Part shown: positions 1 to 64,000 of the stretch, one piece after another | Position numbering within the stretch: position 1 is the stretch's first letter | Layout: each line of letters opens with the position of its first letter | Assembly (NCBI GenBank): GCA_951813515.1 | Contig: OX638346.1 | Location: 735,617 to 799,616, forward strand | Reading direction: 5' to 3' | DNA length: 64,000 nt | Origin: an uncultured Pseudomonadales bacterium | Lineage (GTDB): Bacteria; Pseudomonadota; Gammaproteobacteria; Pseudomonadales; Azotimanducaceae | Position numbers and translations under genes: made by a program | The notes under the pieces: model-generated | What the model was told of the DNA's origin: nothing | Database searches by the model: none | What the model saw: the letters and a program-made list of their open reading frames with translations, nothing else

Positions 1-303
1 CATAACGGCAGCCGTAGGCTTCCAGCAACTCCGCCTGGAGATTGGCGCACCCGGTCTGCTTCCAATCGGTCAGGAAGCTGGTCCATTCCTCATCGGTCCA
101 GGTCACGCTATCGCGCCAGTTCGCCCAGAACTGGTCCAGCCACGCAATATTCCACAAGCGACGACCCCCGCCGTCATCCGCCATGCACATGCGATAGCAA
201 TTCCCAACCTCCTTCCGGCCTTCTTCGGCTTTAGTCAACGTCTGCGCGTTTACGCCCGACGCCAGAAACAAACAGACGGCGACGGCAAAGGCGGGGGATT
301 TCA
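1..303 (-). CDS. hypothetical secreted protein (N-terminal part only; runs off window start)
   Basis: Hand translation of the minus strand from the ATG at 303..301 gives MKSPAFAVAVCLFLASGVNAQTLTKAEEGRKEVGNCYRMCMADDGGGRRLWNIAWLDQFWANWRDSVTWTDEEW... The N-terminus looks like a signal peptide. The frame stays open to position 1, which explains its absence from the ORF track. Confidence 0.5.
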
Positions 304-406
304 TCGGATTTCCGGTTCGGCGCTAAATGAACCTTAGCGCGGCCGGAATGAACCGGGCCTGAACCGATGGACAGGCGCTGTGCCCTGTGGCCTCGTTCCG
401 CCGTCC

Positions 407-520
407 GGGGACATTGCCGATCAGGGCATTCCCGACTTGCTCCAGGACATCGTAGCGGGTACGTAAGTTCGGCAGAAATGCGCCAAACCGTTGCAACCCT
501 GAGCAGAAGCTCGCTGATCC
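407..520 (-). pseudogene. 3' fragment of an LLM-class oxidoreductase gene (diverged copy of the end of 1002..2066)
   Basis: 407..475 matches 1005..1073 at 61 of 69 positions by hand count. The minus-strand translation ...FLPNLRTRYDVLEQVGNALIGNVP aligns with the genuine C-terminus ...ILPNFHARYDVLEQVGNALIGNIP*. There is no LLM body upstream and the stop codon is lost. Confidence 0.55.
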
Positions 521-611
521 CATGCGGCCTTTTCGACCCACATGGGCACATTCCCCGGCGACCACAACGAGTGAACGTGCGGCCCGGCGCGATGGCATCG
601 CGTCCTGCTGG

Positions 612-878
612 TCAGGGACTCGGAAGGCGCGTGGGGAGATCCTCCTGTTCCGGGGGCTGACCCCCTTCTCGTCGAAGCAATCGACGCGCCGCCTCGACAT
701 CAGCCTCGGTGCCGCGCGTAGCGAAGAACTCGGCCGTTTTCATTGCCGAGATCTTTTCGGCGATCGCCGTGGCCATGAACTGGTTCATACTCGTACCATC
801 TTCCCTGCTGATTTCAGCGACTGCCGCCTTCAAGGATGCGGGTAGCCGCAACGGGTAAGTGGTGGTTTGTTTCTTCAT
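612..878 (-). CDS. ribbon-helix-helix antitoxin (HicB-family / Arc-like C-terminal type)
   Basis: 88 aa. YPLRLPASLKAAVAEISREDGTSMNQFMATAIAEKIS is the typical beta-strand/helix/helix antitoxin motif. Its ATG overlaps (ATGA) the stop of a PIN-toxin remnant upstream. Confidence 0.75.
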   Translation of the reverse strand: MKKQTTTYPLRLPASLKAAVAEISREDGTSMNQFMATAIAEKISAMKTAEFFATRGTEADVEAARRLLRREGGQPPEQEDLPTRLPSP

Positions 879-1018
879 TCCGATATTCCCCTCAAGGCCT
901 GTTGGGGCGTCAGCACCGCAATTCCGAAGCGTTCCGGAGCATCCCCGAAGTCCCGTCTGTTGAATGTGACCAAGGCGTCGGCGATCAAGGCCAATTCACG
1001 CTCAGGGGATATTGCCGA
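875..1018 (-). pseudogene. 5'-truncated PIN-domain (VapC-like) toxin remnant
   Basis: Hand translation gives ...ERELALIADALVTFNRRDFGDAPERFGIAVLTPQQALRGISE*, which resembles the C-terminal third of PIN_3-type toxins. Only about 48 codons are open, there is no start codon, and the upstream part is replaced by the 3' end of the LLM gene. Confidence 0.5.
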
Positions 1019-2066
1019 TCAGGGCGTTCCCGACTTGCTCTAGGACATCGTAGCGCGCGTGGAAGTTCGGCAGGATCATGACCTGGTCGAGGCCCGCCTC
1101 CGACAGCGAAGAGAGGATGTCGATCAACTCGTCGCGGGTGCCAATCAGGGCCGATGCGCGCAGCACCTCGGGCGTGAGGAACCGCTCCTCCTCCGGTACG
1201 ACCCAGCAGTTGTGGCCGCGGTGGATAAACTGGTGGCGGCGTTCGGCGGGAGTCTTTTCCATCATCGCCGTGTAGTCGTCCCAGATGCCGGCAAAGACAT
1301 TGGACGGTTGCCGTCCGAAGTTGCGCAACTGGTCGTACTGGTAGTGCACGCCGGCCATCGCCATGGCGCCGCACTGGCTCTTGACGCGGTCCGAGTCCAC
1401 GGCCTCACCGGGTTCCAGCACCACGATGGTGGTCAGGGCAGTCATGTAGTACGCATCGCGGTCGATCTCTCGCCCCGCCTTCGCCGCGCCCGACTCGATC
1501 ATGTCCCAGACGCGCTGCAGGGCGGCGCCGGAACCGCGGCCGGAGATCACCGCGCCGTCCCCGTGTTCCCCCGCGAGTCCGAGCGAACGGGGCCCAAAGC
1601 TGGAGATGTACAGGGGGATGGGGTCCTTGAAGTTGACGAAGCCAGCGTCCGGCATGATGTGCACGATGGGCTGGCCATCGTCGTTCACGGCCTCCTCGCC
1701 ACGCAGCAGGGGCTTGAGCGTGCGCAGGTATTGATCGAACTCCCGGATCCGATGTGGCGGTTTACCCATGACACGCATGGCGGTGTTCCCCGCGCCCACC
1801 CCAAAGAACGTCCGTCCCGGCGCAAGCGCGTTGATCGTGGCGATGCCCGCCGCGTTCACCGATGCGAGACGCGTACCGGTGATGGCGACGCCCGTGCCAA
1901 GCTTGATGCGCGACGTGCGCGTCGCCGCCAGGGCAAGCGTCGCGTAACAGTCGGACCACAGCATCTGGCTGTCCGCGAACCAGGCGTGGCTGTAGCCGAG
2001 CGCTTCCGCGCGCTCCACGTAGTCGATGTCGCCGATGTGGGAGGCGATACATATCCCGATATCCAT
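1002..2066 (-). CDS. LLM class flavin/F420-dependent oxidoreductase
   Basis: 354 aa. MDIGICIASHIGDIDYVERAEALGYSHAWFADSQMLWSDCYATLALAATRTSRIKLGTGV... is a typical luciferase-like monooxygenase N-terminus. Confidence 0.85.
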   Translation of the reverse strand: MDIGICIASHIGDIDYVERAEALGYSHAWFADSQMLWSDCYATLALAATRTSRIKLGTGVAITGTRLASVNAAGIATINALAPGRTFFGVGAGNTAMRVMGKPPHRIREFDQYLRTLKPLLRGEEAVNDDGQPIVHIMPDAGFVNFKDPIPLYISSFGPRSLGLAGEHGDGAVISGRGSGAALQRVWDMIESGAAKAGREIDRDAYYMTALTTIVVLEPGEAVDSDRVKSQCGAMAMAGVHYQYDQLRNFGRQPSNVFAGIWDDYTAMMEKTPAERRHQFIHRGHNCWVVPEEERFLTPEVLRASALIGTRDELIDILSSLSEAGLDQVMILPNFHARYDVLEQVGNALIGNIP

Positions 2067-2295
2067 GGGGCTCCCCTATTGCCTAGCGAGGCTCCGCCTC
2101 AGACCCACACGCATCAGTTTGACACGGGCGTCGTCGGTGTTGAACTGCCAGTTCGCCGTGACCTTCCAGCGGTCCCGGCGGTCCTGCCAGGCTGCGACTT
2201 GGGCGCGCGAAACATCGGCGCGGTCGATGCGCTTGTACTGGATGCGTCGTTCCTGGTAATGGCGGCAGGATTGCAGATCCAGTCCTCTTCCGCAT

Positions 2296-2372
2296 CGTTT
2301 GATTTGGATAGTATTATCCAATAAAAACAATGATAACTAGTCTATATGCTAGTAATATATACAGTCTCAATC
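2296..2372. other. AT-rich boundary segment with a 7-bp inverted repeat (TTGGATA-gtat-TATCCAA at 2304..2321)
   Basis: gatttggatagtattatccaataaaaacaatgataactagtctatatgctagtaatatatacag stands out against the GC-rich flanks. It lies immediately upstream of the DUF222/HNH gene. Confidence 0.4.
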
Positions 2373-2397
2373 GCCCTCCGCGCCAAGGCCTCCAAGC

Positions 2398-4365
2398 ATG
2401 TCCGTCCCGACCGAAGAAGTCGTCCGACATCTCGACTTCGTCCCAGAACCCGCCGTCGATCCCCTCCTCCCCGAAGCAGACCCCGACCACCTCGACTTCA
2501 TCCCCGACGATCCCGCCGAGCTGCGCCGCGCCGTCACCCGCATGGCCGCCCATATCAACCTCGCCGACTGGCGCTTCGTCAAGCTCATCGCCGCCATGGA
2601 CCGCACCCGGGGATGGCGCGAGGGCGGCTACTGCAATCTCGGCAACTGGCTCGACCACCGCTGCGGCCTGGGGCCCTGCGCCTCGCGGGAGCGCATCCGC
2701 ATCGGCCGGGCGCTTGAGAGGCTGCCCTGCATCGACGCCGCGTTCCGCGACGGCGCGATCAGCTATTCCAAGGTGCGGGCAATCACCCGGGTGGCGACGC
2801 CGCACACCGAGGCGATGCTGCTGGCGATCGCCGAGGGAAGCAGCGCGGCGCAGATCGAGAGCCTGGTCCGGACCCACGAGCGGGTCGGGGGAAGCGTACG
2901 CGGGCGCGCCAGCAGCGAGCAGCGGCGGGGCCTGAGCTGGTACTACGAGGACGGCATGCTGATCATGACGGCGGCGGTGCCGGCGGAGCGCGGCGCGCTG
3001 GTGATCGAGGCGCTGCGGCAGGTCATCGACGGCAGGAAGGACGAGGAGGAGGCGCGCTGCGCGTCCCTGTTGGGGGTCACCTATCCCGGGGGGATCGCCG
3101 AACTCGCGGCGGACGAAGATGTGGAAGAGGTCGGCGGCGCGGAGGTCGCGAGCGGGGGATCCGACGGGGCGCGGATGCATGCCGCCGGAGACCATGTTGC
3201 GACAGCCGAGTCGTTCGTGGTCGGGAATGGTCTCGGCGCTGCTGCCGCGACATCGCGGTCGGCGGCGGAAGGCGCTGGCGCGACTGACGGGAATGGGATA
3301 CCTGCGCACGCCGAATGGGCGGCGGCCGATGTTTCTGCGGAAACTCAGGCTGATCGCGTGAGCAGGGACAATGGGGAGGTGGTCTCCGCGCGGGTTGCAA
3401 GCGCCGATGTGACCGATGTGGACGGAGCCGGAAGTGTTTCCCCGGAAACACCGGCCAATCACGCGGGCGAGGACAACGGCAACGAGGTCTCCACGCTGGC
3501 TGCAAGTGCAGACGCGACCGACGCGGACGCCTACGAGGATGTTTCCGCGGAAACGGACGATCTTCCGGACTGGCTGACATTCGAGCTATCGAGCAGGGAA
3601 CAGCGCTTCGCCGACGCGCTGGTGGACATGGCCGAGCACTGCCTGGCGAGCCCCGCGGGGAACTGGAAGCGGCGCCGCACAGGCCGGCGCTACGAGGTGG
3701 TGCTGACCATCGACCGCAACGAGCTGGCCGCGAAGCGGTCGGCGGGCGGCGCGCGCTACCACGTCGAGCCGGACTGGGGCATCGACGAGGAGGACGCCCG
3801 CCAGATCGCCTGCGACGCCGACCTCACCGAGTTCATCCAGGACGCGCGGGGCAACCTGCTCAACTACGAGCGCCGGCGGCGGATCGTGCCGGCCCGGCTG
3901 CTGCGGGCACTGAAGCTGCGCGACCACAACCGCTGCCGCTTCCCTGGCTGCGCGCACCAGCGCTATGTCGAGGCGCACCATGTCCGGCACTGGATCGACG
4001 GCGGGGAAACCTGCCTTGAGAACCTCGTGCTGCTGTGCGGCGCGCATCACCGGATGCTGCACCACGGCGCTTTCCACATCACGATCGAAGACGACGACAT
4101 CGTCTTTGTCAGCCGGGACGGCGAAGTAATCAAGCCGGCGCTGAACCCGCAGTTCGCGGAAGTTCCCAAGGATGTTTCCGCGGATACCCCGCTGCTGGAT
4201 TCCGACGCCGTCGATTGCCCGACGCGGCGCCGCAGACCCTCAGTGTTCAAGACCCGTTCCGAACGGGAGATCATCGACATGCTGCACTTCCGCGAAGATT
4301 GGGGCCGGAAGAAAAACGCAAGGTTCAGGAAGGAACTTCTGAAACTCGCGCGGGGAACGATCTAG
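2398..4365 (+). CDS. DUF222-type HNH endonuclease domain protein
   Basis: 655 aa. The C-terminal HNH motif is RCRFPGCAHQRYVEAHHVRHWIDGGETCLENLVLLCGAHHRMLHHG. The N-terminal region (WRFVKLIAAMDRTRGWREGGYCNLGNWLDHRCGL) is like DUF222 / 13E12-repeat proteins. The central part is an acidic low-complexity repeat. Confidence 0.8.
   Translation: MSVPTEEVVRHLDFVPEPAVDPLLPEADPDHLDFIPDDPAELRRAVTRMAAHINLADWRFVKLIAAMDRTRGWREGGYCNLGNWLDHRCGLGPCASRERIRIGRALERLPCIDAAFRDGAISYSKVRAITRVATPHTEAMLLAIAEGSSAAQIESLVRTHERVGGSVRGRASSEQRRGLSWYYEDGMLIMTAAVPAERGALVIEALRQVIDGRKDEEEARCASLLGVTYPGGIAELAADEDVEEVGGAEVASGGSDGARMHAAGDHVATAESFVVGNGLGAAAATSRSAAEGAGATDGNGIPAHAEWAAADVSAETQADRVSRDNGEVVSARVASADVTDVDGAGSVSPETPANHAGEDNGNEVSTLAASADATDADAYEDVSAETDDLPDWLTFELSSREQRFADALVDMAEHCLASPAGNWKRRRTGRRYEVVLTIDRNELAAKRSAGGARYHVEPDWGIDEEDARQIACDADLTEFIQDARGNLLNYERRRRIVPARLLRALKLRDHNRCRFPGCAHQRYVEAHHVRHWIDGGETCLENLVLLCGAHHRMLHHGAFHITIEDDDIVFVSRDGEVIKPALNPQFAEVPKDVSADTPLLDSDAVDCPTRRRRPSVFKTRSEREIIDMLHFREDWGRKKNARFRKELLKLARGTI
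3331..3554. repeat. intragenic ~105-bp tandem repeat carrying palindromes GTTTC(C/T)GCGGAAAC / GTGTTTCC-cc-GGAAACAC
   Basis: Copies lie at 3331..3344, 3434..3451 and 3541..3554 (the last a perfect 14-bp palindrome), with a partial copy at 4174..4186. Each encodes DVSAET, VSPET or DVSADT. Confidence 0.6.
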
Positions 4366-4369
4366 CGCG

Positions 4370-4636
4370 CAGCTTGAATTTCATGCTTTCGGCCGCCGCG
4401 AAGTTGTCGCCCGTTTCGATGCGGGCCGGCTCACCTCGGACGGGGGCGGCGTCTTGCTGCGCGAGGTGGACCACTGGCTGGCCTGATGGCCCGGATCGCG
4501 GTCTGCTTCGGACTATCGCGACCCGCGCAAGGTCAAGCACTCGGCGACGGAACCGGTGGCGCGTGGGTGTACTGGATCGCGCTGGGCTAGGAGGATCTCA
4601 ATAATCACGACGCATTGCGCGGCGACAGCCTGCAAA
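4370..4636 (+). pseudogene. IS1380-family transposase N-terminal fragment (frameshifted, internal TAG)
   Basis: Hand translation across three frames gives QLEFHAFGRREVVARFDAGRLTSDGGGVLLREVDHWLA* / GLMARIAVCF / DYRDPRKVKHS / VYWIALG*EDLNNHDALRGDSLQI. This matches the conserved IS1380 transposase N-terminus (..ITSDGGxLLLREV..LGYEDLNDHDxLR). TAG at 4588..4590 replaces the Tyr codon. The fragment is cut off at the LLM gene stop. Confidence 0.65.
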
Positions 4637-5497
4637 TCAGGCGTCGGCGAAGTCCTCGATCCGGGACCGCCACGCAAGCACCTCTTCCGGTGTTCGCGCC
4701 GGCGCGGCCATGTCGGGCCTGTCATCGACTGGTATCAATACACGGTCGGCATCGATCGTCTTGATCTTCGAAAGGTCCTGCGGGCAACTCAAGGAAACCT
4801 CGATTGCGCCGGGATCGCGCCCGCACGCCTCGGCGGTCTCGCGCGCCAGACGCACCAGTTCTTCGGGTCTGCCCCGCGCCGGAAAGAAACCATCGCCCAG
4901 GCGACCCGCACGCCGCGCCGCGGCTTTCGAGTGGCCCCCGACGTGAATCGGTACCGTGCCTGCAACTGGCTGCGGTCGGCAGTAGGCACCGTCGAACTGA
5001 ATGAACTCCCCCTGAAACGACGGTCGCTCCTCGGACCAGAGCGAACGAATCACCGCCACGTACTCGTCCGTGCGGGCGGCGCGGTCATGAAACGAAGCGC
5101 CGATGGCTTCGAACTCTTCCCTGAGCCAGCCGACCCCGATGCCGAGCAGGACGCGGCCGCCCGACATGAAGTCCAGGGTGGCGACCTGCTTGGCAGTGAC
5201 CACCGGGCTGAGCTGCGGCAGGATCAGGACGCCGGTGCCAAACTTGATCCTCTCGGTCCTTGCGGCCACGTAGGCCATCCAGATCAACGGATCGGGTCGG
5301 GGAAAGTCGAACACGTTCCCGCGCAGGCGACCGTCCGGCGAATAAGGATATCTCGAGGCATGGTTCTCTGGAATCACCGTGTGCTGGACGGTCCAGGCAG
5401 ACTCGAAGCCCGCTTCTTCGGCGGCCTGCACCAGTTCCACGGCGCGCGCCGCATCGATATAGGGGCCGGTGTTGCAGTAACGCAGTCCGAACTTCAT
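4637..5497 (-). CDS. LLM class F420-dependent oxidoreductase (tandem copy 2)
   Basis: MKFGLRYCNTGPYIDAARAVELVQAAEEAGFESAWTVQHTV... The ATG at 5497 is preferred over the TTG at 5512 that abuts the upstream stop. Confidence 0.85.
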   Translation of the reverse strand: MKFGLRYCNTGPYIDAARAVELVQAAEEAGFESAWTVQHTVIPENHASRYPYSPDGRLRGNVFDFPRPDPLIWMAYVAARTERIKFGTGVLILPQLSPVVTAKQVATLDFMSGGRVLLGIGVGWLREEFEAIGASFHDRAARTDEYVAVIRSLWSEERPSFQGEFIQFDGAYCRPQPVAGTVPIHVGGHSKAAARRAGRLGDGFFPARGRPEELVRLARETAEACGRDPGAIEVSLSCPQDLSKIKTIDADRVLIPVDDRPDMAAPARTPEEVLAWRSRIEDFADA

Positions 5498-5512
5498 TGC
5501 TTGTCTCGCCAA

Positions 5513-6370
5513 TCAGCCGGCGAACGCTTCGATGCGTGACCGCCAGGCCAACACTTCTTCGGGCGTGCGCGCGGGCGCAGCCATCGCTGGCGTACGATTC
5601 ACGGGCACGAGTATGCGGTCCGCGTCAATCGTGTCCAGTTCGGACAGGTCCTCAGGGCAACTCAACGTGATTTCCAGCGCATCGGGGTCGCGTCCGGACG
5701 ACTCGGCCGTCTCCCGCGCCAGGCGCACGAGTTCCTGCGGATCGCCCCGCGCGGGAAAGAAGCCCTCGGCCAGGCGGCCGGCGCGTCTCGCCGATGCCTT
5801 CGAGTGGCCGCCGACGTGGATGGGCACCGTACCCCCCACCGGTTGGGGCCGGCAATAGGCGCCGTCGAAGTTGATGAATTCGCCCTGAAACGATGGCCGG
5901 TCCTGCGACCAGAGCGCCCGCATCACCTCGACGTATTCGTCGTTGCGCGCGGCGCGGTCGTTGAACGAGGCGCCGATGGCCTCGAATTCTTCCCTCAGCC
6001 AGCCGACGCCGATGCCGAGCAGGGTGCGGCCGCCGGACATGAAGTCCAGGGTGGCAACCTGCTTGGCGGTGACCACCGGACTGAGCTGCGGCAGGATCAG
6101 AATGCCCGTGCCGAGCTTGATCCTGCTTGTCGCGGCCGCGACATAGGCCATCCAGATCAACGGATCGGGTATCGGAAAGTCGAACCTGCCGCCGCGCATG
6201 CGTCCATCCTCGGAATATGGATACCGGGATACGTGGTTTTCCGGCACCACGGTGTGCTGCACCGTCCAGGCCGACTCGAAACCCGCCTCCTCGGCGGCTT
6301 GCACCAACTCTACGGCGAGCGCCGCGTCCACGTAGCGTCCAGTGTTGCAGTAGCGCAGTCCGAATTTCAT
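5513..6370 (-). CDS. LLM class F420-dependent oxidoreductase (tandem copy 1)
   Basis: 285 aa, MKFGLRYCNTGRYVDAALAVELVQAAEEAGFESAWTVQHTV... It is colinear with, and more than 80% identical by eye to, the downstream copy. Confidence 0.85.
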   Translation of the reverse strand: MKFGLRYCNTGRYVDAALAVELVQAAEEAGFESAWTVQHTVVPENHVSRYPYSEDGRMRGGRFDFPIPDPLIWMAYVAAATSRIKLGTGILILPQLSPVVTAKQVATLDFMSGGRTLLGIGVGWLREEFEAIGASFNDRAARNDEYVEVMRALWSQDRPSFQGEFINFDGAYCRPQPVGGTVPIHVGGHSKASARRAGRLAEGFFPARGDPQELVRLARETAESSGRDPDALEITLSCPEDLSELDTIDADRILVPVNRTPAMAAPARTPEEVLAWRSRIEAFAG

Positions 6371-6427
6371 CCGTTCCCCCTCTCGATCAACTCGACGTAA
6401 AGATAGCGCATCCCGACTGCCCGGGGT

Positions 6428-6874
6428 TCAGCCAGCCTTGTCTGCCCTGGTGACTTCCCGGTCCACGAGCGCGCGGCAGAAGTTGCCGATCTCGTCCCGA
6501 ACGCGGCGAAAAACACCCGTGAGTTCACTCTCGCTCATCCAGGAATAGTCCGGGTCCTCGAACGCGCGATGGAGCAGCCGCCGCGCGCCCGGAAAGACCG
6601 GGCAAGTCTCCTTCGCGGTATCGCAAACGGTGACCACGAGGTCGTAGTCCTCCCTCACGTACCTGTCCACATGGTCCGAGGTGTGACCCGAGATATCGAT
6701 GCCGACCTCGGCCATGACGCGGATCGCGAGGGGATGCACGCCCTTCGGGTCCGTACCCGCGCTGTCGACTTCGACACCCGCGCCCCCAAGGTGCCGCAGC
6801 CATCCTTCGGCCATCTGGGAGCGCGCGCGATTCCCGGTGCATATCACCAGGACGCGAAACGCGCGCTCAGCCAT
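6428..6874 (-). CDS. arsC: arsenate reductase, thioredoxin-coupled LMW-PTP type
   Basis: Contains the CX5R P-loop VICTGNRARSQMAEG plus the Cys pair VTVCDTAKETCPVFPG typical of ArsC (C82/C89 equivalents). Confidence 0.75.
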   Translation of the reverse strand: MAERAFRVLVICTGNRARSQMAEGWLRHLGGAGVEVDSAGTDPKGVHPLAIRVMAEVGIDISGHTSDHVDRYVREDYDLVVTVCDTAKETCPVFPGARRLLHRAFEDPDYSWMSESELTGVFRRVRDEIGNFCRALVDREVTRADKAG

Positions 6875-6896
6875 CGGGATAGGGCGAACGCAGACC

Positions 6897-8537
6897 TCAG
6901 GCGAAGCGTGCCGGCGACCGCGAATCCTCCGCTCGCGTCTTGACGTCGATTAGTACCGTCTTGCCGTCCGCATTCAGGCGTTTCGCCTGTTCCAGCGCAG
7001 GCGCCATTTCCGCCGCCTGCGTGACATGGATGCCCTCCGCACCCATCGCCTTGGCAAGGCCGGCATAGTCGCCCTGCATGTGCGAAACGCCGAACTGCTC
7101 GCGCGCCGTCGGGAAACCGCCGGGGTAGGTCGCCATGATGCCGTTGTTGAGCAAGATGGTCGTGATGGGAATGCCCGCGCGGGCCGAGGTCTCGATGTCG
7201 AGGCCGGACATGCCGAAGGCACCGTCGCCCATGAGGTTCACGCACATGCGTTCAGGTGCTGCCATCTTGGCGCCGATCATCAGCGGGATGGAAAAGCCGA
7301 GGTGCGTGGTCTTGCCCCAACCGATGTAGCTGTGCGGCGTCGTCGCGGTATAGAACGGCACGATCTGATCCCGCGGGGCGCCGGCGTCGTGGGTGACGAC
7401 ACTGTTTTCACCGTCCAGCACCTCGTTCATCTCGTGAATGACGCGGTACGGCGACAACGGGCCGTCATCGTTGGTCAGGTAGGGGCGCCACTGGGCGAGC
7501 CATGCCTCGCGTGCTTCGGCGACCCGCGCCTTTGTGCCGTTGTCGCGTCCGTCTTCGCCGATCAGGCCCTTGACGGCATCAATCATGGCTTCGAGCGTTA
7601 ACCTGGCATCGCCGACCAGGCCGATGGCGGCGGCGGTGTCCTTGTTGATCTCCTCGTCGGCGATCACCGAGTGGATGAGGAACTTGTCGCGGGAGAAGCT
7701 CTGGCCATAAGGCGTCCAGGTAAGCGAGGAGCCGACAGCGAACAGCACGTCGCAGTTGTCGAGCCATTGGCGCGCCGGACCCGTTGTCGACGAGACGCCA
7801 GCCCCGACGGACAGCGGATGGCGCTCGTCGATGGCCGACTTGCCCGGCATCGACGTGAATACCGGCACGTCGAGCAACTCGGCCAGGGTCTGCAGTTCTT
7901 CGCAGGCGCCGGCGGTCATGACGCCGGATCCCGCCCAGATCAAGGGCTCTTCGGCGTCGACCAGCTTCTTGGCCGCATCGGCGATCGCCCCGGCGGACGG
8001 CGCATACATGGCGGCCGTCGGTGACGCGTAAGCGGGCGCGCCGTCCGGAATCGGCTGCGAGCAGACATCGGCCGGCATCTCCACGAGCACGGGTCCGGGA
8101 CGACCGGTGCGCAGGGCGTGGAAGGCGCGGCGCATGATATCGCCGGTCTGGTCCGGTCGCATGATGACGTCGACGTGCTTGAGCAACGGTTCCCAAGTCT
8201 TGCCGGCAAAGAAGTTGGGGCGAACGAACAGCTTGTCGAGGGCGTTTCCGCCTGGCAGCAGCATAATCGGTGAGTTGTCCCCGTTCGCCTGGGCCAGGCC
8301 ACCCATCGCATTCTCGGCGCCAGCCTGGGACTGTACCGCAACGATACCGAAACGCTTGCGGTCGGACAGCCTCGAGTAGCCGTCGGCCGCCATCACCGCG
8401 CCGCGTTCGTGACGAAAGGCCACCGGACGGATGCCTTGCTTGGCGACCGCCTCGATCAGCGGGTTGGACGGGAAACAGGACATCCAGGTAACGCCTTCTT
8501 GTTTCAGAATGCTGGCGACGTATTCGACGCTGTTCAT
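6897..8537 (-). CDS. thiamine pyrophosphate-binding enzyme (acetolactate synthase-like)
   Basis: MNSVEYVASILKQEGVTWMSCFPSNPLIEAVAKQGIRPVAFRHERGAVMAADGYSRLS is a TPP_enzyme_N pattern, and the C-terminal region has the GDGAF TPP-binding motif (NLMGDGAFGMSG). Confidence 0.85.
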   Translation of the reverse strand: MNSVEYVASILKQEGVTWMSCFPSNPLIEAVAKQGIRPVAFRHERGAVMAADGYSRLSDRKRFGIVAVQSQAGAENAMGGLAQANGDNSPIMLLPGGNALDKLFVRPNFFAGKTWEPLLKHVDVIMRPDQTGDIMRRAFHALRTGRPGPVLVEMPADVCSQPIPDGAPAYASPTAAMYAPSAGAIADAAKKLVDAEEPLIWAGSGVMTAGACEELQTLAELLDVPVFTSMPGKSAIDERHPLSVGAGVSSTTGPARQWLDNCDVLFAVGSSLTWTPYGQSFSRDKFLIHSVIADEEINKDTAAAIGLVGDARLTLEAMIDAVKGLIGEDGRDNGTKARVAEAREAWLAQWRPYLTNDDGPLSPYRVIHEMNEVLDGENSVVTHDAGAPRDQIVPFYTATTPHSYIGWGKTTHLGFSIPLMIGAKMAAPERMCVNLMGDGAFGMSGLDIETSARAGIPITTILLNNGIMATYPGGFPTAREQFGVSHMQGDYAGLAKAMGAEGIHVTQAAEMAPALEQAKRLNADGKTVLIDVKTRAEDSRSPARFA

Positions 8538-8619
8538 GAAGCGGCTCCGACAATTGACCAAAGCGCCGAATGGTACCCCAGTCGCCGGTTGCAGGTCCGC
8601 AAACGGTTAACATTCGGCC

Positions 8620-10299
8620 ATGATCGAAAGAGGTTCCCGGCGCTTGTCGCAGGCGTCGCCCGCCAGGAAGACGGCGGTCATCGCAGTCTCGTCGTGCTTA
8701 TCCCTGGCCGTAGCGGCAGACCCGTGTAACGCGCGGTTCGGGGAAGAAGCGCTGAAAACGGCCGAAATAGGGGAGATCGAAGGTTGGCCGCTCGAGGCCG
8801 ACGTTCCTTACTCCGTTGCCTCCACCCGCATCGTTCGCCAGCAAATCTTCAATACGGCAGACGCCGCGGAGAATCGGCCGCTGTTCCGCCTCGCGAATCG
8901 CTGGCACGTGAACACGACCGAACGCACGATTCGAACACTGCTGCTGTTCTCGAACGGCGAGACGGTCGATGCCGGCCGCCTCGCGGAAAGCGAACGGCTG
9001 CTGCGCGCGAAGAGGTTTCTTTACGACGCGCGGGTGATCGCGAACCGGGTCTGCGAAGGGACTGTCGACATCGTCGTCGTCACCAGGGACGTCTGGTCGC
9101 TCCTGCCGACGGCGAGCGTCACCCGCACTGGCGGGGAGAATGAATACGACCTCGGCATGTCCGAGCACAACGTCTTCGGCACCGGAATCGAGATCGACGC
9201 GGAAGTGTTCAAGACCCTGGACCGATCCGGCGCGAGCGCGGGTTTCACGAATCCCAACCTGGGCAACAGCCGCGTCGGGCTGGGACTGCGTATCGAGAAC
9301 GCCGATGACGGAGATGGCGCCGTGGCGTTCATCGGCCAGCCGTTCTATGCGCTCGACGCACGGCGGGCCTGGAGTGTCTCCGCCACGGCATCGGAATCCC
9401 GGCGCCGCCTGTACGACGCCGGGCAAGAGATCGCGTCGTTCGGGCTCGACTATCGTCGCGCCGTCCTGTCGCGGGGCTGGTCGAAGGGCCTGGTAGACGG
9501 GTTCGCGAACCGCCTGAGCGCGGGTGTCACCTTGGAAGAATGGAACTTCAAGGATGTCCCAGCGGCGCTGTCAGACCTTGAGAACCGCGAGTTTGCGTTT
9601 CCCTGGATCGCGTTCCAGCGCACCGGCGACGACTTTTCCAGGGTGCGAAACCTGAACCGCGTGCAGACAACGGAGGATGTCTTTCTGGGCCGCCAGTACG
9701 ATCTGCTGCTCGGCTACTCCCCGCGCCAGGGTCACGTGGTCTACAACGCCGCATTCCGGGACGGCCGCAGCATCGGCAGCGAGGCTTCCGACATACTGCT
9801 CTACGGTGCGCAGGTGTCGGGGTTCTGGAACCGGGACAGCGGTGGCGCGGAGAACCTGATCGCCCAGGCATGGACACGCTACCGGCGCGCCCAGACGCCG
9901 AGGTGGGGCCTCTTCATCGACGCCGAAGCGACCATCGCCGACAAGTTGACGCCGGATCAGCAGGTCCTCGCCGGCGGCGACTCCGGGATGCGCGGCTACC
10001 CGAACCGATTCCAGGCCGGCTCGCGTCGGTTCCGCATTACTGCCGAGGAGCGGTACTACTCCGGGCTGTACCTCTGGCGCGTGGTGCGGGTCGCAGGGGC
10101 GGCATTCGTCGACATCGGCAGGGCCTGGGACTCCGCACACGACAACCCGGTGCTGGCCAACGTCGGTTTCGGCTTGCGGTTCGAGTCGACTCGCACCGAC
10201 CGAAGCCGCGTCTATCACATCGACTTCGCGTTCCCGGTGGTGGACGAACCGGGCACGCGGAGCCTGGAAATCACGCTCACGGGCAAGCGCAGTCTTTGA
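8620..10299 (+). CDS. Omp85/BamA-TamA family outer membrane protein
   Basis: Has a POTRA-like region (IRTLLLFSNGETVDAGRLAESERLLRAKRFLYDARVIANR..VDIVVVTRDVWSL) and a C-terminal surface-antigen barrel motif (FGLRFESTRTDRSRVYHIDFAFPV). Confidence 0.65.
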   Translation: MIERGSRRLSQASPARKTAVIAVSSCLSLAVAADPCNARFGEEALKTAEIGEIEGWPLEADVPYSVASTRIVRQQIFNTADAAENRPLFRLANRWHVNTTERTIRTLLLFSNGETVDAGRLAESERLLRAKRFLYDARVIANRVCEGTVDIVVVTRDVWSLLPTASVTRTGGENEYDLGMSEHNVFGTGIEIDAEVFKTLDRSGASAGFTNPNLGNSRVGLGLRIENADDGDGAVAFIGQPFYALDARRAWSVSATASESRRRLYDAGQEIASFGLDYRRAVLSRGWSKGLVDGFANRLSAGVTLEEWNFKDVPAALSDLENREFAFPWIAFQRTGDDFSRVRNLNRVQTTEDVFLGRQYDLLLGYSPRQGHVVYNAAFRDGRSIGSEASDILLYGAQVSGFWNRDSGGAENLIAQAWTRYRRAQTPRWGLFIDAEATIADKLTPDQQVLAGGDSGMRGYPNRFQAGSRRFRITAEERYYSGLYLWRVVRVAGAAFVDIGRAWDSAHDNPVLANVGFGLRFESTRTDRSRVYHIDFAFPVVDEPGTRSLEITLTGKRSL

Positions 10300-10314
10300 G
10301 GCGATGCAGCCCCG

Positions 10315-11577
10315 CTACTTCATTCGATAACGAATCGGCAGGCTCTTGAGGCCGCCCACGAACGTCGACTGCGAGTAGCGCGGCTCGCCGTTAAGTTCGA
10401 CATGCTCGACCCGGCGCAGCAGTTCTTGGAACAGCGCCGACATCTCCATTCTCGCCAGGTGCTGCCCCAAGCAGGCGTGCGCACCGAATCCGAACGCCAG
10501 GTGCCTGACGCCCGGTCGATCCACCCGGAACGCGAACGGGTCGTCGAACACTGCCGAATCGCGGTTCGCCGACGGGTACCAAAGGATGCACGACTCGCCG
10601 GTGGCGATATCGGTGTCGGCCACCCTGCAGTCCGCCGTGGCCGTGCGCATGAAGTGCCGGACCGGAGTCACCCAGCGTACGACTTCGTTGATCGCGTTCG
10701 GCATGTGGCGTTCCGGATCGCCGCGAAGCTTCTCCATCTCTTCAGGGTGTTCGATCAGTGCCAGCAGACCACCGGCGACGGATGAACTGGTGGTGTCGTG
10801 CCCGGCGGTGGCGATGATGATGTAGTAGCCGTTCGTCTCGTGTTCGGGAACGGCCTCTCCGTCGATGCGCGCATTGGCGATCAGGCTGGCGACATCATCG
10901 GTGGGATGGGCGCGCCGGCGCCGGCTCAACTCGGCGAAATACGCCTCGAAGTCCGCTATCACCTCCGGGAGCGCGGTGACTTCGAAGGAACGCCGCGTGT
11001 CCGGGTCGGAGCTGCCGAACATTTCCTGGGTCAGCTTCATCATGAACGGCTCGTCCTGCTCCGGGATGCCGAGGATCGACATGATCACGCGCAGCGGATA
11101 CCAGATCGCGACATCCTTGACGAAGTCGCACTCGCCGCCCAATTCGCCGAGGCGGTCGACGTATTCCGTGGCCAGTTGCTCGATGCGATCCGTCAACACG
11201 AGCAGGTTGGATCGCGAAAACCACTCCTGGGTCAGCGCCCGGTAGCGGCTGTGGTCGGGATCATCCATCGTCACCAGGGAACGAACGAGGTGGCGCCGTC
11301 CGGTAAGCTCCTTGACGATGGCATTCAGGAGTTTGGGCGTGAGGAGCGGGCGCGGATCGTTGACGAACAGGGTCTTGTCGCTTTCGATGGACCGGATGTC
11401 CGCATGCCGCGTGATCGACCAGAAAGGATCGAAGCCGTCCGGCGACATGTGGCGTATCGGCGCGTTCTCGCGCAGCCACGCGAGCTGCGCATTCACCCAA
11501 TCCTCATTCCCCCAATTCGCCGGATTGACGATGGCGGCATCGAGTTCCGGGGATTCGGTAACAACCTGTGATTCCAT
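10315..11577 (-). CDS. cytochrome P450
   Basis: Heme-binding loop FGFGAHACLGQHLARME, I-helix AGHDTTS and EVVRW (ExxR). Start taken at MESQVV. Confidence 0.9.
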   Translation of the reverse strand: MESQVVTESPELDAAIVNPANWGNEDWVNAQLAWLRENAPIRHMSPDGFDPFWSITRHADIRSIESDKTLFVNDPRPLLTPKLLNAIVKELTGRRHLVRSLVTMDDPDHSRYRALTQEWFSRSNLLVLTDRIEQLATEYVDRLGELGGECDFVKDVAIWYPLRVIMSILGIPEQDEPFMMKLTQEMFGSSDPDTRRSFEVTALPEVIADFEAYFAELSRRRRAHPTDDVASLIANARIDGEAVPEHETNGYYIIIATAGHDTTSSSVAGGLLALIEHPEEMEKLRGDPERHMPNAINEVVRWVTPVRHFMRTATADCRVADTDIATGESCILWYPSANRDSAVFDDPFAFRVDRPGVRHLAFGFGAHACLGQHLARMEMSALFQELLRRVEHVELNGEPRYSQSTFVGGLKSLPIRYRMK

Positions 11578-11927
11578 GTGCTTCGCCAGCGGGCATTCAC
11601 GCCGTGAATCCCGTCCCGGGCGATCAATTGTACCCAATGACGAGACAGTTGAGCGTCGCCGAGTCTCCCGAGCCGCCGGCCAATGGCTCGATGTTCATCG
11701 AATCTCCGCATACCGATTGCAACATATTGGAACTGGAATTGATCGCGGGGCATTGATAGGTTTGCCTTGACCTCTCGGGAACGCGGATGGTTCTTGCTGC
11801 GCTGGACTAAAGTACCGAGGAAGAATCATGGCTCCTTGATGCGGGCGATCATGCGTGTCCCTGGACGCGAGAGCATCGGGTGCGCCGCGCCATCCTCATC
11901 GTGATCTGACGGCAGGCTGGGACTTTA

Positions 11928-12875
11928 GTGGACCGAACTAGCGAATTTCAGGAAGCAACTTCCGGAGTCAACCGAGAGTCCTTGGTCGACTCCCTGAAGG
12001 CGGCCAAGAGAGGCGATGCCACTGGGCAACTGCAGGTCGCCGCAACGATGACCTGGGCCGCCTTCTCCTGCCCCGACGCCATCAGCCCGGTCTACGACAA
12101 CATCGCCAGCGTGTGGCTGGGGGATGGAGAGCAACGAGAGATCGACGAGAGCCTCCCGAAGGCGCCGTTAAAGGAGGGGTTCTGGGGAACTTACTGGGCC
12201 ATCATCGAAGACTCCAAGGCAGGGGTAATTCCGTCCAAGGCCAATGCCCAGATCACGTCGCTGGCCTTCGAGTCGCATCCAGATTTCGTATCCATCGCCG
12301 AGCGTTCCGCGCAACACCACTCTCGGGTTCAGACCGCGCTGGCGGGGCCCTCGGCGAACGGTCTGGATCCGGATATGCTGAAATCCTGCCCCGCAGGCAG
12401 TCTCGGCCAAACGCTCTACAGCATGATCGTAGGTCACGGCTATAGCCAGGAACTCGTCGACAGACGACTTCACGAGTTGAGTACCCTTCCGGAATCGCTT
12501 CGACGCGTGAACTCCCGAGTCCTGCATATGCACAGACCGTGGCAACTGGTTGCCGGCTACGACACTGCCGACGCGCACGAAATCGCCTTCGGCGGCTTTC
12601 AGACGGCGCAGTTCGGCCTCAACCAGGCAGCCATGGTCCTCGCGAGCTTCGCAACGATCGGGTGCTTCCTCGCACCGACGGGCTTTTTCATCCTGCTGTA
12701 CCTCATCGCAGAAGGCTGGCGGCACGGCGAAAACTCCCCGGATTTCATGGGCATCGACTGGGATTCCGAGTGGGACCATTCCATCGACACGATCCGGACG
12801 CGTCACGGCATATCCCCGTTTCGGAGCGTCTTCAGCAAGAACCTGTTCGAGGTGTTTGGGACGCCCGGCGCCTGA
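11928..12875 (+). CDS. Coq4-like protein (tentative family call)
   Basis: LGQTLYSMIVGHGYS...RVLHMHRPWQLVAGYDTADAHEIAFGGFQ resembles the Coq4 HDxxH-x(10-13)-E region, but reads H-R-P-W-Q. GTG start. Confidence 0.4.
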   Translation: MDRTSEFQEATSGVNRESLVDSLKAAKRGDATGQLQVAATMTWAAFSCPDAISPVYDNIASVWLGDGEQREIDESLPKAPLKEGFWGTYWAIIEDSKAGVIPSKANAQITSLAFESHPDFVSIAERSAQHHSRVQTALAGPSANGLDPDMLKSCPAGSLGQTLYSMIVGHGYSQELVDRRLHELSTLPESLRRVNSRVLHMHRPWQLVAGYDTADAHEIAFGGFQTAQFGLNQAAMVLASFATIGCFLAPTGFFILLYLIAEGWRHGENSPDFMGIDWDSEWDHSIDTIRTRHGISPFRSVFSKNLFEVFGTPGA

Positions 12876-12889
12876 CCGGGCAAGCTGGC

Positions 12890-14794
12890 TCATTCGCCTG
12901 CCGCCAACTCCGCGAGGCCAGTTTCTACGCGGCGGGCTTTCGCCTCGTCCCACCACCACGCGTCGAGGTAAGGAACCCGGTTGAGTGCGTCGTTCCGCAC
13001 TTCGGAGAACTTGTCCCAATGGACGAGACGGAACCCCGGCTGCGAGCCCAGCGGAATGAAATAGAAGTTCCACAGCAGAACCCTGTCGAGTGCGCGGGTG
13101 GCCGCGTACAGATCTTCCGCCGTGTCCGCCTCGATGATCGACTGGACCAGGCTGTCCACGACAGGGCTGCGCACGCGCGCCCAGTTCTGGCCGTAATCGT
13201 GGTCCGCGGCATCGCTCCCGAACCAGTTGCGAAGCTGCAGACCCGGGGTAAATGTCGGACCGAGGCGCACCGAGTTGCCGTCAAACTTGCCGGTCCGGCT
13301 GCGATAGAGCCATTGCGACACCTCGGGTGACACGCCTGTCGTCCGAATGCCAACACGGTCCAGGTTCCTGACCAGGGAAAGGTTCTGGCGTATCGAGTAG
13401 TAGGACACGCCGATGAAATCGAGAGTGAACGGTTCTCCCGTTGCCACATTGCGCATGGTTCCGTCCCGGACCTGCCAGCCCGCTTCCTCGAACAACGCGA
13501 GGGCGCGCTTGATGTTCTGCCGTTCGTGGCCAAAGCCGTCACCCGGAGGTTGCCTGAATTCCTCGCCAAAGACGCGCGGCGGCACCTGGTCGCGCCAGGG
13601 TTCGAGGAGCGCAAGTTCCTTCTCGCTCGGCAGCCCTCGATGCGCCATCGGCGAGTTCTGGAAAAAGCTCACACCCGGTTTGTAAAAGCCGTAGAAAAGG
13701 ACGCGATTGGTCCACGCAAAGTCGTACAGGAGCCATAGCGCCTCGCGGACCCGCACATCCCGCAGGTGTGGTCGATCAAGATTCCAGAATATCGGCCACC
13801 ACAATCCCTCGACCCGGGCCATCGGCCGCAACTCCCGCTTGAAAAGGCCGGCCCTTACCGCCGGAAAGTCGTACTGCGTTGCCCAGTTCTTTGATACACC
13901 CTCCTGCCGGACGTCGATCACGTTGCCCTTGTGGGCCTCGATCATGACCTGCTCGTCGGCGAAGTGATCGAACTTGACGCGCTGAAAGTTGTATCGGCCC
14001 TTGTTGACCGGGATGTCCCGTCCCCAGTAGCTCTCCTGCCTTTCGTATACCAGCACGCGACCGATCTCCGCGTATGCCAATCGATACGGCCCGCTGCCGA
14101 GCGGCGCCTTTACGGTGGTCTTTCCGATGTCACGGCCGGACCAATAGTGTTTCGGCAAGATGCTGAAGGAACCCAACGTGAACGGGAACGTGGGATTGAC
14201 TTCGACGTCCCGCTTGCGCACGAAACACAATTCGCGGTCGCCGAACGCAAACACCCGATCAAGGTCCGCCAGCGACGTGCGCACGGCGACAGAACCGTGC
14301 TCCTGCATCGCCTCGAAGGTGAACAACACGTCGTCCACGGTGACCGGCGCGCCGTCGTGCCAGGTCGCGCCCTGCCGAAGCCTGAATGCGACCCATTCGA
14401 ACTCGGGACCCGCGACGACGCCCTGGGCCAGTCGACCGTAGTAGCTCACGGGCTCGTCGATCGCGGGTTCCAGCAGCGCGTCGTAGACAAGTCTCCTGCC
14501 TATGTCATAGCCAGCCGCGAGGCGACCCTTCTCGATGATGCTGTTGTAGTTGTCGAATGTGCCGAGAACCGCTTCGCGCAGTTCGCCGGCCTTGGGAGCA
14601 TCCGGATTGACGTACGCAAAATGCGTGAAATCGCTCTCGTATTTGAGCGGAAGCAGGTGGGAAATTCCGTGCGCGTAGCGGGGATTGGTGCAGGGCTCCT
14701 CGCCGACGGCGGGCATCGCCCAAACGCCAGCGATGGCGATCAGCACGGAACCGAGCGGTGTCCTGCTCCACGGGTTTACGGGCAGAGATGACAC
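12890..14794 (-). CDS. ABC transporter substrate-binding protein, family 5 (YejA-like)
   Basis: 634 aa with a signal peptide. ILPKHYWSGRDIGKTTVKAPLGSGPYRL and the overall length are typical of YejA-type extracellular solute-binding proteins. No permease or ATPase gene is adjacent. Confidence 0.8.
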   Translation of the reverse strand: MSSLPVNPWSRTPLGSVLIAIAGVWAMPAVGEEPCTNPRYAHGISHLLPLKYESDFTHFAYVNPDAPKAGELREAVLGTFDNYNSIIEKGRLAAGYDIGRRLVYDALLEPAIDEPVSYYGRLAQGVVAGPEFEWVAFRLRQGATWHDGAPVTVDDVLFTFEAMQEHGSVAVRTSLADLDRVFAFGDRELCFVRKRDVEVNPTFPFTLGSFSILPKHYWSGRDIGKTTVKAPLGSGPYRLAYAEIGRVLVYERQESYWGRDIPVNKGRYNFQRVKFDHFADEQVMIEAHKGNVIDVRQEGVSKNWATQYDFPAVRAGLFKRELRPMARVEGLWWPIFWNLDRPHLRDVRVREALWLLYDFAWTNRVLFYGFYKPGVSFFQNSPMAHRGLPSEKELALLEPWRDQVPPRVFGEEFRQPPGDGFGHERQNIKRALALFEEAGWQVRDGTMRNVATGEPFTLDFIGVSYYSIRQNLSLVRNLDRVGIRTTGVSPEVSQWLYRSRTGKFDGNSVRLGPTFTPGLQLRNWFGSDAADHDYGQNWARVRSPVVDSLVQSIIEADTAEDLYAATRALDRVLLWNFYFIPLGSQPGFRLVHWDKFSEVRNDALNRVPYLDAWWWDEAKARRVETGLAELAAGE

Positions 14795-14798
14795 GACA

Positions 14799-15254
14799 CT
14801 AATGTCCCGCTTTCATCCACTCGAACAAGCGGTAGCGGCTGTCGTCCATCCCCATGACCCTGTAGGTCTCCTGCGCTCCGACGTTCTCCATCGCGACGTA
14901 CAGTCTGAGTCCCTGCACGTCCGGAGATGATTCCACCTCCCCTTTCAGGGCTTGATACATCAACCGAAACACCCCCCGTCGCCGTGCGGCGGGGACCACG
15001 TAGACCGAATGGATCCACAAGACGGTTCCGTTGCGCCAGTCGCTCCACTCCGGCACCGTCAGCAGGCAGCCCACCGTCTCGCCGTTCGCTTCGGCCATCC
15101 AGTACATGCCCTTGCGGGGATCGTCGAAAACTGCCTGCACGCCCTGTTCCACCGTTGGTCGATCCAGAGCGAACCCCTCTGTCTCTTCCGCCATTCTGAC
15201 CTGGAAGTCCACGATGTCAGCGGCGTCTTCGCTTCGCCCGGGACGAATCTCCAT
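14799..15254 (-). CDS. GNAT family N-acetyltransferase
   Basis: MEIRPGRSEDAADIV...LWIHSVYVVPAARRRGVFRLMYQAL carries the acetyl-CoA binding Q/RxxGxG/A-like motif. It ends 4 nt before the start of the binding-protein gene. Confidence 0.8.
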   Translation of the reverse strand: MEIRPGRSEDAADIVDFQVRMAEETEGFALDRPTVEQGVQAVFDDPRKGMYWMAEANGETVGCLLTVPEWSDWRNGTVLWIHSVYVVPAARRRGVFRLMYQALKGEVESSPDVQGLRLYVAMENVGAQETYRVMGMDDSRYRLFEWMKAGH

Positions 15255-15345
15255 CACGCGCACTCCGTCATTCGCCCGCCCATCCGTCCCAACCCGCACC
15301 CCGCGACTTGATCCGCACTCGCGGGCCGTTCCACGGCGCGGACTG

Positions 15346-16302
15346 CTAGCGGATGGCCACGGGGTTGATGATCATCTGCACTGCGCCGCGAACCTTCGCG
15401 TGGCCCAGCACAAACAGGAACTCGAAAGCGCCGTCGCGCACGAGCGGCCCGGTATTCATCGTTTCCAGTATGTAAATGCCGTTTTCCTTCAGCAGGATGA
15501 CATGGCCCTGGAACGGCCGGGTCGGATCCGGCGGCGGCACGACATCGACGCCCCACGTGTCCGCGCCGACCGCTACAACGTTCTTGCTCGCGAGGTAGCT
15601 CGCAACCTCCTCCGTCTGGCCCGGCTCCGCCGACACCCAGGCTTGCGGGTCCGCCTCGAGCTTGGCCTCGGTCCAGCCCGTGTGGAACAGCACGACATCT
15701 CCTTCACGCACCGGCGTTCCCTGCTTCTTCTCCACTGCCTGCACGTCCTCGACGTCGAAGAACTGGCCCGCCTCCATGGACTCGACACCGAAGTGTCCCG
15801 CCATGTCGAGCACGATGCCGCGGGCGACGATGGGGGGAATCTTGTCGATGCCGAGCCTGGTCAATCCGGTGAGAAAGGCGAAGTCCCTGGCATCGTTGCA
15901 GTTGTAGTACATGCCATCCTCAGAGCCGACGTGGCCGAGCCCGTCGATCTGCGATCCGATGCCGAACCAGCCCTGGAAGACATCGTCGTTATAGGTGGCG
16001 TTGGGGAAATTGGGCCGCCCCAGCTGCTGATTGGGCTGCACGACCTGCAACATGAGGCCGCGCGGCGGAAACGCTGGAGTCGTCCCGTCAATGGTGATGC
16101 CCAAGCTGTAGACCTTACCCGTCGTGATGAGCTCGGACGCGGCCAGCACGGTCTCCGCAGTGATGAGGTTCGCGCTCCCTATTTCGTCGTCCGCGCCCCA
16201 GCGCGACGGTTCGCAGCCGTCCTCGGCGACCGCGCCGGTCGCAAAGACGAGTGCGAAGAGTATCGGCAGGCCCGTGGCCCGCCAGGCATTTTCGCTATCC
16301 AT
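15346..16302 (-). CDS. cyclase family protein (kynurenine-formamidase-like fold), secreted
   Basis: Signal peptide MDSENAWRATGLPILFALVFATGAVA. The GIGSQIDGLGHVG motif resembles the G-T-H-x-D-x-P-x-H region of putative cyclases. Confidence 0.6.
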   Translation of the reverse strand: MDSENAWRATGLPILFALVFATGAVAEDGCEPSRWGADDEIGSANLITAETVLAASELITTGKVYSLGITIDGTTPAFPPRGLMLQVVQPNQQLGRPNFPNATYNDDVFQGWFGIGSQIDGLGHVGSEDGMYYNCNDARDFAFLTGLTRLGIDKIPPIVARGIVLDMAGHFGVESMEAGQFFDVEDVQAVEKKQGTPVREGDVVLFHTGWTEAKLEADPQAWVSAEPGQTEEVASYLASKNVVAVGADTWGVDVVPPPDPTRPFQGHVILLKENGIYILETMNTGPLVRDGAFEFLFVLGHAKVRGAVQMIINPVAIR

Positions 16303-16304
16303 GA

Positions 16305-17186
16305 TCAGTCCTTGTCCTTGTATGTGTCGGTTCCGCGGTACGGACCGTCGCGCCACTGCAGGGCGCCCCTGAGTCCTTCCTCCTGCATCTTGTCCTGCCA
16401 CTGGTAGCCGAACTCCGTGAATTGTCCCGCCGCGTCAAGATCGGTGGAACTCCGGACCGAGGAGTAGATCCCCATGTTCTCGTAGAAGCGGTTCATGTTG
16501 ACCTTGAGTATGGCCAACTGGTCCGCCGTCATGATGCCGATCCGGTCGGCCAGGGCGAGGGTGTTCTCCTCGAGTTTCTCCTTCGGCCACGCGTAGTTGA
16601 TCATGCCGATCTCGGCCGCTTCCCGGCCGGTGACGTTCTCACCGGTGTAATAGAGTTCCTTCGCCTTGCGCATGCCGATCACCAGCGGCCAGATGACGCC
16701 GGTGCGCGACGTCCCGAGACCGCGCAGGCCGGGATGCCCAAGCTGCGCCTCCTCGTCGGCCACGACGAGGTCCGCCATCATGGCAAGCTCGCAACCCCCG
16801 GCGATTGCGTATCCCGACACCTGCGCGATGGTGATCTTCGCCATGTTCCAGAAATACATGTGGATGTCGGTGATCTGCTGCATCCCGGTACGGATTCCCA
16901 TCAGCAGGCGGCGGCCCTTGTCATCCCTCTGCCGATGCTGTCGCACCACCGCGTCCGACCCGCGGCCCCGGGTCAGATCATAGCCGGCGCTGAATGCCCG
17001 GCCCTCTCCCCGCACGATGATCACGTGCACGGACGAATCCGCCTCAAGTTCGTGCAGCGCATCGTTGAATTCGAACATCAACTCCTGCGACAGCGCGTTC
17101 AGCTTCTCCGGCCGGTTCAGCGTGATGCGCCCGACCCGGTCGTCGGTGCCCAGCCGGTCGATGTAGATGTAGTCGTAGTCAGCCAC
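16305..17186 (-). CDS. enoyl-CoA hydratase/isomerase family protein
   Basis: GRITLNRPEKLNALSQELMFEFNDALHELEADSSVHVIIVRGEGRAFSAGYDL. The GTG at 17186 with an upstream GGAAAGGGGA is the preferred start; the ORF track extends to 17243. Confidence 0.85.
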   Translation of the reverse strand: MADYDYIYIDRLGTDDRVGRITLNRPEKLNALSQELMFEFNDALHELEADSSVHVIIVRGEGRAFSAGYDLTRGRGSDAVVRQHRQRDDKGRRLLMGIRTGMQQITDIHMYFWNMAKITIAQVSGYAIAGGCELAMMADLVVADEEAQLGHPGLRGLGTSRTGVIWPLVIGMRKAKELYYTGENVTGREAAEIGMINYAWPKEKLEENTLALADRIGIMTADQLAILKVNMNRFYENMGIYSSVRSSTDLDAAGQFTEFGYQWQDKMQEEGLRGALQWRDGPYRGTDTYKDKD

Positions 17187-17337
17187 CTGCTTCCCCTTTC
17201 CGTTTCGTAGGCCCGCTAGTATCACGGCAGCGGCCTTCCACACTCAAGCGGCTTGCGTGCCATGCGGCAACTGGAGTAGAACGAAATGCGGCAAGTCCCA
17301 AACGCGGGGACAAGGACAAGGGAGGGAGGCAGCAACG

Positions 17338-18294
17338 ATGGACAACACAGTGTACGCCGGCACCGTTGGCTGGGGCGTCTGGGGCAGCGATGATCTCGGA
17401 GAAACCTGGCGCCGGGCCTTCCGCGGCGTCTACGCCGAGTGCCGCATCTGGTCGATGTCAAGCCACCCGGACGAGTCCGGTGTCGTTTGGGCGGGGTCCG
17501 ACCACGGCGTCCTGCGGCAAGGCCCAGACGGTCATGCCGAAGTTGTTCCGTCTCCGGCGGACGACATGTGCATCTGGGCATTCGCCCAGTCTCCGAAAGA
17601 TCCGAAGGTCCTAATCATCGGCACGCATCCCGGCGCCGTGTTCCGGTCCGACGACGGCGGAGCGAACTGGCGCGAGCTGCCCGTTCAATTGGTCGAGGAG
17701 TGTCTCATCGGACCCCCGCGCATCACGCGCATCAGGTTCGATCCGATCGACGACGACACGATCTGGGCGAGCGCCGAAATCGATGCCGTTCACCGCAGCA
17801 GGGACGGCGGAGAAACCTGGGAGCGTCTCGAAAACGGGTTCGACTTCCCGGACATTCACGACATTGCCATCCTTGACGACAACGGGTCGCGCAGGCTCCT
17901 GGCAGCGACGGCTCGGGGCCTCTACAAGTCGACCGACGAGGGTGCAAGCTGGCACTTTCAGGCGCTCGACTCGCCGTGGCAGTACACCCGCGGGATGAAA
18001 CCCCGCGCCGACCTCGACGGTACCCTGTTCCTTTGCAACGGCGACGGACCTCCAGGGTCCCGGGGCACGCTATGGCGAAGCCGGGACTGGGGCGAGACCT
18101 GGGAGGACGCGCACCTGCCGCCGACCAACTCTACGCCGTGGATGGTTGCGACGAACGAAGCGGATGCGAACCTGCTGTTCTGTTGCACCAACCTCGGTCA
18201 GATGTACCGCAGCGATGACGGCGGCGAGGCCTGGACGAAGCTGCCCCGGGAGTTCGGCGAGATTCGCACCATGCTCTGGCAACCGGCAAGCTAA
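17338..18294 (+). CDS. BNR/Asp-box repeat protein (sialidase-like beta-propeller)
   Basis: Six S-x-D-x-G-x-x-W repeats: SDDLGETW, SDDGGANW, SRDGGETW, STDEGASW, SRDWGETW, SDDGGEAW. A good RBS (GGGAGGGAGG) precedes the ATG at 17338. Confidence 0.8.
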   Translation: MDNTVYAGTVGWGVWGSDDLGETWRRAFRGVYAECRIWSMSSHPDESGVVWAGSDHGVLRQGPDGHAEVVPSPADDMCIWAFAQSPKDPKVLIIGTHPGAVFRSDDGGANWRELPVQLVEECLIGPPRITRIRFDPIDDDTIWASAEIDAVHRSRDGGETWERLENGFDFPDIHDIAILDDNGSRRLLAATARGLYKSTDEGASWHFQALDSPWQYTRGMKPRADLDGTLFLCNGDGPPGSRGTLWRSRDWGETWEDAHLPPTNSTPWMVATNEADANLLFCCTNLGQMYRSDDGGEAWTKLPREFGEIRTMLWQPAS

Positions 18295-18303
18295 GCCAGG
18301 AGA

Positions 18304-21300
18304 TCATCCGCTCTCCGCCGGCTGCGTTTCGGGGCGGGTCAGGTAGCCCGGCCCCACCAGCGTCTGCCACGCCACGCGTACCCAACGGACCAGCGCGAAC
18401 GCAAGCCACAGGGACCAGGCCCACATGGCCACCCGGTAAACCCAGGTCGGTAGCGAGACCACCCAGGCAGTGGGCATTATTTCGGCGCTGTGGTCCGCAT
18501 ACCACCGATAGGTCGACTCGTTAGACCCATAGCCCGTGACCTGCATTTCCGGCTGGCCCAGCAGTGCGGCCGGTATCGACCAGACGAGGGCGCCGAGCGC
18601 CACGAGGCCGGCGATAGTGAGTACGACCTGTACAAGTCCGTATGCCGTGTCATTCAGCGACTCGAGCGTCTGCCGGGACCGCCACCAGATCACGATGAAC
18701 CAGGCCGCGAGCAGCAACACGCCGGACAGGTTGCACAGCGATAGTCCCACCGACAACAGCAGCGCATCCGTTGTCGTCAGCGGAAAGTTCGGCAGCCTGG
18801 AAAGGGCAAGCGCGACGGCCGCAACCACCGCGACGACGCCCCAGAACAGCGATGCGGCGCCGAGCGTCGGTCCGCCCAGCAGGATGGTCCAGCGGTCGCG
18901 CGGAAACTCGACGCGCATGTCGATGTTGTTTGCCGGGCGAGCCAGCGTGATCTCCGGCGTCTCGAAATAGACGCCCAAATCCTCTCCTCCACGCCAGCCG
19001 ACCTGGTAGCGCACGACGCCCGGAACGATGGGCAACGAGATTTCGCCGGCTTCGGGAAGCGGCTGGCTCTCGCCTTCGATCGCTATGCTCTGAACTTGCG
19101 CGCCAGGTGGAAGCCGAACCGGAAACTCTCCCCCCTGCGTTGCACGCAACGTCAAGACCAAGTCGGCCGTGTAGGCGCGGCTACCGGGGCCCACCGTTGT
19201 CTGGACCGATTCCACCGTCACGGTATCGCCAGCGACAGCCAGTGGTCTTTCGACATGGAGCCGCACCGACTCGCCCGATCTGGGTTGAAAGGTGATCCCC
19301 TGGTGACCGCTGTTGACCGGGGTCAGCCCCTCGTGCCTGAGGTGCCAGAAGTCCGACCCCTGCGCGTTCCATACCTCCCGCCAGCGGTCCACGGACGGCG
19401 CCGTGAGTTCGACCGTGTCGGCCACTTCGTAGCGGCTAAGCCATGCGACGACTGGAGTGCCGGGGCCGAACGGCGCTGTCACGACGCCGTCAGCGACGCG
19501 GAAATCGTCCGACAGCAGGGTTTCGCCCGCAAGCAGCGGCACTTCGACTTCAAACCCGCCCTCAACCGGCGCCAGGCGTCTCACCACGGTGCGGACGGTC
19601 GGTTCGAACTGAAAGCGAAGATTCCGTCGCACCTCCACGTACGGCTGGACCGACGCCGCCACCAGTGCGGCGGACTCGAAGGACGAGGATGGGCCGGAGT
19701 CCGACTCCAGCCGCTCGAGCTGAATATTGTCGCCCGCAAGGGTGCCGTCGGCGATGCCGTAGACGCGCCATCCGTGCGCGTCGGCAGTAACGGAACCGGG
19801 ACGGATGGGGAAGTGGATGTCCAGGCGGCGCAGGTCCGCCACGGCAACCTCCATCCGCACGGAATGCACGCCAGGACCGAGCAGCGCGGCCAAACGCCCT
19901 TGGGCGTCACGCGACAGCGGCACACGGGTCGCCCCAACTGCCACCGAGGAGGGCTGCGCAACACGGTCGCTGAGCGGCAGCGGCACCGCGAAGGCTCCTC
20001 CGACGTGCACGTCCAGCGTCAGTCGAAGCGAATCGCCGTCGACTTCTACCGCTACGCTGCTCACGCTCGCGCAGTCCGGCAGGCACTCGGGTTTCTCCAG
20101 CAGACGTTCTTCCAGCGTATCCAACAGCTCCGCGTCGGGAAGCTGCGCCACCGCATCCGGCGCCAGCATGAAGAGTGCGAGCACTGGGGCCAGGCGCGAA
20201 AGCCAGGGCGGGGATCGCGGAAGGTTTGGTCGCGACAACAGGATGAAGAAGCCGAGAACGAGCAGCGACAGCAACGCTCCTATCGCGCTCAGGAAGCGCG
20301 TTGCGGGAGGCGGCAACAACGCCAGGTCAAGGGGTTCGTCCGCTTCCACCGGGCCGTCCCAGACCAGGCGCGCCACGTTCCACGACCACTGCGGCGAGCC
20401 CGGTCCCGTTTGAATGCGAATGTTGTCCGACTCCTGATCAAATCTCGGCGCGTCGCGATGGGCGGCCGAAACGACGATCTCCTCGACGGGCCCTTCCTGG
20501 ACCTCGGCACGAGTCTCGTGAGAAAGCGAATCCACGGCCATCGGAGCTTCGAATACAGCCGCCGTGTTCCGCGTTGTCCACAATCCTGCCAACCGGCCCG
20601 CGTCCGGCACGGCTTCGAGTTGCGGATAGATCGCCTGGCGCGCGTGGCCGACCGCGAAGTAGATGCAGACCACCGCGACTGGCACGAACGCGATCCAATA
20701 CGTCGCCCGGAAGACTTTAAGCGTCGTCTCGTGACGCACCGCGCCAAGCAGGGCGGCGACTCCGGCGAGCACGAGCCACCCCCAGGTTGGCGCAGGGTTG
20801 TCCTGGTACGACAGCAGCACGGCCAGCGCAACCACCGCCGCCCATGCGGGATTGGCCGCACGCCAGACGAGGATGAGGAGCAGGACCACGATGAATGCGT
20901 CCCACAGGCGCCACTTGTCCAGCCACGCCTCGGGGACCCTGTCGGGGCCGCCGGCCCAAAGCAGGCGCCATCCCGGGGGCAGGTGAAGCAGCGCGTCAAG
21001 CGACGCTGCATCGACGCGCCAGCCGCTCGCCGACAATCGATCCCCCGCCACACTGACCGCCTTGATGTCAGCGGGTCCCGCAGTCAACTCGACGCCCGGC
21101 TCGCCGTCCCCCAGACGAGTCACGAGACGGGGCCGCCCGTTGACGTCGATCCTTCCCGGAACGTAATCCGCCGCGATCCGCGTGTCGCGAGCTACTCTCG
21201 CCGCGATGTTGTCCTCGACGACGAATCCGTTGCCGTCGAAGTCGAGCCAGAGCTTGCGCGATATGTCGAAACGCCCCGGACTGGGATTGACATCGCCGCG

Positions 21301-22308
21301 TTGCTGTTCGACCAGGCGCAACGATTCTCCCGCCGCCAGCGAATAGCCCGGCACATCGGTCCATGGCGCGTCGACCTGCGCGAGATCCACCCCCGCGACG
21401 CCCTCGACGCGAACGATTCGCAGGTGGCGCCTGGCTTCGAATCCCCAGGTTTCCGACGACGGCCAATGTCCCGATGGCTCCGGCATGGAGAAGGCATCGA
21501 GATGCCGCACCGCGCGAGCGTCCAGGGCGATAGTCCACTCCCCACGCTGTACCTGCACGCTCAGGCGACCGTCTTCCTCGATGCGGGCAGGCAGTTGCGG
21601 CTGCAATGCCGTGACGACAAAGTCCGGCGGCAGGGCCACGCCCAGGTCGACGATCCGGCCGTCTCCCCCGACGGAGAGCGAAATCACCGTGGTCAGCTTC
21701 TGCGGCACGTCGTCGACCAGCCGCCTGTAGACGCGGACTTCCAGCGTCTCGCGGCTTTCGTCCTCTTCGACTCTCTCTCCGAGCCACAGGCGATCCCCGT
21801 CCAGGTTTGTCCGGACCGGCTCACCGTTGCGCGAAACGGTGACCAGGCCGATACCCGGCGGAATGTCGACAAACTCCGGTTCGTCGCTCCAGGCGAGGGA
21901 CCCGGTCACGTAATGATGGCCAGCGGGCAGACGCAATCGCGGCAACGGTCCGCCGAGCACCACGGCCGGACGACCATCAACACGGACGTCATTGGGCCAA
22001 CTCTGCCGCGCCGCCGGCAACGGCACATCGGATTGCGCGAACAGCCGCGCTTCCAGCCGGAACACCGCACCATCTTTCCCAACGTCGAGCCCGAGTTCGC
22101 GAATCCAGGTACACCCCGTGCGTTCTCCGTCGGTTGCCGTTATCGGACAGGCTACCTCGGGATGCTCGTGCAGCACCCACTCTCGCCACTCGCGGAGTTC
22201 ATCGGGGACATACAGGTCGGTCGCCGGCTGGCCGAGGGCGCTGGAAGCCCACGCAAGCGCCAGGGCGAAACAGCAGAGGGGCGTGCGCCCCCTGCCGAAT
22301 AGTCTCAT
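18304..22308 (-). CDS. very large multi-pass membrane protein, unknown family
   Basis: 1334 aa. Signal peptide MRLFGRGRTPLCCFALALAWASSALG/QP. Two large soluble regions are each followed by clusters of hydrophobic helices (around residues 470-560, 650-700 and 1130-1320). Amino-acid composition is coding-like, and the opposite-strand ORF is an Arg/Pro-rich shadow. Confidence 0.8.
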   Translation of the reverse strand: MRLFGRGRTPLCCFALALAWASSALGQPATDLYVPDELREWREWVLHEHPEVACPITATDGERTGCTWIRELGLDVGKDGAVFRLEARLFAQSDVPLPAARQSWPNDVRVDGRPAVVLGGPLPRLRLPAGHHYVTGSLAWSDEPEFVDIPPGIGLVTVSRNGEPVRTNLDGDRLWLGERVEEDESRETLEVRVYRRLVDDVPQKLTTVISLSVGGDGRIVDLGVALPPDFVVTALQPQLPARIEEDGRLSVQVQRGEWTIALDARAVRHLDAFSMPEPSGHWPSSETWGFEARRHLRIVRVEGVAGVDLAQVDAPWTDVPGYSLAAGESLRLVEQQRGDVNPSPGRFDISRKLWLDFDGNGFVVEDNIAARVARDTRIAADYVPGRIDVNGRPRLVTRLGDGEPGVELTAGPADIKAVSVAGDRLSASGWRVDAASLDALLHLPPGWRLLWAGGPDRVPEAWLDKWRLWDAFIVVLLLILVWRAANPAWAAVVALAVLLSYQDNPAPTWGWLVLAGVAALLGAVRHETTLKVFRATYWIAFVPVAVVCIYFAVGHARQAIYPQLEAVPDAGRLAGLWTTRNTAAVFEAPMAVDSLSHETRAEVQEGPVEEIVVSAAHRDAPRFDQESDNIRIQTGPGSPQWSWNVARLVWDGPVEADEPLDLALLPPPATRFLSAIGALLSLLVLGFFILLSRPNLPRSPPWLSRLAPVLALFMLAPDAVAQLPDAELLDTLEERLLEKPECLPDCASVSSVAVEVDGDSLRLTLDVHVGGAFAVPLPLSDRVAQPSSVAVGATRVPLSRDAQGRLAALLGPGVHSVRMEVAVADLRRLDIHFPIRPGSVTADAHGWRVYGIADGTLAGDNIQLERLESDSGPSSSFESAALVAASVQPYVEVRRNLRFQFEPTVRTVVRRLAPVEGGFEVEVPLLAGETLLSDDFRVADGVVTAPFGPGTPVVAWLSRYEVADTVELTAPSVDRWREVWNAQGSDFWHLRHEGLTPVNSGHQGITFQPRSGESVRLHVERPLAVAGDTVTVESVQTTVGPGSRAYTADLVLTLRATQGGEFPVRLPPGAQVQSIAIEGESQPLPEAGEISLPIVPGVVRYQVGWRGGEDLGVYFETPEITLARPANNIDMRVEFPRDRWTILLGGPTLGAASLFWGVVAVVAAVALALSRLPNFPLTTTDALLLSVGLSLCNLSGVLLLAAWFIVIWWRSRQTLESLNDTAYGLVQVVLTIAGLVALGALVWSIPAALLGQPEMQVTGYGSNESTYRWYADHSAEIMPTAWVVSLPTWVYRVAMWAWSLWLAFALVRWVRVAWQTLVGPGYLTRPETQPAESG

Positions 22309-22405
22309 CTCAACGCCTCGCCAACGTCTTCTTGCGGACTAGAGTACTTCACTCCCGACGCAAGCGCTTCACCCGACGGGAGAGTTTGGCCGCTATGCCA
22401 GGCGA

Positions 22406-24724
22406 CTAGAGATCGGGAATGGCGACTTCGATCACGTCTTCCAGGCGATCGACCAGGGTGATCTCCATGTCCTCGCGGACCGGCTCCGGCAATCTGGAAA
22501 GTTCGGGTTCATTCTCGCGGGGCAGGATGACGTGCCGGATGCCGGTGCGGTGCGCCGCCAGGATCTTTTCGCGCACGCCCCCAACCGGCAGCACCAGGCC
22601 CGAAAGCGTGAGTTCGCCGGTCATGGCGATGTCGTCGCGGACATGCTTGTCGCTGTACGCGGACGCCAGCGCCGTAGCCATCGTGATGCCGGCGGAGGGT
22701 CCATCCTTCGGCACCGCGCCTGCCGGCACGTGGACATGCACGCCGCAATCCTCGATCCGCTTGCGGTCGATGCGGAGCACGTCCGCCGCGGACCAGATGT
22801 AGGACCGCGCCGCCTTGATGGACTCCTGCATGACCTGGCCGAGATGGCCGGTGATCGTGACCTTTTCGTCCTTGTGGGTGAGAGCCGCCTCCACGTAGAG
22901 CACGTCGCCACCGGACTCGGTCCAGGCAAGACCGGGAGCAACGCCGGCGGACAGGTTCTCGCGCCCCTTCTCCGACTTGAACTTGGGGGGTCCGAGCAAG
23001 TCGTTCAACTGGTCCTCGATCACGTGCGTGCGGGCGTTTTCCTGCACGACTTCCCTCGCCTTCTTGCGGGCGATGCGCCCAACGGTGCGCTCCAGTTCCC
23101 GCACACCGGCTTCGCGGGTATACCGGCGAATGATCGACTGCAACGCTTCCTCGTCGAAAACGAAGTCTTCCTCCTTGAGGCCCGCGTTTTCCCGTTGGCG
23201 CGGAATCAGGTAACGGTTCGCAATTTCCTTCTTTTCCTGCTCGCTGTAGCCGGTAAGTTCCAGCACTTCCATGCGATCGAGCAACGGGCGCGGAATGCCC
23301 TCCAGGGTATTCCCCGTGGTGATGAAGAAGACCTTCGAGAGGTCGAACGCGAGATTCAGGTAGTTGTCCCGGAACTCCCTGTTCTGCGCCGGGTCGAGGA
23401 TCTCCATCAGCGCCGCCGCCGGATCGCCCCGGAAATCGCGCCCGAGCTTGTCGATTTCATCCAGCATCAGGACCGGGTTGCGCACGCCCGCCCGCCGCAC
23501 GGACTGCAGGATCCGCCCGGGCATCGCGCCGATGTACGTGCGCCGGTGGCCGCGAAGTTCCGCCTCGTCGTGCAGGCCGCCCAGGCTCATGCGCTCGAAC
23601 TTTCGGCCCATCGCCCGGGCGATGGATTGACCCAGCGATGTCTTGCCTACGCCGGGCGGGCCGACGAAACAGAGGATCGAGGCCTTGGCGTCCGGGTTGA
23701 GCTGCAGTACGGCAAGCGATTCCAGGATGCGTTCCTTGACGTCCTCGAGCCCGTAGTGGTCTTCGTCCAGGACCTTTTGCGCATGGTTCAGGTCGAGGGT
23801 GTCCTCGGTAATGACGTTCCAGGGCAGTTCGGCGACAAGTTCGAGATAGCTGCGCGCCACCTGGTAGTCCGCTGCGTTCGGCGACATCCGGGAGAGGCGC
23901 TTGAGTTCGCGATCCACCTCCTTCTGCGCCGCCTCCGGCAGGTTGGACTGGCTCAGTTGTTCCTTGATCTCCGCGATGTCGTCGTCGCCCTCGCTCTCGC
24001 CGAGCGCCTGCTCGATGGCCCGCTTCTGTTGTCGCAACAGTTGTTCGCGCTGCTGCTTGTCGAGGTCCTCGCGCGTCTGGCTGGCGATTTCCTGGCGCAG
24101 TTCCATCACGGAAGCCTGGTGCGTCAGCTTCGCGAGCATGAGTTCCAGCAGTTCCATGGTGGTCTGCGTCTCAAGGATCTTCTGCTGATCCGGCAGCTCG
24201 ATGCTCTGCTGCGCGAAGCTCGCGATACGGTAAAGCTGCGTGATCGGATTGTCGTTGCCGCCCATGAACTGGGCGAAGACCTGGTCGCCGTTCTGCGAGT
24301 CCAGCAGGTTCGCGATGCGCCGCGCCGCGTCGAACGTTTCCGACAGCAGCGCATCCACGCGGGCATCGTTGCCGCTACCGGAGGCTGAAAGCGCCGGAAG
24401 TTCCTCGTATCCCAGCTCGAGATAGTCCGTTCCCGGCCCCTGCTCCCCGAGGCGAACCCGGACCAGTCCCTGCACCACGACCACCGCGCCGCCGTCGCCC
24501 TGCTCCACGCGGGTGATCTTGCAGATCGTTCCGACTTCGTGCAGATCGTCGATGGACGGTTCGTTGGTGTCCGGTTCGCGCTGCAGCACTGTGATCAGCC
24601 GGTGATCGCCATCGAGCGCCGCTTTCAGAGCACTTAGGGATTGCGCCCTTCCCACCTTGATCGAAACAAACAGTTCCGGAAAGACGAGGGTGTCGCGCAA
24701 CGGCAGCAGGGGTAGCAGTTTCAC
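22406..24724 (-). CDS. lon: ATP-dependent protease Lon (LonA type)
   Basis: Lon N-domain ([23 protein letters not shown]), Walker [16 protein letters not shown], and protease active-site region [15 protein letters not shown]. Confidence 0.95.
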
Positions 24725-24931
24725 GGCAAGACTCTATTGCATTCCATCGGTCTTAATGTGGGCGCATCGGGACTGTATTTCAACTTTGAACCCTGGAACA
24801 ACGACTTTGTTTGCCGACGTGGCGTCCAGCCGAAGTGTAAAGCAATACGAATCCCGCATGGATGCAGCCCCTGTGGTCATGGCGCGAGGCGCTATCATGC
24901 CCTTGGGGGACCACCTAGAGGGAAACGGAAC

Positions 24932-25561
24932 GTGGACTTGCATCGCGCGCAGTTGCGCAACATGGCGGCGCTGCAGGACAGGCACAATCGCCAGGTGCAT
25001 CCCGACTGGCGCAGCCAGGGCTACGAGTACTACCGCGCCGTGTGGATCGAGTGCGCAGAGTTGCTCGACCACATCGGCTGGAAATGGTGGCGCCGGCAAC
25101 AGCCCGATGTCGAGCAGGTCCGTCTCGAGGTGGTCGACATCTGGCATTTCGGCCTTTCGGATCTACTGCGCGCCAACGCCGTGAACGATGCGTTGGCGGA
25201 TCACATGGCTTCCCGCGCCGTCGCTATCGAAGGTGCCGATCTTCGCTGGGCCGTGGAGGCGCTGGCGCTCACGGCGCTCGAACGCAAGGCCTTCGACATC
25301 GACGCCTTCCTCGACGTCATGAACGCGCTGCCCATGGGGCTCGACGAACTGCACGACATCTACGTCGGCAAGAACATCCTGAACGCGTTTCGCCAGGACC
25401 ATGGCTACCGCGACGGCACCTACGTGAAGATATGGAACGGCCGCGAAGACAACGCGCACCTGGCTGAGATCGCCGCCAGCCTCGACATCGCGCGGCCGAG
25501 CTACGCGGACGACCTGTACGCAGCCCTCGAGGCCCGCTATGGGGCGGCGACCAGGGAATGA
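24932..25561 (+). CDS. dimeric all-alpha dUTPase-like nucleotide pyrophosphatase
   Basis: LQDRHNRQVHPDWRSQGYEYYRAVWIECAELLDHIGWKWWRRQQPDVEQVRLEVVDIWHFGLSDLL matches the dUTPase_2 pattern. GTG start at 24932 (an ATG at 24961 is also possible). The track ORF from 24737 is probably too long. Confidence 0.7.
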   Translation: MDLHRAQLRNMAALQDRHNRQVHPDWRSQGYEYYRAVWIECAELLDHIGWKWWRRQQPDVEQVRLEVVDIWHFGLSDLLRANAVNDALADHMASRAVAIEGADLRWAVEALALTALERKAFDIDAFLDVMNALPMGLDELHDIYVGKNILNAFRQDHGYRDGTYVKIWNGREDNAHLAEIAASLDIARPSYADDLYAALEARYGAATRE

Positions 25562-25642
25562 GCTGACTACAGACATTCCGGGCATCTCATCCGACTGTCG
25601 CGCGGCAGCCCGGTCGGTTCCGAACATCGGCGCGGCCGGCAG

Positions 25643-25960
25643 TCACGAGTCTGCTGCCGATTCCTCCAGGATCTGTACACACAACTCGACACATTCGTTG
25701 CAGATGAAAGCGGCAGGACCCGCGATGAGCTTGGGCACTTCGTGGCACGACTTGTGGCAGAAGGAACAACGCAGCGGTTCGTCGACGGGGCCACTCGCCG
25801 GTGGTTCCGACTCCGAATCGGGATCAAGCACTATTGGTTCCGCAGCAAGGTCCGGTCGAGCCTTCAGCAGGCGCTTGGTCAGTCGCTTGATTCGGCGCAT
25901 CGCCGGGGATTCGAGGCTGAAGCTCCCGAACAACGCCTTCGGTTCGCGATCAGTGGCCAT
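25643..25960 (-). CDS. stand-alone ClpX-type C4 zinc-finger protein
   Basis: 105 aa. The C-terminal [38 protein letters not shown] is the ClpX N-terminal zinc-binding domain signature (CxxC...CxxC). There is no AAA+ module. Confidence 0.75.
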
Positions 25961-26074
25961 GGTGACCTCCTTTCATTCCCGTCCAGTATCCACGCCCTTG
26001 GACTGAAAATGAGTTCCGCCGTCGCCATCTTCCAAACGGTAGGCGGCGGAGACCCGGACAGCGGCTGGAGAAGT

Positions 26075-26638
26075 TCAGGCGTCTTTCAGCGCGGTGACGA
26101 ACGCTTCATGTTCGCCAGTCGCCATCGCTTCGCGCAGGGCCGCCTCCACGGTCGGGAAGTCACCGGCGAGCAGCGCGTCGATGGAGAGCGCGAGGCCCGG
26201 AAAGACCTTGCTGCGCGTCACGCCGTCGGCGTCCACCTGCAACGGCTGATATGCATCGTCGGCAAGTTCGAACCAGTCGATGCGTTGATCCACGGTGCGC
26301 CACACAGTGTACTCGCGCACCCCGTTGCGCTGATAGACGCGCAGCTTGTCGTGCAAGTCGTACGACGCGCTGCTCGCGGCCACTTCGGCGATGAGCTCCG
26401 GCGCACCCTCGATGTAGCCGTCCTCGTCCCGGCGCGACTGCCCCCCCGGATCCACGCGCAGCAGCGCATCCGGCTGCGGCTCGTTGTGCAGGTCGAGGCG
26501 CACCGTGGCGTTGTCGGACAGCCGGACACCCGCGGTGCCGATAGCGTACAGCCCCAGCCAGAGAATCAGCTTGGCGTGAGGCTCGGCGTGCAAGTCATCC
26601 CGCACGGGCGATCCCATGAACACCACTCCCTCGATCAA
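26075..26638 (-). CDS. Uma2 family endonuclease (ORF as tracked; N-terminal part displaced by a frameshift)
   Basis: LHAEPHAKLILWLGLY...EPQPDALLRVDP...YIEGAPELIAEVAASSASYDLHDKLRVYQRNGVREYTVW is typical of Uma2/DUF820. The same frame continues upstream without a start codon as ...PPPILESGDRLTRCEFERRYACLPHVKKAELIEGVVFM. Confidence 0.8.
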   Translation of the reverse strand: MIEGVVFMGSPVRDDLHAEPHAKLILWLGLYAIGTAGVRLSDNATVRLDLHNEPQPDALLRVDPGGQSRRDEDGYIEGAPELIAEVAASSASYDLHDKLRVYQRNGVREYTVWRTVDQRIDWFELADDAYQPLQVDADGVTRSKVFPGLALSIDALLAGDFPTVEAALREAMATGEHEAFVTALKDA

Positions 26639-26719
26639 TTCGGCCTTCTTGACATGCGGCAGGCAGGCGTACCGCCGCTCGAACTCGCAGCGCGTCAGCC
26701 GGTCGCCCGACTCAAGAAT

Positions 26720-26728
26720 GGGGGGGGG
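26720..26728. repeat. G9 (C9 on the coding strand) homopolymer inside the Uma2 5' region
   Basis: aatg ggggggggcc reads as nine consecutive G. The frame with the GTG start at 26789 (VTDIPTSEVREALAQDWRETAPP) meets the main Uma2 frame exactly here, and a tract of eight would fuse them. Confidence 0.9.
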
Positions 26729-26888
26729 CCGTCTCTCGCCAATCTTGCGCGAGCGCCTCCCGAACTTCCGATGTTGGGATGTCCGTCACTCAATTCCCTC
26801 AACGACCATCCGCTCCGCCGTGATCAACATCATAGCCGACGGCTTCAGTCTACGCATTTGCCCAGCCACTCGTGTCATGACCCAGCGC

Positions 26889-28376
26889 CTACTTGATCAG
26901 CTTCGTCTCGGGGAACTGGGCAACCCAGCCGAACCAGAAGGCGCGATAGGCGGGGACTCGCTCGAGTCGCACATCTCCGGAAACGAGCGCGTCTTCCGTG
27001 ACTTTCCACGTCTCGCCGCCGTCATCCAGCACCCGGTCGTCGTCCAGCAGCCGCTCGAACCCTCGATCGCCGGAATCGAAGACACGGTTGGCACCCGCCG
27101 ACGTGGTGACGATGGTCAGCGTACGACCTGCCAGCTCTGTTTGAAACACGGGGTGTTTGCGGAGGAACCGGGCGCTGACCGCCAAGGCTTCCTCCTCTCC
27201 TCCGGGCGACGCCGGCGAGAGCAGAATAGCCAGCACTTCATCCTTGTTCTTGAGGCGCCTGTCGCGCTCGGGCACGTCAAACATCAGCGCATCGTTCGAG
27301 AAGTAGTCCCTGTAGGCGCGGCCCTCCCGGTAATCGCGGTCGTGGCCCGTGTCCAGCGACAGGACCGTGGTGTAGGGGTGAGCGGCCTTCCATTCGCCCC
27401 AGCGAGTCGTCACGATCGGGAGGAACTCGAGCTTGAGACCCGAGCCCACCAGTGCACCGATCACCGGCTCTCCAAGCAGCGTGGACCACAGGCTCTTGGT
27501 CTCGTGATCGAACATCAGTTTGTTCGAGCGGTAGAGGAGTCCGCTGGTGCCGAAAGTCCGATGCGCGTTGCCGACAACGCTGCGATACGGAATGGCGGTG
27601 CCGCACAGCGTGCAGTAGACGAGGGTGACCTCGACATCGCCGACCCGGTCCAGCGCCATCTCGTGCCACGCCAGTATCCGCTTCGGGTAGGCACGGGCTT
27701 CGCCGTTGATCGACAGCCCGAAGACGACGTGCCTGTCCCGGAGGTAGCCGGCCTGGTCGGCAGGGATGTACTCCGGGTGATCCAGCGGTGGGATGCCGTT
27801 GACCCTCACCCCGCCCCATTGGACCTCGTCAAGCCGGATCAGGGATCGGGCGCCCTCCGGGAAGAAGCTGCCCATGCGAGGATCGATGAGGCTGTAGACC
27901 GTCCGTTTGAAAGCAAGGTATTCGGGGTGCGGTTCGTAGGGCTGCTGCCAGACCCATTTCATCCATCGCTGCGTGTCTTCCCCAAACGATCGTCCCGTCT
28001 CCCGCCTGAGGAAACGGAACATCTCGGTCCGGGTCTCGGGAAAGGGGGCGACTACAGCCAGTTCGACGATCATTGGCGTATAGGCATCGTTCCAGGATAC
28101 GCCTATGGCATCCAGAATCGGCCGCGCGCTGTCGCCCCATTGGTCGGCCGCCTGCATGAAGAGATCAAGCGGTGGCGCCTGCTTTCTCCAGTCGTCGACC
28201 GACTCGGCGCGGCACTCCGGGACAGGCAGCGCGGCCAGCCCCGCAATCAGCGCCGGGAGACACGCAGCGAACGACCGGATTCCACGACCGAGGGGCCAGG
28301 TCCTGCAACCCGCCTTGATGCGCGTCTCGCGAACTTCCGTTGCGGCGCATACTCCAACGTCGTGAATCTTCGTCAT
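26889..28376 (-). CDS. DUF3179 domain-containing protein
   Basis: GIPPLDHPEYIPADQAGYLRDRHVVFGLSINGEARAYPKRILAWHEMALDRVGDVEVTLVYCTLCGTAIPYRS...GTSGLLYRSNKLMFDHETKSLWS. Start taken at MTKIHD (the track ORF reaches 28463). Confidence 0.75.
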   Translation of the reverse strand: MTKIHDVGVCAATEVRETRIKAGCRTWPLGRGIRSFAACLPALIAGLAALPVPECRAESVDDWRKQAPPLDLFMQAADQWGDSARPILDAIGVSWNDAYTPMIVELAVVAPFPETRTEMFRFLRRETGRSFGEDTQRWMKWVWQQPYEPHPEYLAFKRTVYSLIDPRMGSFFPEGARSLIRLDEVQWGGVRVNGIPPLDHPEYIPADQAGYLRDRHVVFGLSINGEARAYPKRILAWHEMALDRVGDVEVTLVYCTLCGTAIPYRSVVGNAHRTFGTSGLLYRSNKLMFDHETKSLWSTLLGEPVIGALVGSGLKLEFLPIVTTRWGEWKAAHPYTTVLSLDTGHDRDYREGRAYRDYFSNDALMFDVPERDRRLKNKDEVLAILLSPASPGGEEEALAVSARFLRKHPVFQTELAGRTLTIVTTSAGANRVFDSGDRGFERLLDDDRVLDDGGETWKVTEDALVSGDVRLERVPAYRAFWFGWVAQFPETKLIK

Positions 28377-28462
28377 CTTTGCGCAAACATGCGCCTTTCG
28401 TGGCAGCATCCGTCTGGAGTTTGCGCCCCGCCCTACAGGCGGGCAAGCCTTCGCGCCAACCA

Positions 28463-29728
28463 ATGAAAAGACAGTCGATGCACACCGACCGAAGCAGGCG
28501 CGTACTCGCGCATGGGGTCGGACTGTGGGAAGCGGCCAGTCGAGGGGCCGCGTATAACCCCTTGTCGAGGCGCGTCATACAGAACCCGTACAGGGTCTAT
28601 GCAGCGCTTCGCCGGCGCAGCCCGGTGCATCGAAGCACCATCCTCGGAAGCTGGGTGTTGACGCGGTACGAGGACGTCGTCGCAGCCGCAAGGAATCATG
28701 AGCGTTTCTCGAACAATCCGAGGTGGCGGGGGGCGACGACGAGCGTGCTGCCGCCCGCTCCCGACGACTACAGCATTCTGCTCATGGATCCACCTGATCA
28801 TTCGCGCCTGCGCAGGGTTGCCGCCCGGGCATTCACCAGGTCGCGCCTCGCGGTACTGGGCGAGACGATCGCGCGCACGGCCGCAGAACTCGTCGAGCGG
28901 GCCGCGCGGCAGCGCACCATCGACTGGATGTCCGAAGTGGCTGCCCCCCTTTCCATGCGCGTGATGCTGACCATGATGGGTCTCCCCCCGGGAGATCGTG
29001 GCCGTTGGGCGGCGTGGGTTCCAGAGCGCGCGCGGTTGCTCGAGATGATCGCCACGCGCCGGGAACGCAGGACGGCGCATCAAGCGGGGGACGAGATACA
29101 ACGGTATTTCAGGGCGTTACTGCAACGTCGCCGAAGTTCCGACGACGAGGATGCGATCAGCACGTTCGCCAGGCAGGTCGATGCGGGGGACGAAATCAGC
29201 ATGCCCGAAGCCTGCGACATGTTGAGCGTGCTGATGATTGCCGGAAACGAGACGACGACCAATCTGATAGGCAACGGCATGCTGGCGCTATTGCGCCATC
29301 CCGAACAGATGCAGCGCCTGCGGGAAGAACCGGTTCGGATACAGGATGCGATTGACGAGATGCTGCGGTTCGACAGTCCCGTGCAGACCGATTTTCGAAT
29401 CGCCAAGGCAGAGGTGACCATGCGGGAACGCACGATCAGGCCGGGCGATGGAGTGATCCTGCTGACGGGATCGGCGAACCGGGACGAGGCGGCGTTCGAG
29501 AATCCGGACGCCTTTGACATTGCACGCAAGGGCCCCAGGCACACGTCGTTCGGAACCGGCGTCCACTACTGCATCGGCGCGGAACTCGCTCGCATGGAGG
29601 CGAGCACGATTTTCGCCGAGGCGCTGCGTTCGACCAGCGTGATCAGACTCTCCGACGAGCCGCACTATCGGCCATCGACGGTAATCCGGGGACTTGCCGC
29701 ACTGCCGGTGAACCTTGAGCGGAAATAG
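28463..29728 (+). CDS. cytochrome P450
   Basis: Heme loop FGTGVHYCIGAELARME, I-helix AGNETTTN, ExxR (EMLRF). Start at the ATG at 28463 (MKRQSM). Confidence 0.9.
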   Translation: MKRQSMHTDRSRRVLAHGVGLWEAASRGAAYNPLSRRVIQNPYRVYAALRRRSPVHRSTILGSWVLTRYEDVVAAARNHERFSNNPRWRGATTSVLPPAPDDYSILLMDPPDHSRLRRVAARAFTRSRLAVLGETIARTAAELVERAARQRTIDWMSEVAAPLSMRVMLTMMGLPPGDRGRWAAWVPERARLLEMIATRRERRTAHQAGDEIQRYFRALLQRRRSSDDEDAISTFARQVDAGDEISMPEACDMLSVLMIAGNETTTNLIGNGMLALLRHPEQMQRLREEPVRIQDAIDEMLRFDSPVQTDFRIAKAEVTMRERTIRPGDGVILLTGSANRDEAAFENPDAFDIARKGPRHTSFGTGVHYCIGAELARMEASTIFAEALRSTSVIRLSDEPHYRPSTVIRGLAALPVNLERK

Positions 29729-29731
29729 CCG

Positions 29732-30010
29732 CTAGTACCGAATATCAAAGCTGGCCGGCGGCTGCTCGTCGACGTCTTCCACCTCCACCGCGTCCACCCG
29801 AGCGAGCGCCGGACCGCGCCATGCCCAATCCAGCAGCGCTTCGACGGACCCCGGCGCTCCGCTCGCGAGAAACAGGACCCGCCCGTCGGGACTGTTCCGC
29901 ACCCATCCGGATAGACCCAGGGACGTGGCCTCGCGCAGGAGGGATATTCGATAGGCCACACCCTGCACCCGGCCCGATACCGATCCTCGCACGGTTCTGG
30001 TGGAACCCAT
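29732..30010 (-). CDS. acylphosphatase
   Basis: VSGRVQGVAYRISLLREATSLGLSGWVRNSPDGRVLFLASGAPGSVEALLDW is the classic acylphosphatase signature. Start at MGSTRTV. Confidence 0.85.
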   Translation of the reverse strand: MGSTRTVRGSVSGRVQGVAYRISLLREATSLGLSGWVRNSPDGRVLFLASGAPGSVEALLDWAWRGPALARVDAVEVEDVDEQPPASFDIRY

Positions 30011-30119
30011 GGTTGACGCATCCCAACTGCAACGAGGCAAGAAGACTACAATACCGTTCGGACCGAGGCCGGGCCGGGAGTTCCCCGCCCTGTTGCGCAA
30101 CCGGAGCGTTGCCCATAGG

Positions 30120-30136
30120 ATGTCATAATATGTCAT
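30120..30136. promoter_or_regulatory. AT-rich 17-mer ATGTCATAATATGTCAT (site 1), overlapping the RBS-ATG of speD
   Basis: Identical at 16 of 17 positions to 36239..36255. It lies in the acylphosphatase/speD divergent intergenic region, and the speD ATG (30130) is inside the second half-site. Confidence 0.5.
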
Positions 30137-30528
30137 TGTCCAATAACGCTGGCGGTCGCCATGTCCTGATCGAGTCTTTCGGCGGCCATGCCGGTCTGGA
30201 TGCCCCGGCGCTCAAGCGCCTGCTGCGCCGTGCCGCGCGCGCGGGAGGCGCGAACGTGCTGTCATGCCATATGCACGGGTTCGGAACCGACGGGGGCGTC
30301 ACCGGCGTTGCGTTGCTGGCCGAATCTCACATCACGGTTCACACCTGGCCGGAACGGTCGTACGCGGCATTCGATGTGTTCATGTGCGGCACCTGCAATG
30401 CCGACCGCGCGGCAGAGGAGATCGCGCGCGCGGTACCGGATGCCCGGCTGAGCATTCGCGCCCTGGATCGACCGGCCCCGGAAACTGCGTCGCGACAGCA
30501 TGAGGCAGAGGAGGCAGCGGGTAAATGA
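30130..30528 (+). CDS. speD: S-adenosylmethionine decarboxylase proenzyme (small bacterial class)
   Basis: GRHVLIESFGG...VTGVALLAESHITVHTWPERSYAAFDVFMCG contains the E-S-H self-processing (pyruvoyl-forming) site and the TWPE motif. Confidence 0.85.
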   Translation: MSLSNNAGGRHVLIESFGGHAGLDAPALKRLLRRAARAGGANVLSCHMHGFGTDGGVTGVALLAESHITVHTWPERSYAAFDVFMCGTCNADRAAEEIARAVPDARLSIRALDRPAPETASRQHEAEEAAGK

Positions 30529-31481
30529 CGCGCGTCCCGGCAATGCTCCGTCCCAATGCCCTGGTCGCAGGCGTGCTCTGTGCGGCACTTCTCTCGATCG
30601 CGGGATGCGACAGTGGCGCGGCGGCGCGCGAACGGGCCGAACGCGCGGACGATGAAGTCAAATCGATGCTGTCGCGACTGCGCCAGGATCTCGCGCGAAA
30701 CCGCGTCCCCAACGCGGCCCTGATCCTGTCGTACGCCGACCGGCTCACCCGCGCCAAGCCCGAGCTGAAACCGATTGCCGACGTCTTGCGACGCGAAGGA
30801 ACTACCGACGGCAGGCTGTACCAGGGGCTCACCAAGCGGCTTGAGGAAAACCGCTCCGCATTCCCGCCGCCCGACGCGCCCGCGAAGGCTTACGAACCCA
30901 TCCTCTCGGAATACGCATCGCTACGCGCGGCAGCCGACCCGGAAGAATACAGCCGCGCGCTCAGCGACCCGCTCAATGCTCTCGCCGACTTGTCCGACGG
31001 CAGGCTGCCTCGGGTCGATTCCATCAGCGCCAGCGCCTCGCGCCGCGCCAACGCCGCAGACTCCCAGGGCCCGGGCGGTCAGTTGGTCGGCAATCCCCAT
31101 TATGGCTCCTGGCGCACCGATTCGAGCGGCACCTCGTTCTGGGTCTGGTACGGCCAGTACGCGCTGATCAGCAGCCTCCTCGGAGGTCCCCGCATCGGCT
31201 ACGGCGCCTGGTCCGGCCGGCGCGACTATAGCTACTACCACGACTGGGGACGCGACACCTACACGTCACCGTCGGACAGGCGGCGACAGAACCAGGTCGA
31301 GTCCGGCGCGAGGCGCAAGTTCGCATCGGAAGGCCGGACCTTTCGCAGCCCCTACGTCAGGCAGCGCCAGGGCGCTTCCTCCCGAATCGTCAAACAGAAG
31401 GCATTCGCCAGTGGACGCGGCAGCTTTTCGTCCACGCGCGGATTCGGCGGCGGTTCGCGAGGTCCAATCAGAGGCAAATAG
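30525..31481 (+). CDS. lipoprotein, C-terminal half YjfM/DUF1190-like
   Basis: Lipobox LLSIAG/C. Its ATG overlaps the speD stop (ATGA). The C-terminal TSFWVWYGQYALISSLLGG...RGFGGGSRG recalls E. coli YjfM (SFW..GY..GG, RGGFG...SRSMGG). The family call is from memory only. Confidence 0.6.
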   Translation: MTRVPAMLRPNALVAGVLCAALLSIAGCDSGAAARERAERADDEVKSMLSRLRQDLARNRVPNAALILSYADRLTRAKPELKPIADVLRREGTTDGRLYQGLTKRLEENRSAFPPPDAPAKAYEPILSEYASLRAAADPEEYSRALSDPLNALADLSDGRLPRVDSISASASRRANAADSQGPGGQLVGNPHYGSWRTDSSGTSFWVWYGQYALISSLLGGPRIGYGAWSGRRDYSYYHDWGRDTYTSPSDRRRQNQVESGARRKFASEGRTFRSPYVRQRQGASSRIVKQKAFASGRGSFSSTRGFGGGSRGPIRGK

Positions 31482-31494
31482 AGAGGTCAAGCAA

Positions 31495-32391
31495 ATGTTC
31501 GACTCGGTGAGTATCTGGATCTGGGCCATCGTCGTGCTGGACCTCGTGGTTGCCGTCGTGGCGATATGCGCCCTGCGGTACGTGTCCGGACTGCTGTTCG
31601 GCGTCGATTCGCGGAACGAACTCGCCGAAAAGGACAACCTCGCCTTCGGGCTGACCCTCGCTGGTGGCGCTGGCGCGGTGGCGCTGGTGCTGGCAGCCGC
31701 GACCGCCGGCGACCCCGCTATCGATTTCGCTGAGGAACTTGGCGTGGTCGCGCTCTACGCGGTGCTCGGACTGGTGCTGTTGAAGGTCGGAATGCTCATC
31801 AACGACTGGGTCGTCTTCAACGAGTTCTCCCTGAAGGACGCGATCAACGGCGGCAACGCCGCCGCCGGTACGGCCCAGGCCGCAAACCTGATCGCCATCG
31901 GCGTCCTCGTGAACGCCGCGATCGGCTATTCCGAGGGTGACCTCGCCACCGCCGTGGCGACGGTGGTCATCGTGTTCCTCCTGGCACAGATCGTCCTGCT
32001 CGGGGTCACGCGGCTGCGAGGGCTCATCTACGCGAAACGCAACGAGGGCGCCAAGTGGCAGGCCGCGATCGACGGCGGCAACACGGCGCTTGGGGTCCGC
32101 TATGCCGGGCACCTGATCGGCACCGCCCTTGCGGTGTCCGCGGCGGGTGGAATGATCGTCTACCTGGTGCCGCCTGACGCCGGGATGGTCGCCTTGTACG
32201 CGGCCCTGCTCGGCCTGGCGGTCGTTCTCGCCGGCGTGTTGCTGCTACTGTCGATGCTGGCGCAACGCGCCATCCTGCACGGCATCGATGTCGTCGAGGA
32301 AGTCGACGTTCAGGCGAACATAGGCGTGGCCGCCATCGAAGCCGCGGTGTTCATCGGCGTCGGGCTGGTGATGCATGCGGTCATCGGCTGA
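31495..32391 (+). CDS. DUF350 (YjfL-like) membrane protein with four repeats
   Basis: MFDSVSIWIWAIVVLDLVVAVVAICALRYVSGLL... The acidic-loop/N-x-A-x-G motif occurs four times (ELAEKDNLAFGL, LKDAINGGNAAAG, AIDGGNTALG, EEVDVQANIGVA), each followed by a TM helix. Confidence 0.75.
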   Translation: MFDSVSIWIWAIVVLDLVVAVVAICALRYVSGLLFGVDSRNELAEKDNLAFGLTLAGGAGAVALVLAAATAGDPAIDFAEELGVVALYAVLGLVLLKVGMLINDWVVFNEFSLKDAINGGNAAAGTAQAANLIAIGVLVNAAIGYSEGDLATAVATVVIVFLLAQIVLLGVTRLRGLIYAKRNEGAKWQAAIDGGNTALGVRYAGHLIGTALAVSAAGGMIVYLVPPDAGMVALYAALLGLAVVLAGVLLLLSMLAQRAILHGIDVVEEVDVQANIGVAAIEAAVFIGVGLVMHAVIG

Positions 32392-32485
32392 AACCTGAGA
32401 CATACGCGCGAGGTTCAGCACGGCCGTCAGGCAGTTTCTCGTCGCGAGCGCTGCGCGGGCAAGGATCTCGTCGAGGCCGGGTTGA

Positions 32486-34207
32486 ATGGCTAACGACAGC
32501 GCACGCGTTCGCCGCCACGATACGGTACTGATTGGCGCGATCGGACTGGTCGCCGCCTGCGGACTGGTCTACGAGTACCTCCTAGCGCACTATGCCGGTC
32601 GCATTCTGGGCGCCGTCGAGCCGACGGTGTACGCGATGATCGGCCTGATGATCGTCGCCATGGGGTGCGGCGCGCTGGCCGCCAGATGGATTTCTTCGAT
32701 CTACAGGGGCTTCGCCTGGCTGGAACTGGGGATCGGCATCCTCGGCGGGACGTCCATTCTGCTTCTGTCCGGCGCGGTGGCGCTTGCCTACTCCCTGCCC
32801 GAATGGCTGCGCACGGTCTACAACCTCGACGCTGCCATCGTCGTCGACGGGGGGCTCGCCGCAATGCTGCTCCAGTCAGCGCGCGTACTGCCGTTCGTGG
32901 TCGGGTTCATCATCGGGTTCCTGATCGGCATGGAGATACCGCTGATCGCGCGGGTGCGCGAGCACATCCACCAACGGCGCCTGGAACACAACCTGGGCGC
33001 CATGTACGGTGCCGACTACATCGGGGCGGGCATCGGCGCCGCCATATGGGTCGCGATCTGTCTCAGGATTCCGATCATCTATGCGGCGGTGGGTACCGCC
33101 GCTGTCAACACGCTGGTCGGCATCGCCTTCCTCTCCATCTACCGCCGCCAGTTGCGACCCTCCACGCGCCTCTGGATCGGACACGGACTGCTTGCCGGCC
33201 TACTCGTCGTGCTGGCCGTATTCGGCACCCAGTGGACCACGCGGCTCGGCGACACGCTGTTCCAGGACCGCGTGGTCTACCGGCTGCAGACCCCCTATCA
33301 GAACGCCGTAATCACCAAGCGGCACGTGGCCCGGGGCAAGCCGGACGTGCTCAGCTTGTACCTGAACGGGCGACTGCAGTTCGCGTCCAACGACGAGCGC
33401 ATCTATCACGCCTACCTCACGTCCCCGGCGATGGTGGCCACTTACCGGCGCGAGCGGCTATTGGTCCTCGGCGGCGGCGATGGTCTGGCACTTCGTGACC
33501 TGCTGCGGTGGAATCCGGACTCGGTCACGCTGATCGACATCGATGCCGAAGTCGTCGGCCTGTTCTCCGGCAAGGATCCGAACGCGCCCGCGTGGCTGAG
33601 CCAAACCCTGGTCGAACTCAACGAGGGCGCGTTCGCCGATCCCCGCGTCGTCGTCGTCCAGGCCGACGCCTTCATCGAGGTCGAAAGGCTTGCCGCCGAA
33701 GGCGAGACCTTCGACGTCGTGGTGGTCGACCTGCCGGACCCCGGCCACCCGGACCTGAACCGTCTTTACAGCGACTATTTCTATGCCCGGATCGGCCAGT
33801 TGCTGTCGCCCGACGGTGTGCTCGCCTTGCAGTCGACATCACCGTTCCATGCCAAGTCGGCCTTCCTCTCGATCGGTAAGACGGTCTCGCACGTCGGCTT
33901 CAACACCGAGCAGTTTCACGCCAACGTGCCGAGTTTCGGCGAATGGGGATGGACCATCGGCACCCTGCGCGGGAAACCCGCTTCAGAACGCATTGCCGGC
34001 GCCGAGGCCGGGCCGACGCCGGACGGCTGGCTCGACCGCGAGCAGATCCTGGCCGCATTCGCCTTCCCCAACGGCTACTACGCGGACCTCGACGACGTGC
34101 GGATCAACCGCCTCGGCAGCCACGTCGTCTATGGCTATCACCAGGAAGCGCTGCAGGAATACCGGGGCGTCTTCTTCGCCGGCCGCTCCGGTAACCGACC
34201 GAGGTAG
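32486..34207 (+). CDS. membrane-fused spermidine synthase-like aminopropyltransferase
   Basis: 573 aa. The N-terminal ~230 aa are multi-TM. The C-terminal part has RLLVLGGGDGLALRDLLRW, TLIDIDAEVV and DVVVVDLPDPGHPDLNRLYSDYFY, the spermidine synthase fold motifs. Confidence 0.8.
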   Translation: MANDSARVRRHDTVLIGAIGLVAACGLVYEYLLAHYAGRILGAVEPTVYAMIGLMIVAMGCGALAARWISSIYRGFAWLELGIGILGGTSILLLSGAVALAYSLPEWLRTVYNLDAAIVVDGGLAAMLLQSARVLPFVVGFIIGFLIGMEIPLIARVREHIHQRRLEHNLGAMYGADYIGAGIGAAIWVAICLRIPIIYAAVGTAAVNTLVGIAFLSIYRRQLRPSTRLWIGHGLLAGLLVVLAVFGTQWTTRLGDTLFQDRVVYRLQTPYQNAVITKRHVARGKPDVLSLYLNGRLQFASNDERIYHAYLTSPAMVATYRRERLLVLGGGDGLALRDLLRWNPDSVTLIDIDAEVVGLFSGKDPNAPAWLSQTLVELNEGAFADPRVVVVQADAFIEVERLAAEGETFDVVVVDLPDPGHPDLNRLYSDYFYARIGQLLSPDGVLALQSTSPFHAKSAFLSIGKTVSHVGFNTEQFHANVPSFGEWGWTIGTLRGKPASERIAGAEAGPTPDGWLDREQILAAFAFPNGYYADLDDVRINRLGSHVVYGYHQEALQEYRGVFFAGRSGNRPR

Positions 34208-34214
34208 CCAGCGT

Positions 34215-36017
34215 TCAGGCGATCTCGGCTCTGGCCTCCAGGTCGTCGATGAAACCGAGCGACTGCATGTCGAACAGGCGCCGGTATTGTCCCCGGGGCC
34301 GCGCCATCAGCTCCTCGTGATTCCCCTCTTCCACGATCCGGCCGCTGTCGAAGACGAGGATCCGGTCCACGTTCCGCACCGTCGAGAGGCGGTGCGCCAC
34401 GACGATGGCCGTACGACCTTTCAGAAGGTTGGCGATCGCATCTTGGATCAGGTACTCCGTGATGGAGTCGAGGCTCGAGGTGGCTTCGTCGAGGATCAGG
34501 ATCGGTGCATCGGCGAGGATGGCGCGCGCGATCGCCACGCGCTGCCGCTCGCCGCCGGAGAGCTTGACGCCTCGCTCCCCGACCAGCGTGTCGTATCCTG
34601 CCCCAAGCCTGCCGATGAAATCGTCCGCGTGCGCCTTCTTCGACGCTGCGACCACTTCGTCGAAGGTTGCTTCGGGCCGCCCATACGCGATGTTCTCCCG
34701 TAGCGAGCGGTGAAACAGGATGGGCTCCTGCGGCACCAGGGCGATGCCCCGGCGCAGGCTTTCCTGCGTGACTGCCGCAATGTCCTGTCCATCGACGAGG
34801 ACGCAACCCGTCTCCACGTCGTAGAGACGCTGCAGCAGTTTCACGAACGTGGTCTTGCCGGAACCGGACTCACCGACCAGCGCGACCTTCTCCCCGGCAG
34901 CGATTTCAAGACAGAAGTCGTCAAAGATCGCCTTCGGCTGATTGCTGTACGTGAAACCAACGTTTCGAAATCGAATCGTGCCCGCACCCGGCTGGAAGTC
35001 GGGAGCGTTCAGACGGTTCGATACCTGTGGCGCCGTCTTCGAGATCTTCACAAGATCGTCCAACTCGTTCACCGCCCGCTGCAGGCTGCGGATTTCCCAG
35101 CCGAGTTCGCGCAGATACCCGTTGACGATGAAGTACGCCGTGATGACGTAGACCATGTCGGCCAGCACGGTGGCACCGTCAGCCGCACGACCCAACGCGA
35201 TCGCCAACAGCCCGCCGAGCATCGCGATGATGAGCACCGACTGCACTGCGACCGGATCCATGCTCCGCGTCCACGCCGCACAGGCACGTCGTTGCCAATG
35301 CGAAGACACGTCGTGCAGCAGGCGGTCTTCGCGATGCTCCGCTCCGAATGCCTTGACCACAGAGTTGCAGGTAATCGAATCGGCCAGCGCCCCGCCCATC
35401 TTCGTATCCGCATCGTTCGAAAGCCGGTTTGCTGGAGCCACCCACGACAGGGACATCCATATGCTGACGCCGACGAACAGCGCAACGGAAACCGCGAAGT
35501 AAAGCCCCATCATGGGCTCGCGCAGGAACATCCCGATCGACAGCGCGACGAGCAGGATCAACGTCGGGCCGAGTTGCACGACCACGACATCGGCAAAGTT
35601 GTCGTAGGCCCACATGCCCCGCGTGACCTTGCGCACCGTGGCACCCGCGAACGCGTTCGCATGCCAGTCCGCGCTGAACCGCTGCAGCGCGCGGAAACCA
35701 TCCATGACGATCACCTGCATGGCTTCGGCGGCGAAGTACATCCACACCCGAAAGTACGCCTGTTGCACCAGGGATACGAGGGCCAGGATTCCAAGCAGCC
35801 AGAAAGCCGCGCTCCAGGCCTCAGCAAGGGCAGAGGGACCTTCCCCGATGTGCAACACCGCGGTCACCAGTTCCGCAGACCGGTCGGGAATCTGGACTTC
35901 GAGCAGGATGCTCACCACCACGCCGGCAAGGATCAGCGCGAACTTCGCCGGTTGCTGCCGCCAGTAGCTCCAGACAAAAAGAAAAACCTCGGTAAACGAG
36001 ACCGCTCGGTCGAACAT
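34215..36017 (-). CDS. ABC exporter, fused permease/ATPase (MsbA-like)
   Basis: Walker A GESGSGKTT, signature LSGGERQRVAIARA, Walker B ILILDEATSSLD, and a six-TM N-terminal half. Confidence 0.9.
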   Translation of the reverse strand: MFDRAVSFTEVFLFVWSYWRQQPAKFALILAGVVVSILLEVQIPDRSAELVTAVLHIGEGPSALAEAWSAAFWLLGILALVSLVQQAYFRVWMYFAAEAMQVIVMDGFRALQRFSADWHANAFAGATVRKVTRGMWAYDNFADVVVVQLGPTLILLVALSIGMFLREPMMGLYFAVSVALFVGVSIWMSLSWVAPANRLSNDADTKMGGALADSITCNSVVKAFGAEHREDRLLHDVSSHWQRRACAAWTRSMDPVAVQSVLIIAMLGGLLAIALGRAADGATVLADMVYVITAYFIVNGYLRELGWEIRSLQRAVNELDDLVKISKTAPQVSNRLNAPDFQPGAGTIRFRNVGFTYSNQPKAIFDDFCLEIAAGEKVALVGESGSGKTTFVKLLQRLYDVETGCVLVDGQDIAAVTQESLRRGIALVPQEPILFHRSLRENIAYGRPEATFDEVVAASKKAHADDFIGRLGAGYDTLVGERGVKLSGGERQRVAIARAILADAPILILDEATSSLDSITEYLIQDAIANLLKGRTAIVVAHRLSTVRNVDRILVFDSGRIVEEGNHEELMARPRGQYRRLFDMQSLGFIDDLEARAEIA

Positions 36018-36238
36018 GGGAGCCTCTCCAGTGCCAACATGCCGAGCCGCCGAAAGACCCCCCGCAAGGGGGCTGGCGGAACGAAGCGCGCGATAATGAT
36101 CCTATGGTCCCCAAAGTCAAGGCCGAGTAAGCAAATTTCGCGCACCGATTTGCGGACTCTCGGCAATTCCCGCCTAGCCCGTTGATCGAAGACCCTTCGA
36201 GTGCTTCAGCGAACGCCCGTCCAACTAACGCTTGACCG

Positions 36239-36255
36239 ATGACATAATATGTCAT
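36239..36255. promoter_or_regulatory. AT-rich 17-mer ATGACATAATATGTCAT (site 2), perfect 7-3-7 inverted repeat
   Basis: ATGACAT-aat-ATGTCAT lies in the ABC-exporter/yjfI-like divergent region, 65 nt upstream of the ATG at 36320. Confidence 0.5.
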
Positions 36256-36319
36256 AGTGTGCTTTCGACAGTTACCGCTGTCGGCGGGAACGACCACAAA
36301 GGAAACTGGGAGATACGCG

Positions 36320-36721
36320 ATGACCTTGGACGAGCTGGCCTTCCGGCTGAATGATTTCGACGGCGAGGAAGGCACCACCTTCGATGCGCTCGTGACGGAG
36401 CAAGATATCCTGGAGGTCACCTGCTCGAACAACGACGAATTCCCCATCCACGTCACCCAGACCGAGACGCAGATCCTCGCGGTGACACCCCTTTTCAACA
36501 TTTCCGAAGTCGAGCCCGACAATATCGAGGAGCTCAATGCGATTTTCCTGCGCCTGAGCCCCGCCGTGCCGCTGTCATCCATCGGCTTGCAGGGAGAGAC
36601 CTACATTCTCTTCGGCGCCATGGCGCTGTCGACGCGGTTCGAGGTGATCGCCCACGAACTCGAGGTCCAGGCGGAAAACACCATCGACGTCCTCGAAGCA
36701 GTGGAACACCTGCTGGCCTGA
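36320..36721 (+). CDS. YjfI/DUF2170-like protein
   Basis: EFPIHVTQTETQILAVTPLFNISEV...LNAIFLRLSPAVPLSSIGLQGETYILFGAM fits the remembered DUF2170 pattern. Its position directly before a PspA/IM30 gene matches E. coli yjfI-yjfJ. Confidence 0.6.
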   Translation: MTLDELAFRLNDFDGEEGTTFDALVTEQDILEVTCSNNDEFPIHVTQTETQILAVTPLFNISEVEPDNIEELNAIFLRLSPAVPLSSIGLQGETYILFGAMALSTRFEVIAHELEVQAENTIDVLEAVEHLLA

Positions 36722-36782
36722 ACCGAATTCAGGGGATTCACGCGACAAACCGAAGCAAAGCAACACGAGAGAGGCAAACAAC

Positions 36783-37478
36783 ATGGGTGTACTGAAAGAC
36801 CTGATGCAGGCCGTGAGAGGAGGCGCCAACGAAGTCGGCGAGGCTATTGTCGACGCCAACGCCATTCGCATTCTCGAACAGGAGATTCGCGACGCCGAGT
36901 CGGCGATAGCCAGCGCAAAGCAGAGCCTGACGCGCATGAAGAGTTCCGAGATTGGCCTCAAGCGGGATCTGTCCACCTTGGGCGCGGACATCGCCGACTA
37001 CGAGCAGAAGGCTATCGCGGCACTCAACGCCGGCGAGGAGGCACTCGCGACCGAGGTCGCCGAGCGCATCGCCGAACTGGAAGGCGAGCGCGACGACAAG
37101 GCCGGCGAACAGGCGGCACTGAACGAGGAGGTCAACAAGATCCACGCCATGATCAAGGCCCGGGAGCGAACCATCCAGAAGAACAAGCGTGAACTGGACA
37201 AGGTGCGAACGGTACAGGAGCTGCAGCGCGCCACGGAAAGCGTCTCGCGCAACTTCGCCGCGACGGGATCGAAGGGACACCGGGTATCCCAGGCGCTCGA
37301 CCGCGTGAAGGCCAAGCAGCAGAACTGGCAGGACCGCATGGAAGCCGGGGAATGGCTGGAGTCGCAGGAAGGTGTCGACGACATCGACGCGAAACTGAAG
37401 GCCAAGGGAATCGGCGCTTCGGGCGCGTCGGCGGGATCGGACGTTCTCGCGCGGCTCAAGGCCAGGCAATCGGGCTGA
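36783..37478 (+). CDS. PspA/IM30 family protein (YjfJ-like)
   Basis: MGVLKDLMQAVRGGANEVGEAIVDANAIRILEQEIRDAESAIASAKQSLTRMK is followed by a long coiled-coil. Confidence 0.85.
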   Translation: MGVLKDLMQAVRGGANEVGEAIVDANAIRILEQEIRDAESAIASAKQSLTRMKSSEIGLKRDLSTLGADIADYEQKAIAALNAGEEALATEVAERIAELEGERDDKAGEQAALNEEVNKIHAMIKARERTIQKNKRELDKVRTVQELQRATESVSRNFAATGSKGHRVSQALDRVKAKQQNWQDRMEAGEWLESQEGVDDIDAKLKAKGIGASGASAGSDVLARLKARQSG

Positions 37479-37485
37479 CCGAGCC

Positions 37486-38133
37486 GTGCTTCGAAAAATA
37501 CTCAGGAGCCGTTTCGGCAAGCGCGACGACGACTCGCCGCGCCAACTGTCCGGTCCGGGCGATCTCGCGGCCGGCGACCTCCTGACGTTCAAGCACCGCC
37601 TGCTCCTGCCGCCGGAGGTCCAGGGACAGACGTTCGAGGTCAGCTCGGTGGGCGCGTATCACTTCGAAGACGGCCTCTACGCCGAACTTACCCTGGACGG
37701 AACCGGCGGAGACCGGGTCTATCTCGGGTTCGACGCCGGTGACGCAAGCCAAATGTCCCTTTCCCGAACGGTGCCCCGTGCCGATGTGTTGCGGCTCTTC
37801 GACGAGGATGCGTTCGCCGCGCTGTGGGACGAAGACTTCGCCCAACTTGAGGTGACCGATCCCCTTCCAAAGTACGAGGGATGGATAGCGGACCGCTACG
37901 CGCAGACGAAGAAGTGGGCCGAGGGCTACTACTACGACCGCGACTGTCGCGGCGAAACGCCATCGCGGCTGCAGGACGACGATGCCGAGGAACTGCGTTG
38001 CCACGAATGCGAGGATGACTCCGGTCGCTATGGCCTCAGCGTCGAGGTCTCGGCGGACGGCGAGACGGAAGTGTTCGCCGAAGTGAACTGCCCGCCGGAC
38101 GTCATCGAGTCGATGTGGCCGGGCCAGGGATGA
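37486..38133 (+). CDS. YjfK/DUF2491-like protein (call mainly by synteny)
   Basis: 215 aa, 8 nt after the pspA-like stop. GDLLTFKHRLLLPPEVQGQTFEVSSVGAYHFEDGLYAELTLDG. The family assignment is tentative. Confidence 0.5.
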   Translation: MLRKILRSRFGKRDDDSPRQLSGPGDLAAGDLLTFKHRLLLPPEVQGQTFEVSSVGAYHFEDGLYAELTLDGTGGDRVYLGFDAGDASQMSLSRTVPRADVLRLFDEDAFAALWDEDFAQLEVTDPLPKYEGWIADRYAQTKKWAEGYYYDRDCRGETPSRLQDDDAEELRCHECEDDSGRYGLSVEVSADGETEVFAEVNCPPDVIESMWPGQG

Positions 38134-38471
38134 GCGCATCTTCGCGTCGCGCCGTCCGCGAACCGAAGCCGGGGCGGTTTCAGGCTGAACGGCAGGCGCT
38201 GCGGAAGATCCAGGTTCACTTCGAGTTCCGCCAGTCGCTGCTGCGCAAGGTCCGCCTCGCCGCGGCGGCGGCGGACCTGAGCTATTCCGACTACGTGAGA
38301 AAACTCGTGGGGCTGCCCTTCTCCAAGATACAGCGCCCGCGCATCAGCCTGTCCTTCAGCGATTCCGACCTCCGCGTCCTCGCAGAGCGTTACGCCAAGC
38401 CGGATGCCGACCCGCAAGCCCTGAAACGTTGCGTGCTGGAAGAGATCGAGTCACAACTGGACGACGCGTAA
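38130..38471 (+). CDS. small protein with two ribbon-helix-helix-like segments
   Basis: Its ATG overlaps the upstream stop (ATGA at 38130..38133). KIQVHFEFRQSLLRKVRLAAAAADLSYSDYVRKLVGL and RISLSFSDSDLRVLAERYAKPDADPQALKRCVLEEI both look like beta-strand/helix/helix units. Confidence 0.55.
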   Translation: MSASSRRAVREPKPGRFQAERQALRKIQVHFEFRQSLLRKVRLAAAAADLSYSDYVRKLVGLPFSKIQRPRISLSFSDSDLRVLAERYAKPDADPQALKRCVLEEIESQLDDA

Positions 38472-38561
38472 GCCATCATCCCGTCGCATTGAAGCACTCG
38501 GCATCGCCCTGATAGTCTCTTCGGCGATGCGACTGTCGCGATAACCCCCTTGCCTGCCCCT

Positions 38562-39653
38562 ATGCTCTGGCGACTCCTGCGCCGACGGCGATACCTGCGC
38601 TACACGCGGTACGTCGCCGGCGCGATCAAGCGGCGCCTGTATCTGACGGCCGCCCTGTTCGCGGGACTGTTCTGCCTGCACGTGGTGGCGATGATCGTGT
38701 TCGAGGACATGACCCCCGGCGATGCCGCGTGGCTCACGATGACCACCGCGACGACGGTCGGCTACGGCGACGCTTCCGCTGTCACAGCCGCCGGGCGATT
38801 GGCCACGGTGGTGTGCATCTATGTCTTCGGAACCTTCCTGCTGGCGCAGATCGCCACGTACATATTCGACTATCGCGCGCTGCAACGGGATCGCCGGCGG
38901 CGCGGGGAAATCAGGTGGAGCAACATGAAAGATCATCTGCTGGTAATCAACGTCCCGGCCCAGGACGCCGAGAACTACCTGCCGCGGCTGGTGGACCACG
39001 TCCGGCGTGCGCCGCGCCTCGGCGACATTCCGATACAGTTGCTGACGCCCGACTTCGAGGACGGCCTGGGCAACGAACTCGTCGATGCCGGCGTCACCCT
39101 GTACCGCGCCATGGCCGAGAACTCCGAGAACCTGGCCGCAGCCAACGTCAGCCACGCGCGCTGCATCATCATCGTCGCCGACGAAATCTACGATGCCCGC
39201 TCGGACGCGCACACGTACGACATCCTCGGCCGCATCCGCGAGTTGGGAACGCAAGCCACCATCGTGGCCGAGGTCGTGGATGACGCAAACCGCCAACGCA
39301 TCCTCGAAGCCGGCGCCACCACCGTGATCCGACCGATCCGCGCCTACCCGGAATTCGTCGTGCGCGCGTTGACCGCGCCCGGCGTCGAACAGGTGCTGGA
39401 AACGATGTTCACCCACGAAGCCGGACGGCTGGCGCGGTTCGACGCGCACTTCGAGGGGCTGCTCTGGCGCGACGTGGTGGTGAGTTTCGCGCGCGGCAAC
39501 GCCGGCATCCCGATGGGCTACTTCGACCAGCGCGGCGTACATACAAACCCCGCCCCGGACGAGGTCTGCAGCGGCCACGGCATCATCACGCTGATCAACG
39601 ACAGCCTCAATGTGACGCCTATGCTTGTGGAGTCGTGCCTGCGGGCGTCCTGA
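38562..39653 (+). CDS. two-TM potassium channel with RCK/TrkA-N domain
   Basis: Selectivity filter TTATTVGYGD, followed by the Rossmann-like region HLLVINVPAQDAENYLPRLV. Confidence 0.85.
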   Translation: MLWRLLRRRRYLRYTRYVAGAIKRRLYLTAALFAGLFCLHVVAMIVFEDMTPGDAAWLTMTTATTVGYGDASAVTAAGRLATVVCIYVFGTFLLAQIATYIFDYRALQRDRRRRGEIRWSNMKDHLLVINVPAQDAENYLPRLVDHVRRAPRLGDIPIQLLTPDFEDGLGNELVDAGVTLYRAMAENSENLAAANVSHARCIIIVADEIYDARSDAHTYDILGRIRELGTQATIVAEVVDDANRQRILEAGATTVIRPIRAYPEFVVRALTAPGVEQVLETMFTHEAGRLARFDAHFEGLLWRDVVVSFARGNAGIPMGYFDQRGVHTNPAPDEVCSGHGIITLINDSLNVTPMLVESCLRAS

Positions 39654-39673
39654 GAGAGCGACGGGAGGACACG

Positions 39674-40051
39674 ATGTCACAGGATTCCACACGCACGGGG
39701 CAGTTCGGCCTTGTCGGGACCAAGTTCATGCTGTCCGCGCAGGACATGGATCGAGCCGTCGCGTTCTACCGCGACGTGATCGGGCTCGACCTCACGGTAA
39801 GCTCGCCCTGGTGGAGCGAGCTGACCTTCGGCACGGCGATCATCGCGCTGCACGGAGGCGGCAGCGGAGAGTTCAGGCGCACCGGACTCTCGTTCACGGT
39901 GGAGGACATCGATGCCGCGTGCGAGGCGGTGACCCAGGGAGGCGGTCGCGTCCGGTCCGGTCCGGAGGATCGCGGCGATGAAGGCATCTACCTCGCCGAA
40001 CTCACCGACCCGGAGGGCAACGGATTCATGATGAGTCAGAACAAACCGTGA
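39674..40051 (+). CDS. VOC (glyoxalase/bleomycin-resistance) family protein
   Basis: DMDRAVAFYRDVIGLDL...LTDPEGNGFMM. Confidence 0.8.
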   Translation: MSQDSTRTGQFGLVGTKFMLSAQDMDRAVAFYRDVIGLDLTVSSPWWSELTFGTAIIALHGGGSGEFRRTGLSFTVEDIDAACEAVTQGGGRVRSGPEDRGDEGIYLAELTDPEGNGFMMSQNKP

Positions 40052-41937
40052 CGGGCGGGATGCTCCAGCACGCGCGTGACCTGCTGCGGGAGGTCTACGG
40101 CTATACCGACTTTCGCGACGCCCAGGAAGAGGTCCTCGCCGCCGCGCTCGCAGGCCGCGACACCCTGGTCGTCATGCCCACGGGCGCCGGCAAGTCCCTG
40201 TGCTACCAGTTGCCCTCCATCATGCGGCCGGGAACCGGTCTCGTCGTCTCGCCGCTCATCGCGTTGATGCAGGACCAGGTCGGCGCCCTGCGGCAACTCG
40301 GCGTTCGTGCCGCGTTCCTGAATTCGACCCTCGCGTACGACGAGCAATGGCGCATCATCGAAGCAGTGCGGGCAGGCGCGCTCGACTTGCTGTATCTCGC
40401 ACCGGAGCGTCTGTTGCAGGAAGACACGTTGTCCCTCCTCGCGGGCGTCGACCTGTCCCTGATCGCCATCGACGAGGCGCACTGCGTATCGCAATGGGGC
40501 CACGACTTCCGCCAGGACTATCTCGGTCTTGACGTATTGCGCGACCGGTTCCCGGGCGTTCCGCGCATGGCGCTGACGGCCACGGCGGACGCCACCACGC
40601 GCGACGATATCCTGGCGAAGCTTGCGTTCGACTCCGGGGCCAAGCGCTTTGTCAGCGGTTTCGACCGGCCCAACATCCGCTACACCGTGCGCGCGAAGAC
40701 CGACGCCAACGCCCAGTTGCGCGCCTTTCTCGAAGAGCGCCGCGGTGAAGCGGGAATCGTCTACGCGATGACGCGCAAGAAAACGGAATCGATCGCGGAA
40801 ATGCTGAACGCGCGCGGGTTCACCGCGCTGCCCTACCATGCCGGCTTGCCCGGCGATGTCCGCGCCACATCACAGGGCCGGTTCCTGCGCGAGGACGGTG
40901 TCATCGTTGTCGCCACGATCGCGTTCGGCATGGGCATCGACAAGCCCGATGTCCGTTTCGTCGCCCACGTGGACCTGCCGAAGAGTGTCGAGGCCTACTA
41001 CCAGGAAACCGGCCGGTCCGGCCGCGACGGCGAGCCGGCGGAAGCATGGATGGTCTATGGTTTGCAGGACGTGGTTCGAATGCGCCAGATGGTGGACATG
41101 TCCGAGGCCGACGATCAGCACAAGCGGATCGAACGCGGCAAGCTCGACGCCCTGCTCGGCTGGTGCGAGGTGACGACTTGCAGACGCCGCGCGCTGCTCC
41201 GGCACTTCGGCGACGATCTCCCGGAGGACTGCGGCAATTGCGACGTGTGCCTGACGCCGCCCGAGACGCAGGACGGCACCACCGCGGCGCAGAAGCTCCT
41301 CTCCGCCATCTATCGCACCGGCCAGCGCTTCGGAGCGGGCCACGTGATCGACGTCCTGCGCGGCAAAGACACGGAGAAGATTCGCCAATGGGGGCACGAA
41401 CGGTTGAGCACCTACGGTATCGGGGCCGACCTCTCGGTCACCGAGTGGCGCTCGTTCGTGCGCCAGCTCATGGTCCAGGGATTCGTGCGCGCCGACGACG
41501 CACGCTTCGGAGCGCTGCGTCTGACGGCCGACGCCAGGGCCGTGCTGCGCGGCGAAAGGACGGTGCGGCTACGCAAGGATGCATCCGTCAAACCCCGTGT
41601 CCGGACCGTCAGCCAGCGGGAAGTGTTCGAAGTCGATCCCAAGGACCAGGACCTTTGGGAAACGCTGCGGCAGTGCCGTCGGGACCTGGCGGAGGAGGCG
41701 GGCGTGCCGCCCTATGTGATCTTCCACGACGCGACGCTGAAGGAGATGCTGCATCGGCGTCCGGTCTCCCTCGAGGAGATGCTGGCCATACACGGCGTCG
41801 GCCAAGCTAAACTTGAGCGCTACGGCGCGGCATTTCTCGACGCCCTACACGGAGAGGAGAACCCTGAGCCTGCTGGCGCCCCGGGGAGCTCATCACAAGG
41901 AGAGATACGGGAGGAGCTATCGTGGCAGGACCACTAG
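40048..41937 (+). CDS. recQ: ATP-dependent DNA helicase RecQ
   Basis: MPTGAGKSLCYQLP, DEAHCVSQWGHDFR, the zinc-binding CRRRALLRHFGD..CGNCDVC, and a C-terminal HRDC domain (PPYVIFHDATLKEM). The GTG overlaps the VOC stop. Confidence 0.95.
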   Translation: MTGGMLQHARDLLREVYGYTDFRDAQEEVLAAALAGRDTLVVMPTGAGKSLCYQLPSIMRPGTGLVVSPLIALMQDQVGALRQLGVRAAFLNSTLAYDEQWRIIEAVRAGALDLLYLAPERLLQEDTLSLLAGVDLSLIAIDEAHCVSQWGHDFRQDYLGLDVLRDRFPGVPRMALTATADATTRDDILAKLAFDSGAKRFVSGFDRPNIRYTVRAKTDANAQLRAFLEERRGEAGIVYAMTRKKTESIAEMLNARGFTALPYHAGLPGDVRATSQGRFLREDGVIVVATIAFGMGIDKPDVRFVAHVDLPKSVEAYYQETGRSGRDGEPAEAWMVYGLQDVVRMRQMVDMSEADDQHKRIERGKLDALLGWCEVTTCRRRALLRHFGDDLPEDCGNCDVCLTPPETQDGTTAAQKLLSAIYRTGQRFGAGHVIDVLRGKDTEKIRQWGHERLSTYGIGADLSVTEWRSFVRQLMVQGFVRADDARFGALRLTADARAVLRGERTVRLRKDASVKPRVRTVSQREVFEVDPKDQDLWETLRQCRRDLAEEAGVPPYVIFHDATLKEMLHRRPVSLEEMLAIHGVGQAKLERYGAAFLDALHGEENPEPAGAPGSSSQGEIREELSWQDH

Positions 41938-43112
41938 ACGGCATTCGGGTACTCGAGGCGGGCCTGTTGATTCAGGGCCCCCAGGCCTCGCTGCTGCTGG
42001 GCGACATGGGCGCCGATGTCGTCAAGATCGAACTCCCGGGATACGGCGACCACAGCCGCAACATCAAGGTCGAACCGGGCGATCCGCGTAGTGCCGTCTT
42101 CAGCGCCTGCAACCGTGGCAAACGCAGCGTTTCCCTGAACCTCGGCCATCCCGAGGGCGCGGAGGTCTTCAAGCGCCTGGTTCGAGACGCCGATGTGGTG
42201 ATCACCAACTTCACACCCGGCACCATGGAAAAGTGGGGACTCGGCCACGACGATCTCGCCGCCGTCAATCCGCGCATCATCTGCGCCCAGGGAAGCACTT
42301 TCGGATCATTGGGACCCGACGCCGCGCGCCAGGGCGCCGACCTCGCGGCGCAGGCCGCCGGCGGACTGGTGAGCACCACGGGACGCGACGGCGATCCGGC
42401 GTCTCCCGTCGCCATCTTCATCGCCGATCACATCGCCTCGCTGAACATGGTCGCGGGAATCCTGTCGGCGCTGCACCACAGGAACCACACCAGCCGCGGG
42501 CAACAGGTCGACGTGTCGCTTCTCGGGGGACAGATCTGGGCGCAAGCCGCCGAATACACTCATCTCATGCTGACCGATCGGGTCGCCGGGCGCGCGAACC
42601 TCGGTCATCCGATGATCAGGACCATCTACGACCTCTTCCCCACGGCCGACGGCTGGATCGCCATCGTCGGTGTGCGTGGCCGCGAAAAGGACGCGTTTTT
42701 CATCGCCCTCGAACGCCCCGACCTGACCGTCGACAAGCGTCTGCAGGACAGGGAAATGACGCCGGAAGTCCATGCCTGGCTACGTGAAGAACTGGCGCAG
42801 GTGTTCAGAACCCGGACTACCGACGCCTGGTGCGACACCCTGCGTGACACCGGCGTTCGGTACGCGCCGGTGCGCGACCATCGACAGGCGCTGGCCGATC
42901 CCGGCACCTGGGAAAACGGCTACTTCACCGAAGCGCCAGACCGTGACGGCGACAGCCGCGGGATCGTGGCAACGCCGATCCGCATGAGCGAGACGCCCCT
43001 GGAACCGAACGCCGCCGTGCCCGAACTCGGCGAGCACACCGATGAGGTGCTCCGGGAAGCCGGTATCAGCGATACCGAAATCGCCGCCCTGCGCGAAGCG
43101 AAGGCGATCTGA
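41922..43112 (+). CDS. CaiB/BaiF family (type III) CoA-transferase
   Basis: LDGIRVLEAGLLIQGPQASLLLGDMGADVVKIE...NRGKRSVSLNL. Confidence 0.9.
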   Translation: MAGPLDGIRVLEAGLLIQGPQASLLLGDMGADVVKIELPGYGDHSRNIKVEPGDPRSAVFSACNRGKRSVSLNLGHPEGAEVFKRLVRDADVVITNFTPGTMEKWGLGHDDLAAVNPRIICAQGSTFGSLGPDAARQGADLAAQAAGGLVSTTGRDGDPASPVAIFIADHIASLNMVAGILSALHHRNHTSRGQQVDVSLLGGQIWAQAAEYTHLMLTDRVAGRANLGHPMIRTIYDLFPTADGWIAIVGVRGREKDAFFIALERPDLTVDKRLQDREMTPEVHAWLREELAQVFRTRTTDAWCDTLRDTGVRYAPVRDHRQALADPGTWENGYFTEAPDRDGDSRGIVATPIRMSETPLEPNAAVPELGEHTDEVLREAGISDTEIAALREAKAI

Positions 43113-43124
43113 TACGGCAACCCG

Positions 43125-44534
43125 TCAATCGGGCACTACTGCTTCGGCGGTCGGCGTCAGCCCCCGCGTTACGCGCATGAGCATCGCCAGCGCCGCAAGC
43201 AGCACCACGGTCCCGACAAGCAGCGCCAACGACTCCAGCCGCAGAATCGCGTAGAGCACGGCGTACAAGGCCACGAGCCCGCAGAACGCCGCGCCCGCGA
43301 GCCGTCGATTGCCGGTCGAACCGTTGGCGTACCAGGCGATCATCCCCGAAAGCACCGTCGCCGCCAGGGCATAGCCCAGTGTGAAGCCGATGTGTTCCGC
43401 CAGGGCCAGGAGCGTCAGGAAGAAAAGCACGAGCGCAGCGCTCGTCACCGCATACTGCACGAAGTGAAATCGGATGCCGGTAGCCAGCTCAAGACAGAGC
43501 ACGCTCACGAGCGTCAGGAGCACGAACAGGATGCCGTACTTGGTGCTCCGCTCGACGCCAAGATACAGGTCGAAGGGTTCGAAGGCGCTAAAACCCAAGT
43601 CCTTGTCCTTGAAATATCCGCCCTCGATCGACGAAATCTCCATCATGCTCGAGAACCCCCGCGCCAAGTGCCCGGTAGTCCACGAGGCCGTGAAACCGCG
43701 ACCGTGGATGTCGTGCGTGTCCGGCAGCAGGCGGCCATCGAAGCTCGGATGCGGCCAACTGGATTTCATCGCCAACGTCGAACTATCGCCCACCGGCACC
43801 GCCGAGAAGCGACCGATGCCCCGCAGATCGAGCGCCAGGGAAAACTCGCCGCCAAGCGTCGCGTCCTCCCCCAGTCCGGCGGTCAGGCCGTTCTCGACCG
43901 GTTCGCCACTCGACGGGGCACTCAATCTCACCTCCGCGTCTCGCCACACCAGGGTCGCCTCACGAATCCCGCGCGGATCGGAGATGCCGACACCGAGGAA
44001 AGCCAAATCCAAACGTAGCGCGCCGAACCGGTCTTCCAGGTCGTTCACGTCAAGCGGCGCGAACACGCCCTCGGCAGCGACGTCAACACTGAATGCGGCC
44101 ACCTCGAAAATCCCGCGCCGGCGCATCTCGTGACTGGTCCTCATCTGGATGTCAATGTGCTCGGGCATCACCGCCAGGTAGTTCTGGCGGCGTCCGCTGA
44201 TGCTGTCGTCAACGATACGGATGTCCAGCCGCTCGGGCGCGACCTCCACCTGATCGGCATCGCGACGCTCGCGCCCGCTGTCATCGATGGGGATGAACAT
44301 GATGGGCCCGACGATGCGCTGCTCCTCTCCCCAGGAATGGGCAATGCCCCCTATGGCTTCCTCGCGGTACCCCTCCCGGTCACCGGCCGTACATCTCACG
44401 AGCCCGAGCGGAATCAACGAAGCCAAAATGAGCGCGGCGACGACGACGAACCGTAGAGAAACCGAGCGCTGGCTTAGCCCAATACCCCGCATGCCCCCAG
44501 ATGGGAGAGTTGACTCCGAATGTTCCTCGCTCAT
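43125..44534 (-). CDS. creD: cell envelope integrity protein CreD
   Basis: The C-terminal TM block KYGILFVLLTLVSVLCLELATGIRFHFVQYAVTSAALVLFFLTLLALAEHIGF is characteristic of CreD. Start taken at MSEEHS. No creABC genes are nearby. Confidence 0.8.
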   Translation of the reverse strand: MSEEHSESTLPSGGMRGIGLSQRSVSLRFVVVAALILASLIPLGLVRCTAGDREGYREEAIGGIAHSWGEEQRIVGPIMFIPIDDSGRERRDADQVEVAPERLDIRIVDDSISGRRQNYLAVMPEHIDIQMRTSHEMRRRGIFEVAAFSVDVAAEGVFAPLDVNDLEDRFGALRLDLAFLGVGISDPRGIREATLVWRDAEVRLSAPSSGEPVENGLTAGLGEDATLGGEFSLALDLRGIGRFSAVPVGDSSTLAMKSSWPHPSFDGRLLPDTHDIHGRGFTASWTTGHLARGFSSMMEISSIEGGYFKDKDLGFSAFEPFDLYLGVERSTKYGILFVLLTLVSVLCLELATGIRFHFVQYAVTSAALVLFFLTLLALAEHIGFTLGYALAATVLSGMIAWYANGSTGNRRLAGAAFCGLVALYAVLYAILRLESLALLVGTVVLLAALAMLMRVTRGLTPTAEAVVPD

Positions 44535-44933
44535 GGGCAACACCGCATTTCGCCGTAGATGGACAGATGCTAGGAGAGCGTCCCCAGGAGAAGGTGCAGG
44601 AAACCCGCAAAAGCGGGAAACGCCCATTCCCGGTTTGCGACCGCGAGCACACCGAGGCACACGCAGTCGTACTGCCACACGTCGAGGGCACTACATCAGC
44701 GTGAGCAAGTACACACGGCCGCCGATTTCGACGACCCACAGCAACACGACCGTCGCCTTCGCCAACACGGCCCAGGCCGTCCGTCCCAGGTATTTTCCCA
44801 TGCCTGTCAGATGGCCAACGAGATGACGCACTGGATTACGAAGGACATCCCAAACACGCGTTCGTCGATTGCGCCGGGCAACCCCATCAAAGCAACATTG
44901 GACCGCATGTGACTCAACCCGAGAGAACCCGCG

Positions 44934-46220
44934 ATGAAAATTCTCGGCTACTGCCTGGCGGCTCTCGTCGCCGTTGCGCTGGCGCTGTATTTTGCGTTCT
45001 TCTTCAACCCCCAGTCGGAAGAGCAGGAGGCGATGAACGCGGCCTGGGGGCGGTTCGCCGAGAACGTCGGGGACCTCAACGGTGTTATCGAGAACGCTCC
45101 GTTCAATCGCGACGAACAGGCCGCTGCGGCGGGGTATCGGCACATCGCCCGCTTTCTCGCCACCTTCCTGGCCGACTCCATGGACTATCGCGACCCGGAA
45201 TATCCGCGGTTCTCGCGCTTCCCGAACACCGTCGCGCGCATCGGCTGGGACAATCCGGACAATCCCTATCTCGCGTTTCCCGTGCGTGGCGATCACACCT
45301 ACCGGCTACGCGGGAACACGCGCAACTTCGACCTCGTGACGATCAACGTCTACAGCGGAATGCTGGGCCACACGCCGGTGTCGGACATCCGCACGGTATC
45401 GAGCATCGCCTCGGACGATCTCGCCTCGGACGAGAACGGCGACTTTGTCCTGACCTTAAGCGCCACGTCGGCCGAAGGCGACTGGCTCAAGCTGGAGCCG
45501 GACGCCTTCATCGTCGTGATACGACGACTGGTCTCCGACTGGGAGAAGACCGATGAGGGACTGTGGGAAGTCCTCAATCTCACCACCCTCGGCAAGGGTT
45601 CGCCCCGCCCGACGCCCGAGTCGATCGCCCAAAGACTCGACGACGCCGTCACCCAGACCCGCGACCTGAGAGAACTGCTCACCATCGCGCATCGGATCAG
45701 CTTTCAGCTTGCGCTCAGCCCCAACGAGGTGTCGGAACCCGCCGTGGCGGATCCGAATCTGCCCATGGCCGACCCCTTCCAGGCAGCTTCCCGGGGCTAC
45801 TTCCGACTGCAAGAGGACGAAGCGCTGCTGGTAGAGGCACCCACCGCCGACTGTCGGTACACCAACATCCAACTCGCCAATCCGTGGATGGAGTCGCTCG
45901 ACTACGCGAGCCACCAGGCGAGCCTGAATCACCGCACTGCCCACGTCGACGCGGATGGCCGCGTGCGCTACGTCATCAGCCTCAAGGACCCGGGCGTTCA
46001 GAACTGGCTGGACACCGCCGGCTGGGCCGAGGGGTCGCTCTATGCCCGCTGGACGTATTGCATCGAGTATCCGACCGACATCTCCGCCCGCCTTATCAAG
46101 CTCACCGACCTCGACCAGCACTTGCCCGCCGACACGCCGAGAGTCGATCCCGCGGAACGCGCGCGGATCGTGGCGGCGCGGCAGGCCGCTATCAGCCAGC
46201 GCTATGCCGGGGGTTCGTAG
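44934..46220 (+). CDS. membrane-anchored hypothetical protein (possibly DUF1214-like)
   Basis: N-terminal TM MKILGYCLAALVAVALALYFAFFF. IGWDNPDNPYLAFPVRGDHTYRLRGN resembles DUF1214 proteins, but this is a weak call from memory. Confidence 0.6.
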   Translation: MKILGYCLAALVAVALALYFAFFFNPQSEEQEAMNAAWGRFAENVGDLNGVIENAPFNRDEQAAAAGYRHIARFLATFLADSMDYRDPEYPRFSRFPNTVARIGWDNPDNPYLAFPVRGDHTYRLRGNTRNFDLVTINVYSGMLGHTPVSDIRTVSSIASDDLASDENGDFVLTLSATSAEGDWLKLEPDAFIVVIRRLVSDWEKTDEGLWEVLNLTTLGKGSPRPTPESIAQRLDDAVTQTRDLRELLTIAHRISFQLALSPNEVSEPAVADPNLPMADPFQAASRGYFRLQEDEALLVEAPTADCRYTNIQLANPWMESLDYASHQASLNHRTAHVDADGRVRYVISLKDPGVQNWLDTAGWAEGSLYARWTYCIEYPTDISARLIKLTDLDQHLPADTPRVDPAERARIVAARQAAISQRYAGGS

Positions 46221-46272
46221 CGGTCGAATACGGCAACGGCTGGAGCGGCGATCCACGCTCGCCTCCTCGAGG

Positions 46273-46980
46273 TCACGCCGAGTAGGCCGTCTCGCTCTCC
46301 CTGACTCGCAGACTGTCAGACAATCTCTCCGCCTCGCGCAACCGCCTCAGGGCCTCGTCCCGCGAGACGAGTGACGGCGCACGCGGCAAACCGGCAATCG
46401 CCCGTTCCAGCCAATTCGCTGGCGGAGGATCCATGAACGTGACCATGCCCTCGCACACGGTCGCCACCAGTCTGTGTTGCTGCCCCGCGTTGTCCAGGAA
46501 GTAGACGACGTCAGCAACGCCGGCGACTCGGCGTGCGTTGTCCAACGCACGGGGAAGCCGCCTTTCCTGGGCCTGTCGCGAAATGTCGTGACCTCCCGAT
46601 GCGGCGCGAAACGTGACTCGGCTCCTGGTTGTCTTCGTCGACTGGATACCGATGAACACCACGACGATACGAAAGCCCGCCGCACGCGCGGAGGAAACGC
46701 TGCGAAGGATCTCCTGGCCCGACAGCGTGGTTTCCCGCACGAGCGGCTTTCGCGTCGCGATCAGCGATCGCGTGCGCTGGATCACTTCCCGTCCGGCCCT
46801 TACTTCTGCCGAAGTCTGGCTCGAGGTCGCCGCCAACCGTCTCGCGATATCGTCCGCATTCAGGTATTCGCCGGCCTCGTAGCCCGCATCCAGAAGGCGG
46901 CGGTACGCCGTGGTCTTGCCCGACCCGTTCGGGCCCGCAAACAGCGTGAAGCGCGGCCGGTCAGTGGTATCGAACGCCAT
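46273..46980 (-). CDS. zeta-toxin-like P-loop kinase/ATPase
   Basis: PRFTLFAGPNGSGKTTAYRRLL (Walker A) and LVRETTLSG..FRIVVVFIG fit the zeta/AAA_33-like layout. Start at MAFDTT. Confidence 0.7.
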   Translation of the reverse strand: MAFDTTDRPRFTLFAGPNGSGKTTAYRRLLDAGYEAGEYLNADDIARRLAATSSQTSAEVRAGREVIQRTRSLIATRKPLVRETTLSGQEILRSVSSARAAGFRIVVVFIGIQSTKTTRSRVTFRAASGGHDISRQAQERRLPRALDNARRVAGVADVVYFLDNAGQQHRLVATVCEGMVTFMDPPPANWLERAIAGLPRAPSLVSRDEALRRLREAERLSDSLRVRESETAYSA

Positions 46981-47221
46981 CCAGCGAGACCTTGTACTGC
47001 CGGAACAGGGCGAGGACGGCTTCTCGATCATCCGGGTCCGGCATCGGCGTGTAGGATCCGTCGGGGTGGTAAAGGACCGTCTCGCCGTCGATCTCGATCA
47101 CGCGCGATATCCCCAACCGGTCGCATTCCTCGTTGAACTTGCGACCGCCCTCGTCCAGGACTGCCATGAACTCGACCGGATCAAGATCCTCGATGTACTT
47201 CTTGCTGGTCGGCTTCGGCAT
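46961..47221 (-). CDS. small acidic protein, candidate antitoxin partner
   Basis: 86 aa and D/E-rich. It ends 20 nt inside the start of the zeta-like gene. I recognise no family. Confidence 0.5.
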   Translation of the reverse strand: MPKPTSKKYIEDLDPVEFMAVLDEGGRKFNEECDRLGISRVIEIDGETVLYHPDGSYTPMPDPDDREAVLALFRQYKVSLDGVRYH

Positions 47222-47250
47222 CGACTATCCCCCAATCCGAGCGTCGCGGC

Positions 47251-47616
47251 TTATCCGCCCATCAGCGACTGGGCGAACATGTAGCTATTGCCGTTCGGGT
47301 CGAGGAACGTCGCCAGCTTGACCATGCCGGGAAGCTCAATCGTTTCGCCTTCGAACTGCACGCCATTGGCCTCAAGTTCGGCGCGCGCGGCGTCGATGTC
47401 TTCGACCCCGAACACGGGCGTCGCACCGCCGGTCCCCTCAGCGCCCTGGTTGAGGCCGATGGTGACGCCCTCGGCGGGGGTGCTCACCTCAGCCCAGCCG
47501 GCTTCGGCGACCTTGAACATTTCCTGGAAGCCCAGCTTGTCGGCGAACCATGCCAGTGATGCATCGAGATCCTGCACGGGGATGGAAAGGGTGATCGTGC
47601 CGTCGTAGTCGGGCAT
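47251..47616 (-). CDS. VOC (glyoxalase) family protein
   Basis: MPDYDGTITLSIPVQDLDASLAWFADKLGF...LDPNGNSYMF. Confidence 0.8.
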   Translation of the reverse strand: MPDYDGTITLSIPVQDLDASLAWFADKLGFQEMFKVAEAGWAEVSTPAEGVTIGLNQGAEGTGGATPVFGVEDIDAARAELEANGVQFEGETIELPGMVKLATFLDPNGNSYMFAQSLMGG

Positions 47617-47795
47617 GGGTACTCCTTGTTGGGTTGGTGACGTTGAGACTTGTTGCAAGTGTGCCGCGTCTCGATGGCGTTAGGAAGCCCGTGCCCAACG
47701 CGAAGTGAGGGTGAAACGGGTGTTCGACGCATCCCTTGCCCGTCAACAGAAAAAAGGGGAGCAGGCAGCATCCGCCCGCTCCCCCAAATGTGAAC

Positions 47796-48932
47796 TCACT
47801 GCTTCAGGCGAACCAGTTCGTTCAGCACGCCGTCCAGGCCGCCGTAGACAGACAGGTTGCCGACCTTCTCGGTGACCTTTTCCAGCGTCTCCAGCTCTTT
47901 CAGCCGCAGCGCCACGGCGTTGCTCTCCATGACCTTGGCCGTGTTGAGCAGCGACCGCGTCGCGTTGGTTTCTTCGCGACGTCGGATCACGTTGGCCTGC
48001 GCCGCTTTCTCGGCTTCCACCACCTTACCGAGCAGGTCTTTCATGTCGCCCGGCAAGATGATGTCCTTGACGCCGACGCTTTCGACGGCGATGCCGATCT
48101 CGGCGAAGCGTTCGCCGACGCGCTCGGCGACAATCCGGTCAATCACCGACTTGTCCTCCAGCAACGCATCGAGCGTGCGCGTGCCGACGGCGGCACGCAG
48201 ACCGAACTGGATCTCCTTGTACAGGTGATCCAGCGGATCCTTCGCCGCGCGCACGGCCTTTTCCGCGTCCACGAACCGGTAGGTTGCGGTCAGGTTGACG
48301 CGCAGGCTGACCTTGTCGCGGGTCAGGATTTCCTGACCCTGCACGTCCAGCGTCTTCACGCGCAGGTCCACGACCTCGACCTTCACGGCGGGGCCGTATG
48401 TCCAGAACGCGTGCGCGCCCGGCTCCAGCGAACCGGTCAGCTTGCCGTCGACGTACAGCAGCCCGACGTGCCCATCCGGCACCTCGCGCGTGTAAACGCC
48501 GTACTGGCCCAAACCTCGAAGAGGGCTCAAGGCCGCGAGTTCTCGGGCGAGTTTCGCGTCAAGCGCGAGTCCCGCGTCCAGGTCGAACCGGTCCACGCGC
48601 GTCTCCACCGGTCCCTTCCAGTAGAGCTTTCGCTCCGCCGGGCCAATGACCTCGCCGATGCGCGCGTTCTGGTATACGACCGCCACTTCGTTGGCACCCG
48701 TCTCGACCAGCGTGAACAACCGATCGATGTCCACGCGCTCAGCCTCGACCAGGTAGTCTACGAGCCGGTGCGCGAACATCGGCTCGGCCAGGTCGAAACG
48801 CTCTACGTTGTAGCGTCGGCGAAGCCCGCGAAAGCGGTACGTACCCGGTTCAAGGAAACGGATGAAGTCTCCGTCCTTGAACAGGAGTCCGCGTTCGTGC
48901 TTCAGCACGATGAATTTCTGAACAAACAACAT
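47796..48932 (-). CDS. SPFH/Band-7 (slipin-like) protein with an N-terminal extension
   Basis: The SPFH core is LDVQGQEILTRDKVSLRVNLTATYRFVD...VESVGVKDIILPGDMKDLLGKVVEAEKAAQANVIRRREE. Start at MLFVQKF. Confidence 0.8.
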   Translation of the reverse strand: MLFVQKFIVLKHERGLLFKDGDFIRFLEPGTYRFRGLRRRYNVERFDLAEPMFAHRLVDYLVEAERVDIDRLFTLVETGANEVAVVYQNARIGEVIGPAERKLYWKGPVETRVDRFDLDAGLALDAKLARELAALSPLRGLGQYGVYTREVPDGHVGLLYVDGKLTGSLEPGAHAFWTYGPAVKVEVVDLRVKTLDVQGQEILTRDKVSLRVNLTATYRFVDAEKAVRAAKDPLDHLYKEIQFGLRAAVGTRTLDALLEDKSVIDRIVAERVGERFAEIGIAVESVGVKDIILPGDMKDLLGKVVEAEKAAQANVIRRREETNATRSLLNTAKVMESNAVALRLKELETLEKVTEKVGNLSVYGGLDGVLNELVRLKQ

Positions 48933-49275
48933 GGCCTGCCCTCCTCTTTTCTCTCCAATAAATGCGCCCGTTCCCACAACACCGTCGCGGACCGATGGTG
49001 CCGACGCATCGGACGTACCGCGCGCGGGCGACGCTCTCTCGCCTCAATTCCCTCGAGAGGGATGAAGCGTTCAAGCGACACCTCGCGGGCGATCCGCCGG
49101 ATACGACAGCCGCCGGCTCGGCAGGAGCCAAGCCAGCCCACCCGTCGGCTCCGTCGTTGCCGCGCCAGCCCTTCAAGGGCAGACGCCGGGAACGGGCGCC
49201 CGTGTAACGAATAACGCCCGTTACCAGCGATATGCACGGTTATCAGCCGTGTGACCTCTTTCAAGGAAGTCGACA

Positions 49276-49348
49276 ATTGGAATGCCGGAATCGAACCGGC
49301 AACGCCCAGTTCCCTAAACCGGTGCTCTACCTATTGAGCTGATTCCAC
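49276..49348 (-). tRNA. tRNA-like gene, anticodon loop TTAGGGA (reads AGG, nominally Pro), atypical
   Basis: Minus strand: GTGGAAT CA GCTC AATAGGTA GAGC A CCGGT TTAGGGA ACTGG GCGTT GCCGG TTCGATT CCGGC ATTCCAA T. This is a canonical 73-nt cloverleaf with G18G19 and the TTCGA T-loop, but it has C8, a G1.A72 mismatch, A34 and no encoded CCA. Confidence 0.5.
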
Positions 49349-49540
49349 AGGTTGGGTGCGCACAGACCGCTCGGTACACACCGTGCGATGGGTAGCGTGA
49401 GTGCGCCGGGCGGGATTCAAGAACCCGCGCCATCAGAACGCCGCACGCCGCCCAACCCCAGGTCGGACGAGGCATTTCGCCTCGGCCCTCGCCGCACCGG
49501 AAACCCGGCGCGGCGCGATCCAGATATTTCGTCAAGCCAT

Positions 49541-49573
49541 AAAAAAAGCCCTGTTCGATGACCGACCAGGGCT
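49541..49573 (-). terminator. intrinsic terminator (minus strand)
   Basis: Minus strand AGCCCTG-gtcggtcatcgaa-CAGGGCT followed by TTTTTTT. It lies about 230 nt downstream of the ankyrin gene stop. Confidence 0.6.
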
Positions 49574-49806
49574 CTCTTCCCTGGAAGGCCGAAGCGCCGC
49601 CTTCCAGGAACTACTCCAAGGAAAGTCAACGCACCGTGGTTTCGTCCTCGCACGCACGCGCACCGCCGCGGTCGATGGACTGCGACGGTAGCGACGCACT
49701 CGGCAAATGGGCGCCGAGAGGACGCTTTGCCGTTGCCAGAATCAATGAATTCACGTTCCCCAAAATCCGCTTGTGCCGATGGGAGGCGCGCGAGTATAGG
49801 GGCCGC

Positions 49807-50946
49807 TCACGGCTTGTCAACACTTCTGTTGGCACCCCGCTGTTGAAGCAGCGCCAACGCTGGCTGGCTGTTTCGCCATTCCGGTCCATCGGCGAACGCC
49901 AGGGCGAATTCGAGCGGCGTAACGTCGCGCACTTGTCCCTCGCAGTTGGATGCGCCCAGGGTTTCGAACTGCACGCTGGCGCGCAGCGCCAGGTCCGCAC
50001 CGTGCGCAAGCAACAGTTCGAGAAACGGCAAGCAGTGGCCATCCGGCGAGATTGCCGACCAGGATGCGACGGTGTGAAAGATCGGGCTCTGGCCGTGGCT
50101 GCCCCCGGCGCGGGCGTTGATATCAGCGCCGCGTGACAACAACAGTCGCCCCATCTCGACCTCATTGTAGTCCGCGGCGATGTGCAGCAGTGTTGGCCCG
50201 GGACGGTTGAACGGGAGCCACAGGTAGTCGACCTCTTCGAAGCGCTGATGCACGAGCTGCGGGTCTGCATCGAGCAGCGCCGTCAGCAGATCGATACGGC
50301 AGCGCTGGATCGCCATGACCGCCTCGGGCTGATCGTGCGTCGCGCCGGCGTCGAGCAGCAACTCGATGACCGCATGCTTGTCGGGCGTACGCGCATATGT
50401 CCCCATGGCCATATGCAGCGGCGTCTCGCCGCCCGCTTCGAGATTGGGGTTGGCGCCGAGTTCAAGCAGCAGCGCGACCGTGTCCGGCGCTTCGTTCAGC
50501 ATTTCGGTCGCCGCGAGCAGCGGTGTGCCGACGTAGGAACTGTCTTCCGCCGTCGCGGCGTTTACATCGGCGCCATGCTCGACGAGCAGGCGAACCATGT
50601 CGATCTTGCCCATTGCGGCTGCGCGAAAAAGCGCCCTTGGCGCCTGGGCCAAGTGCGGCTCTCGGGCCAGCATCGCTCTTGCGATGTCGATGTCGCCGTT
50701 GTTGGCCGCAGCGACGAATGCGCCAACGGATTCCTCGAGGAACGTCTTGAGCCTGGCCCAACTCGCGTATCCGCGTTCGCGCGCGATGACGAGTTGGGCA
50801 TCGTTGAGTTTGAAGTTCGCTCTGTCCTTGACGTAAGGCGCGACGCGTTCGAGCGCGGCCCGGTCGTTGTCCCGGACAGACTTCAGCAGTGACTTCGCCT
50901 GCTTCTTGAGGTTCTCCAGGTTCGAACCTGGATATCGGGTAGTCAT
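49807..50946 (-). CDS. ankyrin repeat protein
   Basis: Repeated G-x-TPLH/L-x-A...-V-x-LLL-x-GA-D-x-N units (MGKIDMVRLLVEHGADVNAAT, GTPLLAATEM, ETPLHMAMG..VIELLLDAGATHD, LLHIAADYNEVEMGRLLLSRGADINA). Confidence 0.85.
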   Translation of the reverse strand: MTTRYPGSNLENLKKQAKSLLKSVRDNDRAALERVAPYVKDRANFKLNDAQLVIARERGYASWARLKTFLEESVGAFVAAANNGDIDIARAMLAREPHLAQAPRALFRAAAMGKIDMVRLLVEHGADVNAATAEDSSYVGTPLLAATEMLNEAPDTVALLLELGANPNLEAGGETPLHMAMGTYARTPDKHAVIELLLDAGATHDQPEAVMAIQRCRIDLLTALLDADPQLVHQRFEEVDYLWLPFNRPGPTLLHIAADYNEVEMGRLLLSRGADINARAGGSHGQSPIFHTVASWSAISPDGHCLPFLELLLAHGADLALRASVQFETLGASNCEGQVRDVTPLEFALAFADGPEWRNSQPALALLQQRGANRSVDKP

Positions 50947-51109
50947 GAATGACCTCCTTTCATCAAGCCCAATATCCGCACCTTGGACAGAAAAGAGGAT
51001 CGTGTCGTATCTCTACAACCAGATGGGCATGGCCCTACCCGCGGATCAGGTGCGCTCTGGGGCGCACGCATTCACCGTAACGCTATCCATGGATACGTGC
51101 AACACAGGT

Positions 51110-52000
51110 TTATGCACCGCCGCACTGGCCGTGCCAGGCCATGCCTCGCCTGGCGCCTCCCGCGAAGCCGGTCTGATTCATGACGATGACTCCAATATCC
51201 ACGCCTTCGGCGAGTTCGTCGAGAGCCCATTGCACAACCTGCTCTGGGCTTCGCCCCCGTTCGAGCTCGGCGTAGGCCCGATAGGCCAACAGAGATCTAG
51301 CGATGTATTCGCCGTCGCCCGTCGCGACGATGGCGCCGTGAATACCGGTAAACAAGCCGCAACCGGGCAAGGGGACATCACCCACACGCCCGCGCAGAAC
51401 CGTCGTTGTGCCCCCGGTGCTGAGGCTGGACGCAAATCCCTTACCGTCCCATGCGACACTGCCTACCGTGTCACAACCCAAGGCCTCGCGTAACGGCGTA
51501 TCGTAGTTCCAGGCCCGTTCCAGCTCGGACCTCGACCATTCCCCAAGCGTGTCGGTAACGGCCAGTACTTTCCGGAGCCGGGACTGCGCTGCCGGTGTCA
51601 CCGGATCATGGTCGGCAAAGCCGCAGCGACGGGCAAATGCCGTGGCACCATCCGCCACAAGCACAATTTGCGGGGTCCCGAGCAGGCGTTTGGCGACAGC
51701 GACGGGGTTCCTGACACGCTCGATGGCAGCCACTGCGGCAAAGTCCCCACCGCTCGTCATGCATGACGCATCCATCTGGATGGTCCCGTCCAGGCGGAGA
51801 TTCGAGCCGGTTCCGGCGTTAAAGCGTACGTCGTCTTCGAGGAATTGCGTCGCCGCGATGGCGGCGTCCAGCGCGCCGTTACCACGGGCGATGGCGTCGA
51901 GGCCCGCCAGACACGCATTGCGGGGCCCGTCCGAATTGGCCGGGTTCGAACCCGAACCAGCATGGCATACAACTGCCGGCGCGTTGGTCAATGGGATCAT
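51110..52000 (-). CDS. isoaspartyl peptidase / L-asparaginase (plant-type, Ntn hydrolase)
   Basis: N-terminal HAGSGSN, the autoprocessing site GCDTVGSVAWD, and STGGTTTVLRGRVGDVPLPGCGLF. Confidence 0.85.
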   Translation of the reverse strand: MIPLTNAPAVVCHAGSGSNPANSDGPRNACLAGLDAIARGNGALDAAIAATQFLEDDVRFNAGTGSNLRLDGTIQMDASCMTSGGDFAAVAAIERVRNPVAVAKRLLGTPQIVLVADGATAFARRCGFADHDPVTPAAQSRLRKVLAVTDTLGEWSRSELERAWNYDTPLREALGCDTVGSVAWDGKGFASSLSTGGTTTVLRGRVGDVPLPGCGLFTGIHGAIVATGDGEYIARSLLAYRAYAELERGRSPEQVVQWALDELAEGVDIGVIVMNQTGFAGGARRGMAWHGQCGGA

Positions 52001-52239
52001 TACTGGCACGAGGAGAATGTAATCCAGTGCTCCGACGCTAACAATCGATTCCAAAACTGTTTCTTAGCCGAGCCGCGTTCCGCGGCGCGATGCCGTTCGC
52101 GCCTTCAGTCCATGGTTCTTCTCGTCTGTCGAAGGCGGGCGAACAAAGGAGCGCACGTCGGCTTGCCGAGTGCTCCCCAGCAATCTTGGCGCGGCGGGCG
52201 TTCGGTATGATGCGAGCCAGGCCTTGCCGATGCCCGGGC

Positions 52240-53043
52240 ATGAACGAGGAGCGACCTGATATGCGTGACTTTCCAACGCGTTACGGCAATTGGGCGGTGG
52301 TCGCCGGGGCTTCCGAAGGTCTTGGCGCGGCGTTCGCGACAGAGCTTGCCAAACGCCGCATGCATCTTCTGCTGATCGCGCGGCGCGGCGACGCGCTTCA
52401 AGCGGTCGCGGACAGGCTGCGCCAAGATCACCGCATTGAAGTCCGGGTTCTGGTGCTGGACCTCGCGAGCCCGGCGCTCGCCGGGTCACTCTCGGATGCC
52501 ACGGCCGAACTCGAAGTGGGTGTCATCGTCTACAACGCGGCTTACGTGCCGGTGGCCAGTTTCCTCGAACTCGAAGACGATGCCCTGGACCAACTCCTCC
52601 ACGTCAACGTACAGGGTCCGGTCAGGTTCCTGCGCGCACTGCTGCCTTCCATGCGCGAGCGGAGGCGAGGCGCGGTAGTGCTGATGTCGTCGCTCGCAGG
52701 CATGCAGGGTTCTCCCCGCATCGCCGCCTATGCCGCCAGCAAGGCGTTCAACACCGTCCTCGGCGAGAGCCTCTGGCACGAGTTGTGCGAGCATGGCGTC
52801 GAGGTCGTGGTTTCCTGCGCGGGCGCGATCACCACACCGCGCTATCTGAAGTCCACCGACCGGATCCCACCCGGGACGATGACTGCCGACGCGGTTGCCC
52901 GCGAGACCTTGGACGCACTGGGGAAGGGCCCGCGCGTGGTGCCGGGTGCCCTGAACCGTTTCTTTGCCGTGCTCTTCGATCGCGTGCTGCCGCGCAGGAC
53001 GGCGATCCGGCTCATGGCCGAAAACACGAAAGATCTGAAGTGA
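52240..53043 (+). CDS. SDR family oxidoreductase
   Basis: Cofactor motif VVAGASEGLGAAFA, catalytic YAASKAF. Start at MNEERPD. Confidence 0.85.
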   Translation: MNEERPDMRDFPTRYGNWAVVAGASEGLGAAFATELAKRRMHLLLIARRGDALQAVADRLRQDHRIEVRVLVLDLASPALAGSLSDATAELEVGVIVYNAAYVPVASFLELEDDALDQLLHVNVQGPVRFLRALLPSMRERRRGAVVLMSSLAGMQGSPRIAAYAASKAFNTVLGESLWHELCEHGVEVVVSCAGAITTPRYLKSTDRIPPGTMTADAVARETLDALGKGPRVVPGALNRFFAVLFDRVLPRRTAIRLMAENTKDLK

Positions 53044-54125
53044 CGGATCATCTGGCAGGGTTGTTCGCGCCCTGGCTCGTCTATGCCGCCATATCCGGGC
53101 TGCATCTCGTCCTCCCCGCGCGCCATGTCGAAGGGTATGTGCGTGATGCGCAGAGCGGTGCGCTGCTGCGCTACCGGCTCAATGGCCCGCTCGTATTTGC
53201 CGTCAGCATGGGTCTCTGGTTCGCCGCCGGATACAGCGGCCTCATGCCGTGGGACTGGCTCTGGCAGCACCGCTGGTCCGGAGTAACGGGGGCTTTCGTG
53301 CTGAGCCTCGCGATAACTGCCGCCGTCGTGTTGTCAGCACCGGACAAGGGCCGTGGCGTGTGGTCGGATCTCTATCTCGGACGCCGCGTCAACCCGCAGA
53401 TGCTCCGCGCCCGAGCCGACGCCAAGATGCTCCTCTACCTGGTCGGCGCGGTCTATCTCGAACTCAACCTGCTCTCGTTCGCGGCGCACCACTTCCTCGT
53501 CCATCCCGACGATCCCTCGCCGGGCATCGTTCTCTACGTCGCCCTGTTCACCTGGTTCGTCTGCGACTACCTCGTGTTCGAGCGCGTTCACCTCTACACC
53601 TACGACTTCGTCGCCGAACGTCTGGGCTTCAAGCTCGTCTGGGGGTGCCTGACCTTTTATCCGTACTTCTACGCAGTGGGCCTGTGGTCTGTCGCGGACC
53701 TTCCCAACCCGCAAACGCCCGCCTGGCTACTTGCCCTGTCCGCATTCATCTTCTTCGCCGGCTGGTCGCTGGCGCGCGGCTCGAACATGCAGAAGTTCGC
53801 CTTCAAGCGGGACCCCGACCGTGCCTTCCTGGGGCGAATTCATCCCGAGACCTTCTCCGACGGCAACCAGAGCGTGCTTTGCAGCGGCTTCTGGGGCATC
53901 TCACGACATGTCAACTACCTTGGCGAGTTCCTCATGGCCTGTGGTCTCGCCCTCTCCCTCGGCTGGCCGCTGATGCTCGGCCCCTGGCTCTATCCCCTCT
54001 ACTACGTCGCGCTGCTCGTCCCCCGCGAGCGCGATGACGACCGGCGCTGCGCCGGGAAGTATGGACCGCTGTGGGAGCAATACCGGGCGCGGGTGCCATG
54101 GCGCATCGTGCCGAGGATCTACTAG
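53040..54125 (+). CDS. ERG4/ERG24 family sterol-reductase-like membrane protein
   Basis: The C-terminal signature is FWGISRHVNYLGEFLMACGLAL...LLVPRERDDDRRCAGKYGPLWEQYRARVPWRIVPRIY. Multi-TM. The GTG at 53040 overlaps the SDR stop (GTGA). Confidence 0.8.
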   Translation: MTDHLAGLFAPWLVYAAISGLHLVLPARHVEGYVRDAQSGALLRYRLNGPLVFAVSMGLWFAAGYSGLMPWDWLWQHRWSGVTGAFVLSLAITAAVVLSAPDKGRGVWSDLYLGRRVNPQMLRARADAKMLLYLVGAVYLELNLLSFAAHHFLVHPDDPSPGIVLYVALFTWFVCDYLVFERVHLYTYDFVAERLGFKLVWGCLTFYPYFYAVGLWSVADLPNPQTPAWLLALSAFIFFAGWSLARGSNMQKFAFKRDPDRAFLGRIHPETFSDGNQSVLCSGFWGISRHVNYLGEFLMACGLALSLGWPLMLGPWLYPLYYVALLVPRERDDDRRCAGKYGPLWEQYRARVPWRIVPRIY

Positions 54126-54202
54126 CATCGTGTCCCGCAGCCCGGGAATAGGTATGCTTTTCATCACTCGACTTTCCCAGCATGGATACGGTCGCGCGCA
54201 GG

Positions 54203-54661
54203 ATGAAGGTAGCTATTGGCGACGAGGCCCCCGATTTCGTCCTGCCGGCGGCGGGCGGTGAGACCTTTTCGCTCAGTTCCCTGCGCGGCCGAAAGGTGGT
54301 GCTGTTCTTCTATCCCATGGACGAGTCGCCCGGCTGTACGATGCAGGCCTGCGGGTTCCGCGACCACTACGACGAGTTCGTCGCATCGGGCGCGGAGGTG
54401 GTGGCGATCAACAGCGGTCGGGTCGCATCACATGAACGCTTCGCCGATCATCATTCTCTGCCCTTCCCCGTTCTGAGCGACCCCGGCAACAGGGTTCGCC
54501 GCCGGTACGGCGCATTCACCGGGCCGATCCCCGGACGGGTCACCTACCTGCTGGACGAGAACGGCGTCGTGCGCGACATGTTCTCGTCGATGTTCCGGCC
54601 GCTGGAACACATTCGCCGCGCCCTGGAGTGGATCGGTTCGGAGCAGAGCCGAGACCAATAG
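54203..54661 (+). CDS. bcp: thioredoxin-dependent thiol peroxidase (Bcp-type peroxiredoxin)
   Basis: GDEAPDFVLPAAGGETFSLSSLRGRKVVLFFYPMDESPGCTMQACGFRD carries the PxxxTxxC motif with Cys. Confidence 0.85.
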   Translation: MKVAIGDEAPDFVLPAAGGETFSLSSLRGRKVVLFFYPMDESPGCTMQACGFRDHYDEFVASGAEVVAINSGRVASHERFADHHSLPFPVLSDPGNRVRRRYGAFTGPIPGRVTYLLDENGVVRDMFSSMFRPLEHIRRALEWIGSEQSRDQ

Positions 54662-54750
54662 TCGGCACAGCCCAAGGGGTTCGGGGGGTTCCCAAGCCAA
54701 TCGCTGCTTGCGGTTACAATCTCGCTTTCGCCATTTCCCGCACCACGACC

Positions 54751-56952
54751 ATGTTCCGAGCAATCGCAATCGTCTCGGCGCTGACACTCAATGTCGCTGC
54801 CGATGCGTCCATACCAGGATTCACGGAGGCCGGCGCAGACGATCAACGCCGCCTTGAAGCGACTTTCGACAGCCACCTCGACGCATCCGACCTGCGTACC
54901 TGGATGCACGAGTTGGCCGGAGAACCCCATCACGTCGGGTCCAGTCACGGGCAGCGCAATGTCGAGACCATGAAGCGCCTCTTCAGCGAGTGGGGATACG
55001 ACACCGAAGTCGCGAGCTACGAGGTGCTGTTCCCGGTTCCAAGAACACGGCACCTGGAGATGATCGAACCGCACGCCTTCACGGCTTCCCTGGTGGAACG
55101 CGCCGTTCCCGGGGATGAGAGCAGCGCGTCGCCGGACGTGCTGCCCCCCTACAACGCCTATTCGCCCGACGGCGATGTCACCGGTCAGCTCGTGTATGTG
55201 AACTACGGCCTGCTGGAAGACTACGAGCAGCTTGAGCGCTACGGCATCGATGTCGCGGGGAAGATTGTGATCGTCCGCTACGGCTACGCCTTCCGCGCCA
55301 TCAAGCCAAAACTCGCCGCCGAACGCGGCGCAATCGGCTGCCTCATCTATTCCGACCCGAGCGACGACGGCTATGTCCTCGGCGAGGCGTACCCGGAAGG
55401 CCCGTTCAAAAACGACAGCGCGGTGCAGCGCGGCTCGATCAAGTACACGCCCCTCTATGGTGGCGATCCGCTGACGCCGGGCTGGGCTGCCACCGCCGGC
55501 GCCAAACGGCTCGACATAGAGGAGTCGAAATCGCTTGCGACGATCCCGACGCTGCCCATCAGCCATGGCGATGCGCTGCCGCTACTCGATGCCATCGAAG
55601 GCCCGATCGCGCCGCCGGAGTGGCGCGGCGGACTGCCCATCACCTACCGTATCGGACCCGGACCGGCCACGGTGCGCCTGCAGCTCAAGTTCGACTGGAA
55701 TACCGTCACCGCGCAGAACGTCATTGCGACGCGCCAGGGGGCGGTGTGGCCGGACCAGTGGGTGATCCGGGGCAACCACCACGACGCCTGGAACCACGGC
55801 GCGCGCGATCCCGTTTCCGGCCTGGTATCCATGCTCGCGGAAGCGAAAGCGATCTCCGAACTCCCCGAGGCACCAGCGCGAACCATCATCTTCGCCGCCT
55901 GGGACGCGGAAGAACAGGGTCTCATGGGCTCAGCGGAATGGGTGGAAGAGCACCGCGAAGAACTCGCCGAGAAGGCTGTGCTCTACACCAACACGGACGG
56001 GATGGCGCGGGGTTTCGTGCGTATTGGCGGCAGTCACGCCCTGGAGAAGTTCTTCGACGCCGTGCAACGCGACGTGATCGATCCGCAAACCGGGTGGTCC
56101 GTGGGCGAGCGCAACCGCGCCCGCATTCGCGCCAACGGTGATGAAACAGCCATCGAGGCTTTGGACGAAGGCGGAAGGCTGCGTCTGTCCGCACTCGGGT
56201 CCGGCTCGGACTACACGGCGTTCCTGCATCACGCGGGCATCACCACTGCCAACGTGTCGGTGGGCGGCGAAGGCCAGGGCGGCACTTACCACACGCTCTA
56301 CGACACGGTGGAGCACTACGAACGTTTCGTCGACCCAGGCTACGTCTACGGCGTGGTCATGGCCCAGGTCACCGGCCGCGCGACCCTGCGGATGGCCAAC
56401 GCTCCGTTGCTGCCGTTCGATTTCTCGAGTCTCCTCGAGACGGTGCGCGGCTACGTGACGGACCTCGAGGCCCTCGCCGATGCCGAGCGACAGGACGTCG
56501 TGCGGGTCAACCGCCTGATCGAAAGCGGTGCGTTCGCGGCGGCGCTCGATCCCACCAAGGCATTGGGCCCGCCCGCGAGGCGACCGGGCGTTCCCCATTT
56601 CAACTTCGCGCCGATACACAACGCCCTGGCCAGCGTGGAACGGGCACTCCACGGCTACGCTGTCACGCCGGATCTCGACGATGGGGTCCTGGGCGAAATC
56701 AATCGGCTGCTATTCACCAGCGAACGCCTGCTGACCCGCGAGGAGGGCTTGCCGCGCCGGTCCTGGTACCGCCACCAGATCTACGCTCCCGGTTTCTATA
56801 CGGGCTATGGCGCGAAGACACTGCCCTGGATTCGCGAAGCCATGGAGCACCGGCAGTACGAGCAGGTGCCGCAAGGCGTGGAAGCGGTGGCTTCGACGTT
56901 GAAAGCGTTGGCCGCCCGCATCGAGGACATCAAGGCACTGGCAGGACAGTGA
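54751..56952 (+). CDS. M28 family peptidase, glutamate carboxypeptidase II (PSMA)-like with TfR-type dimerisation domain
   Basis: Signal peptide MFRAIAIVSALTLNVAA. PA domain YVNYGLLEDYEQLERYGIDVAGKIVIVRYG. Zinc-site region IIFAAWDAEEQGLMGSAEWVEEH and GSGSDYTAFLHHAGI. C-terminal RSWYRHQIYAPGFYTGYGAKTLPWIREAM. Confidence 0.8.
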   Translation: MFRAIAIVSALTLNVAADASIPGFTEAGADDQRRLEATFDSHLDASDLRTWMHELAGEPHHVGSSHGQRNVETMKRLFSEWGYDTEVASYEVLFPVPRTRHLEMIEPHAFTASLVERAVPGDESSASPDVLPPYNAYSPDGDVTGQLVYVNYGLLEDYEQLERYGIDVAGKIVIVRYGYAFRAIKPKLAAERGAIGCLIYSDPSDDGYVLGEAYPEGPFKNDSAVQRGSIKYTPLYGGDPLTPGWAATAGAKRLDIEESKSLATIPTLPISHGDALPLLDAIEGPIAPPEWRGGLPITYRIGPGPATVRLQLKFDWNTVTAQNVIATRQGAVWPDQWVIRGNHHDAWNHGARDPVSGLVSMLAEAKAISELPEAPARTIIFAAWDAEEQGLMGSAEWVEEHREELAEKAVLYTNTDGMARGFVRIGGSHALEKFFDAVQRDVIDPQTGWSVGERNRARIRANGDETAIEALDEGGRLRLSALGSGSDYTAFLHHAGITTANVSVGGEGQGGTYHTLYDTVEHYERFVDPGYVYGVVMAQVTGRATLRMANAPLLPFDFSSLLETVRGYVTDLEALADAERQDVVRVNRLIESGAFAAALDPTKALGPPARRPGVPHFNFAPIHNALASVERALHGYAVTPDLDDGVLGEINRLLFTSERLLTREEGLPRRSWYRHQIYAPGFYTGYGAKTLPWIREAMEHRQYEQVPQGVEAVASTLKALAARIEDIKALAGQ

Positions 56953-57716
56953 AGGCGCCACCCGAGCATGCGCGCCGCAACCGTGACGCCTGGCAGCAGT
57001 TCGCCGCACGCTACGCGGAGTCCGGCCGCGCCGCCTGGGCCAGCACCGATCCTTATTGGGGAATCTGGAAGCTGCCGGAACGGGACCTGCAGTTGCTGCC
57101 GGACGACCTGACTGGCAAACGATGCCTCGAGATCGGGTGCGGCACCGCCTACGTGAGCGCCTGGATGGCACGGCGAGGCGGTCGGGTCATCGGTATCGAC
57201 CCGACGCCGAACCAGCTCGCCACGGCGAGTGAATTGCGCGCCCGGCACGGACTGCCCTTATCGCTGGTGGAGGGTATCGGCGAAAGACTGCCGTTCAGCG
57301 ACGACAGTTTCGATTTCGCGATCTCGGAATACGGCGCCGCGCTCTGGGCCGATCCCCTGCGCTGGGTTCCGGAAGCCGCGCGGGTGCTTCGACCCGGCGG
57401 GCAACTCGTGTTCATGACCAATGCCAGCTTTGCCATAGCGTGCATGCCCGATGCCGAGAACGAGAAGACGACGGCGGCATTGCAACGCCCCTACCTCGGC
57501 CTCTACAGCGTCGAGTGGCCAGACGGCGACGAAGTCGAGTTCTACCTGACCCACGGGCAGTGGATCGAGCTGCTGACCGACAACGGTTTCGTCGTGGAAC
57601 GGCTGTTGGAACTCGGCGCACCGGTCGGTGCCCAGACGAGCATTGCCTGGGCGGATGCCGACTGGGCGCAGTCCTGGCCTTCGGAGGAAGTGTGGTTCGC
57701 GCGCTACCGGGCCTGA
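56949..57716 (+). CDS. class I SAM-dependent methyltransferase
   Basis: Motif I RCLEIGCGTAYVSAWMARRG, GRVIGIDPTPNQL, and post-I LPFSDDSFDFAIS. The GTG overlaps the upstream stop. Confidence 0.8.
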   Translation: MKAPPEHARRNRDAWQQFAARYAESGRAAWASTDPYWGIWKLPERDLQLLPDDLTGKRCLEIGCGTAYVSAWMARRGGRVIGIDPTPNQLATASELRARHGLPLSLVEGIGERLPFSDDSFDFAISEYGAALWADPLRWVPEAARVLRPGGQLVFMTNASFAIACMPDAENEKTTAALQRPYLGLYSVEWPDGDEVEFYLTHGQWIELLTDNGFVVERLLELGAPVGAQTSIAWADADWAQSWPSEEVWFARYRA

Positions 57717-60634
57717 CAGATACGCAAACACCAAGCGTCGTAGCTGTGTCTATCGCGCTCGCGATGCTGGTGTCCTGGCCGAATTCGGCGGCACAGGCCG
57801 ACGACGAACCCGCGTTCGACGAGGAGATCGTTGTCACCGGCTCCCGTATCCGACGCGACCCGCTCGATGCGCGTGACTCCGTGCTCAACATGGACGCGGA
57901 CGATCGAGACCGCTCCGGCATCACGTCCCTCGGAGACATGCTGGCGCGGCTTTCCGTATCGGGTTCGCCCCTGACCACGCGGTTCAACAGCAGCGGCAAT
58001 TTCGGGTTTCCGGCGGACGGCGGCGGCGTGGCGGCCGGCGCTGCGCAGGTCGACCTGCGGCATCTCGGATCGAAACGCGTGCTGGTCCTGGTGGATGGCG
58101 TGCGCTGGGTGAACGGTTCATCGGGAAGCGGCGTTTCGGGTGCCACGGACCTCAATACGATTCCGGCTAGCGTCATCGAACGCGTGGAAGTACTGCGCGA
58201 CGGCGCTTCGGCGATCTACGGCTCCGACGCCATCGCCGGCGTGGTGAATGTCATCACGCGCAGGACCAACGGCTTTGCGGCGAGCGTTTACGGCGGCGGG
58301 TACGACGCCGGAGGAGAGACGAGCGACATCGAGGTGTCCCTCGGCGGCGAACGCGGCTTCACCTCCGCTTCAGTTCACTTGAGCCACACCGACCAGAAGC
58401 GCGTGAGCGCCGCCGATCACGAGCTTACGCGCTGGCCCAAGCCCGGCACCGGGGTCACCCACGGCAGCACTTTCACACCCCAGGGACGCATCATCTTCAC
58501 CGACCCGAATACGGATACGTTCGTCAACTGCGCCCTGAACGACGGTGTGTCCGGCATCCCCGTCTACGATCCGGCCGACCCGTGCGGGCCGGACGATGAC
58601 TACCATCCGTGGACCAATGCCGACCGGTTCAACTACTCGCCCTACAACCTGGCCCTCACTCCCTCGAAACGCACCGGAGCCTTCGCGCGTCTGGAGCACG
58701 ACCCATCGGACAGACTCCGCATCTACGCCCGGGCGTTCCTCAACCGACGCGAGTCGGTCAACCAGGCAGCGCCCGAACCGGTCTGGGCGGGAACGCTGGC
58801 TGAATCCGGCAGCGTCATGGATGCCATCGTGATCGATGCGGCCAACCCATACAATCCGTTCGGTTTTGATGTCGGATCAGGTGCCTTCGTCACAAGGAGG
58901 CCATTGGAAAGCGGCCCGCGGATTTTCCGCCAGGACGTGGCAACCCACTACGTCGCGGCGGGGACCCAGGGAGAGCAGACGGTGTTTCGGCGCCCGCTCT
59001 ACTGGGACGCCAATCTCGTGTGGTCGCGCAATGCCGCGGATCAGACCAAGCACGGCGCCCACAACGCCCGCAAGATGCTGCAAGCCCTCGGACCCCCGGA
59101 TGCATGCACAAGAATCCCCGGCTGCGTCCCGCTCAACCTGCTGGGAGGACAAGGAGAAGGCCGCGGCACGATCACGCCCGAGATGCTGGACTGGATCGGT
59201 TTCGTGCAGCGCGATTCCAGCGAACAGGCGCTCAAGAGCCTTACCTTCAATGTCACGGGAGATCTGGCGGCGTTGCCGGCAGGGGCGCTGGGATTCGCGG
59301 CCGGCATCGAACGTCGTTTGCAGAATGGCAGTTTTGATCCCGATCCCGTCGTGTCGGCCGGAGATACCGCAGGTCTGCCGGCACAACCCACGGCGGGCGG
59401 ATTCCGCGTGACCGAGTGGTACCTGGAAATGGAGGCGCCGCTGGTTTCCGGCGCCAGTGGAGCGGACCTGATCGACGTCTCGGCAGCGATCCGGTACTTC
59501 GACTACAGCACGTTCGACAGTGGCAACACCGCCAAGATCGGCATGCGCTGGCGACCGACGCCCCGCCTGCTGTTTCGAGCCACCTGGACCGAGGGTTTCC
59601 GCGCGCCAAACATCGGTGAACTGTTCGGCGGTCTCACCCGCCTCGATGCCGTCATCTCGGACCCATGCGCAGGTTTTCTGGCCACCAACGTCGGCCAGAA
59701 TGTCATCGACAACTGCATCGCTGCGGGCGTCCCGGCCGACGGCAGCTACACGCAGCTAGGCTCGCAGATCAGCGTCCTCACCGGCGGCAATGAACTGCTC
59801 GAACCAGAGACATCCGAGAGCGTCACTCTCTCGCTCGCCTGGCGGCCTGGATGGGCGCTGGACCTGGATTGGATCGAAGACCTCCGATTCGAACTCACCC
59901 ACTACGACCACGAGGTCGACAATGCCATCACGGGGTACGACGCCCAAGCCATGCTCGATGGCTGCTATCGCGATCGCGTGGACGTCTTCTGCCGGCTCAT
60001 CCAGCGCAACGACCGGGGCGGGATCGCCGGATTCCGCAACACGCTTTTCAACGTCGGGGCGATACAGACCAACGGCTGGGACTTCGGCATTACTCTTGGC
60101 GCGCCGTCGGGGTGGCGGCTGCAATGGCATGGCACTTACCTGGCGGAATACTCGGAACTACTGAAAGACACCGAAGGCACGGTCATCGAAACGCGGTCTC
60201 TTGCGGGCCAGACGCAAGCGGACCGCGGCAAACCCGCGTGGAAGTCGACGCTCGCCGCGGACTGGACCCGCGCAAGGTGGAACGCGTCCTGGACCGTCCG
60301 CTACATACACGGCATGGCAGAGCGGTGCTCCGACTTCCTGGACGGAACCCCGGACAGCCTGACGAACCTCGGCCTCTGCTCGATGCCCGACCACCAGGAC
60401 AACACGGCCTCGCGAAACCACCTGGCCAGCACGACCTACCACGATGCCCAGACGACCTACACCTTGCCGCGACCCAACGCCGATGTCGTCCTCGCCCTGG
60501 GCGTGAACAACTTGCTCGACCGCGACCCTCCGGCAAGCCAGAGCGCTTCAATCAACGGCTACGACGCTTCCGTCTACGACATACCGGGCGGCCGCTTCGT
60601 CTACTTTCGCGTGTCTTACGCTACCGACCGGTAG
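57692..60634 (+). CDS. TonB-dependent receptor
   Basis: Plug region EEIVVTGSRIRRDPLD and NTIPASVIERVEVLRDGASAIYGSDAIAGVVNVITR, followed by a long beta-barrel. The start is uncertain: GTG at 57692 after GGAGG gives signal peptide MVRALPGLTDTQTPSVVAVSIALAMLVSWPNSAAQA, and GTG at 57746 is also possible. Confidence 0.85.
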   Translation: MVRALPGLTDTQTPSVVAVSIALAMLVSWPNSAAQADDEPAFDEEIVVTGSRIRRDPLDARDSVLNMDADDRDRSGITSLGDMLARLSVSGSPLTTRFNSSGNFGFPADGGGVAAGAAQVDLRHLGSKRVLVLVDGVRWVNGSSGSGVSGATDLNTIPASVIERVEVLRDGASAIYGSDAIAGVVNVITRRTNGFAASVYGGGYDAGGETSDIEVSLGGERGFTSASVHLSHTDQKRVSAADHELTRWPKPGTGVTHGSTFTPQGRIIFTDPNTDTFVNCALNDGVSGIPVYDPADPCGPDDDYHPWTNADRFNYSPYNLALTPSKRTGAFARLEHDPSDRLRIYARAFLNRRESVNQAAPEPVWAGTLAESGSVMDAIVIDAANPYNPFGFDVGSGAFVTRRPLESGPRIFRQDVATHYVAAGTQGEQTVFRRPLYWDANLVWSRNAADQTKHGAHNARKMLQALGPPDACTRIPGCVPLNLLGGQGEGRGTITPEMLDWIGFVQRDSSEQALKSLTFNVTGDLAALPAGALGFAAGIERRLQNGSFDPDPVVSAGDTAGLPAQPTAGGFRVTEWYLEMEAPLVSGASGADLIDVSAAIRYFDYSTFDSGNTAKIGMRWRPTPRLLFRATWTEGFRAPNIGELFGGLTRLDAVISDPCAGFLATNVGQNVIDNCIAAGVPADGSYTQLGSQISVLTGGNELLEPETSESVTLSLAWRPGWALDLDWIEDLRFELTHYDHEVDNAITGYDAQAMLDGCYRDRVDVFCRLIQRNDRGGIAGFRNTLFNVGAIQTNGWDFGITLGAPSGWRLQWHGTYLAEYSELLKDTEGTVIETRSLAGQTQADRGKPAWKSTLAADWTRARWNASWTVRYIHGMAERCSDFLDGTPDSLTNLGLCSMPDHQDNTASRNHLASTTYHDAQTTYTLPRPNADVVLALGVNNLLDRDPPASQSASINGYDASVYDIPGGRFVYFRVSYATDR

Positions 60635-60739
60635 GCCTGTGTCTGACGTCATCATTGCCGCTGTCGTCCTGTCTCTTCCCTTCGACGTCGTGAGCACCAT
60701 GGCGCCCTCGCGGGATTCTGAAGCGGGACGCGTCAACTG

Positions 60740-62008
60740 ATGCCGGAACCAGAACGCACAACTTCGTATCCGGCGGAACCCGGCAACCGGGCTACCGTCC
60801 TGTCCGTGATGCGCGGTATAGCGCTGCCCGTCTACCTGCCATCTTTTTTCTCGGCGATCGCACAGAACGCCATGCAGATCATGCTGCCGCTCTACGCCCT
60901 CGAAATCGGCGGCGGCCCCGCGTTTGCCGCCACGGTTGTGGGACTGCGTGGCGCCGGAACGATGCTGATGGATGTACCCGCCGGCATGCTGGTGACCCGC
61001 ATCGGCGACCGCGGCGTCATGATCCTGGGGCTCGTGACCGCGACGGTAGCAACCTTCCTTGCGGCAGCCGCGACCGAAGTCACCCTGCTGTCCTTCGCCG
61101 CGCTCGGTTTCGGCGCCGGTGCCGGCATCTGGGTGCTCGGCAGGGTCACGTTCATCACAGACACGGTGCGCCTCGAGCAGCGCGGCCGCGTGATTTCCGT
61201 GATGGCGGGCATGCAACGCGCCGGCGCGTTCGTCGGTCCCGTGATTGCGGGTGTCGGCGCCGACTTGATCGGGTATCGCGCCGTTTTCGTTGGCGCGGGC
61301 GTCCTGTGGGCGATTTCCCTCGTGATCGTGATGATCTTCGCGACTAACGCCAGGCCTGCCGAAGGACTCGAGCGTGCCCGCCTCGCACACATCGTGTGGA
61401 CACACAAGCGGACGTTCGCAACGGCGGGAAGCGTCATGGTCGTGCTGATGTTCCTGCGAACCGGCGTTCGGCTGATGATTCCGCTCGTCGGTGCCGAGAT
61501 GGGGTTCTCCGCCGCCGAAATCGGATTGGCATACAGCCTTTCCTCCGCAGTCGACATGGCCATGTTCTATCCCGCGGGCATGATCATTGACCTGGCGGGC
61601 CGCAGGTGGGCATTGGGGCCCGCCATGCTGCTGCTGGGGATCGGCGTCGCCGCCCTTCCCTTCGCCGGCAGCTTCTGGGCCTTCACTGCCGCAGGGCTCT
61701 TGGCCGGGCTCGGCAACGGTTTCGGCACCGGTATCTTCATGACCCTCGGCGGCGACCTGTCGCCCGCGCAGGGACGCGGCGAATTCCTCGGCGTCTGGCG
61801 ATTGGTGGGCGACGCGGGCGCGGCAGTGGGACCTTTCATCATGGGGCCATTGGCGCAATGGACGTCGATGGCCATCGCCTGCACATCCACCGGCGGCATG
61901 GCCCTCGTGGGCATCTGTTTGCTGATAGTCTTCGTGCCCGAAACGCTCCGCCGGCAATCGGCGATCACCTTGGCACGACGCGAAGAACGAAAGGACTCGG
62001 GAAGATGA
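60740..62008 (+). CDS. MFS transporter
   Basis: 422 aa, about 12 TM helices, with MFS loop motifs such as GMLVTRIGDRG and GMIIDLAGRRW. Confidence 0.85.
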   Translation: MPEPERTTSYPAEPGNRATVLSVMRGIALPVYLPSFFSAIAQNAMQIMLPLYALEIGGGPAFAATVVGLRGAGTMLMDVPAGMLVTRIGDRGVMILGLVTATVATFLAAAATEVTLLSFAALGFGAGAGIWVLGRVTFITDTVRLEQRGRVISVMAGMQRAGAFVGPVIAGVGADLIGYRAVFVGAGVLWAISLVIVMIFATNARPAEGLERARLAHIVWTHKRTFATAGSVMVVLMFLRTGVRLMIPLVGAEMGFSAAEIGLAYSLSSAVDMAMFYPAGMIIDLAGRRWALGPAMLLLGIGVAALPFAGSFWAFTAAGLLAGLGNGFGTGIFMTLGGDLSPAQGRGEFLGVWRLVGDAGAAVGPFIMGPLAQWTSMAIACTSTGGMALVGICLLIVFVPETLRRQSAITLARREERKDSGR

Positions 62009-63054
62009 ATGGCAATCCTACGACGATACGAGACGGCCTGGCGTTCGGCCTGAACCGACTTGACCACCGATCGCCCCTGCGATTCGCCGCAGACGCAGCG
62101 CGACTCGAAGGTCTGGGTTGGCGCTACGGTTTCCTCGCTTCGTCACCGCTCCTGGTGCAGGACCCGTACGTGTTGCTCGCGCACGCCTTGCGGGAGACGC
62201 GCTCCATCATCCTTGGCACGCTGATAGAAAACCCCGTGATGCGCCATCCCGCAGTCATCGCCGGATCTGTCTCGACAATCGAAAGGCTGGATCCGGGGCG
62301 CATGATATTGGGGATGGGCGTGGGCGACACTGCGGTCCGCCTCATGGGCCGGCGACCCGCCACCGTGGCGTCATTCGAAGAAGCGATCGTCACCATTCGA
62401 TCGCTCACTGCCGGCGAGGAGTTGGCCGTCGACGCCCCCCGGCCCGCCGTGCTCCGCCATGCCGCGCGTGTGCCCGTCTGGGTAGCCACGCAAGGGCCCA
62501 GGACATTGCGCATGGCGGGCCGCGTGGCGGACGGCGTCTTTATCCGGGTCGGCGTTCACGAAACGAACCTGCGGCAAGCCGTCGCGCATGTTCACGCAGG
62601 CGCCGCGGAGGCCGGTCGAGACCCGAAGGAGATTCGCATCGGCTGCGTCTTCCACACCATCGCCGACGACAATACCGAGCGCGTGGGACGCATTGGTCGC
62701 GCCGCCGCCGCCGGATACTACGAGTACTCGCCGGTGCTGTTCGAAGACATCGGTCTGCCCTGGACCGGCGAAGACGTCGCCATCCTGAAACGGCGCGTCT
62801 GGCCGGACTTCCACCACGCCCAGGATCTCGAAGCCGCCGGCGACGTGGTTTCATTCCTTCCGGATGCCGCTGTCGACGCGTTCGTGCTGCACGGCTCCTT
62901 CGAAGCGATCACGGACCAGATCAAGACCATTCTCGGGTACGGCCTGCCCATAGAAATCATCGTGCCGCACCCGATGCCGACGCCGTTCCCGATTTCGGAA
63001 GGCGGCTATGACTACGCGCGAAGGTTCGCGGAGGAAGTGTTTCCGGCCTTCTGA
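62005..63054 (+). CDS. LLM class F420-dependent oxidoreductase
   Basis: MNGNPTTIRDGLAFGL...ILGTLIENPVMRHPAVIAGSVSTIERLDPGRMILGMGVGD. The ATG overlaps the MFS stop (ATGA). The upstream part of the track ORF from 61606 is a shadow over the MFS gene. Confidence 0.85.
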   Translation: MNGNPTTIRDGLAFGLNRLDHRSPLRFAADAARLEGLGWRYGFLASSPLLVQDPYVLLAHALRETRSIILGTLIENPVMRHPAVIAGSVSTIERLDPGRMILGMGVGDTAVRLMGRRPATVASFEEAIVTIRSLTAGEELAVDAPRPAVLRHAARVPVWVATQGPRTLRMAGRVADGVFIRVGVHETNLRQAVAHVHAGAAEAGRDPKEIRIGCVFHTIADDNTERVGRIGRAAAAGYYEYSPVLFEDIGLPWTGEDVAILKRRVWPDFHHAQDLEAAGDVVSFLPDAAVDAFVLHGSFEAITDQIKTILGYGLPIEIIVPHPMPTPFPISEGGYDYARRFAEEVFPAF

Positions 63055-63130
63055 TGCGGATGCGGCCGAAGCTATCCTCCGGGAACGCTTTCCCTGTATC
63101 CTTCATGGAGAGACTTGCGGGAGGATTCCA

Positions 63131-63595
63131 ATGATCGAAGTCGGCGCCAGTGCCCCGGACTTCACCCTCAGAAGCCATGCGGGCGAGGAGATATCGCTCG
63201 GTCAGTTCAAGGGTGAAAAGTGGGTCGTATTGCACACGTTTCCCCTGGCCTTCACCGGCGGCTGAAGCAGCCAGACCACCAATTTCAACCGTGCGTTGAA
63301 TCAATTTACCAATGCTGGCGCTGCGCTCATGGGCTTGAGCGTGGATTCCGGCCCGGCCCTGAACGCCTGGTCCACTTCCATGGGCGGCATGCGGCACCCG
63401 TTGCTGGCGGACTTCTGGCCCCACGGCGGCGTCGCAAGTTCCCTCGGGATTTTCAATGAGTCGGCGGGCATCGTGAACCGCGCGCTGATCATCATCGATC
63501 CTGAAGGCGTCGTGCGACATACGGAACTCCACCAGGGCACGCTGCCTGACCCTGCGGCGGCGGTGGCTAAACTGGCGGAACTACAGGCAGCCTGA
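63131..63595 (+). CDS. AhpE-like 1-Cys peroxiredoxin with in-frame TGA (probable selenocysteine) at codon 45
   Basis: Track ORFs 63008..63265 and 63296..63595 are in the same frame and are separated only by TGA at 63263..63265. The joined product is MIEVGASAPDFTLRSHAGEEISLGQFKGEKWVVLHTFPLAFTGG[U]SSQTTNFNRALNQFTNAGAALMGLSVDSGPALNAWS...LLADFWPHGGVASSLGIFNESAGIVNRALIIIDPEGVV. The PxxxTxxC motif reads P-L-A-F-T-G-G-U. RBS GGGAGGA lies 6 nt before the ATG at 63131. Confidence 0.75.
63281..63306 (+). promoter_or_regulatory. putative bacterial SECIS-like hairpin
   Basis: AAT-TTCAAC-cgugc-GTTGAA-(tca)-ATT: a 6-bp perfect stem plus a 3-bp extension across a 3-nt bulge. The apical loop contains GU 28 nt downstream of the UGA. 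Confidence 0.45.
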
Positions 63596-63811
63596 CTCGC
63601 GGGTCAACCTCGCAACGCGTCGACTCAACGAACGTCTCCTTGAGAGCGCGGCTAGAACAGCCGCGCCTCCAAGGACAGCTTGGTATTCCGGCCCGGCTGA
63701 TTGATCGATGGACAGGCGCGCGCCGCCGAGGCGCAGATGCCCCTCCAAGTGGATGCAGACAAGCGAGCCAAACTACAATTCCAACCACATTCCCTGGCGT
63801 CACGAGCATTC

Positions 63812-64000
63812 ATGTCAACGATCAGACTCAATGACGAACAGATGCGTCGATTCATCTGTGATGGTGTGTTGTTGCTCGATAGCGTCCCGGATGCCGGCCT
63901 GCATCAGACTATTCTCGATAAAGTCCAATACGTGAACACGCATGACAGCGACGTTCGCAACAATATTCTGCCTCGGGTATCGGAACTTCAGCAGATTATT
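63812..64000 (+). CDS. phytanoyl-CoA dioxygenase (PhyH) family protein, N-terminal part (runs off window end)
   Basis: Hand translation from the ATG at 63812 gives MSTIRLNDEQMRRFICDGVLLLDSVPDAGLHQTILDKVQYVNTHDSDVRNNILPRVSELQQI, a typical PhyH N-terminus (L-x-DEQ-x-x-F-x-x-DG-x-L). There is no stop within the window. Confidence 0.5.
   Translation, partial: MSTIRLNDEQMRRFICDGVLLLDSVPDAGLHQTILDKVQYVNTHDSDVRNNILPRVSELQQII

Follow-up and report, generated by a model that had tools for sequence, protein, structure and literature searches.

The locus described here lies in a 64-kb stretch of DNA of the Pseudomonadales / Ca. Azotimanducaceae MAG lineage (the window, meaning the whole sequence analysed), and raises the question of whether two gene blocks on either side of an opposite-strand ABC exporter make up one system, how they are controlled, and what the membrane-bound enzyme encoded among them produces. 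Module A comprises speD and genes for a lipoprotein, an 8TM DUF350 protein and a 7TM-aminopropyltransferase, and module B comprises genes for DUF2170, PspA, DUF4178 and RHH proteins and a K+ channel. The locus is a genuine member of an already described membrane-stress gene cluster combining PspA with a membrane aminopropyltransferase. Taken as a whole, it is likely to be a known envelope system of two units with a common palindrome, co-repressed by the RHH protein and acting on an acceptor other than putrescine, with the ABC exporter as a passenger. New in this analysis is that the same 13-bp palindrome, GACATAWTATGTC, heads both halves, within promoter-like sequences.

Gene content and family assignment

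The first gene of module A, speD (30130..30528, + strand), encodes a 132-aa class 1b S-adenosylmethionine decarboxylase proenzyme (PF02675, 5e-26), which scored 97 bits against TIGR03330 (cutoff 75.65) in the NCBIfam profile search, and whose translation contains the E65-S66-H67 self-processing site, HTWPE and the Cys of FMCG, confirming an earlier call of SpeD with an ESH site. Its end overlaps the start of the next gene as ATGA. This gene (30525..31481, + strand) encodes a 318-aa lipoprotein with the lipobox IAGC and Asp at position +2, whose N-terminal half is a helical bundle and whose C-terminal half shows strong conservation and an abundance of aromatic residues, Gly and Arg; AF2 modelled residues 30-160 confidently and gave residues 167-318 a pLDDT of 31-59. 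The family (457 representatives at 50% identity, E<=1e-3) has no Pfam model and forms a separate unnamed family, with weak EAGR_box matches in 25/31 close and 16/37 distant members. The third gene (31495..32391, + strand) encodes a tandem DUF350 (YjfL-like) membrane protein with ~8 TM helices (PF03994, 2e-39), whose N- and C-termini are both predicted to lie outside (hydropathy and charge profile, 79 family sequences). The fourth encodes the membrane-fused enzyme treated below.

Module B opens with a 133-aa DUF2170/YjfI-like protein (36320..36721, + strand; PF09938, 5e-24), 32% identical to E. coli YjfI (1e-11) and matching a DUF2170 family protein in the PDB (8q8o) at 0.002; such proteins are assigned to the CesT/Tir chaperone-like superfamily by Ravi et al. 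(PMC11237479). It is followed by a 231-aa PspA/IM30 family protein of YjfJ type (36783..37478, + strand; PF04012, 4.8e-37), 33% identical to E. coli YjfJ over its full length (3e-24), and by a 215-aa, all-beta, cytoplasmic protein (37486..38133, + strand), placed in the DUF4178 family through its relatives (PF13785 in 20 of 38, best 1.9e-8). The AF2 model of the latter had a mean pLDDT of 90.9, and no fold match to it was found in the PDB. After the small RHH-like gene, a two-TM K+ channel (38550..39653, + strand; PF07885, 5.8e-11; PF02254, 8.3e-6) carries a TVGYGD filter and a cytoplasmic TrkA_N/RCK domain. These gene positions agree with the preliminary description of the window, including the ATGA overlap, the ABC gene between the operons and the K+ channel at the end.

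Five family assignments had been made in that description; profile searches supported DUF350, DUF2170/YjfI and PspA/YjfJ, and the other two, YjfK/DUF2491 and YjfM/DUF1190, were wrong. DUF2491 matched 0/38 family members of the 215-aa protein, and comparison with YjfK profiles in hhalign reached probabilities of 0.5-3.8% (3.8% with a 19-sequence YjfK profile). DUF1190 matched 0/31 close and 0/37 distant members of the lipoprotein family, and hhalign aligned the lipobox alone. E. coli proteins used as positive controls were matched at 3e-71 (DUF2491) and 3e-17 (DUF1190). As its K equivalent is a DUF4178 protein and its M equivalent falls in the unnamed lipoprotein family, the locus is not the complete YjfI/J/K/L/M module that it had been taken for.

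Relation to described gene clusters

Comparative genomics had already placed this gene set among the CesT/Tir-PspA operons, as their second group (Ravi et al. 2024, mSystems 9:e00847-23, PMC11237479), an example being Shewanella oneidensis AAN56744-AAN56747, and its linkage to SpeD is credited there to Li et al. 2019, so the combination was already in print. The match is gene for gene, with the 7TM+synthase, 8TM DUF350 protein, novel lipoprotein, DUF4178 protein and terminal RHH protein accompanied by the DUF2170/CesT-Tir-like and PspA proteins. Unlike the second group, the window cluster is broken by the opposite-strand ABC exporter, opens with speD, and closes with the K+ channel, which in the available text of Ravi et al. 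(PMC11237479) is listed for the third group and not for the second. An operator common to both units and a two-promoter layout are undescribed in that same portion of the paper. The system of Li, Kurihara, Kim, Liang and Michael 2019, as cited elsewhere, is like the window in that speD adjoins membrane-fused aminopropyltransferase-like and DUF350 proteins.

The E. coli yjfIJKLMC cluster is the third group of Ravi et al. (PMC11237479), and the parallel drawn with it earlier is real: both clusters have a YjfI/DUF2170 and YjfJ/PspA dyad, a DUF350 protein, a lipoprotein, an extra cytoplasmic protein at an equivalent position and a polyamine-related enzyme. In the window, the dyad indeed accompanies an S-adenosylmethionine decarboxylase and a membrane-bound aminopropyltransferase, whereas the equivalent place in E. 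coli is taken by YjfC, an ATP-grasp peptide-spermidine ligase. E. coli further differs in having DUF2491 in place of DUF4178, DUF1190 in place of the unnamed lipoprotein family, a 4TM DUF350 protein (YjfL) in place of one with 8 TM helices, and no RHH gene, where the window has an RHH-like one. The DUF2170-PspA dyad is also found in the Pseudomonas aeruginosa bac operon (BacA/PA3732 DUF2170, BacB/PA3731 PspA-like; Wallart et al. 2024). The match of the window DUF2170 protein to the NCBIfam BacA model was weak (1.3e-10, below cutoff). P. aeruginosa PA4773/PA4774 resembles the window in having a SpeD and SpeE-type pair, tied there to envelope protection. These paralogues reportedly adjoin pmrAB (work attributed to Johnson and colleagues, 2012), and are controlled by a two-component system; to our knowledge, PA4774 is not membrane-fused, and the pair is without PspA, DUF350, DUF4178 or lipoprotein partners.

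The membrane-fused enzyme and its product

The 573-aa SpeE-like protein (32486..34207, + strand) was verified as a fusion of a multi-TM domain and a spermidine-synthase fold (NF002956, 556 bits, cutoff 472; PF01564, 7e-29), with a 7TM domain at about residues 14-247, visible as seven hydrophobic peaks, and an aminopropyltransferase (SpeE-fold) domain at about residues 250-573; its best PDB match was 7xif (3.7e-25). Residues Q, YH, GGGDG, D/E, D, DxxDP and P, which cover the canonical dcAdoMet and amine sites, were retained throughout the 72 family members, or nearly so, and this active-site conservation predicts a catalytically competent enzyme.

In the preliminary description, a membrane spermidine synthase replaced the YjfC ATP-grasp ligase of a complete YjfI/J/K/L/M module and directed spermidine to the membrane or periplasm, akin to the surface spermidine that the PA4773/PA4774 pair reportedly makes. 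The equivalents of YjfI, YjfJ and YjfL are true homologues, the catalytic domain has all spermidine-synthase-type residues and exceeds the cutoff of the NCBIfam 'polyamine aminopropyltransferase' model, and yjfC of E. coli carries the annotation peptide-spermidine ligase; however, the K and M equivalents are non-homologous at profile level, homologues of YjfK, YjfM and YjfC were found in 0/80 loci, and we regard this explanation as quite unlikely. Species with a membrane-SpdSyn-like fusion are also said, from the 2019 work of Li and colleagues, to be without spermidine, and the fusion reportedly gives no complementation in a spermidine synthase mutant of E. coli. Bacterial membrane protein-(APT-like) fusions are, by experiment, uninvolved in spermidine or spermine biosynthesis (PMC12803844), so spermidine is an unlikely product here. 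Papers citing the AdoMetDC-linked fusion/DUF350 set give it a function outside polyamine synthesis (PMC11237479, PMC12803844). By the positive-inside rule, the catalytic domain faces the periplasm, which is hard to square with a cytoplasmic dcAdoMet supply, and counts against the explanation preferred here, in which the aminopropyl group goes to an acceptor other than putrescine.

Gene order and the ABC exporter

In 80 related loci, the usual arrangement was one co-directional cluster. Among the 70 loci classifiable for synteny, SpeD-Lipo-DUF350-TMSpeE-DUF2170-PspA-DUF4178-RHH-(Kch) was contiguous in 45, heterogeneous insertions occupied the single TMSpeE|DUF2170 junction in 13, and module B was absent from the vicinity in 12, though in two of these genomes an intact module B lay elsewhere on the chromosome, at distances of 0.32 Mb and ~2 Mb. 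Blocks A and B belong together, being mostly adjacent, co-occurring when unlinked, and having a common operator, and the neighbourhood check thus sustained the proposed link between the two operons. That they are unrelated operons and neighbours by chance, as the opposite-strand gene between them in the window and their distance in some genomes might suggest, is hardly credible, and is already contradicted by the synteny and operator data (adjacency in loci from several orders, the common operator, and the same chromosome when unlinked).

The gene between the modules (34215..36017, - strand) encodes an MsbA-like ABC exporter half-transporter (PF00005 and PF00664), with every NCBIfam match below its cutoff. 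It lies exactly between the modules, borders a 300-bp divergent intergenic region with the module B operator, and is retained in five species-level relatives, which would suit an exporter of the aminopropylated product, accommodated by a two-operon split. Such a role is very unlikely: the gene is confined to the closest relatives of the window (L004, L006, L008, L009, L012) and missing from 65/70 classifiable loci, close relatives L005 and L010 among them, unrelated genes occupy the same junction in other lineages, and a 97%-identical relative also has a PhdYeFM/ParE toxin-antitoxin pair there, marking the A|B junction as an insertion hot spot. The exporter is a lineage-specific insertion at this junction, outside the core components. 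Since the system is organised as two putative transcription units, each headed by a promoter-like region even in contiguous clusters, and the ABC insertion is clade-specific, the split and rewiring once suggested is no special event.

A common palindrome in two promoter-like regions

The module A promoter-like region and putative operator (30093..30134, + strand) has a conserved layout, consisting of a -35-like TTGCGC (30093-30098), a 17-nt spacer, a -10-like TAGGAT (30116-30121), and, just after it, the palindrome GTCATAATATGTC (30122-30134), which includes the speD ATG; this layout upstream of speD is kept in other clades (TTGCnn/TTGACn, ~17 nt, TAnnnT, palindrome). The module B region (36232..36260, + strand), supported by palindrome matches upstream of DUF2170 genes, has a -35-like TTGACC (36232-36237) and a -10-like TAGTGT (36255-36260), with the palindrome GACATAATATGTC (36241-36253) within the 17-nt spacer between them. 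The register of the hexamers was unchanged across different orders.

The window contained 2 palindrome matches in 64 kb (0.22 expected), both at module starts, and its relatives 133 in 1.47 Mb (~3.9 expected), of which 131 sat immediately before the opening gene of module A or module B. In the set of 80 related loci, the palindrome preceded SpeD in 36, the lipoprotein gene in 12 where SpeD was absent, and DUF2170 genes in 83 matches. It was retained in L084 and L086, where module B is unlinked; it was undetectable at module A in genomes with unlinked modules, so co-regulation of the modules is not universal.

Candidate regulator and proposed mechanism

The small RHH-like gene (38130..38471, + strand) is open from a GTG at 38115, with an ATG at 38130 overlapping the upstream stop as ATGA, and encodes two tandem strand-helix-helix units (IQVHFEF..., RISLSF...); RHH_10 was matched by 5 of 18 relatives (best 8e-5). 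Position 6 of the RHH strand covaries with operator position 2: all five loci with the symmetric operator variant GCCATAWTATGGC were without an acidic residue in the strand, and E or D was kept in all but L061 of the ~53 loci of GAC type whose strand could be read. This covariation is confined to one clade, and perhaps represents a single evolutionary event. From these sequence features, the cluster-encoded RHH protein probably binds the 13-bp palindrome. The palindrome might instead be recognised by a regulator from outside the cluster, or be a mere promoter element, with the small protein serving, for example, as a protein-protein adaptor; the window protein falls below the Pfam RHH thresholds (0.07), no PDB sequence match to it was found, and module A is without the palindrome when unlinked. 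We consider this alternative unlikely, as the palindrome accompanies the cluster in Pseudomonadales, Alteromonadales and one alphaproteobacterial MAG, the small protein is the sole candidate DNA-binding product of the cluster and occurs in almost all loci, its strand residue follows the operator variant, and the terminal small gene is independently called an RHH transcription factor by Ravi et al. (PMC11237479).

In the mechanism proposed, the RHH protein from module B would bind the palindrome and co-repress both units. On induction, SpeD would supply decarboxylated AdoMet, and the membrane enzyme, with the lipoprotein and the DUF350 protein as its putative membrane partners, would use it to aminopropylate an amine other than putrescine; the ABC exporter would be a passenger, its gene having entered the A|B junction only in the window lineage. 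The PspA, YjfI-like and DUF4178 proteins, together with the K+ channel, would safeguard the inner membrane or reset it. In many relatives this channel gene closes module B, and it stands after the RHH gene both in unlinked copies of module B and in many loci of Pseudomonadales.

Gene content of the locus

Module A, on the + strand, consists of speD (30130-30528; PF02675, 5e-26; TIGR03330, 97 bits against a cutoff of 75.65), whose translation contains the E65-S66-H67 self-processing site, HTWPE and the active-site Cys in FMCG, a 318-aa lipoprotein (30525-31481; lipobox IAGC), a 298-aa tandem DUF350 membrane protein (31495-32391; DUF350, 2e-39) and TM-SpeE, a 573-aa protein in which a multi-TM N-terminus is followed by a spermidine-synthase fold (32486-34207; NF002956 and PF01564). 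Module B, on the same strand, consists of DUF2170 (36320-36721; PF09938, 5e-24), PspA/IM30 (36783-37478; PF04012, 4.8e-37), a 215-aa DUF4178-like protein without a Pfam match of its own and placed in its family through relatives (37486-38133), a small ORF with weak ribbon-helix-helix (RHH) matches (38115/38130-38471), and a K+ channel with a TrkA_N domain, identified by profile searches (38550-39653). Two ATGA overlaps, speD/lipoprotein and 215-aa protein/small ORF, were read in the sequence. An MsbA-like ABC exporter gene (34215-36017, - strand) lies between the modules, on the strand opposite to both.

Before speD, an acylphosphatase gene (29732-30019, - strand; ORF list and profile searches) reads away from speD, and the start coordinate of the preliminary description had taken it in. 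The cluster is flanked by unrelated genes (DUF3179, P450, glyoxalase, RecQ and CoA-transferase). An Rfam search of 29000-40500 found no RNA elements such as a SAM riboswitch, none of 10 cluster proteins matched the PspF, PspB or PspC families of the classical Psp system in Pfam and NCBIfam profile searches, and an exact-sequence look-up of the window TM-SpeE returned no identical record.

Comparison with the E. coli yjf cluster

As a control, the six proteins of E. coli K-12 yjfIJKLMC were searched by the same profile method, and strongly matched DUF2170, PspA_IM30, DUF2491, DUF350, DUF1190 and GSP_synth, respectively (YjfK against DUF2491, 3e-71; YjfM against DUF1190, 3e-17). The preliminary description had called the cluster a complete YjfI/J/K/L/M-like module and had named profile searches for it; when these were run, DUF2170 and DUF350 were matched and DUF2491 and DUF1190 were not, so that by family profile tests three of the five assignments (I, J and L) stand and the K-like and M-like ones fall. 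Besides its PF09938 match, the DUF2170 protein is 32% identical to E. coli YjfI (BLASTP, 1e-11), and PspA, besides PF04012, is 33% identical to YjfJ over its full length (BLASTP, 3e-24). The YjfL-like protein belongs to the DUF350 family in a tandem form with ~8 TM segments, whereas E. coli YjfL (132 aa) is a single 4TM unit.

The 215-aa protein itself fell below the hmmscan reporting level, and its close relatives (50-85% identity) matched PF13785 (DUF4178) in 20/38 cases, with a best value of 1.9e-8, and DUF2491 in none of the 38. BLASTP against E. coli YjfK gave nothing significant, and hhalign against YjfK profiles gave probabilities of 0.5% and 3.8%, the latter from a YjfK family alignment of 19 sequences and over 59 N-terminal columns only (E 0.011). 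Homology of the DUF4178-like N-terminus to YjfK was rejected because this match is too weak; a distant kinship of DUF4178 with the N-terminus of DUF2491 is possible from the profile alignment. The same stretch (window 37486-37680) is faintly YjfK-like around G-x-x-F-x-V-x-x-V (BLASTP E 0.07).

For the lipoprotein, 31 close relatives and 37 distant ones, the latter collected by an exhaustive profile search at 23-35% identity, were compared with DUF1190, and none matched; BLASTP against E. coli YjfM gave nothing significant, and hhalign against YjfM aligned the lipobox alone. The GSP_synth (ATP-grasp) domain was absent from all cluster genes in the window by Pfam search, E. coli YjfC had no tblastn match in any of 80 related loci, and homologues of YjfK and YjfM were likewise found in none of the 80.

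Relation to a described system

Ravi et al. 2024 (PMC11237479) define three operon groups built on a CesT/Tir(DUF2170)-PspA dyad. [quoted passage not shown] In a passage of Ravi et al. (PMC11237479), the linkage to AdoMet decarboxylase is credited to Li et al. 2019, and the context of DUF2170, PspA and a membrane spermidine synthase is also mentioned by Wallart et al. 2024. In the literature searched, DUF4178 was mentioned by Ravi et al. only, and no experimental study of the whole system was found.

The gene set in the window is that of group 2. The 7TM fusion (seven hydrophobic peaks, then PF01564, with NF002956 above cutoff) and the 8TM DUF350 are common to both, as is DUF4178, assigned in the window via the PF13785 matches of relatives, and a lipoprotein without a Pfam family occupies the expected position, the likeness here being one of position and lipoprotein type. 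The locus is a new example of a known, computationally defined system: the genes of the preliminary description are real and lie at its coordinates, but their combination was already in the literature. Group 2 is described as one operon, whereas in the window its halves are parted by the opposite-strand ABC gene, and even relatives with contiguous halves (45/70) keep a second promoter-like region and operator before DUF2170.

The output of the module had been proposed to be spermidine made at the membrane by a rewired YjfIJKLM system. This model is less likely, because the YjfK and YjfM family tests were negative and bacterial membrane fusions of the TM-SpeE kind are reported to be uninvolved in spermidine/spermine synthesis (PMC12803844).

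Synteny in related loci

The lipoprotein alignment was scanned against one genome per species, giving 80 loci, mostly from Pseudomonadales / Candidatus Azotimanducaceae MAGs, the remainder being from Thalassotalea, Catenovulum, Psychromonas, Endozoicomonas and a few alphaproteobacterial MAGs; the nearest was OY764266.1 (97% lipoprotein identity). Loci were annotated using the window's own proteins, and 70 were classifiable at the TMSpeE-DUF2170 junction. The gene order was conserved and co-directional, (SpeD)-lipoprotein-DUF350-TMSpeE-DUF2170-PspA-DUF4178-RHH-(K+ channel); SpeD did not adjoin the lipoprotein gene in Alteromonadales-type loci.

The junction was contiguous (gap <=400 bp) in 45/70 loci, carried insertions of 0.7-6.1 kb precisely at this point in 13, and was followed by no module B within at least 5 kb in 12. 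Two of these 12 genomes were traced by looking up the DUF4178 protein, and in both an intact DUF2170-PspA-DUF4178-RHH-K+ channel block was located on the same chromosome as module A, at a distance of 0.32 Mb and ~2 Mb (L084 in OZ251530.1 and L086 in OY282447.1, set against L038 and L031). The halves are separable units that do co-occur in these data, and the junction is an insertion and break point. The inserted genes vary by lineage, and the junction behaves as an insertion hot spot. In OY764266.1, a PhdYeFM/ParE toxin-antitoxin pair lacking in the window (L002/L004 15691-16282, matching window ~36018-36320) lies between the ABC gene and DUF2170.

The ABC exporter might be integral to the system, given its place between the modules; this is unlikely, as only one small clade, the window's closest relatives, has the gene, and it was rejected as a member. 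The acylphosphatase, found at the same position only in the closest relatives (L002-L012), was dropped on the same ground. Core genes can now be told apart from passenger genes.

A palindrome shared by both modules

The palindrome ATGACATAATATGTCAT lies in the 300 bp that precede the DUF2170 gene. Its 13-bp core, GACATAWTATGTC, has two matches in the window (<=2 mismatches), at 36241-36253 and at 30122-30134, where it overlaps the speD start codon; 0.22 matches are expected by chance, and 1/100 shuffles gave two. Across the relatives (1.47 Mb, one mismatch allowed), there were 133 matches against ~3.9 expected, distributed upstream of DUF2170 (83), upstream of SpeD (36) and, where SpeD is missing, upstream of the lipoprotein (12), with only 2/133 away from module starts. 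Before DUF2170, two copies with a spacing of ~35 bp are present in Alteromonadales loci. The unlinked module B blocks (L084 and L086) retain the palindrome, and module A of genomes with unlinked modules had no detectable copy.

In both modules the palindrome lies in a promoter-like context. In DNA this rich in GC, scanning for consensus promoters and terminators was uninformative, and the hexamers emerged solely from cross-species alignment of the upstream regions: for module B, TTGACn, a 17-nt spacer holding the palindrome, then TAnnnT; for module A, TTGCnn/TTGACn, ~17 nt, TAnnnT, and the palindrome directly after. The palindrome encloses the speD ATG in the window's clade, and this ATG follows a -10-like TAGGAT by 9 nt (window 30116-30132). 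This placement implies a very short leader or none, and the speD transcript may be leaderless or carry a few leader bases; an AGGA located 9 nt ahead of the ATG could act as a ribosome-binding site only if transcription begins further upstream. The palindrome and the two-promoter architecture are added here to the known system. The comparison supports, from sequence, the halves as separate units that are probably co-regulated.

Candidate regulator

The small terminal protein (113 aa) is the only candidate DNA-binding protein of the cluster. It matches RHH families weakly (RHH_10, 0.069; CopG, 0.093), RHH_10 is matched by 5/18 of its relatives (best 8e-5), and a search of the RHH family profile against PDB sequences found nothing. 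Its alignment contains two tandem strand-helix-helix units (KIQVHFEF... and PRISLSFS...), and a single chain with both units could form a ribbon-helix-helix pseudo-dimer. One clade has a symmetric operator variant, GCCATAWTATGGC; there are five loci of this type, and in each of them strand position 6 is V, T or S; among the GAC-type loci with a readable strand (~53), this position is E or D in all except L061. The pattern is consistent with the small protein as the predicted palindrome binder, and may reflect a single evolutionary event. The defined operator, together with the candidate repressor, could serve as a handle for switching the system on.

Membrane aminopropyltransferase and its topology

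TM-SpeE scored 556 bits against NF002956 'polyamine aminopropyltransferase' (cutoff 472), and the best solved relative of its catalytic domain was the polyamine aminopropyltransferase 7xif (3.7e-25). When 72 family members were aligned with E. coli SpeE, Q272, Y307, H308, G329-G333, D351, D394, D415, D418, P419 and P422 were conserved in all or nearly all. In E. coli SpeE numbering, the dcAdoMet (decarboxylated S-adenosylmethionine) and amine sites are Q33, Y63/H64, GGGDG, E108, D140, the catalytic D158, D161, P162 and P165, and the position of E108 is Asp in the TM-SpeE family. Because the dcAdoMet- and amine-site residues are conserved, the catalytic domain is very probably that of an active aminopropyltransferase whose amine pocket is acidic. 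Li et al., in 2019, reportedly described species that have the membrane fusion and are without spermidine, and the fusion is said to fail to complement an E. coli spermidine synthase mutant.

The hydropathy and charge profile of the family has seven hydrophobic peaks, corresponding to seven TM segments (residues 1-250), and four K/R-rich loops, all on the side opposite the catalytic domain, so that, by the positive-inside rule, the catalytic domain would be in the periplasm. Such a location conflicts with a cytoplasmic supply of dcAdoMet, and the side of the membrane that the domain faces bears directly on its possible substrate. Within the membrane helices, the acidic residues E80, E150 and D177 are invariant across the family.

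Proposed function

Ravi et al. suggest 'aminopropylation of other substrates' (PMC11237479). In the mechanism proposed here, the candidate RHH protein would repress both modules, SpeD would supply dcAdoMet to the membrane enzyme, and this enzyme, partnered by the lipoprotein and DUF350, would transfer aminopropyl groups at the membrane to an acceptor other than putrescine, while the PspA, YjfI and DUF4178 proteins and the K+ channel would keep membrane integrity and ion balance. Carried to its full form, the proposal is an inducible envelope-aminopropylation machine, in which stress takes the RHH repressor off, SpeD makes dcAdoMet, and a periplasm-facing transferase, whose conserved acidic residues in the membrane helices would hint at passage of a cationic substrate, aminopropylates an acceptor in the membrane or envelope, such as a lipid head group, the lipoprotein that accompanies the enzyme, or some other molecule of the envelope, with PspA and the K+ channel steadying the membrane meanwhile. 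We consider this full form speculative and rather improbable; if true, it would add a new type of chemistry to envelope modification.

The system is widespread, with 457 clusters of the lipoprotein family at 50% identity and, according to the literature, very many genomes with SpeD plus the fusion, and it connects the conserved membrane-repair machinery of PspA with the chemistry of S-adenosylmethionine. The locus leaves the general picture of the system unchanged, and the comparison supplies practical handles; new beyond the known system are the shared operator with two promoters, the separable halves, the recurrence of a K+ channel in this group, and the puzzle of the enzyme's topology.

Models of the lipoprotein and the DUF4178-like protein

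The AF2 model of the 215-aa protein was all-beta and confident (pLDDT 90.9), with no TM segment. For the lipoprotein, the N-terminal helical bundle was modelled confidently and the C-terminal half poorly (pLDDT 31-59). Neither model had a meaningful match among PDB folds, and PspA searched against PDB sequences gave nothing. The C-terminal half is the most conserved part of the lipoprotein (residues ~167-318, window 31020-31481), with the motif QLVGNPHYGxW...SFWVWYGQ...RDYSYYHD...RGFGGGxRGPxRGK, and its poor modelling suggests that it may need a membrane partner in order to fold. This half gives weak matches to the short EAGR_box motif, as do many relatives of the lipoprotein.

Follow-up and report, generated by a model that had tools for sequence, protein, structure and literature searches.

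Two nearly identical 17-mers stand ahead of two operons, one headed by speD and the other by yjfI and pspA, in a 64 kb stretch of DNA from an uncultured member of the Pseudomonadales (hereafter the window), and they raise the question of whether both are read by one regulator and, if so, by which. The answer that we favour, and regard as probable, is that they are the operators of one dedicated transcriptional repressor that couples the two operons, most likely the ribbon-helix-helix (RHH)-like protein encoded within the yjfI-pspA operon itself. Site 1 (ATGTCATAATATGTCAT) lies between speD and an acylphosphatase gene (minus strand, real start about 30010), while site 2 (ATGACATAATATGTCAT) lies between yjfI and an ABC exporter gene, 65 nt from the yjfI ATG at 36320 and 222 nt from the exporter start at 36017. 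These distances, and the placement of both sites in divergent intergenic regions, agree with the preliminary description of this DNA. Reading the sequence directly also bears out its statements that the sites are identical at 16 of 17 positions and that site 2 is a perfect 7-3-7 inverted repeat. It had seen no third copy by eye; a search of the window with ATGWCATAATATGTCAT, allowing up to 3 mismatches, finds two places only, where 0.05 are expected, a count that was reached in none of 100 shuffles. The positions of the sites and of the surrounding features are collected in Table 1.

Table 1. Predicted sites, predicted promoter hexamers and genes of the two operons, in window coordinates.
Feature	Position	Strand	Basis or remark
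-35 hexamer TTGCGC, speD promoter, predicted	30093..30098	+	TTGNNN 17-18 bp upstream of TAnnnT in 24/27 species
-10 hexamer TAGGAT, speD promoter, predicted	30116..30121	+	0-3 nt separate TAnnnT from the core in 27/27 species
Site 1, predicted operator	30120..30136 (core 30122-30134, GTCATAATATGTC)	+	covers predicted transcription start and speD ATG 30130
speD (S-adenosylmethionine decarboxylase)	30130..30528	+	Pfam AdoMet_dc, E 5e-26
Lipoprotein-like protein, speD operon gene 2	30525..31481	+	N-terminus ...LLSIAGC; syntenic in all relatives
DUF350 (YjfL-family) multi-pass membrane protein	31495..32391	+	Pfam DUF350, E 2.5e-39; gene call carried over from a conspecific contig
Polyamine aminopropyltransferase, membrane-fused (spermidine/spermine synthase)	32486..34207	+	Pfam Spermine_synth, E 7e-29; NCBIfam PRK03612, E 7e-167
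ABC exporter	34215-36017	opposite to both operons	splits the cluster into two halves
-35 hexamer TTGACC, yjfI promoter, predicted	36232..36237	+	3-4 nt separate TTGAC from the core in almost all of the 48 species
Site 2, predicted operator	36239..36255 (core 36241-36253, GACATAATATGTC)	+	fills the promoter spacer
-10 hexamer TAGTGT, yjfI promoter, predicted	36255..36260	+	conserved (A/C)TAnnnT after the core, 17 bp from -35
yjfI-like gene (DUF2170, CesT/Tir-like chaperone family)	36320..36721	+	Pfam DUF2170, E 5e-24
PspA/IM30-family protein (YjfJ-like)	36783..37478	+	Pfam PspA_IM30, E 5e-37
215-aa conserved protein, DUF4178-like member of the operon class	37486..38133	+	syntenic in all relatives
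113-aa RHH-like protein, candidate repressor	38130..38471	+	last regulatory gene of the yjfI-pspA operon
K+ channel (Ion_trans_2 / TrkA_N)	38550..39653	+	gene calls, Pfam families, ORF

Comparison with related genomes narrows the conserved unit within both 17-mers to a 13-bp core, GNCATAWTATGTC. The sample comprises 49 species loci of Ca. Azotimanducaceae (Pseudomonadales), about 20 kb per genome and all from metagenome-assembled genomes, which were picked by way of the RHH gene and not by way of the motif. At the yjfI promoter GACATAWTATGTC is unchanged in 48 of 48 species, among them genomes of 46-51% GC, while the flanks are unconserved and the information content is about zero except in the -35 hexamer, the core and the -10 hexamer. 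The speD promoter carries G[T/C/G]CATAWTATGTC in 27 of 32 species, the site being lost or degraded in the other five. Wherever it is present it has one mismatch, always at core position 2, which is never A at speD (27/27) and always A at yjfI (48/48). The motif is also specific to these two positions: in 966,952 bases of related DNA (~967 kb) all 76 matches to the core with up to 2 mismatches fall at the speD or yjfI promoters, as do all 76 copies of CATAWTATG. Conservation upstream of the orthologous operons, which the preliminary description had named as a check on its proposal, is therefore found at both promoters, and within the related DNA covered the motif is not a common one scattered without positional bias. 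Its central proposal, that one symmetric DNA-binding regulator acts at both sites and joins the operons into one regulon, is supported by this comparison nearly as firmly as sequence data allow.

The lipoprotein-like product of the second speD operon gene returned no match in a Pfam search; its counterpart in Ravi et al. (2024, PMC11237479) is the ‘novel lipoprotein (Ctha_1186)’ of this operon class. Likewise the 215-aa protein encoded after pspA has no Pfam match in its window copy, and its DUF4178 assignment comes solely from a faint match of the orthologue in one relative (L025). The K+ channel gene usually lies 3’ of the RHH gene, overlaps it in some relatives (L023), and is possibly co-transcribed with it. 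In some conspecific strains a Phd/YefM-ParE cassette is inserted beside site 2, on its upstream side; site 2 is present in strains with the cassette and in strains lacking it.

The protein that the preliminary description had put forward for binding tests, the 113-aa product of the yjfI-pspA operon, is RHH-like as judged by weak Pfam matches, a structure model and Foldseek, and appears the most likely binder of both sites. Its sequence shows an alternating polar/hydrophobic strand followed by two helices, a pattern that occurs twice (unit 1: KIQVHFEF, then helices 35-47 and 52-59; unit 2: RISLSFS, then helices 78-87 and 95-111), and an AlphaFold2 model (pLDDT 87.9) likewise has two β-α-α units. 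DSSP calls no β-strand on the monomer model, and hhalign detects no similarity between the two halves of the protein and hence no internal repeat. RHH_10 matches 21 of 35 family members, with a best E-value of 4e-5 and all matches below the gathering score; distant members match NikA-like, FitA-like_RHH and RHH_1 at E 5e-4 to 5e-3, also below the gathering score, and a profile search of the PDB yields NikA at E 0.33 only. Foldseek aligns a single unit of the model with CopG, Arc and NikA to within 1.0-1.5 Å over ~36 residues (target-normalised TM 0.64-0.80), the fit to CopG and Arc being about 1 Å rmsd over 36 residues (target TM 0.75-0.80), and the top matches are mostly RHH proteins (CopG, Arc, NikA, ParG, AtaR), at E-values of 0.5-8. 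All motif-bearing clusters of sufficient length contain the RHH gene, and the final gene of the operon class is annotated RHH and called a transcription factor where Ravi et al. (2024, PMC11237479) treat this class. Gene and motif also seem to travel together in another genomic context: at a further locus (L085) an RHH homologue that is 35% identical belongs to a minimal DUF2170-PspA-RHH unit amid unrelated genes, and the promoter of this unit, TTGACAaattCCATAATATGTCCCATAATATGTCATAA, contains two tandem copies of CCATAATATGTC. The motif is absent from the RHH-less clusters of E. coli (yjfIJKLMC) and of a P. syringae plasmid, which are two controls only and both distant.

The strongest competing explanation accepts the sites as real operators coupling both operons and assigns them to another regulator encoded elsewhere, of the Xre/HTH_3 or another HTH type, leaving the RHH-like protein with a different target or role. 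The identical 13-mer GACATAWTATGTC occurs beside HTH_3 (Xre-type) repressors on Firmicutes prophage-like contigs (L077, L080, L081) and also in a HigB/HigA module (L084), where it follows TTGAC in a promoter and often occurs as two copies 35 bp apart. Because it serves there as a duplicated operator beside HTH_3 repressors, an HTH protein encoded elsewhere could be the binder here as well, and both the below-threshold statistics for the RHH fold and the extent of the inspection, about 20 kb per genome, are compatible with this. However, no HTH_3 gene was found in or adjoining the cluster in the window and the relatives over that extent, and no HTH gene of any kind is conserved in or beside it across the 49 species. 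Moreover, the motif accompanies the RHH gene in the minimal three-gene unit despite 35% identity and a different context, and one or two exactly invariant sites per genome are typical of a local, dedicated regulator. The 13-mer shared with the Firmicutes and HigBA loci is most simply explained as convergence on a simple palindrome, and we consider a regulator from elsewhere doubtful, though it retains some weight.

The positions of the sites relative to the predicted promoters bear on how they act, and on whether they are operators at all. At yjfI the core lies between -35 TTGAC and -10 TAnnnT, whereas at speD it lies directly 3’ of the -10 TAnnnT (TAGGAT, TAGAGT, TACCAT, TAGCAT and other variants in the 27 species). 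The core itself holds -10-like hexamers (CATAAT, TAATAT), and in the second of the two repeats at L085 a CATAAT stands at precisely 17 bp from TTGACA, so that the motif might instead be a promoter element read by RNA polymerase with an alternative sigma factor, or as an unusual or extended -10. At the yjfI promoter, however, CATAAT lies just 5-6 bp from the -35, and the two-fold symmetry that is kept in the motif is not needed by a promoter element. Since the core is placed differently with respect to the -35 and -10 hexamers at the two promoters, the arrangement fits a repressor operator and not a promoter element, which we consider improbable; as predicted from sequence, the site positions favour repression over activation.

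At speD the site reaches into the coding region. The ATG at 30130, reported earlier to lie inside site 1, marks where speD begins across the relatives: in 26 of 27 of them the reading frame runs uninterrupted from this ATG into the AdoMet_dc domain, despite variable N-terminal tails. SpeD starts Met-Ser in every site-bearing species, a clean case of a predicted operator constraining coding sequence. The AGGA that had been taken for a ribosome-binding site is more likely part of the -10-like TAGGAT (30116-30121), conserved as TAnnnT in 27/27 species, which in the window ends 8 nt before the ATG. Shine-Dalgarno-like tetramers precede speD in 8 of 27 species, versus 48 of 48 for both yjfI and pspA. 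Because the ATG within the site is in frame in 26/27 species and no Shine-Dalgarno sequence is conserved, the speD mRNA is probably leaderless or nearly so. As the site takes in the start codon together with the Ser codon after it, and as AT-rich 5’ ends help initiation on mRNAs that lack a leader, the speD sequence could instead act in the mRNA, as initiation context or as a small hairpin, its likeness to the yjfI site being secondary. Such an mRNA-level role had been raised in the preliminary description, and we now hold it to be very unlikely: the predicted fold is not more stable than that of shuffled sequence (z = +0.63), Rfam gives no match at E up to 1 near site 1 or site 2, the non-coding left part of the site (G-N-CATAWT) is conserved too, and at yjfI transcription is predicted to start only downstream of this core. 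With 12 of 13 bases common to both sites in 27 species, a common reader is needed. A chance match, or what is left of a dispersed repeat, a mobile element or a toxin-antitoxin operator such as the Phd/YefM-ParE cassette adjoining site 2 might suggest, is effectively refuted by the retention of the site irrespective of that cassette, which lies upstream of it, by the strict conservation of the core in 48 species and by the lack of further copies in the 967 kb of related DNA.

In the mechanism that we propose for the RHH-like repressor, the perfect palindrome GACATAATATGTC at yjfI-pspA would fill the spacer of a sigma-70-type promoter, from -35 TTGACC to -10 TAGTGT, while the speD copy with one weakened half-site, GTCATAATATGTC, would start directly 3’ of -10 TAGGAT and cover both the transcription start and the start codon. 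A protein bound at either site would block RNA polymerase, so that both operons would switch together. Since the candidate binder is encoded late in the yjfI-pspA operon, repression would form a negative autoregulatory loop, one that would also hold down the operon for polyamine aminopropyl transfer. More speculatively, and in our estimate unlikely on present evidence, the repressor, which is without a sensor domain, could be switched by proteins under its own control: for instance, the CesT-like YjfI or the protein resembling PspA might capture or release it upon membrane stress, in the manner in which PspA holds PspF in E. coli. If true, membrane stress would directly induce the PspA module together with a membrane-anchored polyamine/aminopropyl-transfer pathway, and the weaker speD operator, in which position 2 is never A, would determine which operon responds first. 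A gene-neighbourhood link between PspA-type membrane-stress genes and polyamine enzymes had been noted before, without a known regulator, signal or mechanism, and we found no description of the operator and two-promoter wiring in the literature. What is supplied here is an exact predicted operator, two predicted promoters (that of speD probably giving a leaderless mRNA, its start codon within the operator) and a candidate repressor. The PspA-polyamine link thereby becomes testable by gel shift and by reporter in a heterologous host, though all carriers are uncultured.

The gene set and order match the CesT/Tir(DUF2170)-PspA-spermine-synthase class (Ravi et al., 2024, mSystems, PMC11237479; e.g. 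Shewanella oneidensis SO_3765). This kind of operon had been described before, RHH gene included. The class order given there (lipoprotein, DUF350/YjfL, 7TM-fused spermine/spermidine synthase, DUF2170, PspA, DUF4178-like, with or without RHH) is found here by Pfam and NCBIfam assignments and by synteny in 49 species. Unlike in that class as outlined there, the cluster begins with speD and has two promoters, both of which carry a predicted operator; the same account of the class describes no binding site or promoter. Nor do the genes of the window form a single contiguous six-to-seven-gene operon, being divided by the opposite-strand ABC exporter. This splitting is a feature of the window's genus, and in relatives with contiguous genes a second promoter with a predicted operator still precedes yjfI.

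A PspA-family membrane-stress operon is likewise under regulation in the PspF/sigma-54 control of E. coli pspABCDE and in the P. aeruginosa bac (yjfI-pspA-like) operon, for which a sigma-54 promoter and negative control of its own operon by BacA (DUF2170) have been proposed (Wallart et al., 2024, PMC10948618). In contrast, sigma-70-type -35 and -10 hexamers are predicted here, with control through a palindromic predicted operator: in place of a sigma-54 -24/-12 promoter (GG-N10-GC) there is a conserved TTGAC -17- TAnnnT, and the cluster contains no gene for an enhancer-binding protein.

Classical RHH repressors often autoregulate via operators that overlap their promoters. Arc and Mnt of phage P22, CopG of pMV158 and MetJ are small β-α-α proteins that repress from short symmetric or repeated subsites overlapping the promoter, and one unit of the model fits closely onto Arc and CopG. 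Unlike these proteins, the candidate apparently carries two β-α-α units in one chain, its putative operator differs in sequence and its similarity is sub-threshold. Two RHH-like units per polypeptide also occur in TraY (F plasmid) and AvtR (archaeal lipothrixvirus), which were among the weak Foldseek matches of the first model, with no significant similarity; TraY and AvtR act in conjugation or viral regulation, and in the candidate an internal repeat was not detected by hhalign. The Firmicutes prophage-like and HigB/HigA loci share the 13-mer, but their neighbouring protein is of the HTH_3 type and both organisms and genes are unrelated. Finally, the lambda cI mRNA transcribed from P_RM is leaderless, and the speD start codon would similarly lie at, or a few nt from, the point where transcription is predicted to begin, again lacking a Shine-Dalgarno sequence. 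Unlike in cI, the speD start codon would itself be part of the operator.

The two 17-mers of the preliminary description were recovered with exactly the positions and letters that it had reported, site 1 (30120-30136, ATGTCATAATATGTCAT) at the start of speD and site 2 (36239-36255, ATGACATAATATGTCAT) upstream of yjfI. A search of the 64-kb window at up to three mismatches matched these two sites only (0.05 expected), and the observed 17-mer count was reached in none of 100 shuffles of the window. Since the 7-mer half-site by itself is not enriched (8 found vs 4.5 expected in the window), it is the paired arrangement that is striking. We consider the two sites, whose central 13 bp are referred to here as the core, to be very probably a shared operator, GNCATAWTATGTC in pattern form.

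Coordinates of the genes around the two sites, of the tRNA gene of the window, and of the genes downstream of a similar promoter in metagenome contig L078
Feature	Coordinates	Strand	Context
acylphosphatase gene	real start ~30010	minus	site 1 lies between this gene and the speD operon
speD	30130-30528	plus	first gene of site 1 operon
lipoprotein-like gene	30525-31481	plus	speD operon
DUF350 membrane protein gene	31495-32391	plus	speD operon
membrane-fused spermidine/spermine synthase gene	32486-34207	plus	speD operon
ABC exporter gene	34215-36017	minus	site 2 lies between this gene and the yjfI operon
yjfI/DUF2170	36320-36721	plus	first gene of site 2 operon
PspA-family gene	36783-37478	plus	yjfI operon
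215-aa gene	37486-38133	plus	yjfI operon
113-aa gene	38130-38471	plus	yjfI operon
K+ channel gene	38550-39653	plus	listed last in yjfI operon
tRNA gene	49276-49348	minus	the one Rfam match of the entire window at gathering threshold
L078 downstream genes	10212-11180 and 6665-10168		ABC-type ATPase, 1167-aa membrane protein

Conservation of the core was followed through 49 species loci, which had been obtained by searching with the 113-aa protein and not with the motif. Upstream of yjfI the 13-mer GACATAWTATGTC is found without mismatch in 48 of 48 species, including genomes of 46-51% GC, and is intact also where the 113-aa protein shares only 47% identity with that of the window. The speD site reads G[T/C/G]CATAWTATGTC in 27 of 32 species, the single mismatch always falling at core position 2. 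Over the 966,952 bases of the species loci, every one of the 76 matches at up to two mismatches falls at the speD or the yjfI promoter, as does every one of the 76 copies of the 9-mer CATAWTATG. One of the 76 matches is a perfect site in the locus L074 (1-110), where speD is absent and the lipoprotein gene is joined in frame to the ATG of the operator. At ~20 kb inspected per genome the motif is not one that is common genome-wide, and it is conserved upstream of orthologous operons; the main proposal of the preliminary description, that one regulator couples the two operons, has the support that sequence comparison can give.

All 48 yjfI sites have A at core position 2 (36242 in the window) and all 27 speD sites have C, T or G there (30123), so that the speD operator is systematically the less symmetric, as would be seen if selection favored a weaker operator at speD. 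Three substitutions inside the speD site (~5501-5517) distinguish the loci L019 and L040 from the otherwise near-identical L020, and in L060 (~3720-3760) the speD operator is without its central ATAWT, with the -35, the -10 and ATGTC kept.

When the yjfI promoters are aligned on the core, information is present only in TTGAC 3-4 nt upstream, in the core itself and in (A/C)TAnnnT directly after it, the predicted promoter being of sigma-70 type with a 17-bp spacer filled by the palindrome. At speD all 27 species with the site have a TAnnnT hexamer that ends 0-3 nt ahead of the core (TAGGAT at 30116-30121 in the window), and in 24 of them a TTGNNN hexamer stands 17-18 bp further upstream. In 26 of the 27 an uninterrupted reading frame runs from the ATG of the core into the AdoMet decarboxylase domain, and the SpeD N-terminal tails differ among species in length (8-55 residues) and sequence; an extension with a run of GGD repeats (L042, 3792-3960; GDGGDGGDGGDG) exemplifies how freely the tail after Met-Ser varies. 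A Shine-Dalgarno-like tetramer precedes the speD ATG in 8 of 27 species, in all eight as the AGGA within TAGGAT, compared with 48 of 48 species for both yjfI and pspA. This scarcity, together with the conserved TAnnnT and the conserved frame, argues that the AGGA previously described as the speD ribosome-binding site is better read as part of a -10 box, and predicts for speD an mRNA that is probably leaderless, or nearly so. The transcription start is predicted at 30128-30130 for speD, where the operator would then cover roughly -6 to +7, and at ~36267 for yjfI.

The core thus fills the spacer of the yjfI promoter and covers the predicted start site of the speD promoter, which argues against its being a constant element of what the polymerase recognizes. 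Promoter spacer and start site are both classic positions for steric repression, and a protein bound at either could repress in this manner.

The sole candidate DNA-binding protein conserved in the cluster is the 113-aa protein. It carries the signature of a ribbon-helix-helix (RHH) protein twice, as KIQVHFEF followed by two helices and as RISLSFS followed by two helices, with polar and hydrophobic residues alternating in both predicted strands (26-33 and 71-77). Its close homologues carry no annotation. A full profile search gave ~115 representatives of the family at 50% clustering, among which both halves are conserved and Q28, R57, R69 and R71 are nearly invariant. Sub-threshold Pfam matches recur among the members, to RHH_10 in 21 of 35 (best E 4e-5) and further to CopG_antitoxin, NikA-like, FitA-like_RHH and RHH_1. 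An AlphaFold2 model from a deeper alignment reached a pLDDT of 87.9 (a shallow alignment gave 72 and uninformative Foldseek scores), and the Foldseek list consists mostly of RHH proteins (AtaR, TacA, ParG, Arc, NikA, CopG, MatP, CdbA, PutA), one unit fitting CopG and Arc at ~1 Å rmsd over 36 residues with E-values of 0.5-8. DSSP called no strands on the monomer model, hhalign of the two halves gave no internal repeat signal, and PDB sequence searches with both family profiles returned nothing significant. The RHH fold is likely, not proven, and in our judgement this protein is rather probably the one that binds the sites and acts as the repressor.

Among the loci compared, the motif appears to follow the RHH gene. 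A homologue only 35% identical (P0248) is encoded in a minimal DUF2170-PspA-RHH unit with unrelated flanking genes (L085, on a contig of 47% GC), and the promoter there, TTGACAaattCCATAATATGTCCCATAATATGTCATAA, contains two tandem 12-bp copies of the motif, the second of which provides the -10 box (CATAAT) at a distance of 17 bp from the -35. The motif is absent from the two RHH-less yjfI-pspA clusters compared, those of E. coli K-12 and of a Pseudomonas syringae plasmid. The contigs of two distant homologues (P0315 and P0253) end before any promoter and do not enter this comparison, and a plasmid search with a distant RHH homologue gave no match. Upstream of yjfI on the P. syringae plasmid (pPma4326F, L090, ~5600-5760) lies another repeated palindrome, CATGTAAGG...CCTTACATG, with a partial third copy, pointing to a different regulator for that cluster.

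The RHH protein has one main rival, a regulator encoded elsewhere that would bind both sites. A metagenome pattern scan for the promoter-plus-operator design gave ten matches, four of them the same cluster with the RHH gene and three of them Firmicutes prophage-like contigs with the 13-mer duplicated beside an HTH_3 repressor. In these low-GC contigs, L080 (2430-2490), L077 (7720-7780) and L081 (1180-1240), the identical 13-mer lies in the promoter adjoining an 80-aa HTH_3 repressor gene, often twice, ~35 bp apart. In a fourth such match, L084 (348-372), it has a HigB-like gene on one side and a HigA-like gene on the other. Proteins of another family evidently use this palindrome too, and it is because an HTH protein can read it that a regulator encoded elsewhere has to be weighed. 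We know of no fit between the core and the Zur, Fur, NrdR, Lrp, PadR or LexA boxes, and to our knowledge a global regulator would not leave each genome with one or two invariant sites. We favor the RHH protein as the binder. The same promoter design (TTGACG-tga-GACATAATATGTC-ATACTCT) recurs in a high-GC metagenome contig (L078, 11300-11324, minus strand) ~120 nt upstream of genes that encode an ABC-type (ABC-2) ATPase and a membrane protein of 1167 aa containing a Golvesin_C domain. The L078 contig has no RHH or PspA genes, and the site could mark either a third member of the regulon or a parallel, independent case in another taxon.

Other readings of the sites fared less well. A promoter element is out for Azotimanducaceae, the position relative to -35 and -10 differing between the two promoters. 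An RNA element, including the mRNA-level role earlier proposed at speD, is without support, with no Rfam match, a fold z of +0.63 vs shuffled sequence and a yjfI site that lies upstream of the predicted transcript. A toxin-antitoxin operator or insertion scar was considered in view of the Phd/ParE cassette next to site 2 in some strains and rejected, the cassette lying upstream of the site and the site being there with or without it. A dispersed repeat is dismissed, neither the window nor the 967 kb of related loci having further copies.

In L001 (2236-2866), L005, L008 and L009 the Phd/YefM-ParE cassette separates the ABC exporter from the yjfI promoter, and it is absent from the window (~36171-36177), L003, L004 and L007, a presence/absence polymorphism within the species; the operator is intact in strains of either kind.

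A complete genome of the same species, OY764266.1, labelled 'MAG: Pseudomonadales bacterium', matches the window almost perfectly, related genomes being labelled Candidatus Azotimanducaceae. In most related species speD, the lipoprotein gene, DUF350, speE, yjfI, pspA, the 215-aa gene and the 113-aa gene are contiguous, often with the K+ channel gene next. Judging from this gene order, the two operons go back to a single ancestral cluster, of which each is one half. The ABC exporter between them is present only in the near relatives of the window, speE being followed directly by yjfI in more distant ones, and L032 (7165-7266), one of the near relatives, retains no more of this gene than a C-terminal remnant.

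The cluster belongs to an operon class with the same gene order described, in the part of the paper available to us, for Shewanella oneidensis SO_3765, where the final gene is in some cases an RHH transcription factor (Ravi et al., 2024; PMC11237479). The class is thus known and its RHH gene already noticed, and that part of the paper does not mention a binding site for it; literature searches on the motif string and on the Shewanella locus tags found nothing relevant. A repressor operator common to two promoters is an ordinary type of object. Apparently new are the sequence of the operator, its wiring to two promoters, a speD that is probably leaderless and has its start codon within the operator, and the concrete pairing of a candidate protein with its site.

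Follow-up and report, generated by a model that had tools for sequence, protein, structure and literature searches.

The window analysed here, a stretch of 64,000 nucleotides from an uncultured gammaproteobacterium of the order Pseudomonadales, carries a gene (63131..63595, + strand, 154 codons plus stop) whose in-frame UGA at 63263..63265, codon 45, is in all likelihood (we put the probability at about 0.9) the selenocysteine (Sec) codon of a 154-residue peroxiredoxin of the AhpE type. The in-frame TGA is conserved among relatives and pairs with cysteine codons in homologous genes, purifying selection acts across it, and the hairpin that follows it is constrained at the RNA level.

An AhpE-like peroxiredoxin gene with an in-frame UGA codon

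Translation of 63131..63595 in frame 1 of the + strand gives MIEVGASAPDFTLRSHAGEEISLGQFKGEKWVVLHTFPLAFTGG*SSQTTNFNRAL...AELQAA* (asterisks marking stop codons), with start codon and frame intact and with a Shine-Dalgarno sequence, GGAGG (63120..63124, +), readable 6 nt 5' of the ATG. The only internal stop is the TGA at codon 45 (63263..63265, +); the true terminator, at 63593..63595 (+) by translation of the frame, is likewise a TGA. Translation thereby confirmed the starting observation of the first-pass annotation of this DNA, namely that two short open reading frames lie in one frame with this TGA as the sole stop between them. The assignment of the complete coding sequence to a single AhpE-like 1-Sec peroxiredoxin is based on domain content, alignment and dN/dS ratios. 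When cysteine was written at codon 45, the Pfam domain AhpC-TSA (PF00578) spanned the TGA, covering residues 4-130 with an E-value of 1.3e-28. The residues P38-L-A-F-T42-G-G-U45 of the product form a PxxxTxxU motif, and alignment to AhpE designates P38, T42, U45 and R117 as the active-site residues. The whole product is devoid of cysteine and consequently has no resolving cysteine.

A search of the PDB returned as best matches seven entries of Mycobacterium tuberculosis AhpE (including 1xxu, 1xvw and 4x0x; E ~3e-33, 115-118 bits), the next peroxiredoxin class, Prx1/Tsa, reaching 62 bits (E 7e-16). The alignment with the mycobacterial enzyme covers residues 1-140 of the product and places codon 45 on Cys45 (FPLAFTGG[U] versus FPLAFTGIC), with 42% identity over 154 residues. 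The proposal that the product is AhpE-like and that the TGA occupies the position of the peroxidatic cysteine of M. tuberculosis AhpE was thus borne out. This 1-Cys enzyme (Rv2238c) is the closest structural homologue of the window protein; it is similar in length and its catalytic residue also stands at position 45. The motifs FPLAFTGxC/U, LLSDFWPHG and GxFNExxGxxNR are common to the two proteins, neither of which has a resolving cysteine, but the mycobacterial enzyme has Cys where the window protein would have Sec.

The gene lies downstream of a gene pair consisting of an MFS transporter (60740..62008), whose stop codon is overlapped by the ATG of the following gene, and a luciferase-like monooxygenase (62005..63054). 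A Cys-type AhpC/TSA protein, described in the earlier reading as a Bcp, is encoded at 54203..54661 in the same window, and the coordinates given there for this gene and for the transporter-monooxygenase pair were confirmed. A TonB-dependent receptor is also encoded in the window. The monooxygenase gene ends in TGA (63052..63054) and the peroxiredoxin gene itself does so at 63593..63595; we therefore conclude that TGA has not been globally reassigned in this genome.

Conservation of the UGA codon and selection on both sides of it

In order to follow the fate of codon 45 among relatives, homologues were scanned with one genome retained per species, which yielded 80 loci. The aligned codon is TGA in 37 of them, within the context FTGG-U-[S/T]xQT, and TAA or TAG at no locus; the 37 also keep the N-terminal 44 codons in frame. 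They comprise metagenome-assembled genomes (MAGs) of Pseudomonadales/Ca. Azotimanducaceae with 85-95% identity, further Gammaproteobacteria, a single MAG labelled Deltaproteobacteria and many members of the Dehalococcoidia/SAR202/Chloroflexota; complete chromosomes with the gene include OY764266.1, OZ253469.1, OZ244571.1 and WLWT01000001.1. At the remaining 43 loci, which come from Actinomycetes and Anaerolineae and show 38-48% identity, the codon is TGC or TGT. The reading of codon 45 as Sec draws on the TGA of the 37 other genomes, the TGC/TGT of the 43 distant homologues and Cys45 of M. tuberculosis AhpE, which together substantiate the Sec/Cys pair that had been considered probable at the peroxidatic position. 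By the Nei-Gojobori method dN/dS was estimated at 0-0.4 for the part upstream of the TGA and at 0.1-0.6 for the part downstream of it, dS being near 1; with a ratio below 1 on either side, both halves are maintained as one reading frame.

Two relatives look damaged, L015 with TAG and L087 with TGA at the conserved Trp31 codon. A protein entry that seemed to be a close Cys orthologue (P0015, 62% identity) comes from a contig with TGT at the Sec codon and TGA at the conserved Trp31 codon; the latter rules it out as a clean functional Cys counterpart.

An in-frame stop could also mean that the two open reading frames are dead fragments, either because the gene has decayed into a pseudogene or because faulty sequencing or assembly has put a TGA into an ordinary Cys-peroxiredoxin gene. 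The stop does split the gene, no sel genes were found nearby, and the two damaged-looking relatives show that such loci occur. Against this, 37 independent genomes and many metagenome contigs have TGA at this very codon and none has TAA or TAG; dN/dS remains below 1 on both sides of it, the start codon, Shine-Dalgarno sequence and frame are intact, and the codons of the hairpin described below are constrained at their synonymous sites. Decay or error thus appears extremely unlikely and, as judged from these comparisons, effectively refuted. The first-pass annotation had itself singled out general splitting or pseudogenisation of homologues as the observation that would speak against a selenoprotein; instead, 37 of 37 close species have kept the TGA, and the sequence on either side of it is under purifying selection.

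A conserved hairpin downstream of the UGA codon

The RNA following the UGA can form a SECIS-like core hairpin, UUCAAC-CGUGC-GUUGAA (63284..63300, +), which begins 18 nt past the UGA and extends over codons F52-N57; its designation draws on conservation, synonymous constraint and minimum free energy (MFE) folding. The stem has 6 bp (63284-63289/63295-63300) and the apical loop, CGUGC (63290..63294, +), has 5 nt, with G-U at loop positions 2-3, as seen in the folding and as expected from the published rule for bacterial SECIS (bSECIS) loops. The gap between UGA and loop is 24 nt (63265 to 63290), and G63291 lies 28 nt from U63263, in agreement with the GU previously placed in the apical loop 28 nt after the UGA. 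That reading had drawn the hairpin at 63281..63306: the core at 63284..63300 was retained, but the wider limits add only three A-U pairs, all weak and lying beyond a bulge. In both the MFE and the centroid fold of 63263..63322 the core stem is accompanied by a tentative lower stem (63266-74/63315-22), the whole reaching -13.0 kcal/mol as compared to -4.2 kcal/mol for the core hairpin alone. The 5' arm of this possible lower stem, AGC.AGCCAG (63266..63274, +), is specific to this lineage and its 3' arm is CUGGCGCU (63315..63322, +); both arms are weakly supported by these folds, and lower stems differ in other lineages.

Folding of the RNA, which had been suggested as a check, gave a mixed outcome: the hairpin is present in the MFE structure, but in this one sequence its energy is not beyond chance. 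Compared with shuffled sequences, z was -0.5 over 68 nt, -1.44 over 60 nt and -1.86 over another stretch. Energy also fails to separate Sec from Cys genes, the Cys homologues averaging -6.7 versus -7.0 kcal/mol over the same stretch. Since the energy of a single sequence is not beyond chance, the significance of the hairpin has to come from comparison with relatives.

Such a comparison revealed that the 17 nt TTCAACCGTGCGTTGAA are identical at the nucleotide level in 30 of 38 sequences, which belong to two phyla. Within codons F52-L56, arginine is encoded by CGT in 28 of 32 sequences, alanine by GCG in 31 of 32 and leucine by TTG in all 27. In the rest of this alignment, by contrast, the codons for Arg, Ala and Leu vary freely (synonymous pair-difference 0.45-0.78). 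Among 57 evaluable five-codon windows, F52-L56 displays the lowest synonymous variation, 0.07; the median is 0.44 and the next independent minimum lies at 0.24. The remaining eight of the 38 sequences have other stem sequences and still place a hairpin at the same site. Thus L017, L019 and L020 carry GUCGUUC-GGUC-GAGCGAC, L018 carries CAUC-GUGC-GAUG, L036 and L038 carry UUCCUUCC-GUGC-GGAGGGGA, and L033 carries GCCGGG-CAA-CCCGGC, whose loop is the sole one without a G; in a low-GC relative the loop is CGGGC.

RNAalifold returned no consensus structure for all 38 sequences, and for the subset in register it found five invariant pairs only, with zero covariation. In an alignment anchored on the codons 90.5% of cells were paired, with a two-sided change in one pair only. 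The divergent hairpins lie 3-4 nt out of step with the codons, which puts them beyond the reach of methods that score fixed columns; with an invariant main stem and variant hairpins out of register, classical covariation is accordingly not demonstrated. The structural support rests on synonymous-site constraint and on the out-of-register replacement hairpins, and not on classical covariation. It is on conservation and synonymous constraint among relatives that the early recognition of a SECIS-like hairpin after the UGA proved well founded. A search of Rfam at gathering thresholds recovered tRNA only, a result that is uninformative since Rfam is not known to hold a general bacterial SECIS model.

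The published bSECIS model has an apical loop of 3-9 nt and an upper stem of 4-16 bp, with a G within the first two loop positions that is usually followed by G or U (PMC13188914 Fig. 2), a distance of 16-37 nt between UGA and loop and an MFE of -7.5 kcal/mol or lower (PMC13188914). The window hairpin falls within these limits for loop size, stem length and spacing and has the expected loop G-U. With respect to the energy threshold of -7.5 kcal/mol, the core alone lies above it at -4.2 and the structure including the lower stem lies below it at -13.0 (60 nt, z just -1.44). The loops CGGGC, GGUC and GUGC of the relatives also conform to the G rule, the CAA of L033 being the exception. As in the bSECIS elements of E. 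coli fdhF and fdnG, the stem-loop is located inside the coding region just past the UGA and presents a small apical loop with G then U; unlike that type, the upper stem of the window hairpin is short and A-U rich, its lower stem varies with lineage and its SelB site is putative.

Selenocysteine machinery and the decoding of the UGA

We looked for the genes of Sec synthesis and insertion by tblastn with E. coli SelA, SelB and SelD and found no homologue in the 64-kb window or in the ~700 kb flanking 37 homologous genes (loci of ~20 kb), and ARAGORN detected no tRNA-Sec in the same window and flanks. This absence says little, since only ~0.76 Mb was covered. Published work lends indirect support: among sponge symbionts of various phyla, most MAGs contain SelA together with SelB (PMC5649159), and Dehalococcoidia MAGs belong to the bacteria richest in selenoproteins (PMC13326102).

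The window and loci were also searched for a second selenoprotein, which would have been separate proof of Sec decoding. In comparisons of TGA-read-through translations, off-frame alignments among syntenic, GC-rich relatives drowned the signal, and the peroxiredoxin site alone, where 34 of 34 U residues aligned, stood out. A scan based on GC3 yielded only artefacts at convergent gene ends and missed the true site too, and scans of window and loci for the Sec motifs of SelW, Trx, AhpD, GPx and SelD gave nothing credible.

In public protein databases most entries of the clade are truncated: ~110 of the best 120 matches are C-terminal fragments of 85-106 aa that contain only the part downstream of the TGA. 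On contigs, gene calling yields two AhpC-TSA fragments, one of 44-95 aa and one of 88-99 aa, much as had been anticipated for standard gene callers. The starts of these fragments vary between genomes (MKQF.., MNFNRAL.., MGLSVD..), and two entries that appear full-length, P0001 and P0002, have Trp at position 45. The contigs behind P0002 have TGA at codon 45, and translation under table 11 does not reproduce the entry; the Trp of P0001 and P0002 probably comes from an alternative code used by the gene caller on short contigs. The window protein brings no NCBIfam model to its cut-off.

Taken at face value, the Trp entries would suggest a residue other than Sec at the UGA, either Trp or Gly through a reassigned code or Cys or Trp through near-cognate read-through stimulated by the hairpin, and the failure to find Sec machinery in the window and flanks is compatible with this. 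Yet TGA terminates both the adjoining upstream gene and this one, the W calls are not translatable under table 11, and an enzyme with Trp or Gly as its peroxidatic residue would be inactive, which is difficult to reconcile with purifying selection on the whole protein. Gammaproteobacteria and Dehalococcoidia are moreover known Sec users, and we regard decoding as any of these residues as very unlikely. The fragment calls could instead be taken literally, in which case there would be two small genes, encoding a 44-residue peptide and a redoxin-like protein of 88-99 residues, and the hairpin would act in regulation or re-initiation. This agrees with the annotation made by gene callers, but a single AhpC-TSA domain spans both parts, the AhpE alignment is continuous across the junction and the catalytic residue is missing from the downstream part; nor does the called start of the fragment, which varies by genome, correspond to a conserved start codon. 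Two separate genes are thus very unlikely, and we retain the reading of the UGA as a Sec codon within one gene.

More than 100 sequence clusters of this gene are present in public databases as fragments of 85-106 aa or with Trp at the catalytic position. Since the entries of the clade are fragmentary or mistranslated with Trp, the antioxidant repertoire and the selenium dependence of these marine and host-associated bacteria are under-counted, a situation that a dedicated family model would remedy.

A model for selenocysteine insertion and catalysis

From the arrangement of the gene we infer SelB binding, selenium incorporation, the chemistry of the enzyme and the nature of its reductant as follows. 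The hairpin at 63284..63300 would act as a bacterial SECIS: SelB, loaded with GTP and Sec-tRNA(Sec), would bind to its apical loop and hand over Sec to the ribosome halted at the UGA codon; the UGA at 63593, which has no such hairpin, would terminate translation. In the PxxxTxxU pocket (P38/T42/R117), T42 and R117 would activate the selenolate of U45, which would attack the hydroperoxide and be converted to a selenenic acid; an external thiol system, possibly glutathione/glutaredoxin or thioredoxin, could then reduce this acid.

The reductants of AhpE are mycoredoxin-1 and mycothiol. Synthesis of mycothiol is not known from Gammaproteobacteria, so that the reductant of the window protein probably differs from that of AhpE. 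Given a Gram-negative gammaproteobacterial host, with its TonB-dependent receptor encoded in the window, recycling of the window protein by mycoredoxin-1/mycothiol is unlikely.

Relationship to known selenocysteine-containing peroxiredoxins

In marine bacteria, such Sec-peroxiredoxins have been known since 2005-2008 (PMC1088965, PMC2398784), and the family is reviewed in PMC13188914. The Prx (TxxU) family ranked second in abundance among the selenoprotein families of the Sargasso Sea, with 43 genes (PMC1088965), and 253 genes of Prx (TxxU) selenoproteins were reported from the GOS data (PMC2398784). Like the members of this family, the window protein belongs to PF00578, is of marine bacterial origin and has its peroxidatic Sec in a TxxU motif, with a hairpin in the coding region after the UGA. 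The window gene is a further case of this established family, and AhpE-like Sec forms are already present in GOS: the part of its supplementary dataset that was compared holds such sequences, for instance JCVI_READ_1095368000334 (..FAFTGGUKNQV..LLSDYWPHG..), which are 38-42% identical to the window protein. The published Prx (TxxU) family is composed of mixed subtypes, many of them Bcp/PrxQ-like, and is not described as AhpE-type.

Unlike the GOS Prx examples compared (~40% identity), the window protein belongs to a separate clade, characterised by the motif FTGGU[S/T]xQT..FNRAL, and this clade is possibly an AhpE-type clade of its own. We would put forward only tentatively, and with somewhat less than even confidence, that it represents an undescribed and coherent '1-Sec' AhpE-type clade, defined by this motif and a near-invariant SECIS core, which would have spread horizontally between marine Gammaproteobacteria and Chloroflexota (SAR202/Dehalococcoidia), including sponge-associated lineages, and would employ a reductant other than mycoredoxin/mycothiol.

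The main value of the find lies in annotation, and selenoprotein biology as known is unchanged by it. A cysteine-free scaffold of the AhpE type joins the peroxiredoxins that use selenocysteine and offers a clean natural system in which the chemistry of Sec can be set against that of Cys in a 1-Cys peroxiredoxin. Its SECIS, conserved to an unusual degree, could be used as a handle in searches.

Outside the marine family, a Sec-containing peroxiredoxin has been verified experimentally in Eubacterium acidaminophilum, according to work cited in PMC13188914. This protein, PrxU (NCBIfam NF040737), differs from the window protein in belonging to the Prx1/AhpC-type subfamily, in the length of its model (233 positions) and in coming from an anaerobe. 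Against the NF040737 model the window protein scored 59.5 bits, with a cut-off of 270, and is thus not a PrxU; what it has in common with PrxU is a Sec at the peroxidatic position.

The putative SECIS core is shared across phyla

The SECIS core of the AhpE-like peroxiredoxin gene (63131..63595, forward strand), a 17-nt SECIS-like hairpin at 63284..63300 downstream of the in-frame TGA at codon 45 (63263..63265), is identical between the gammaproteobacterial and the Dehalococcoidia/SAR202 genes (A1 alignment columns 22-38, loci L001-L035), while the proteins encoded by these same genes share only 55-68% identity. The nearest homologues with Cys at the Sec position, which come from other Chloroflexota (Anaerolineae) and from Actinomycetes, share 38-48% identity with the window protein. 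On these sequence comparisons, the identity of the SECIS core and the observed protein identities would fit a horizontal transfer in which the selenoprotein gene moved along with its SECIS.

A hairpin fold of the GAGGU..ACCUC type was also found in many Cys-AhpE genes of Micromonospora and Actinoplanes (L042-L080), where it lies at +16..+47 after the Cys codon, about the same distance as that of the hairpin following the Sec codon. It could have arisen by chance in GC-rich coding sequence or could be a relic. Its occurrence in these genes makes the presence of a hairpin alone a weaker argument.

Variant copies and database entries

In two homologues the conserved Trp31 codon is replaced by a stop, TAG in L015 (L015:10088-10090) and TGA in L087 (L087:642-644). 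Decay of these copies or errors of assembly may be the cause. In L087 the position of the Sec codon is occupied by TGT (Cys) rather than TGA, and this gene, if real, could be a record of a Sec-to-Cys switch.

In the public protein entries P0001 and P0002 for the peroxiredoxin gene, the catalytic residue is given as Trp. The contigs of P0002 (among loci L088-L091) have TGA at the catalytic codon, and their translation with table 11 does not yield this entry. The Trp was probably produced by a gene caller using an alternative code on short contigs. Databases thus contain mistranslated versions of the gene alongside truncated ones.

Gene neighbourhood

In the window, the luciferase-like monooxygenase gene (62005..63054) ends 77 nt ahead of the start of the peroxiredoxin gene (intergenic stretch 63055-63130). 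At L085/L086:906-9636, these two genes are separated by an inserted restriction-modification island plus a Cas3-HD gene, and TIR and HicAB genes follow downstream. In L083 (273-8975)/L084 the peroxiredoxin gene is immediately preceded by HicA and a complete type I-C CRISPR-Cas locus. The spot upstream of this gene seems to be a hotspot where defence islands insert. The stop of the MFS transporter gene (60740..62008) and the start of the monooxygenase gene overlap in an ATGA (62005-62008), which suggests that the two are translationally coupled.

Only one tRNA lies in the window, at 49276-49348 on the reverse strand, and it is a tRNA-Pro whose anticodon is AGG. Bacterial tRNAs with A34 are rare, apart from tRNA-Arg(ACG). 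In the window tRNA, G1 and A72 appear to be mismatched and the Rfam score is modest, at 45.5 bits; this tRNA is possibly atypical or degenerate.
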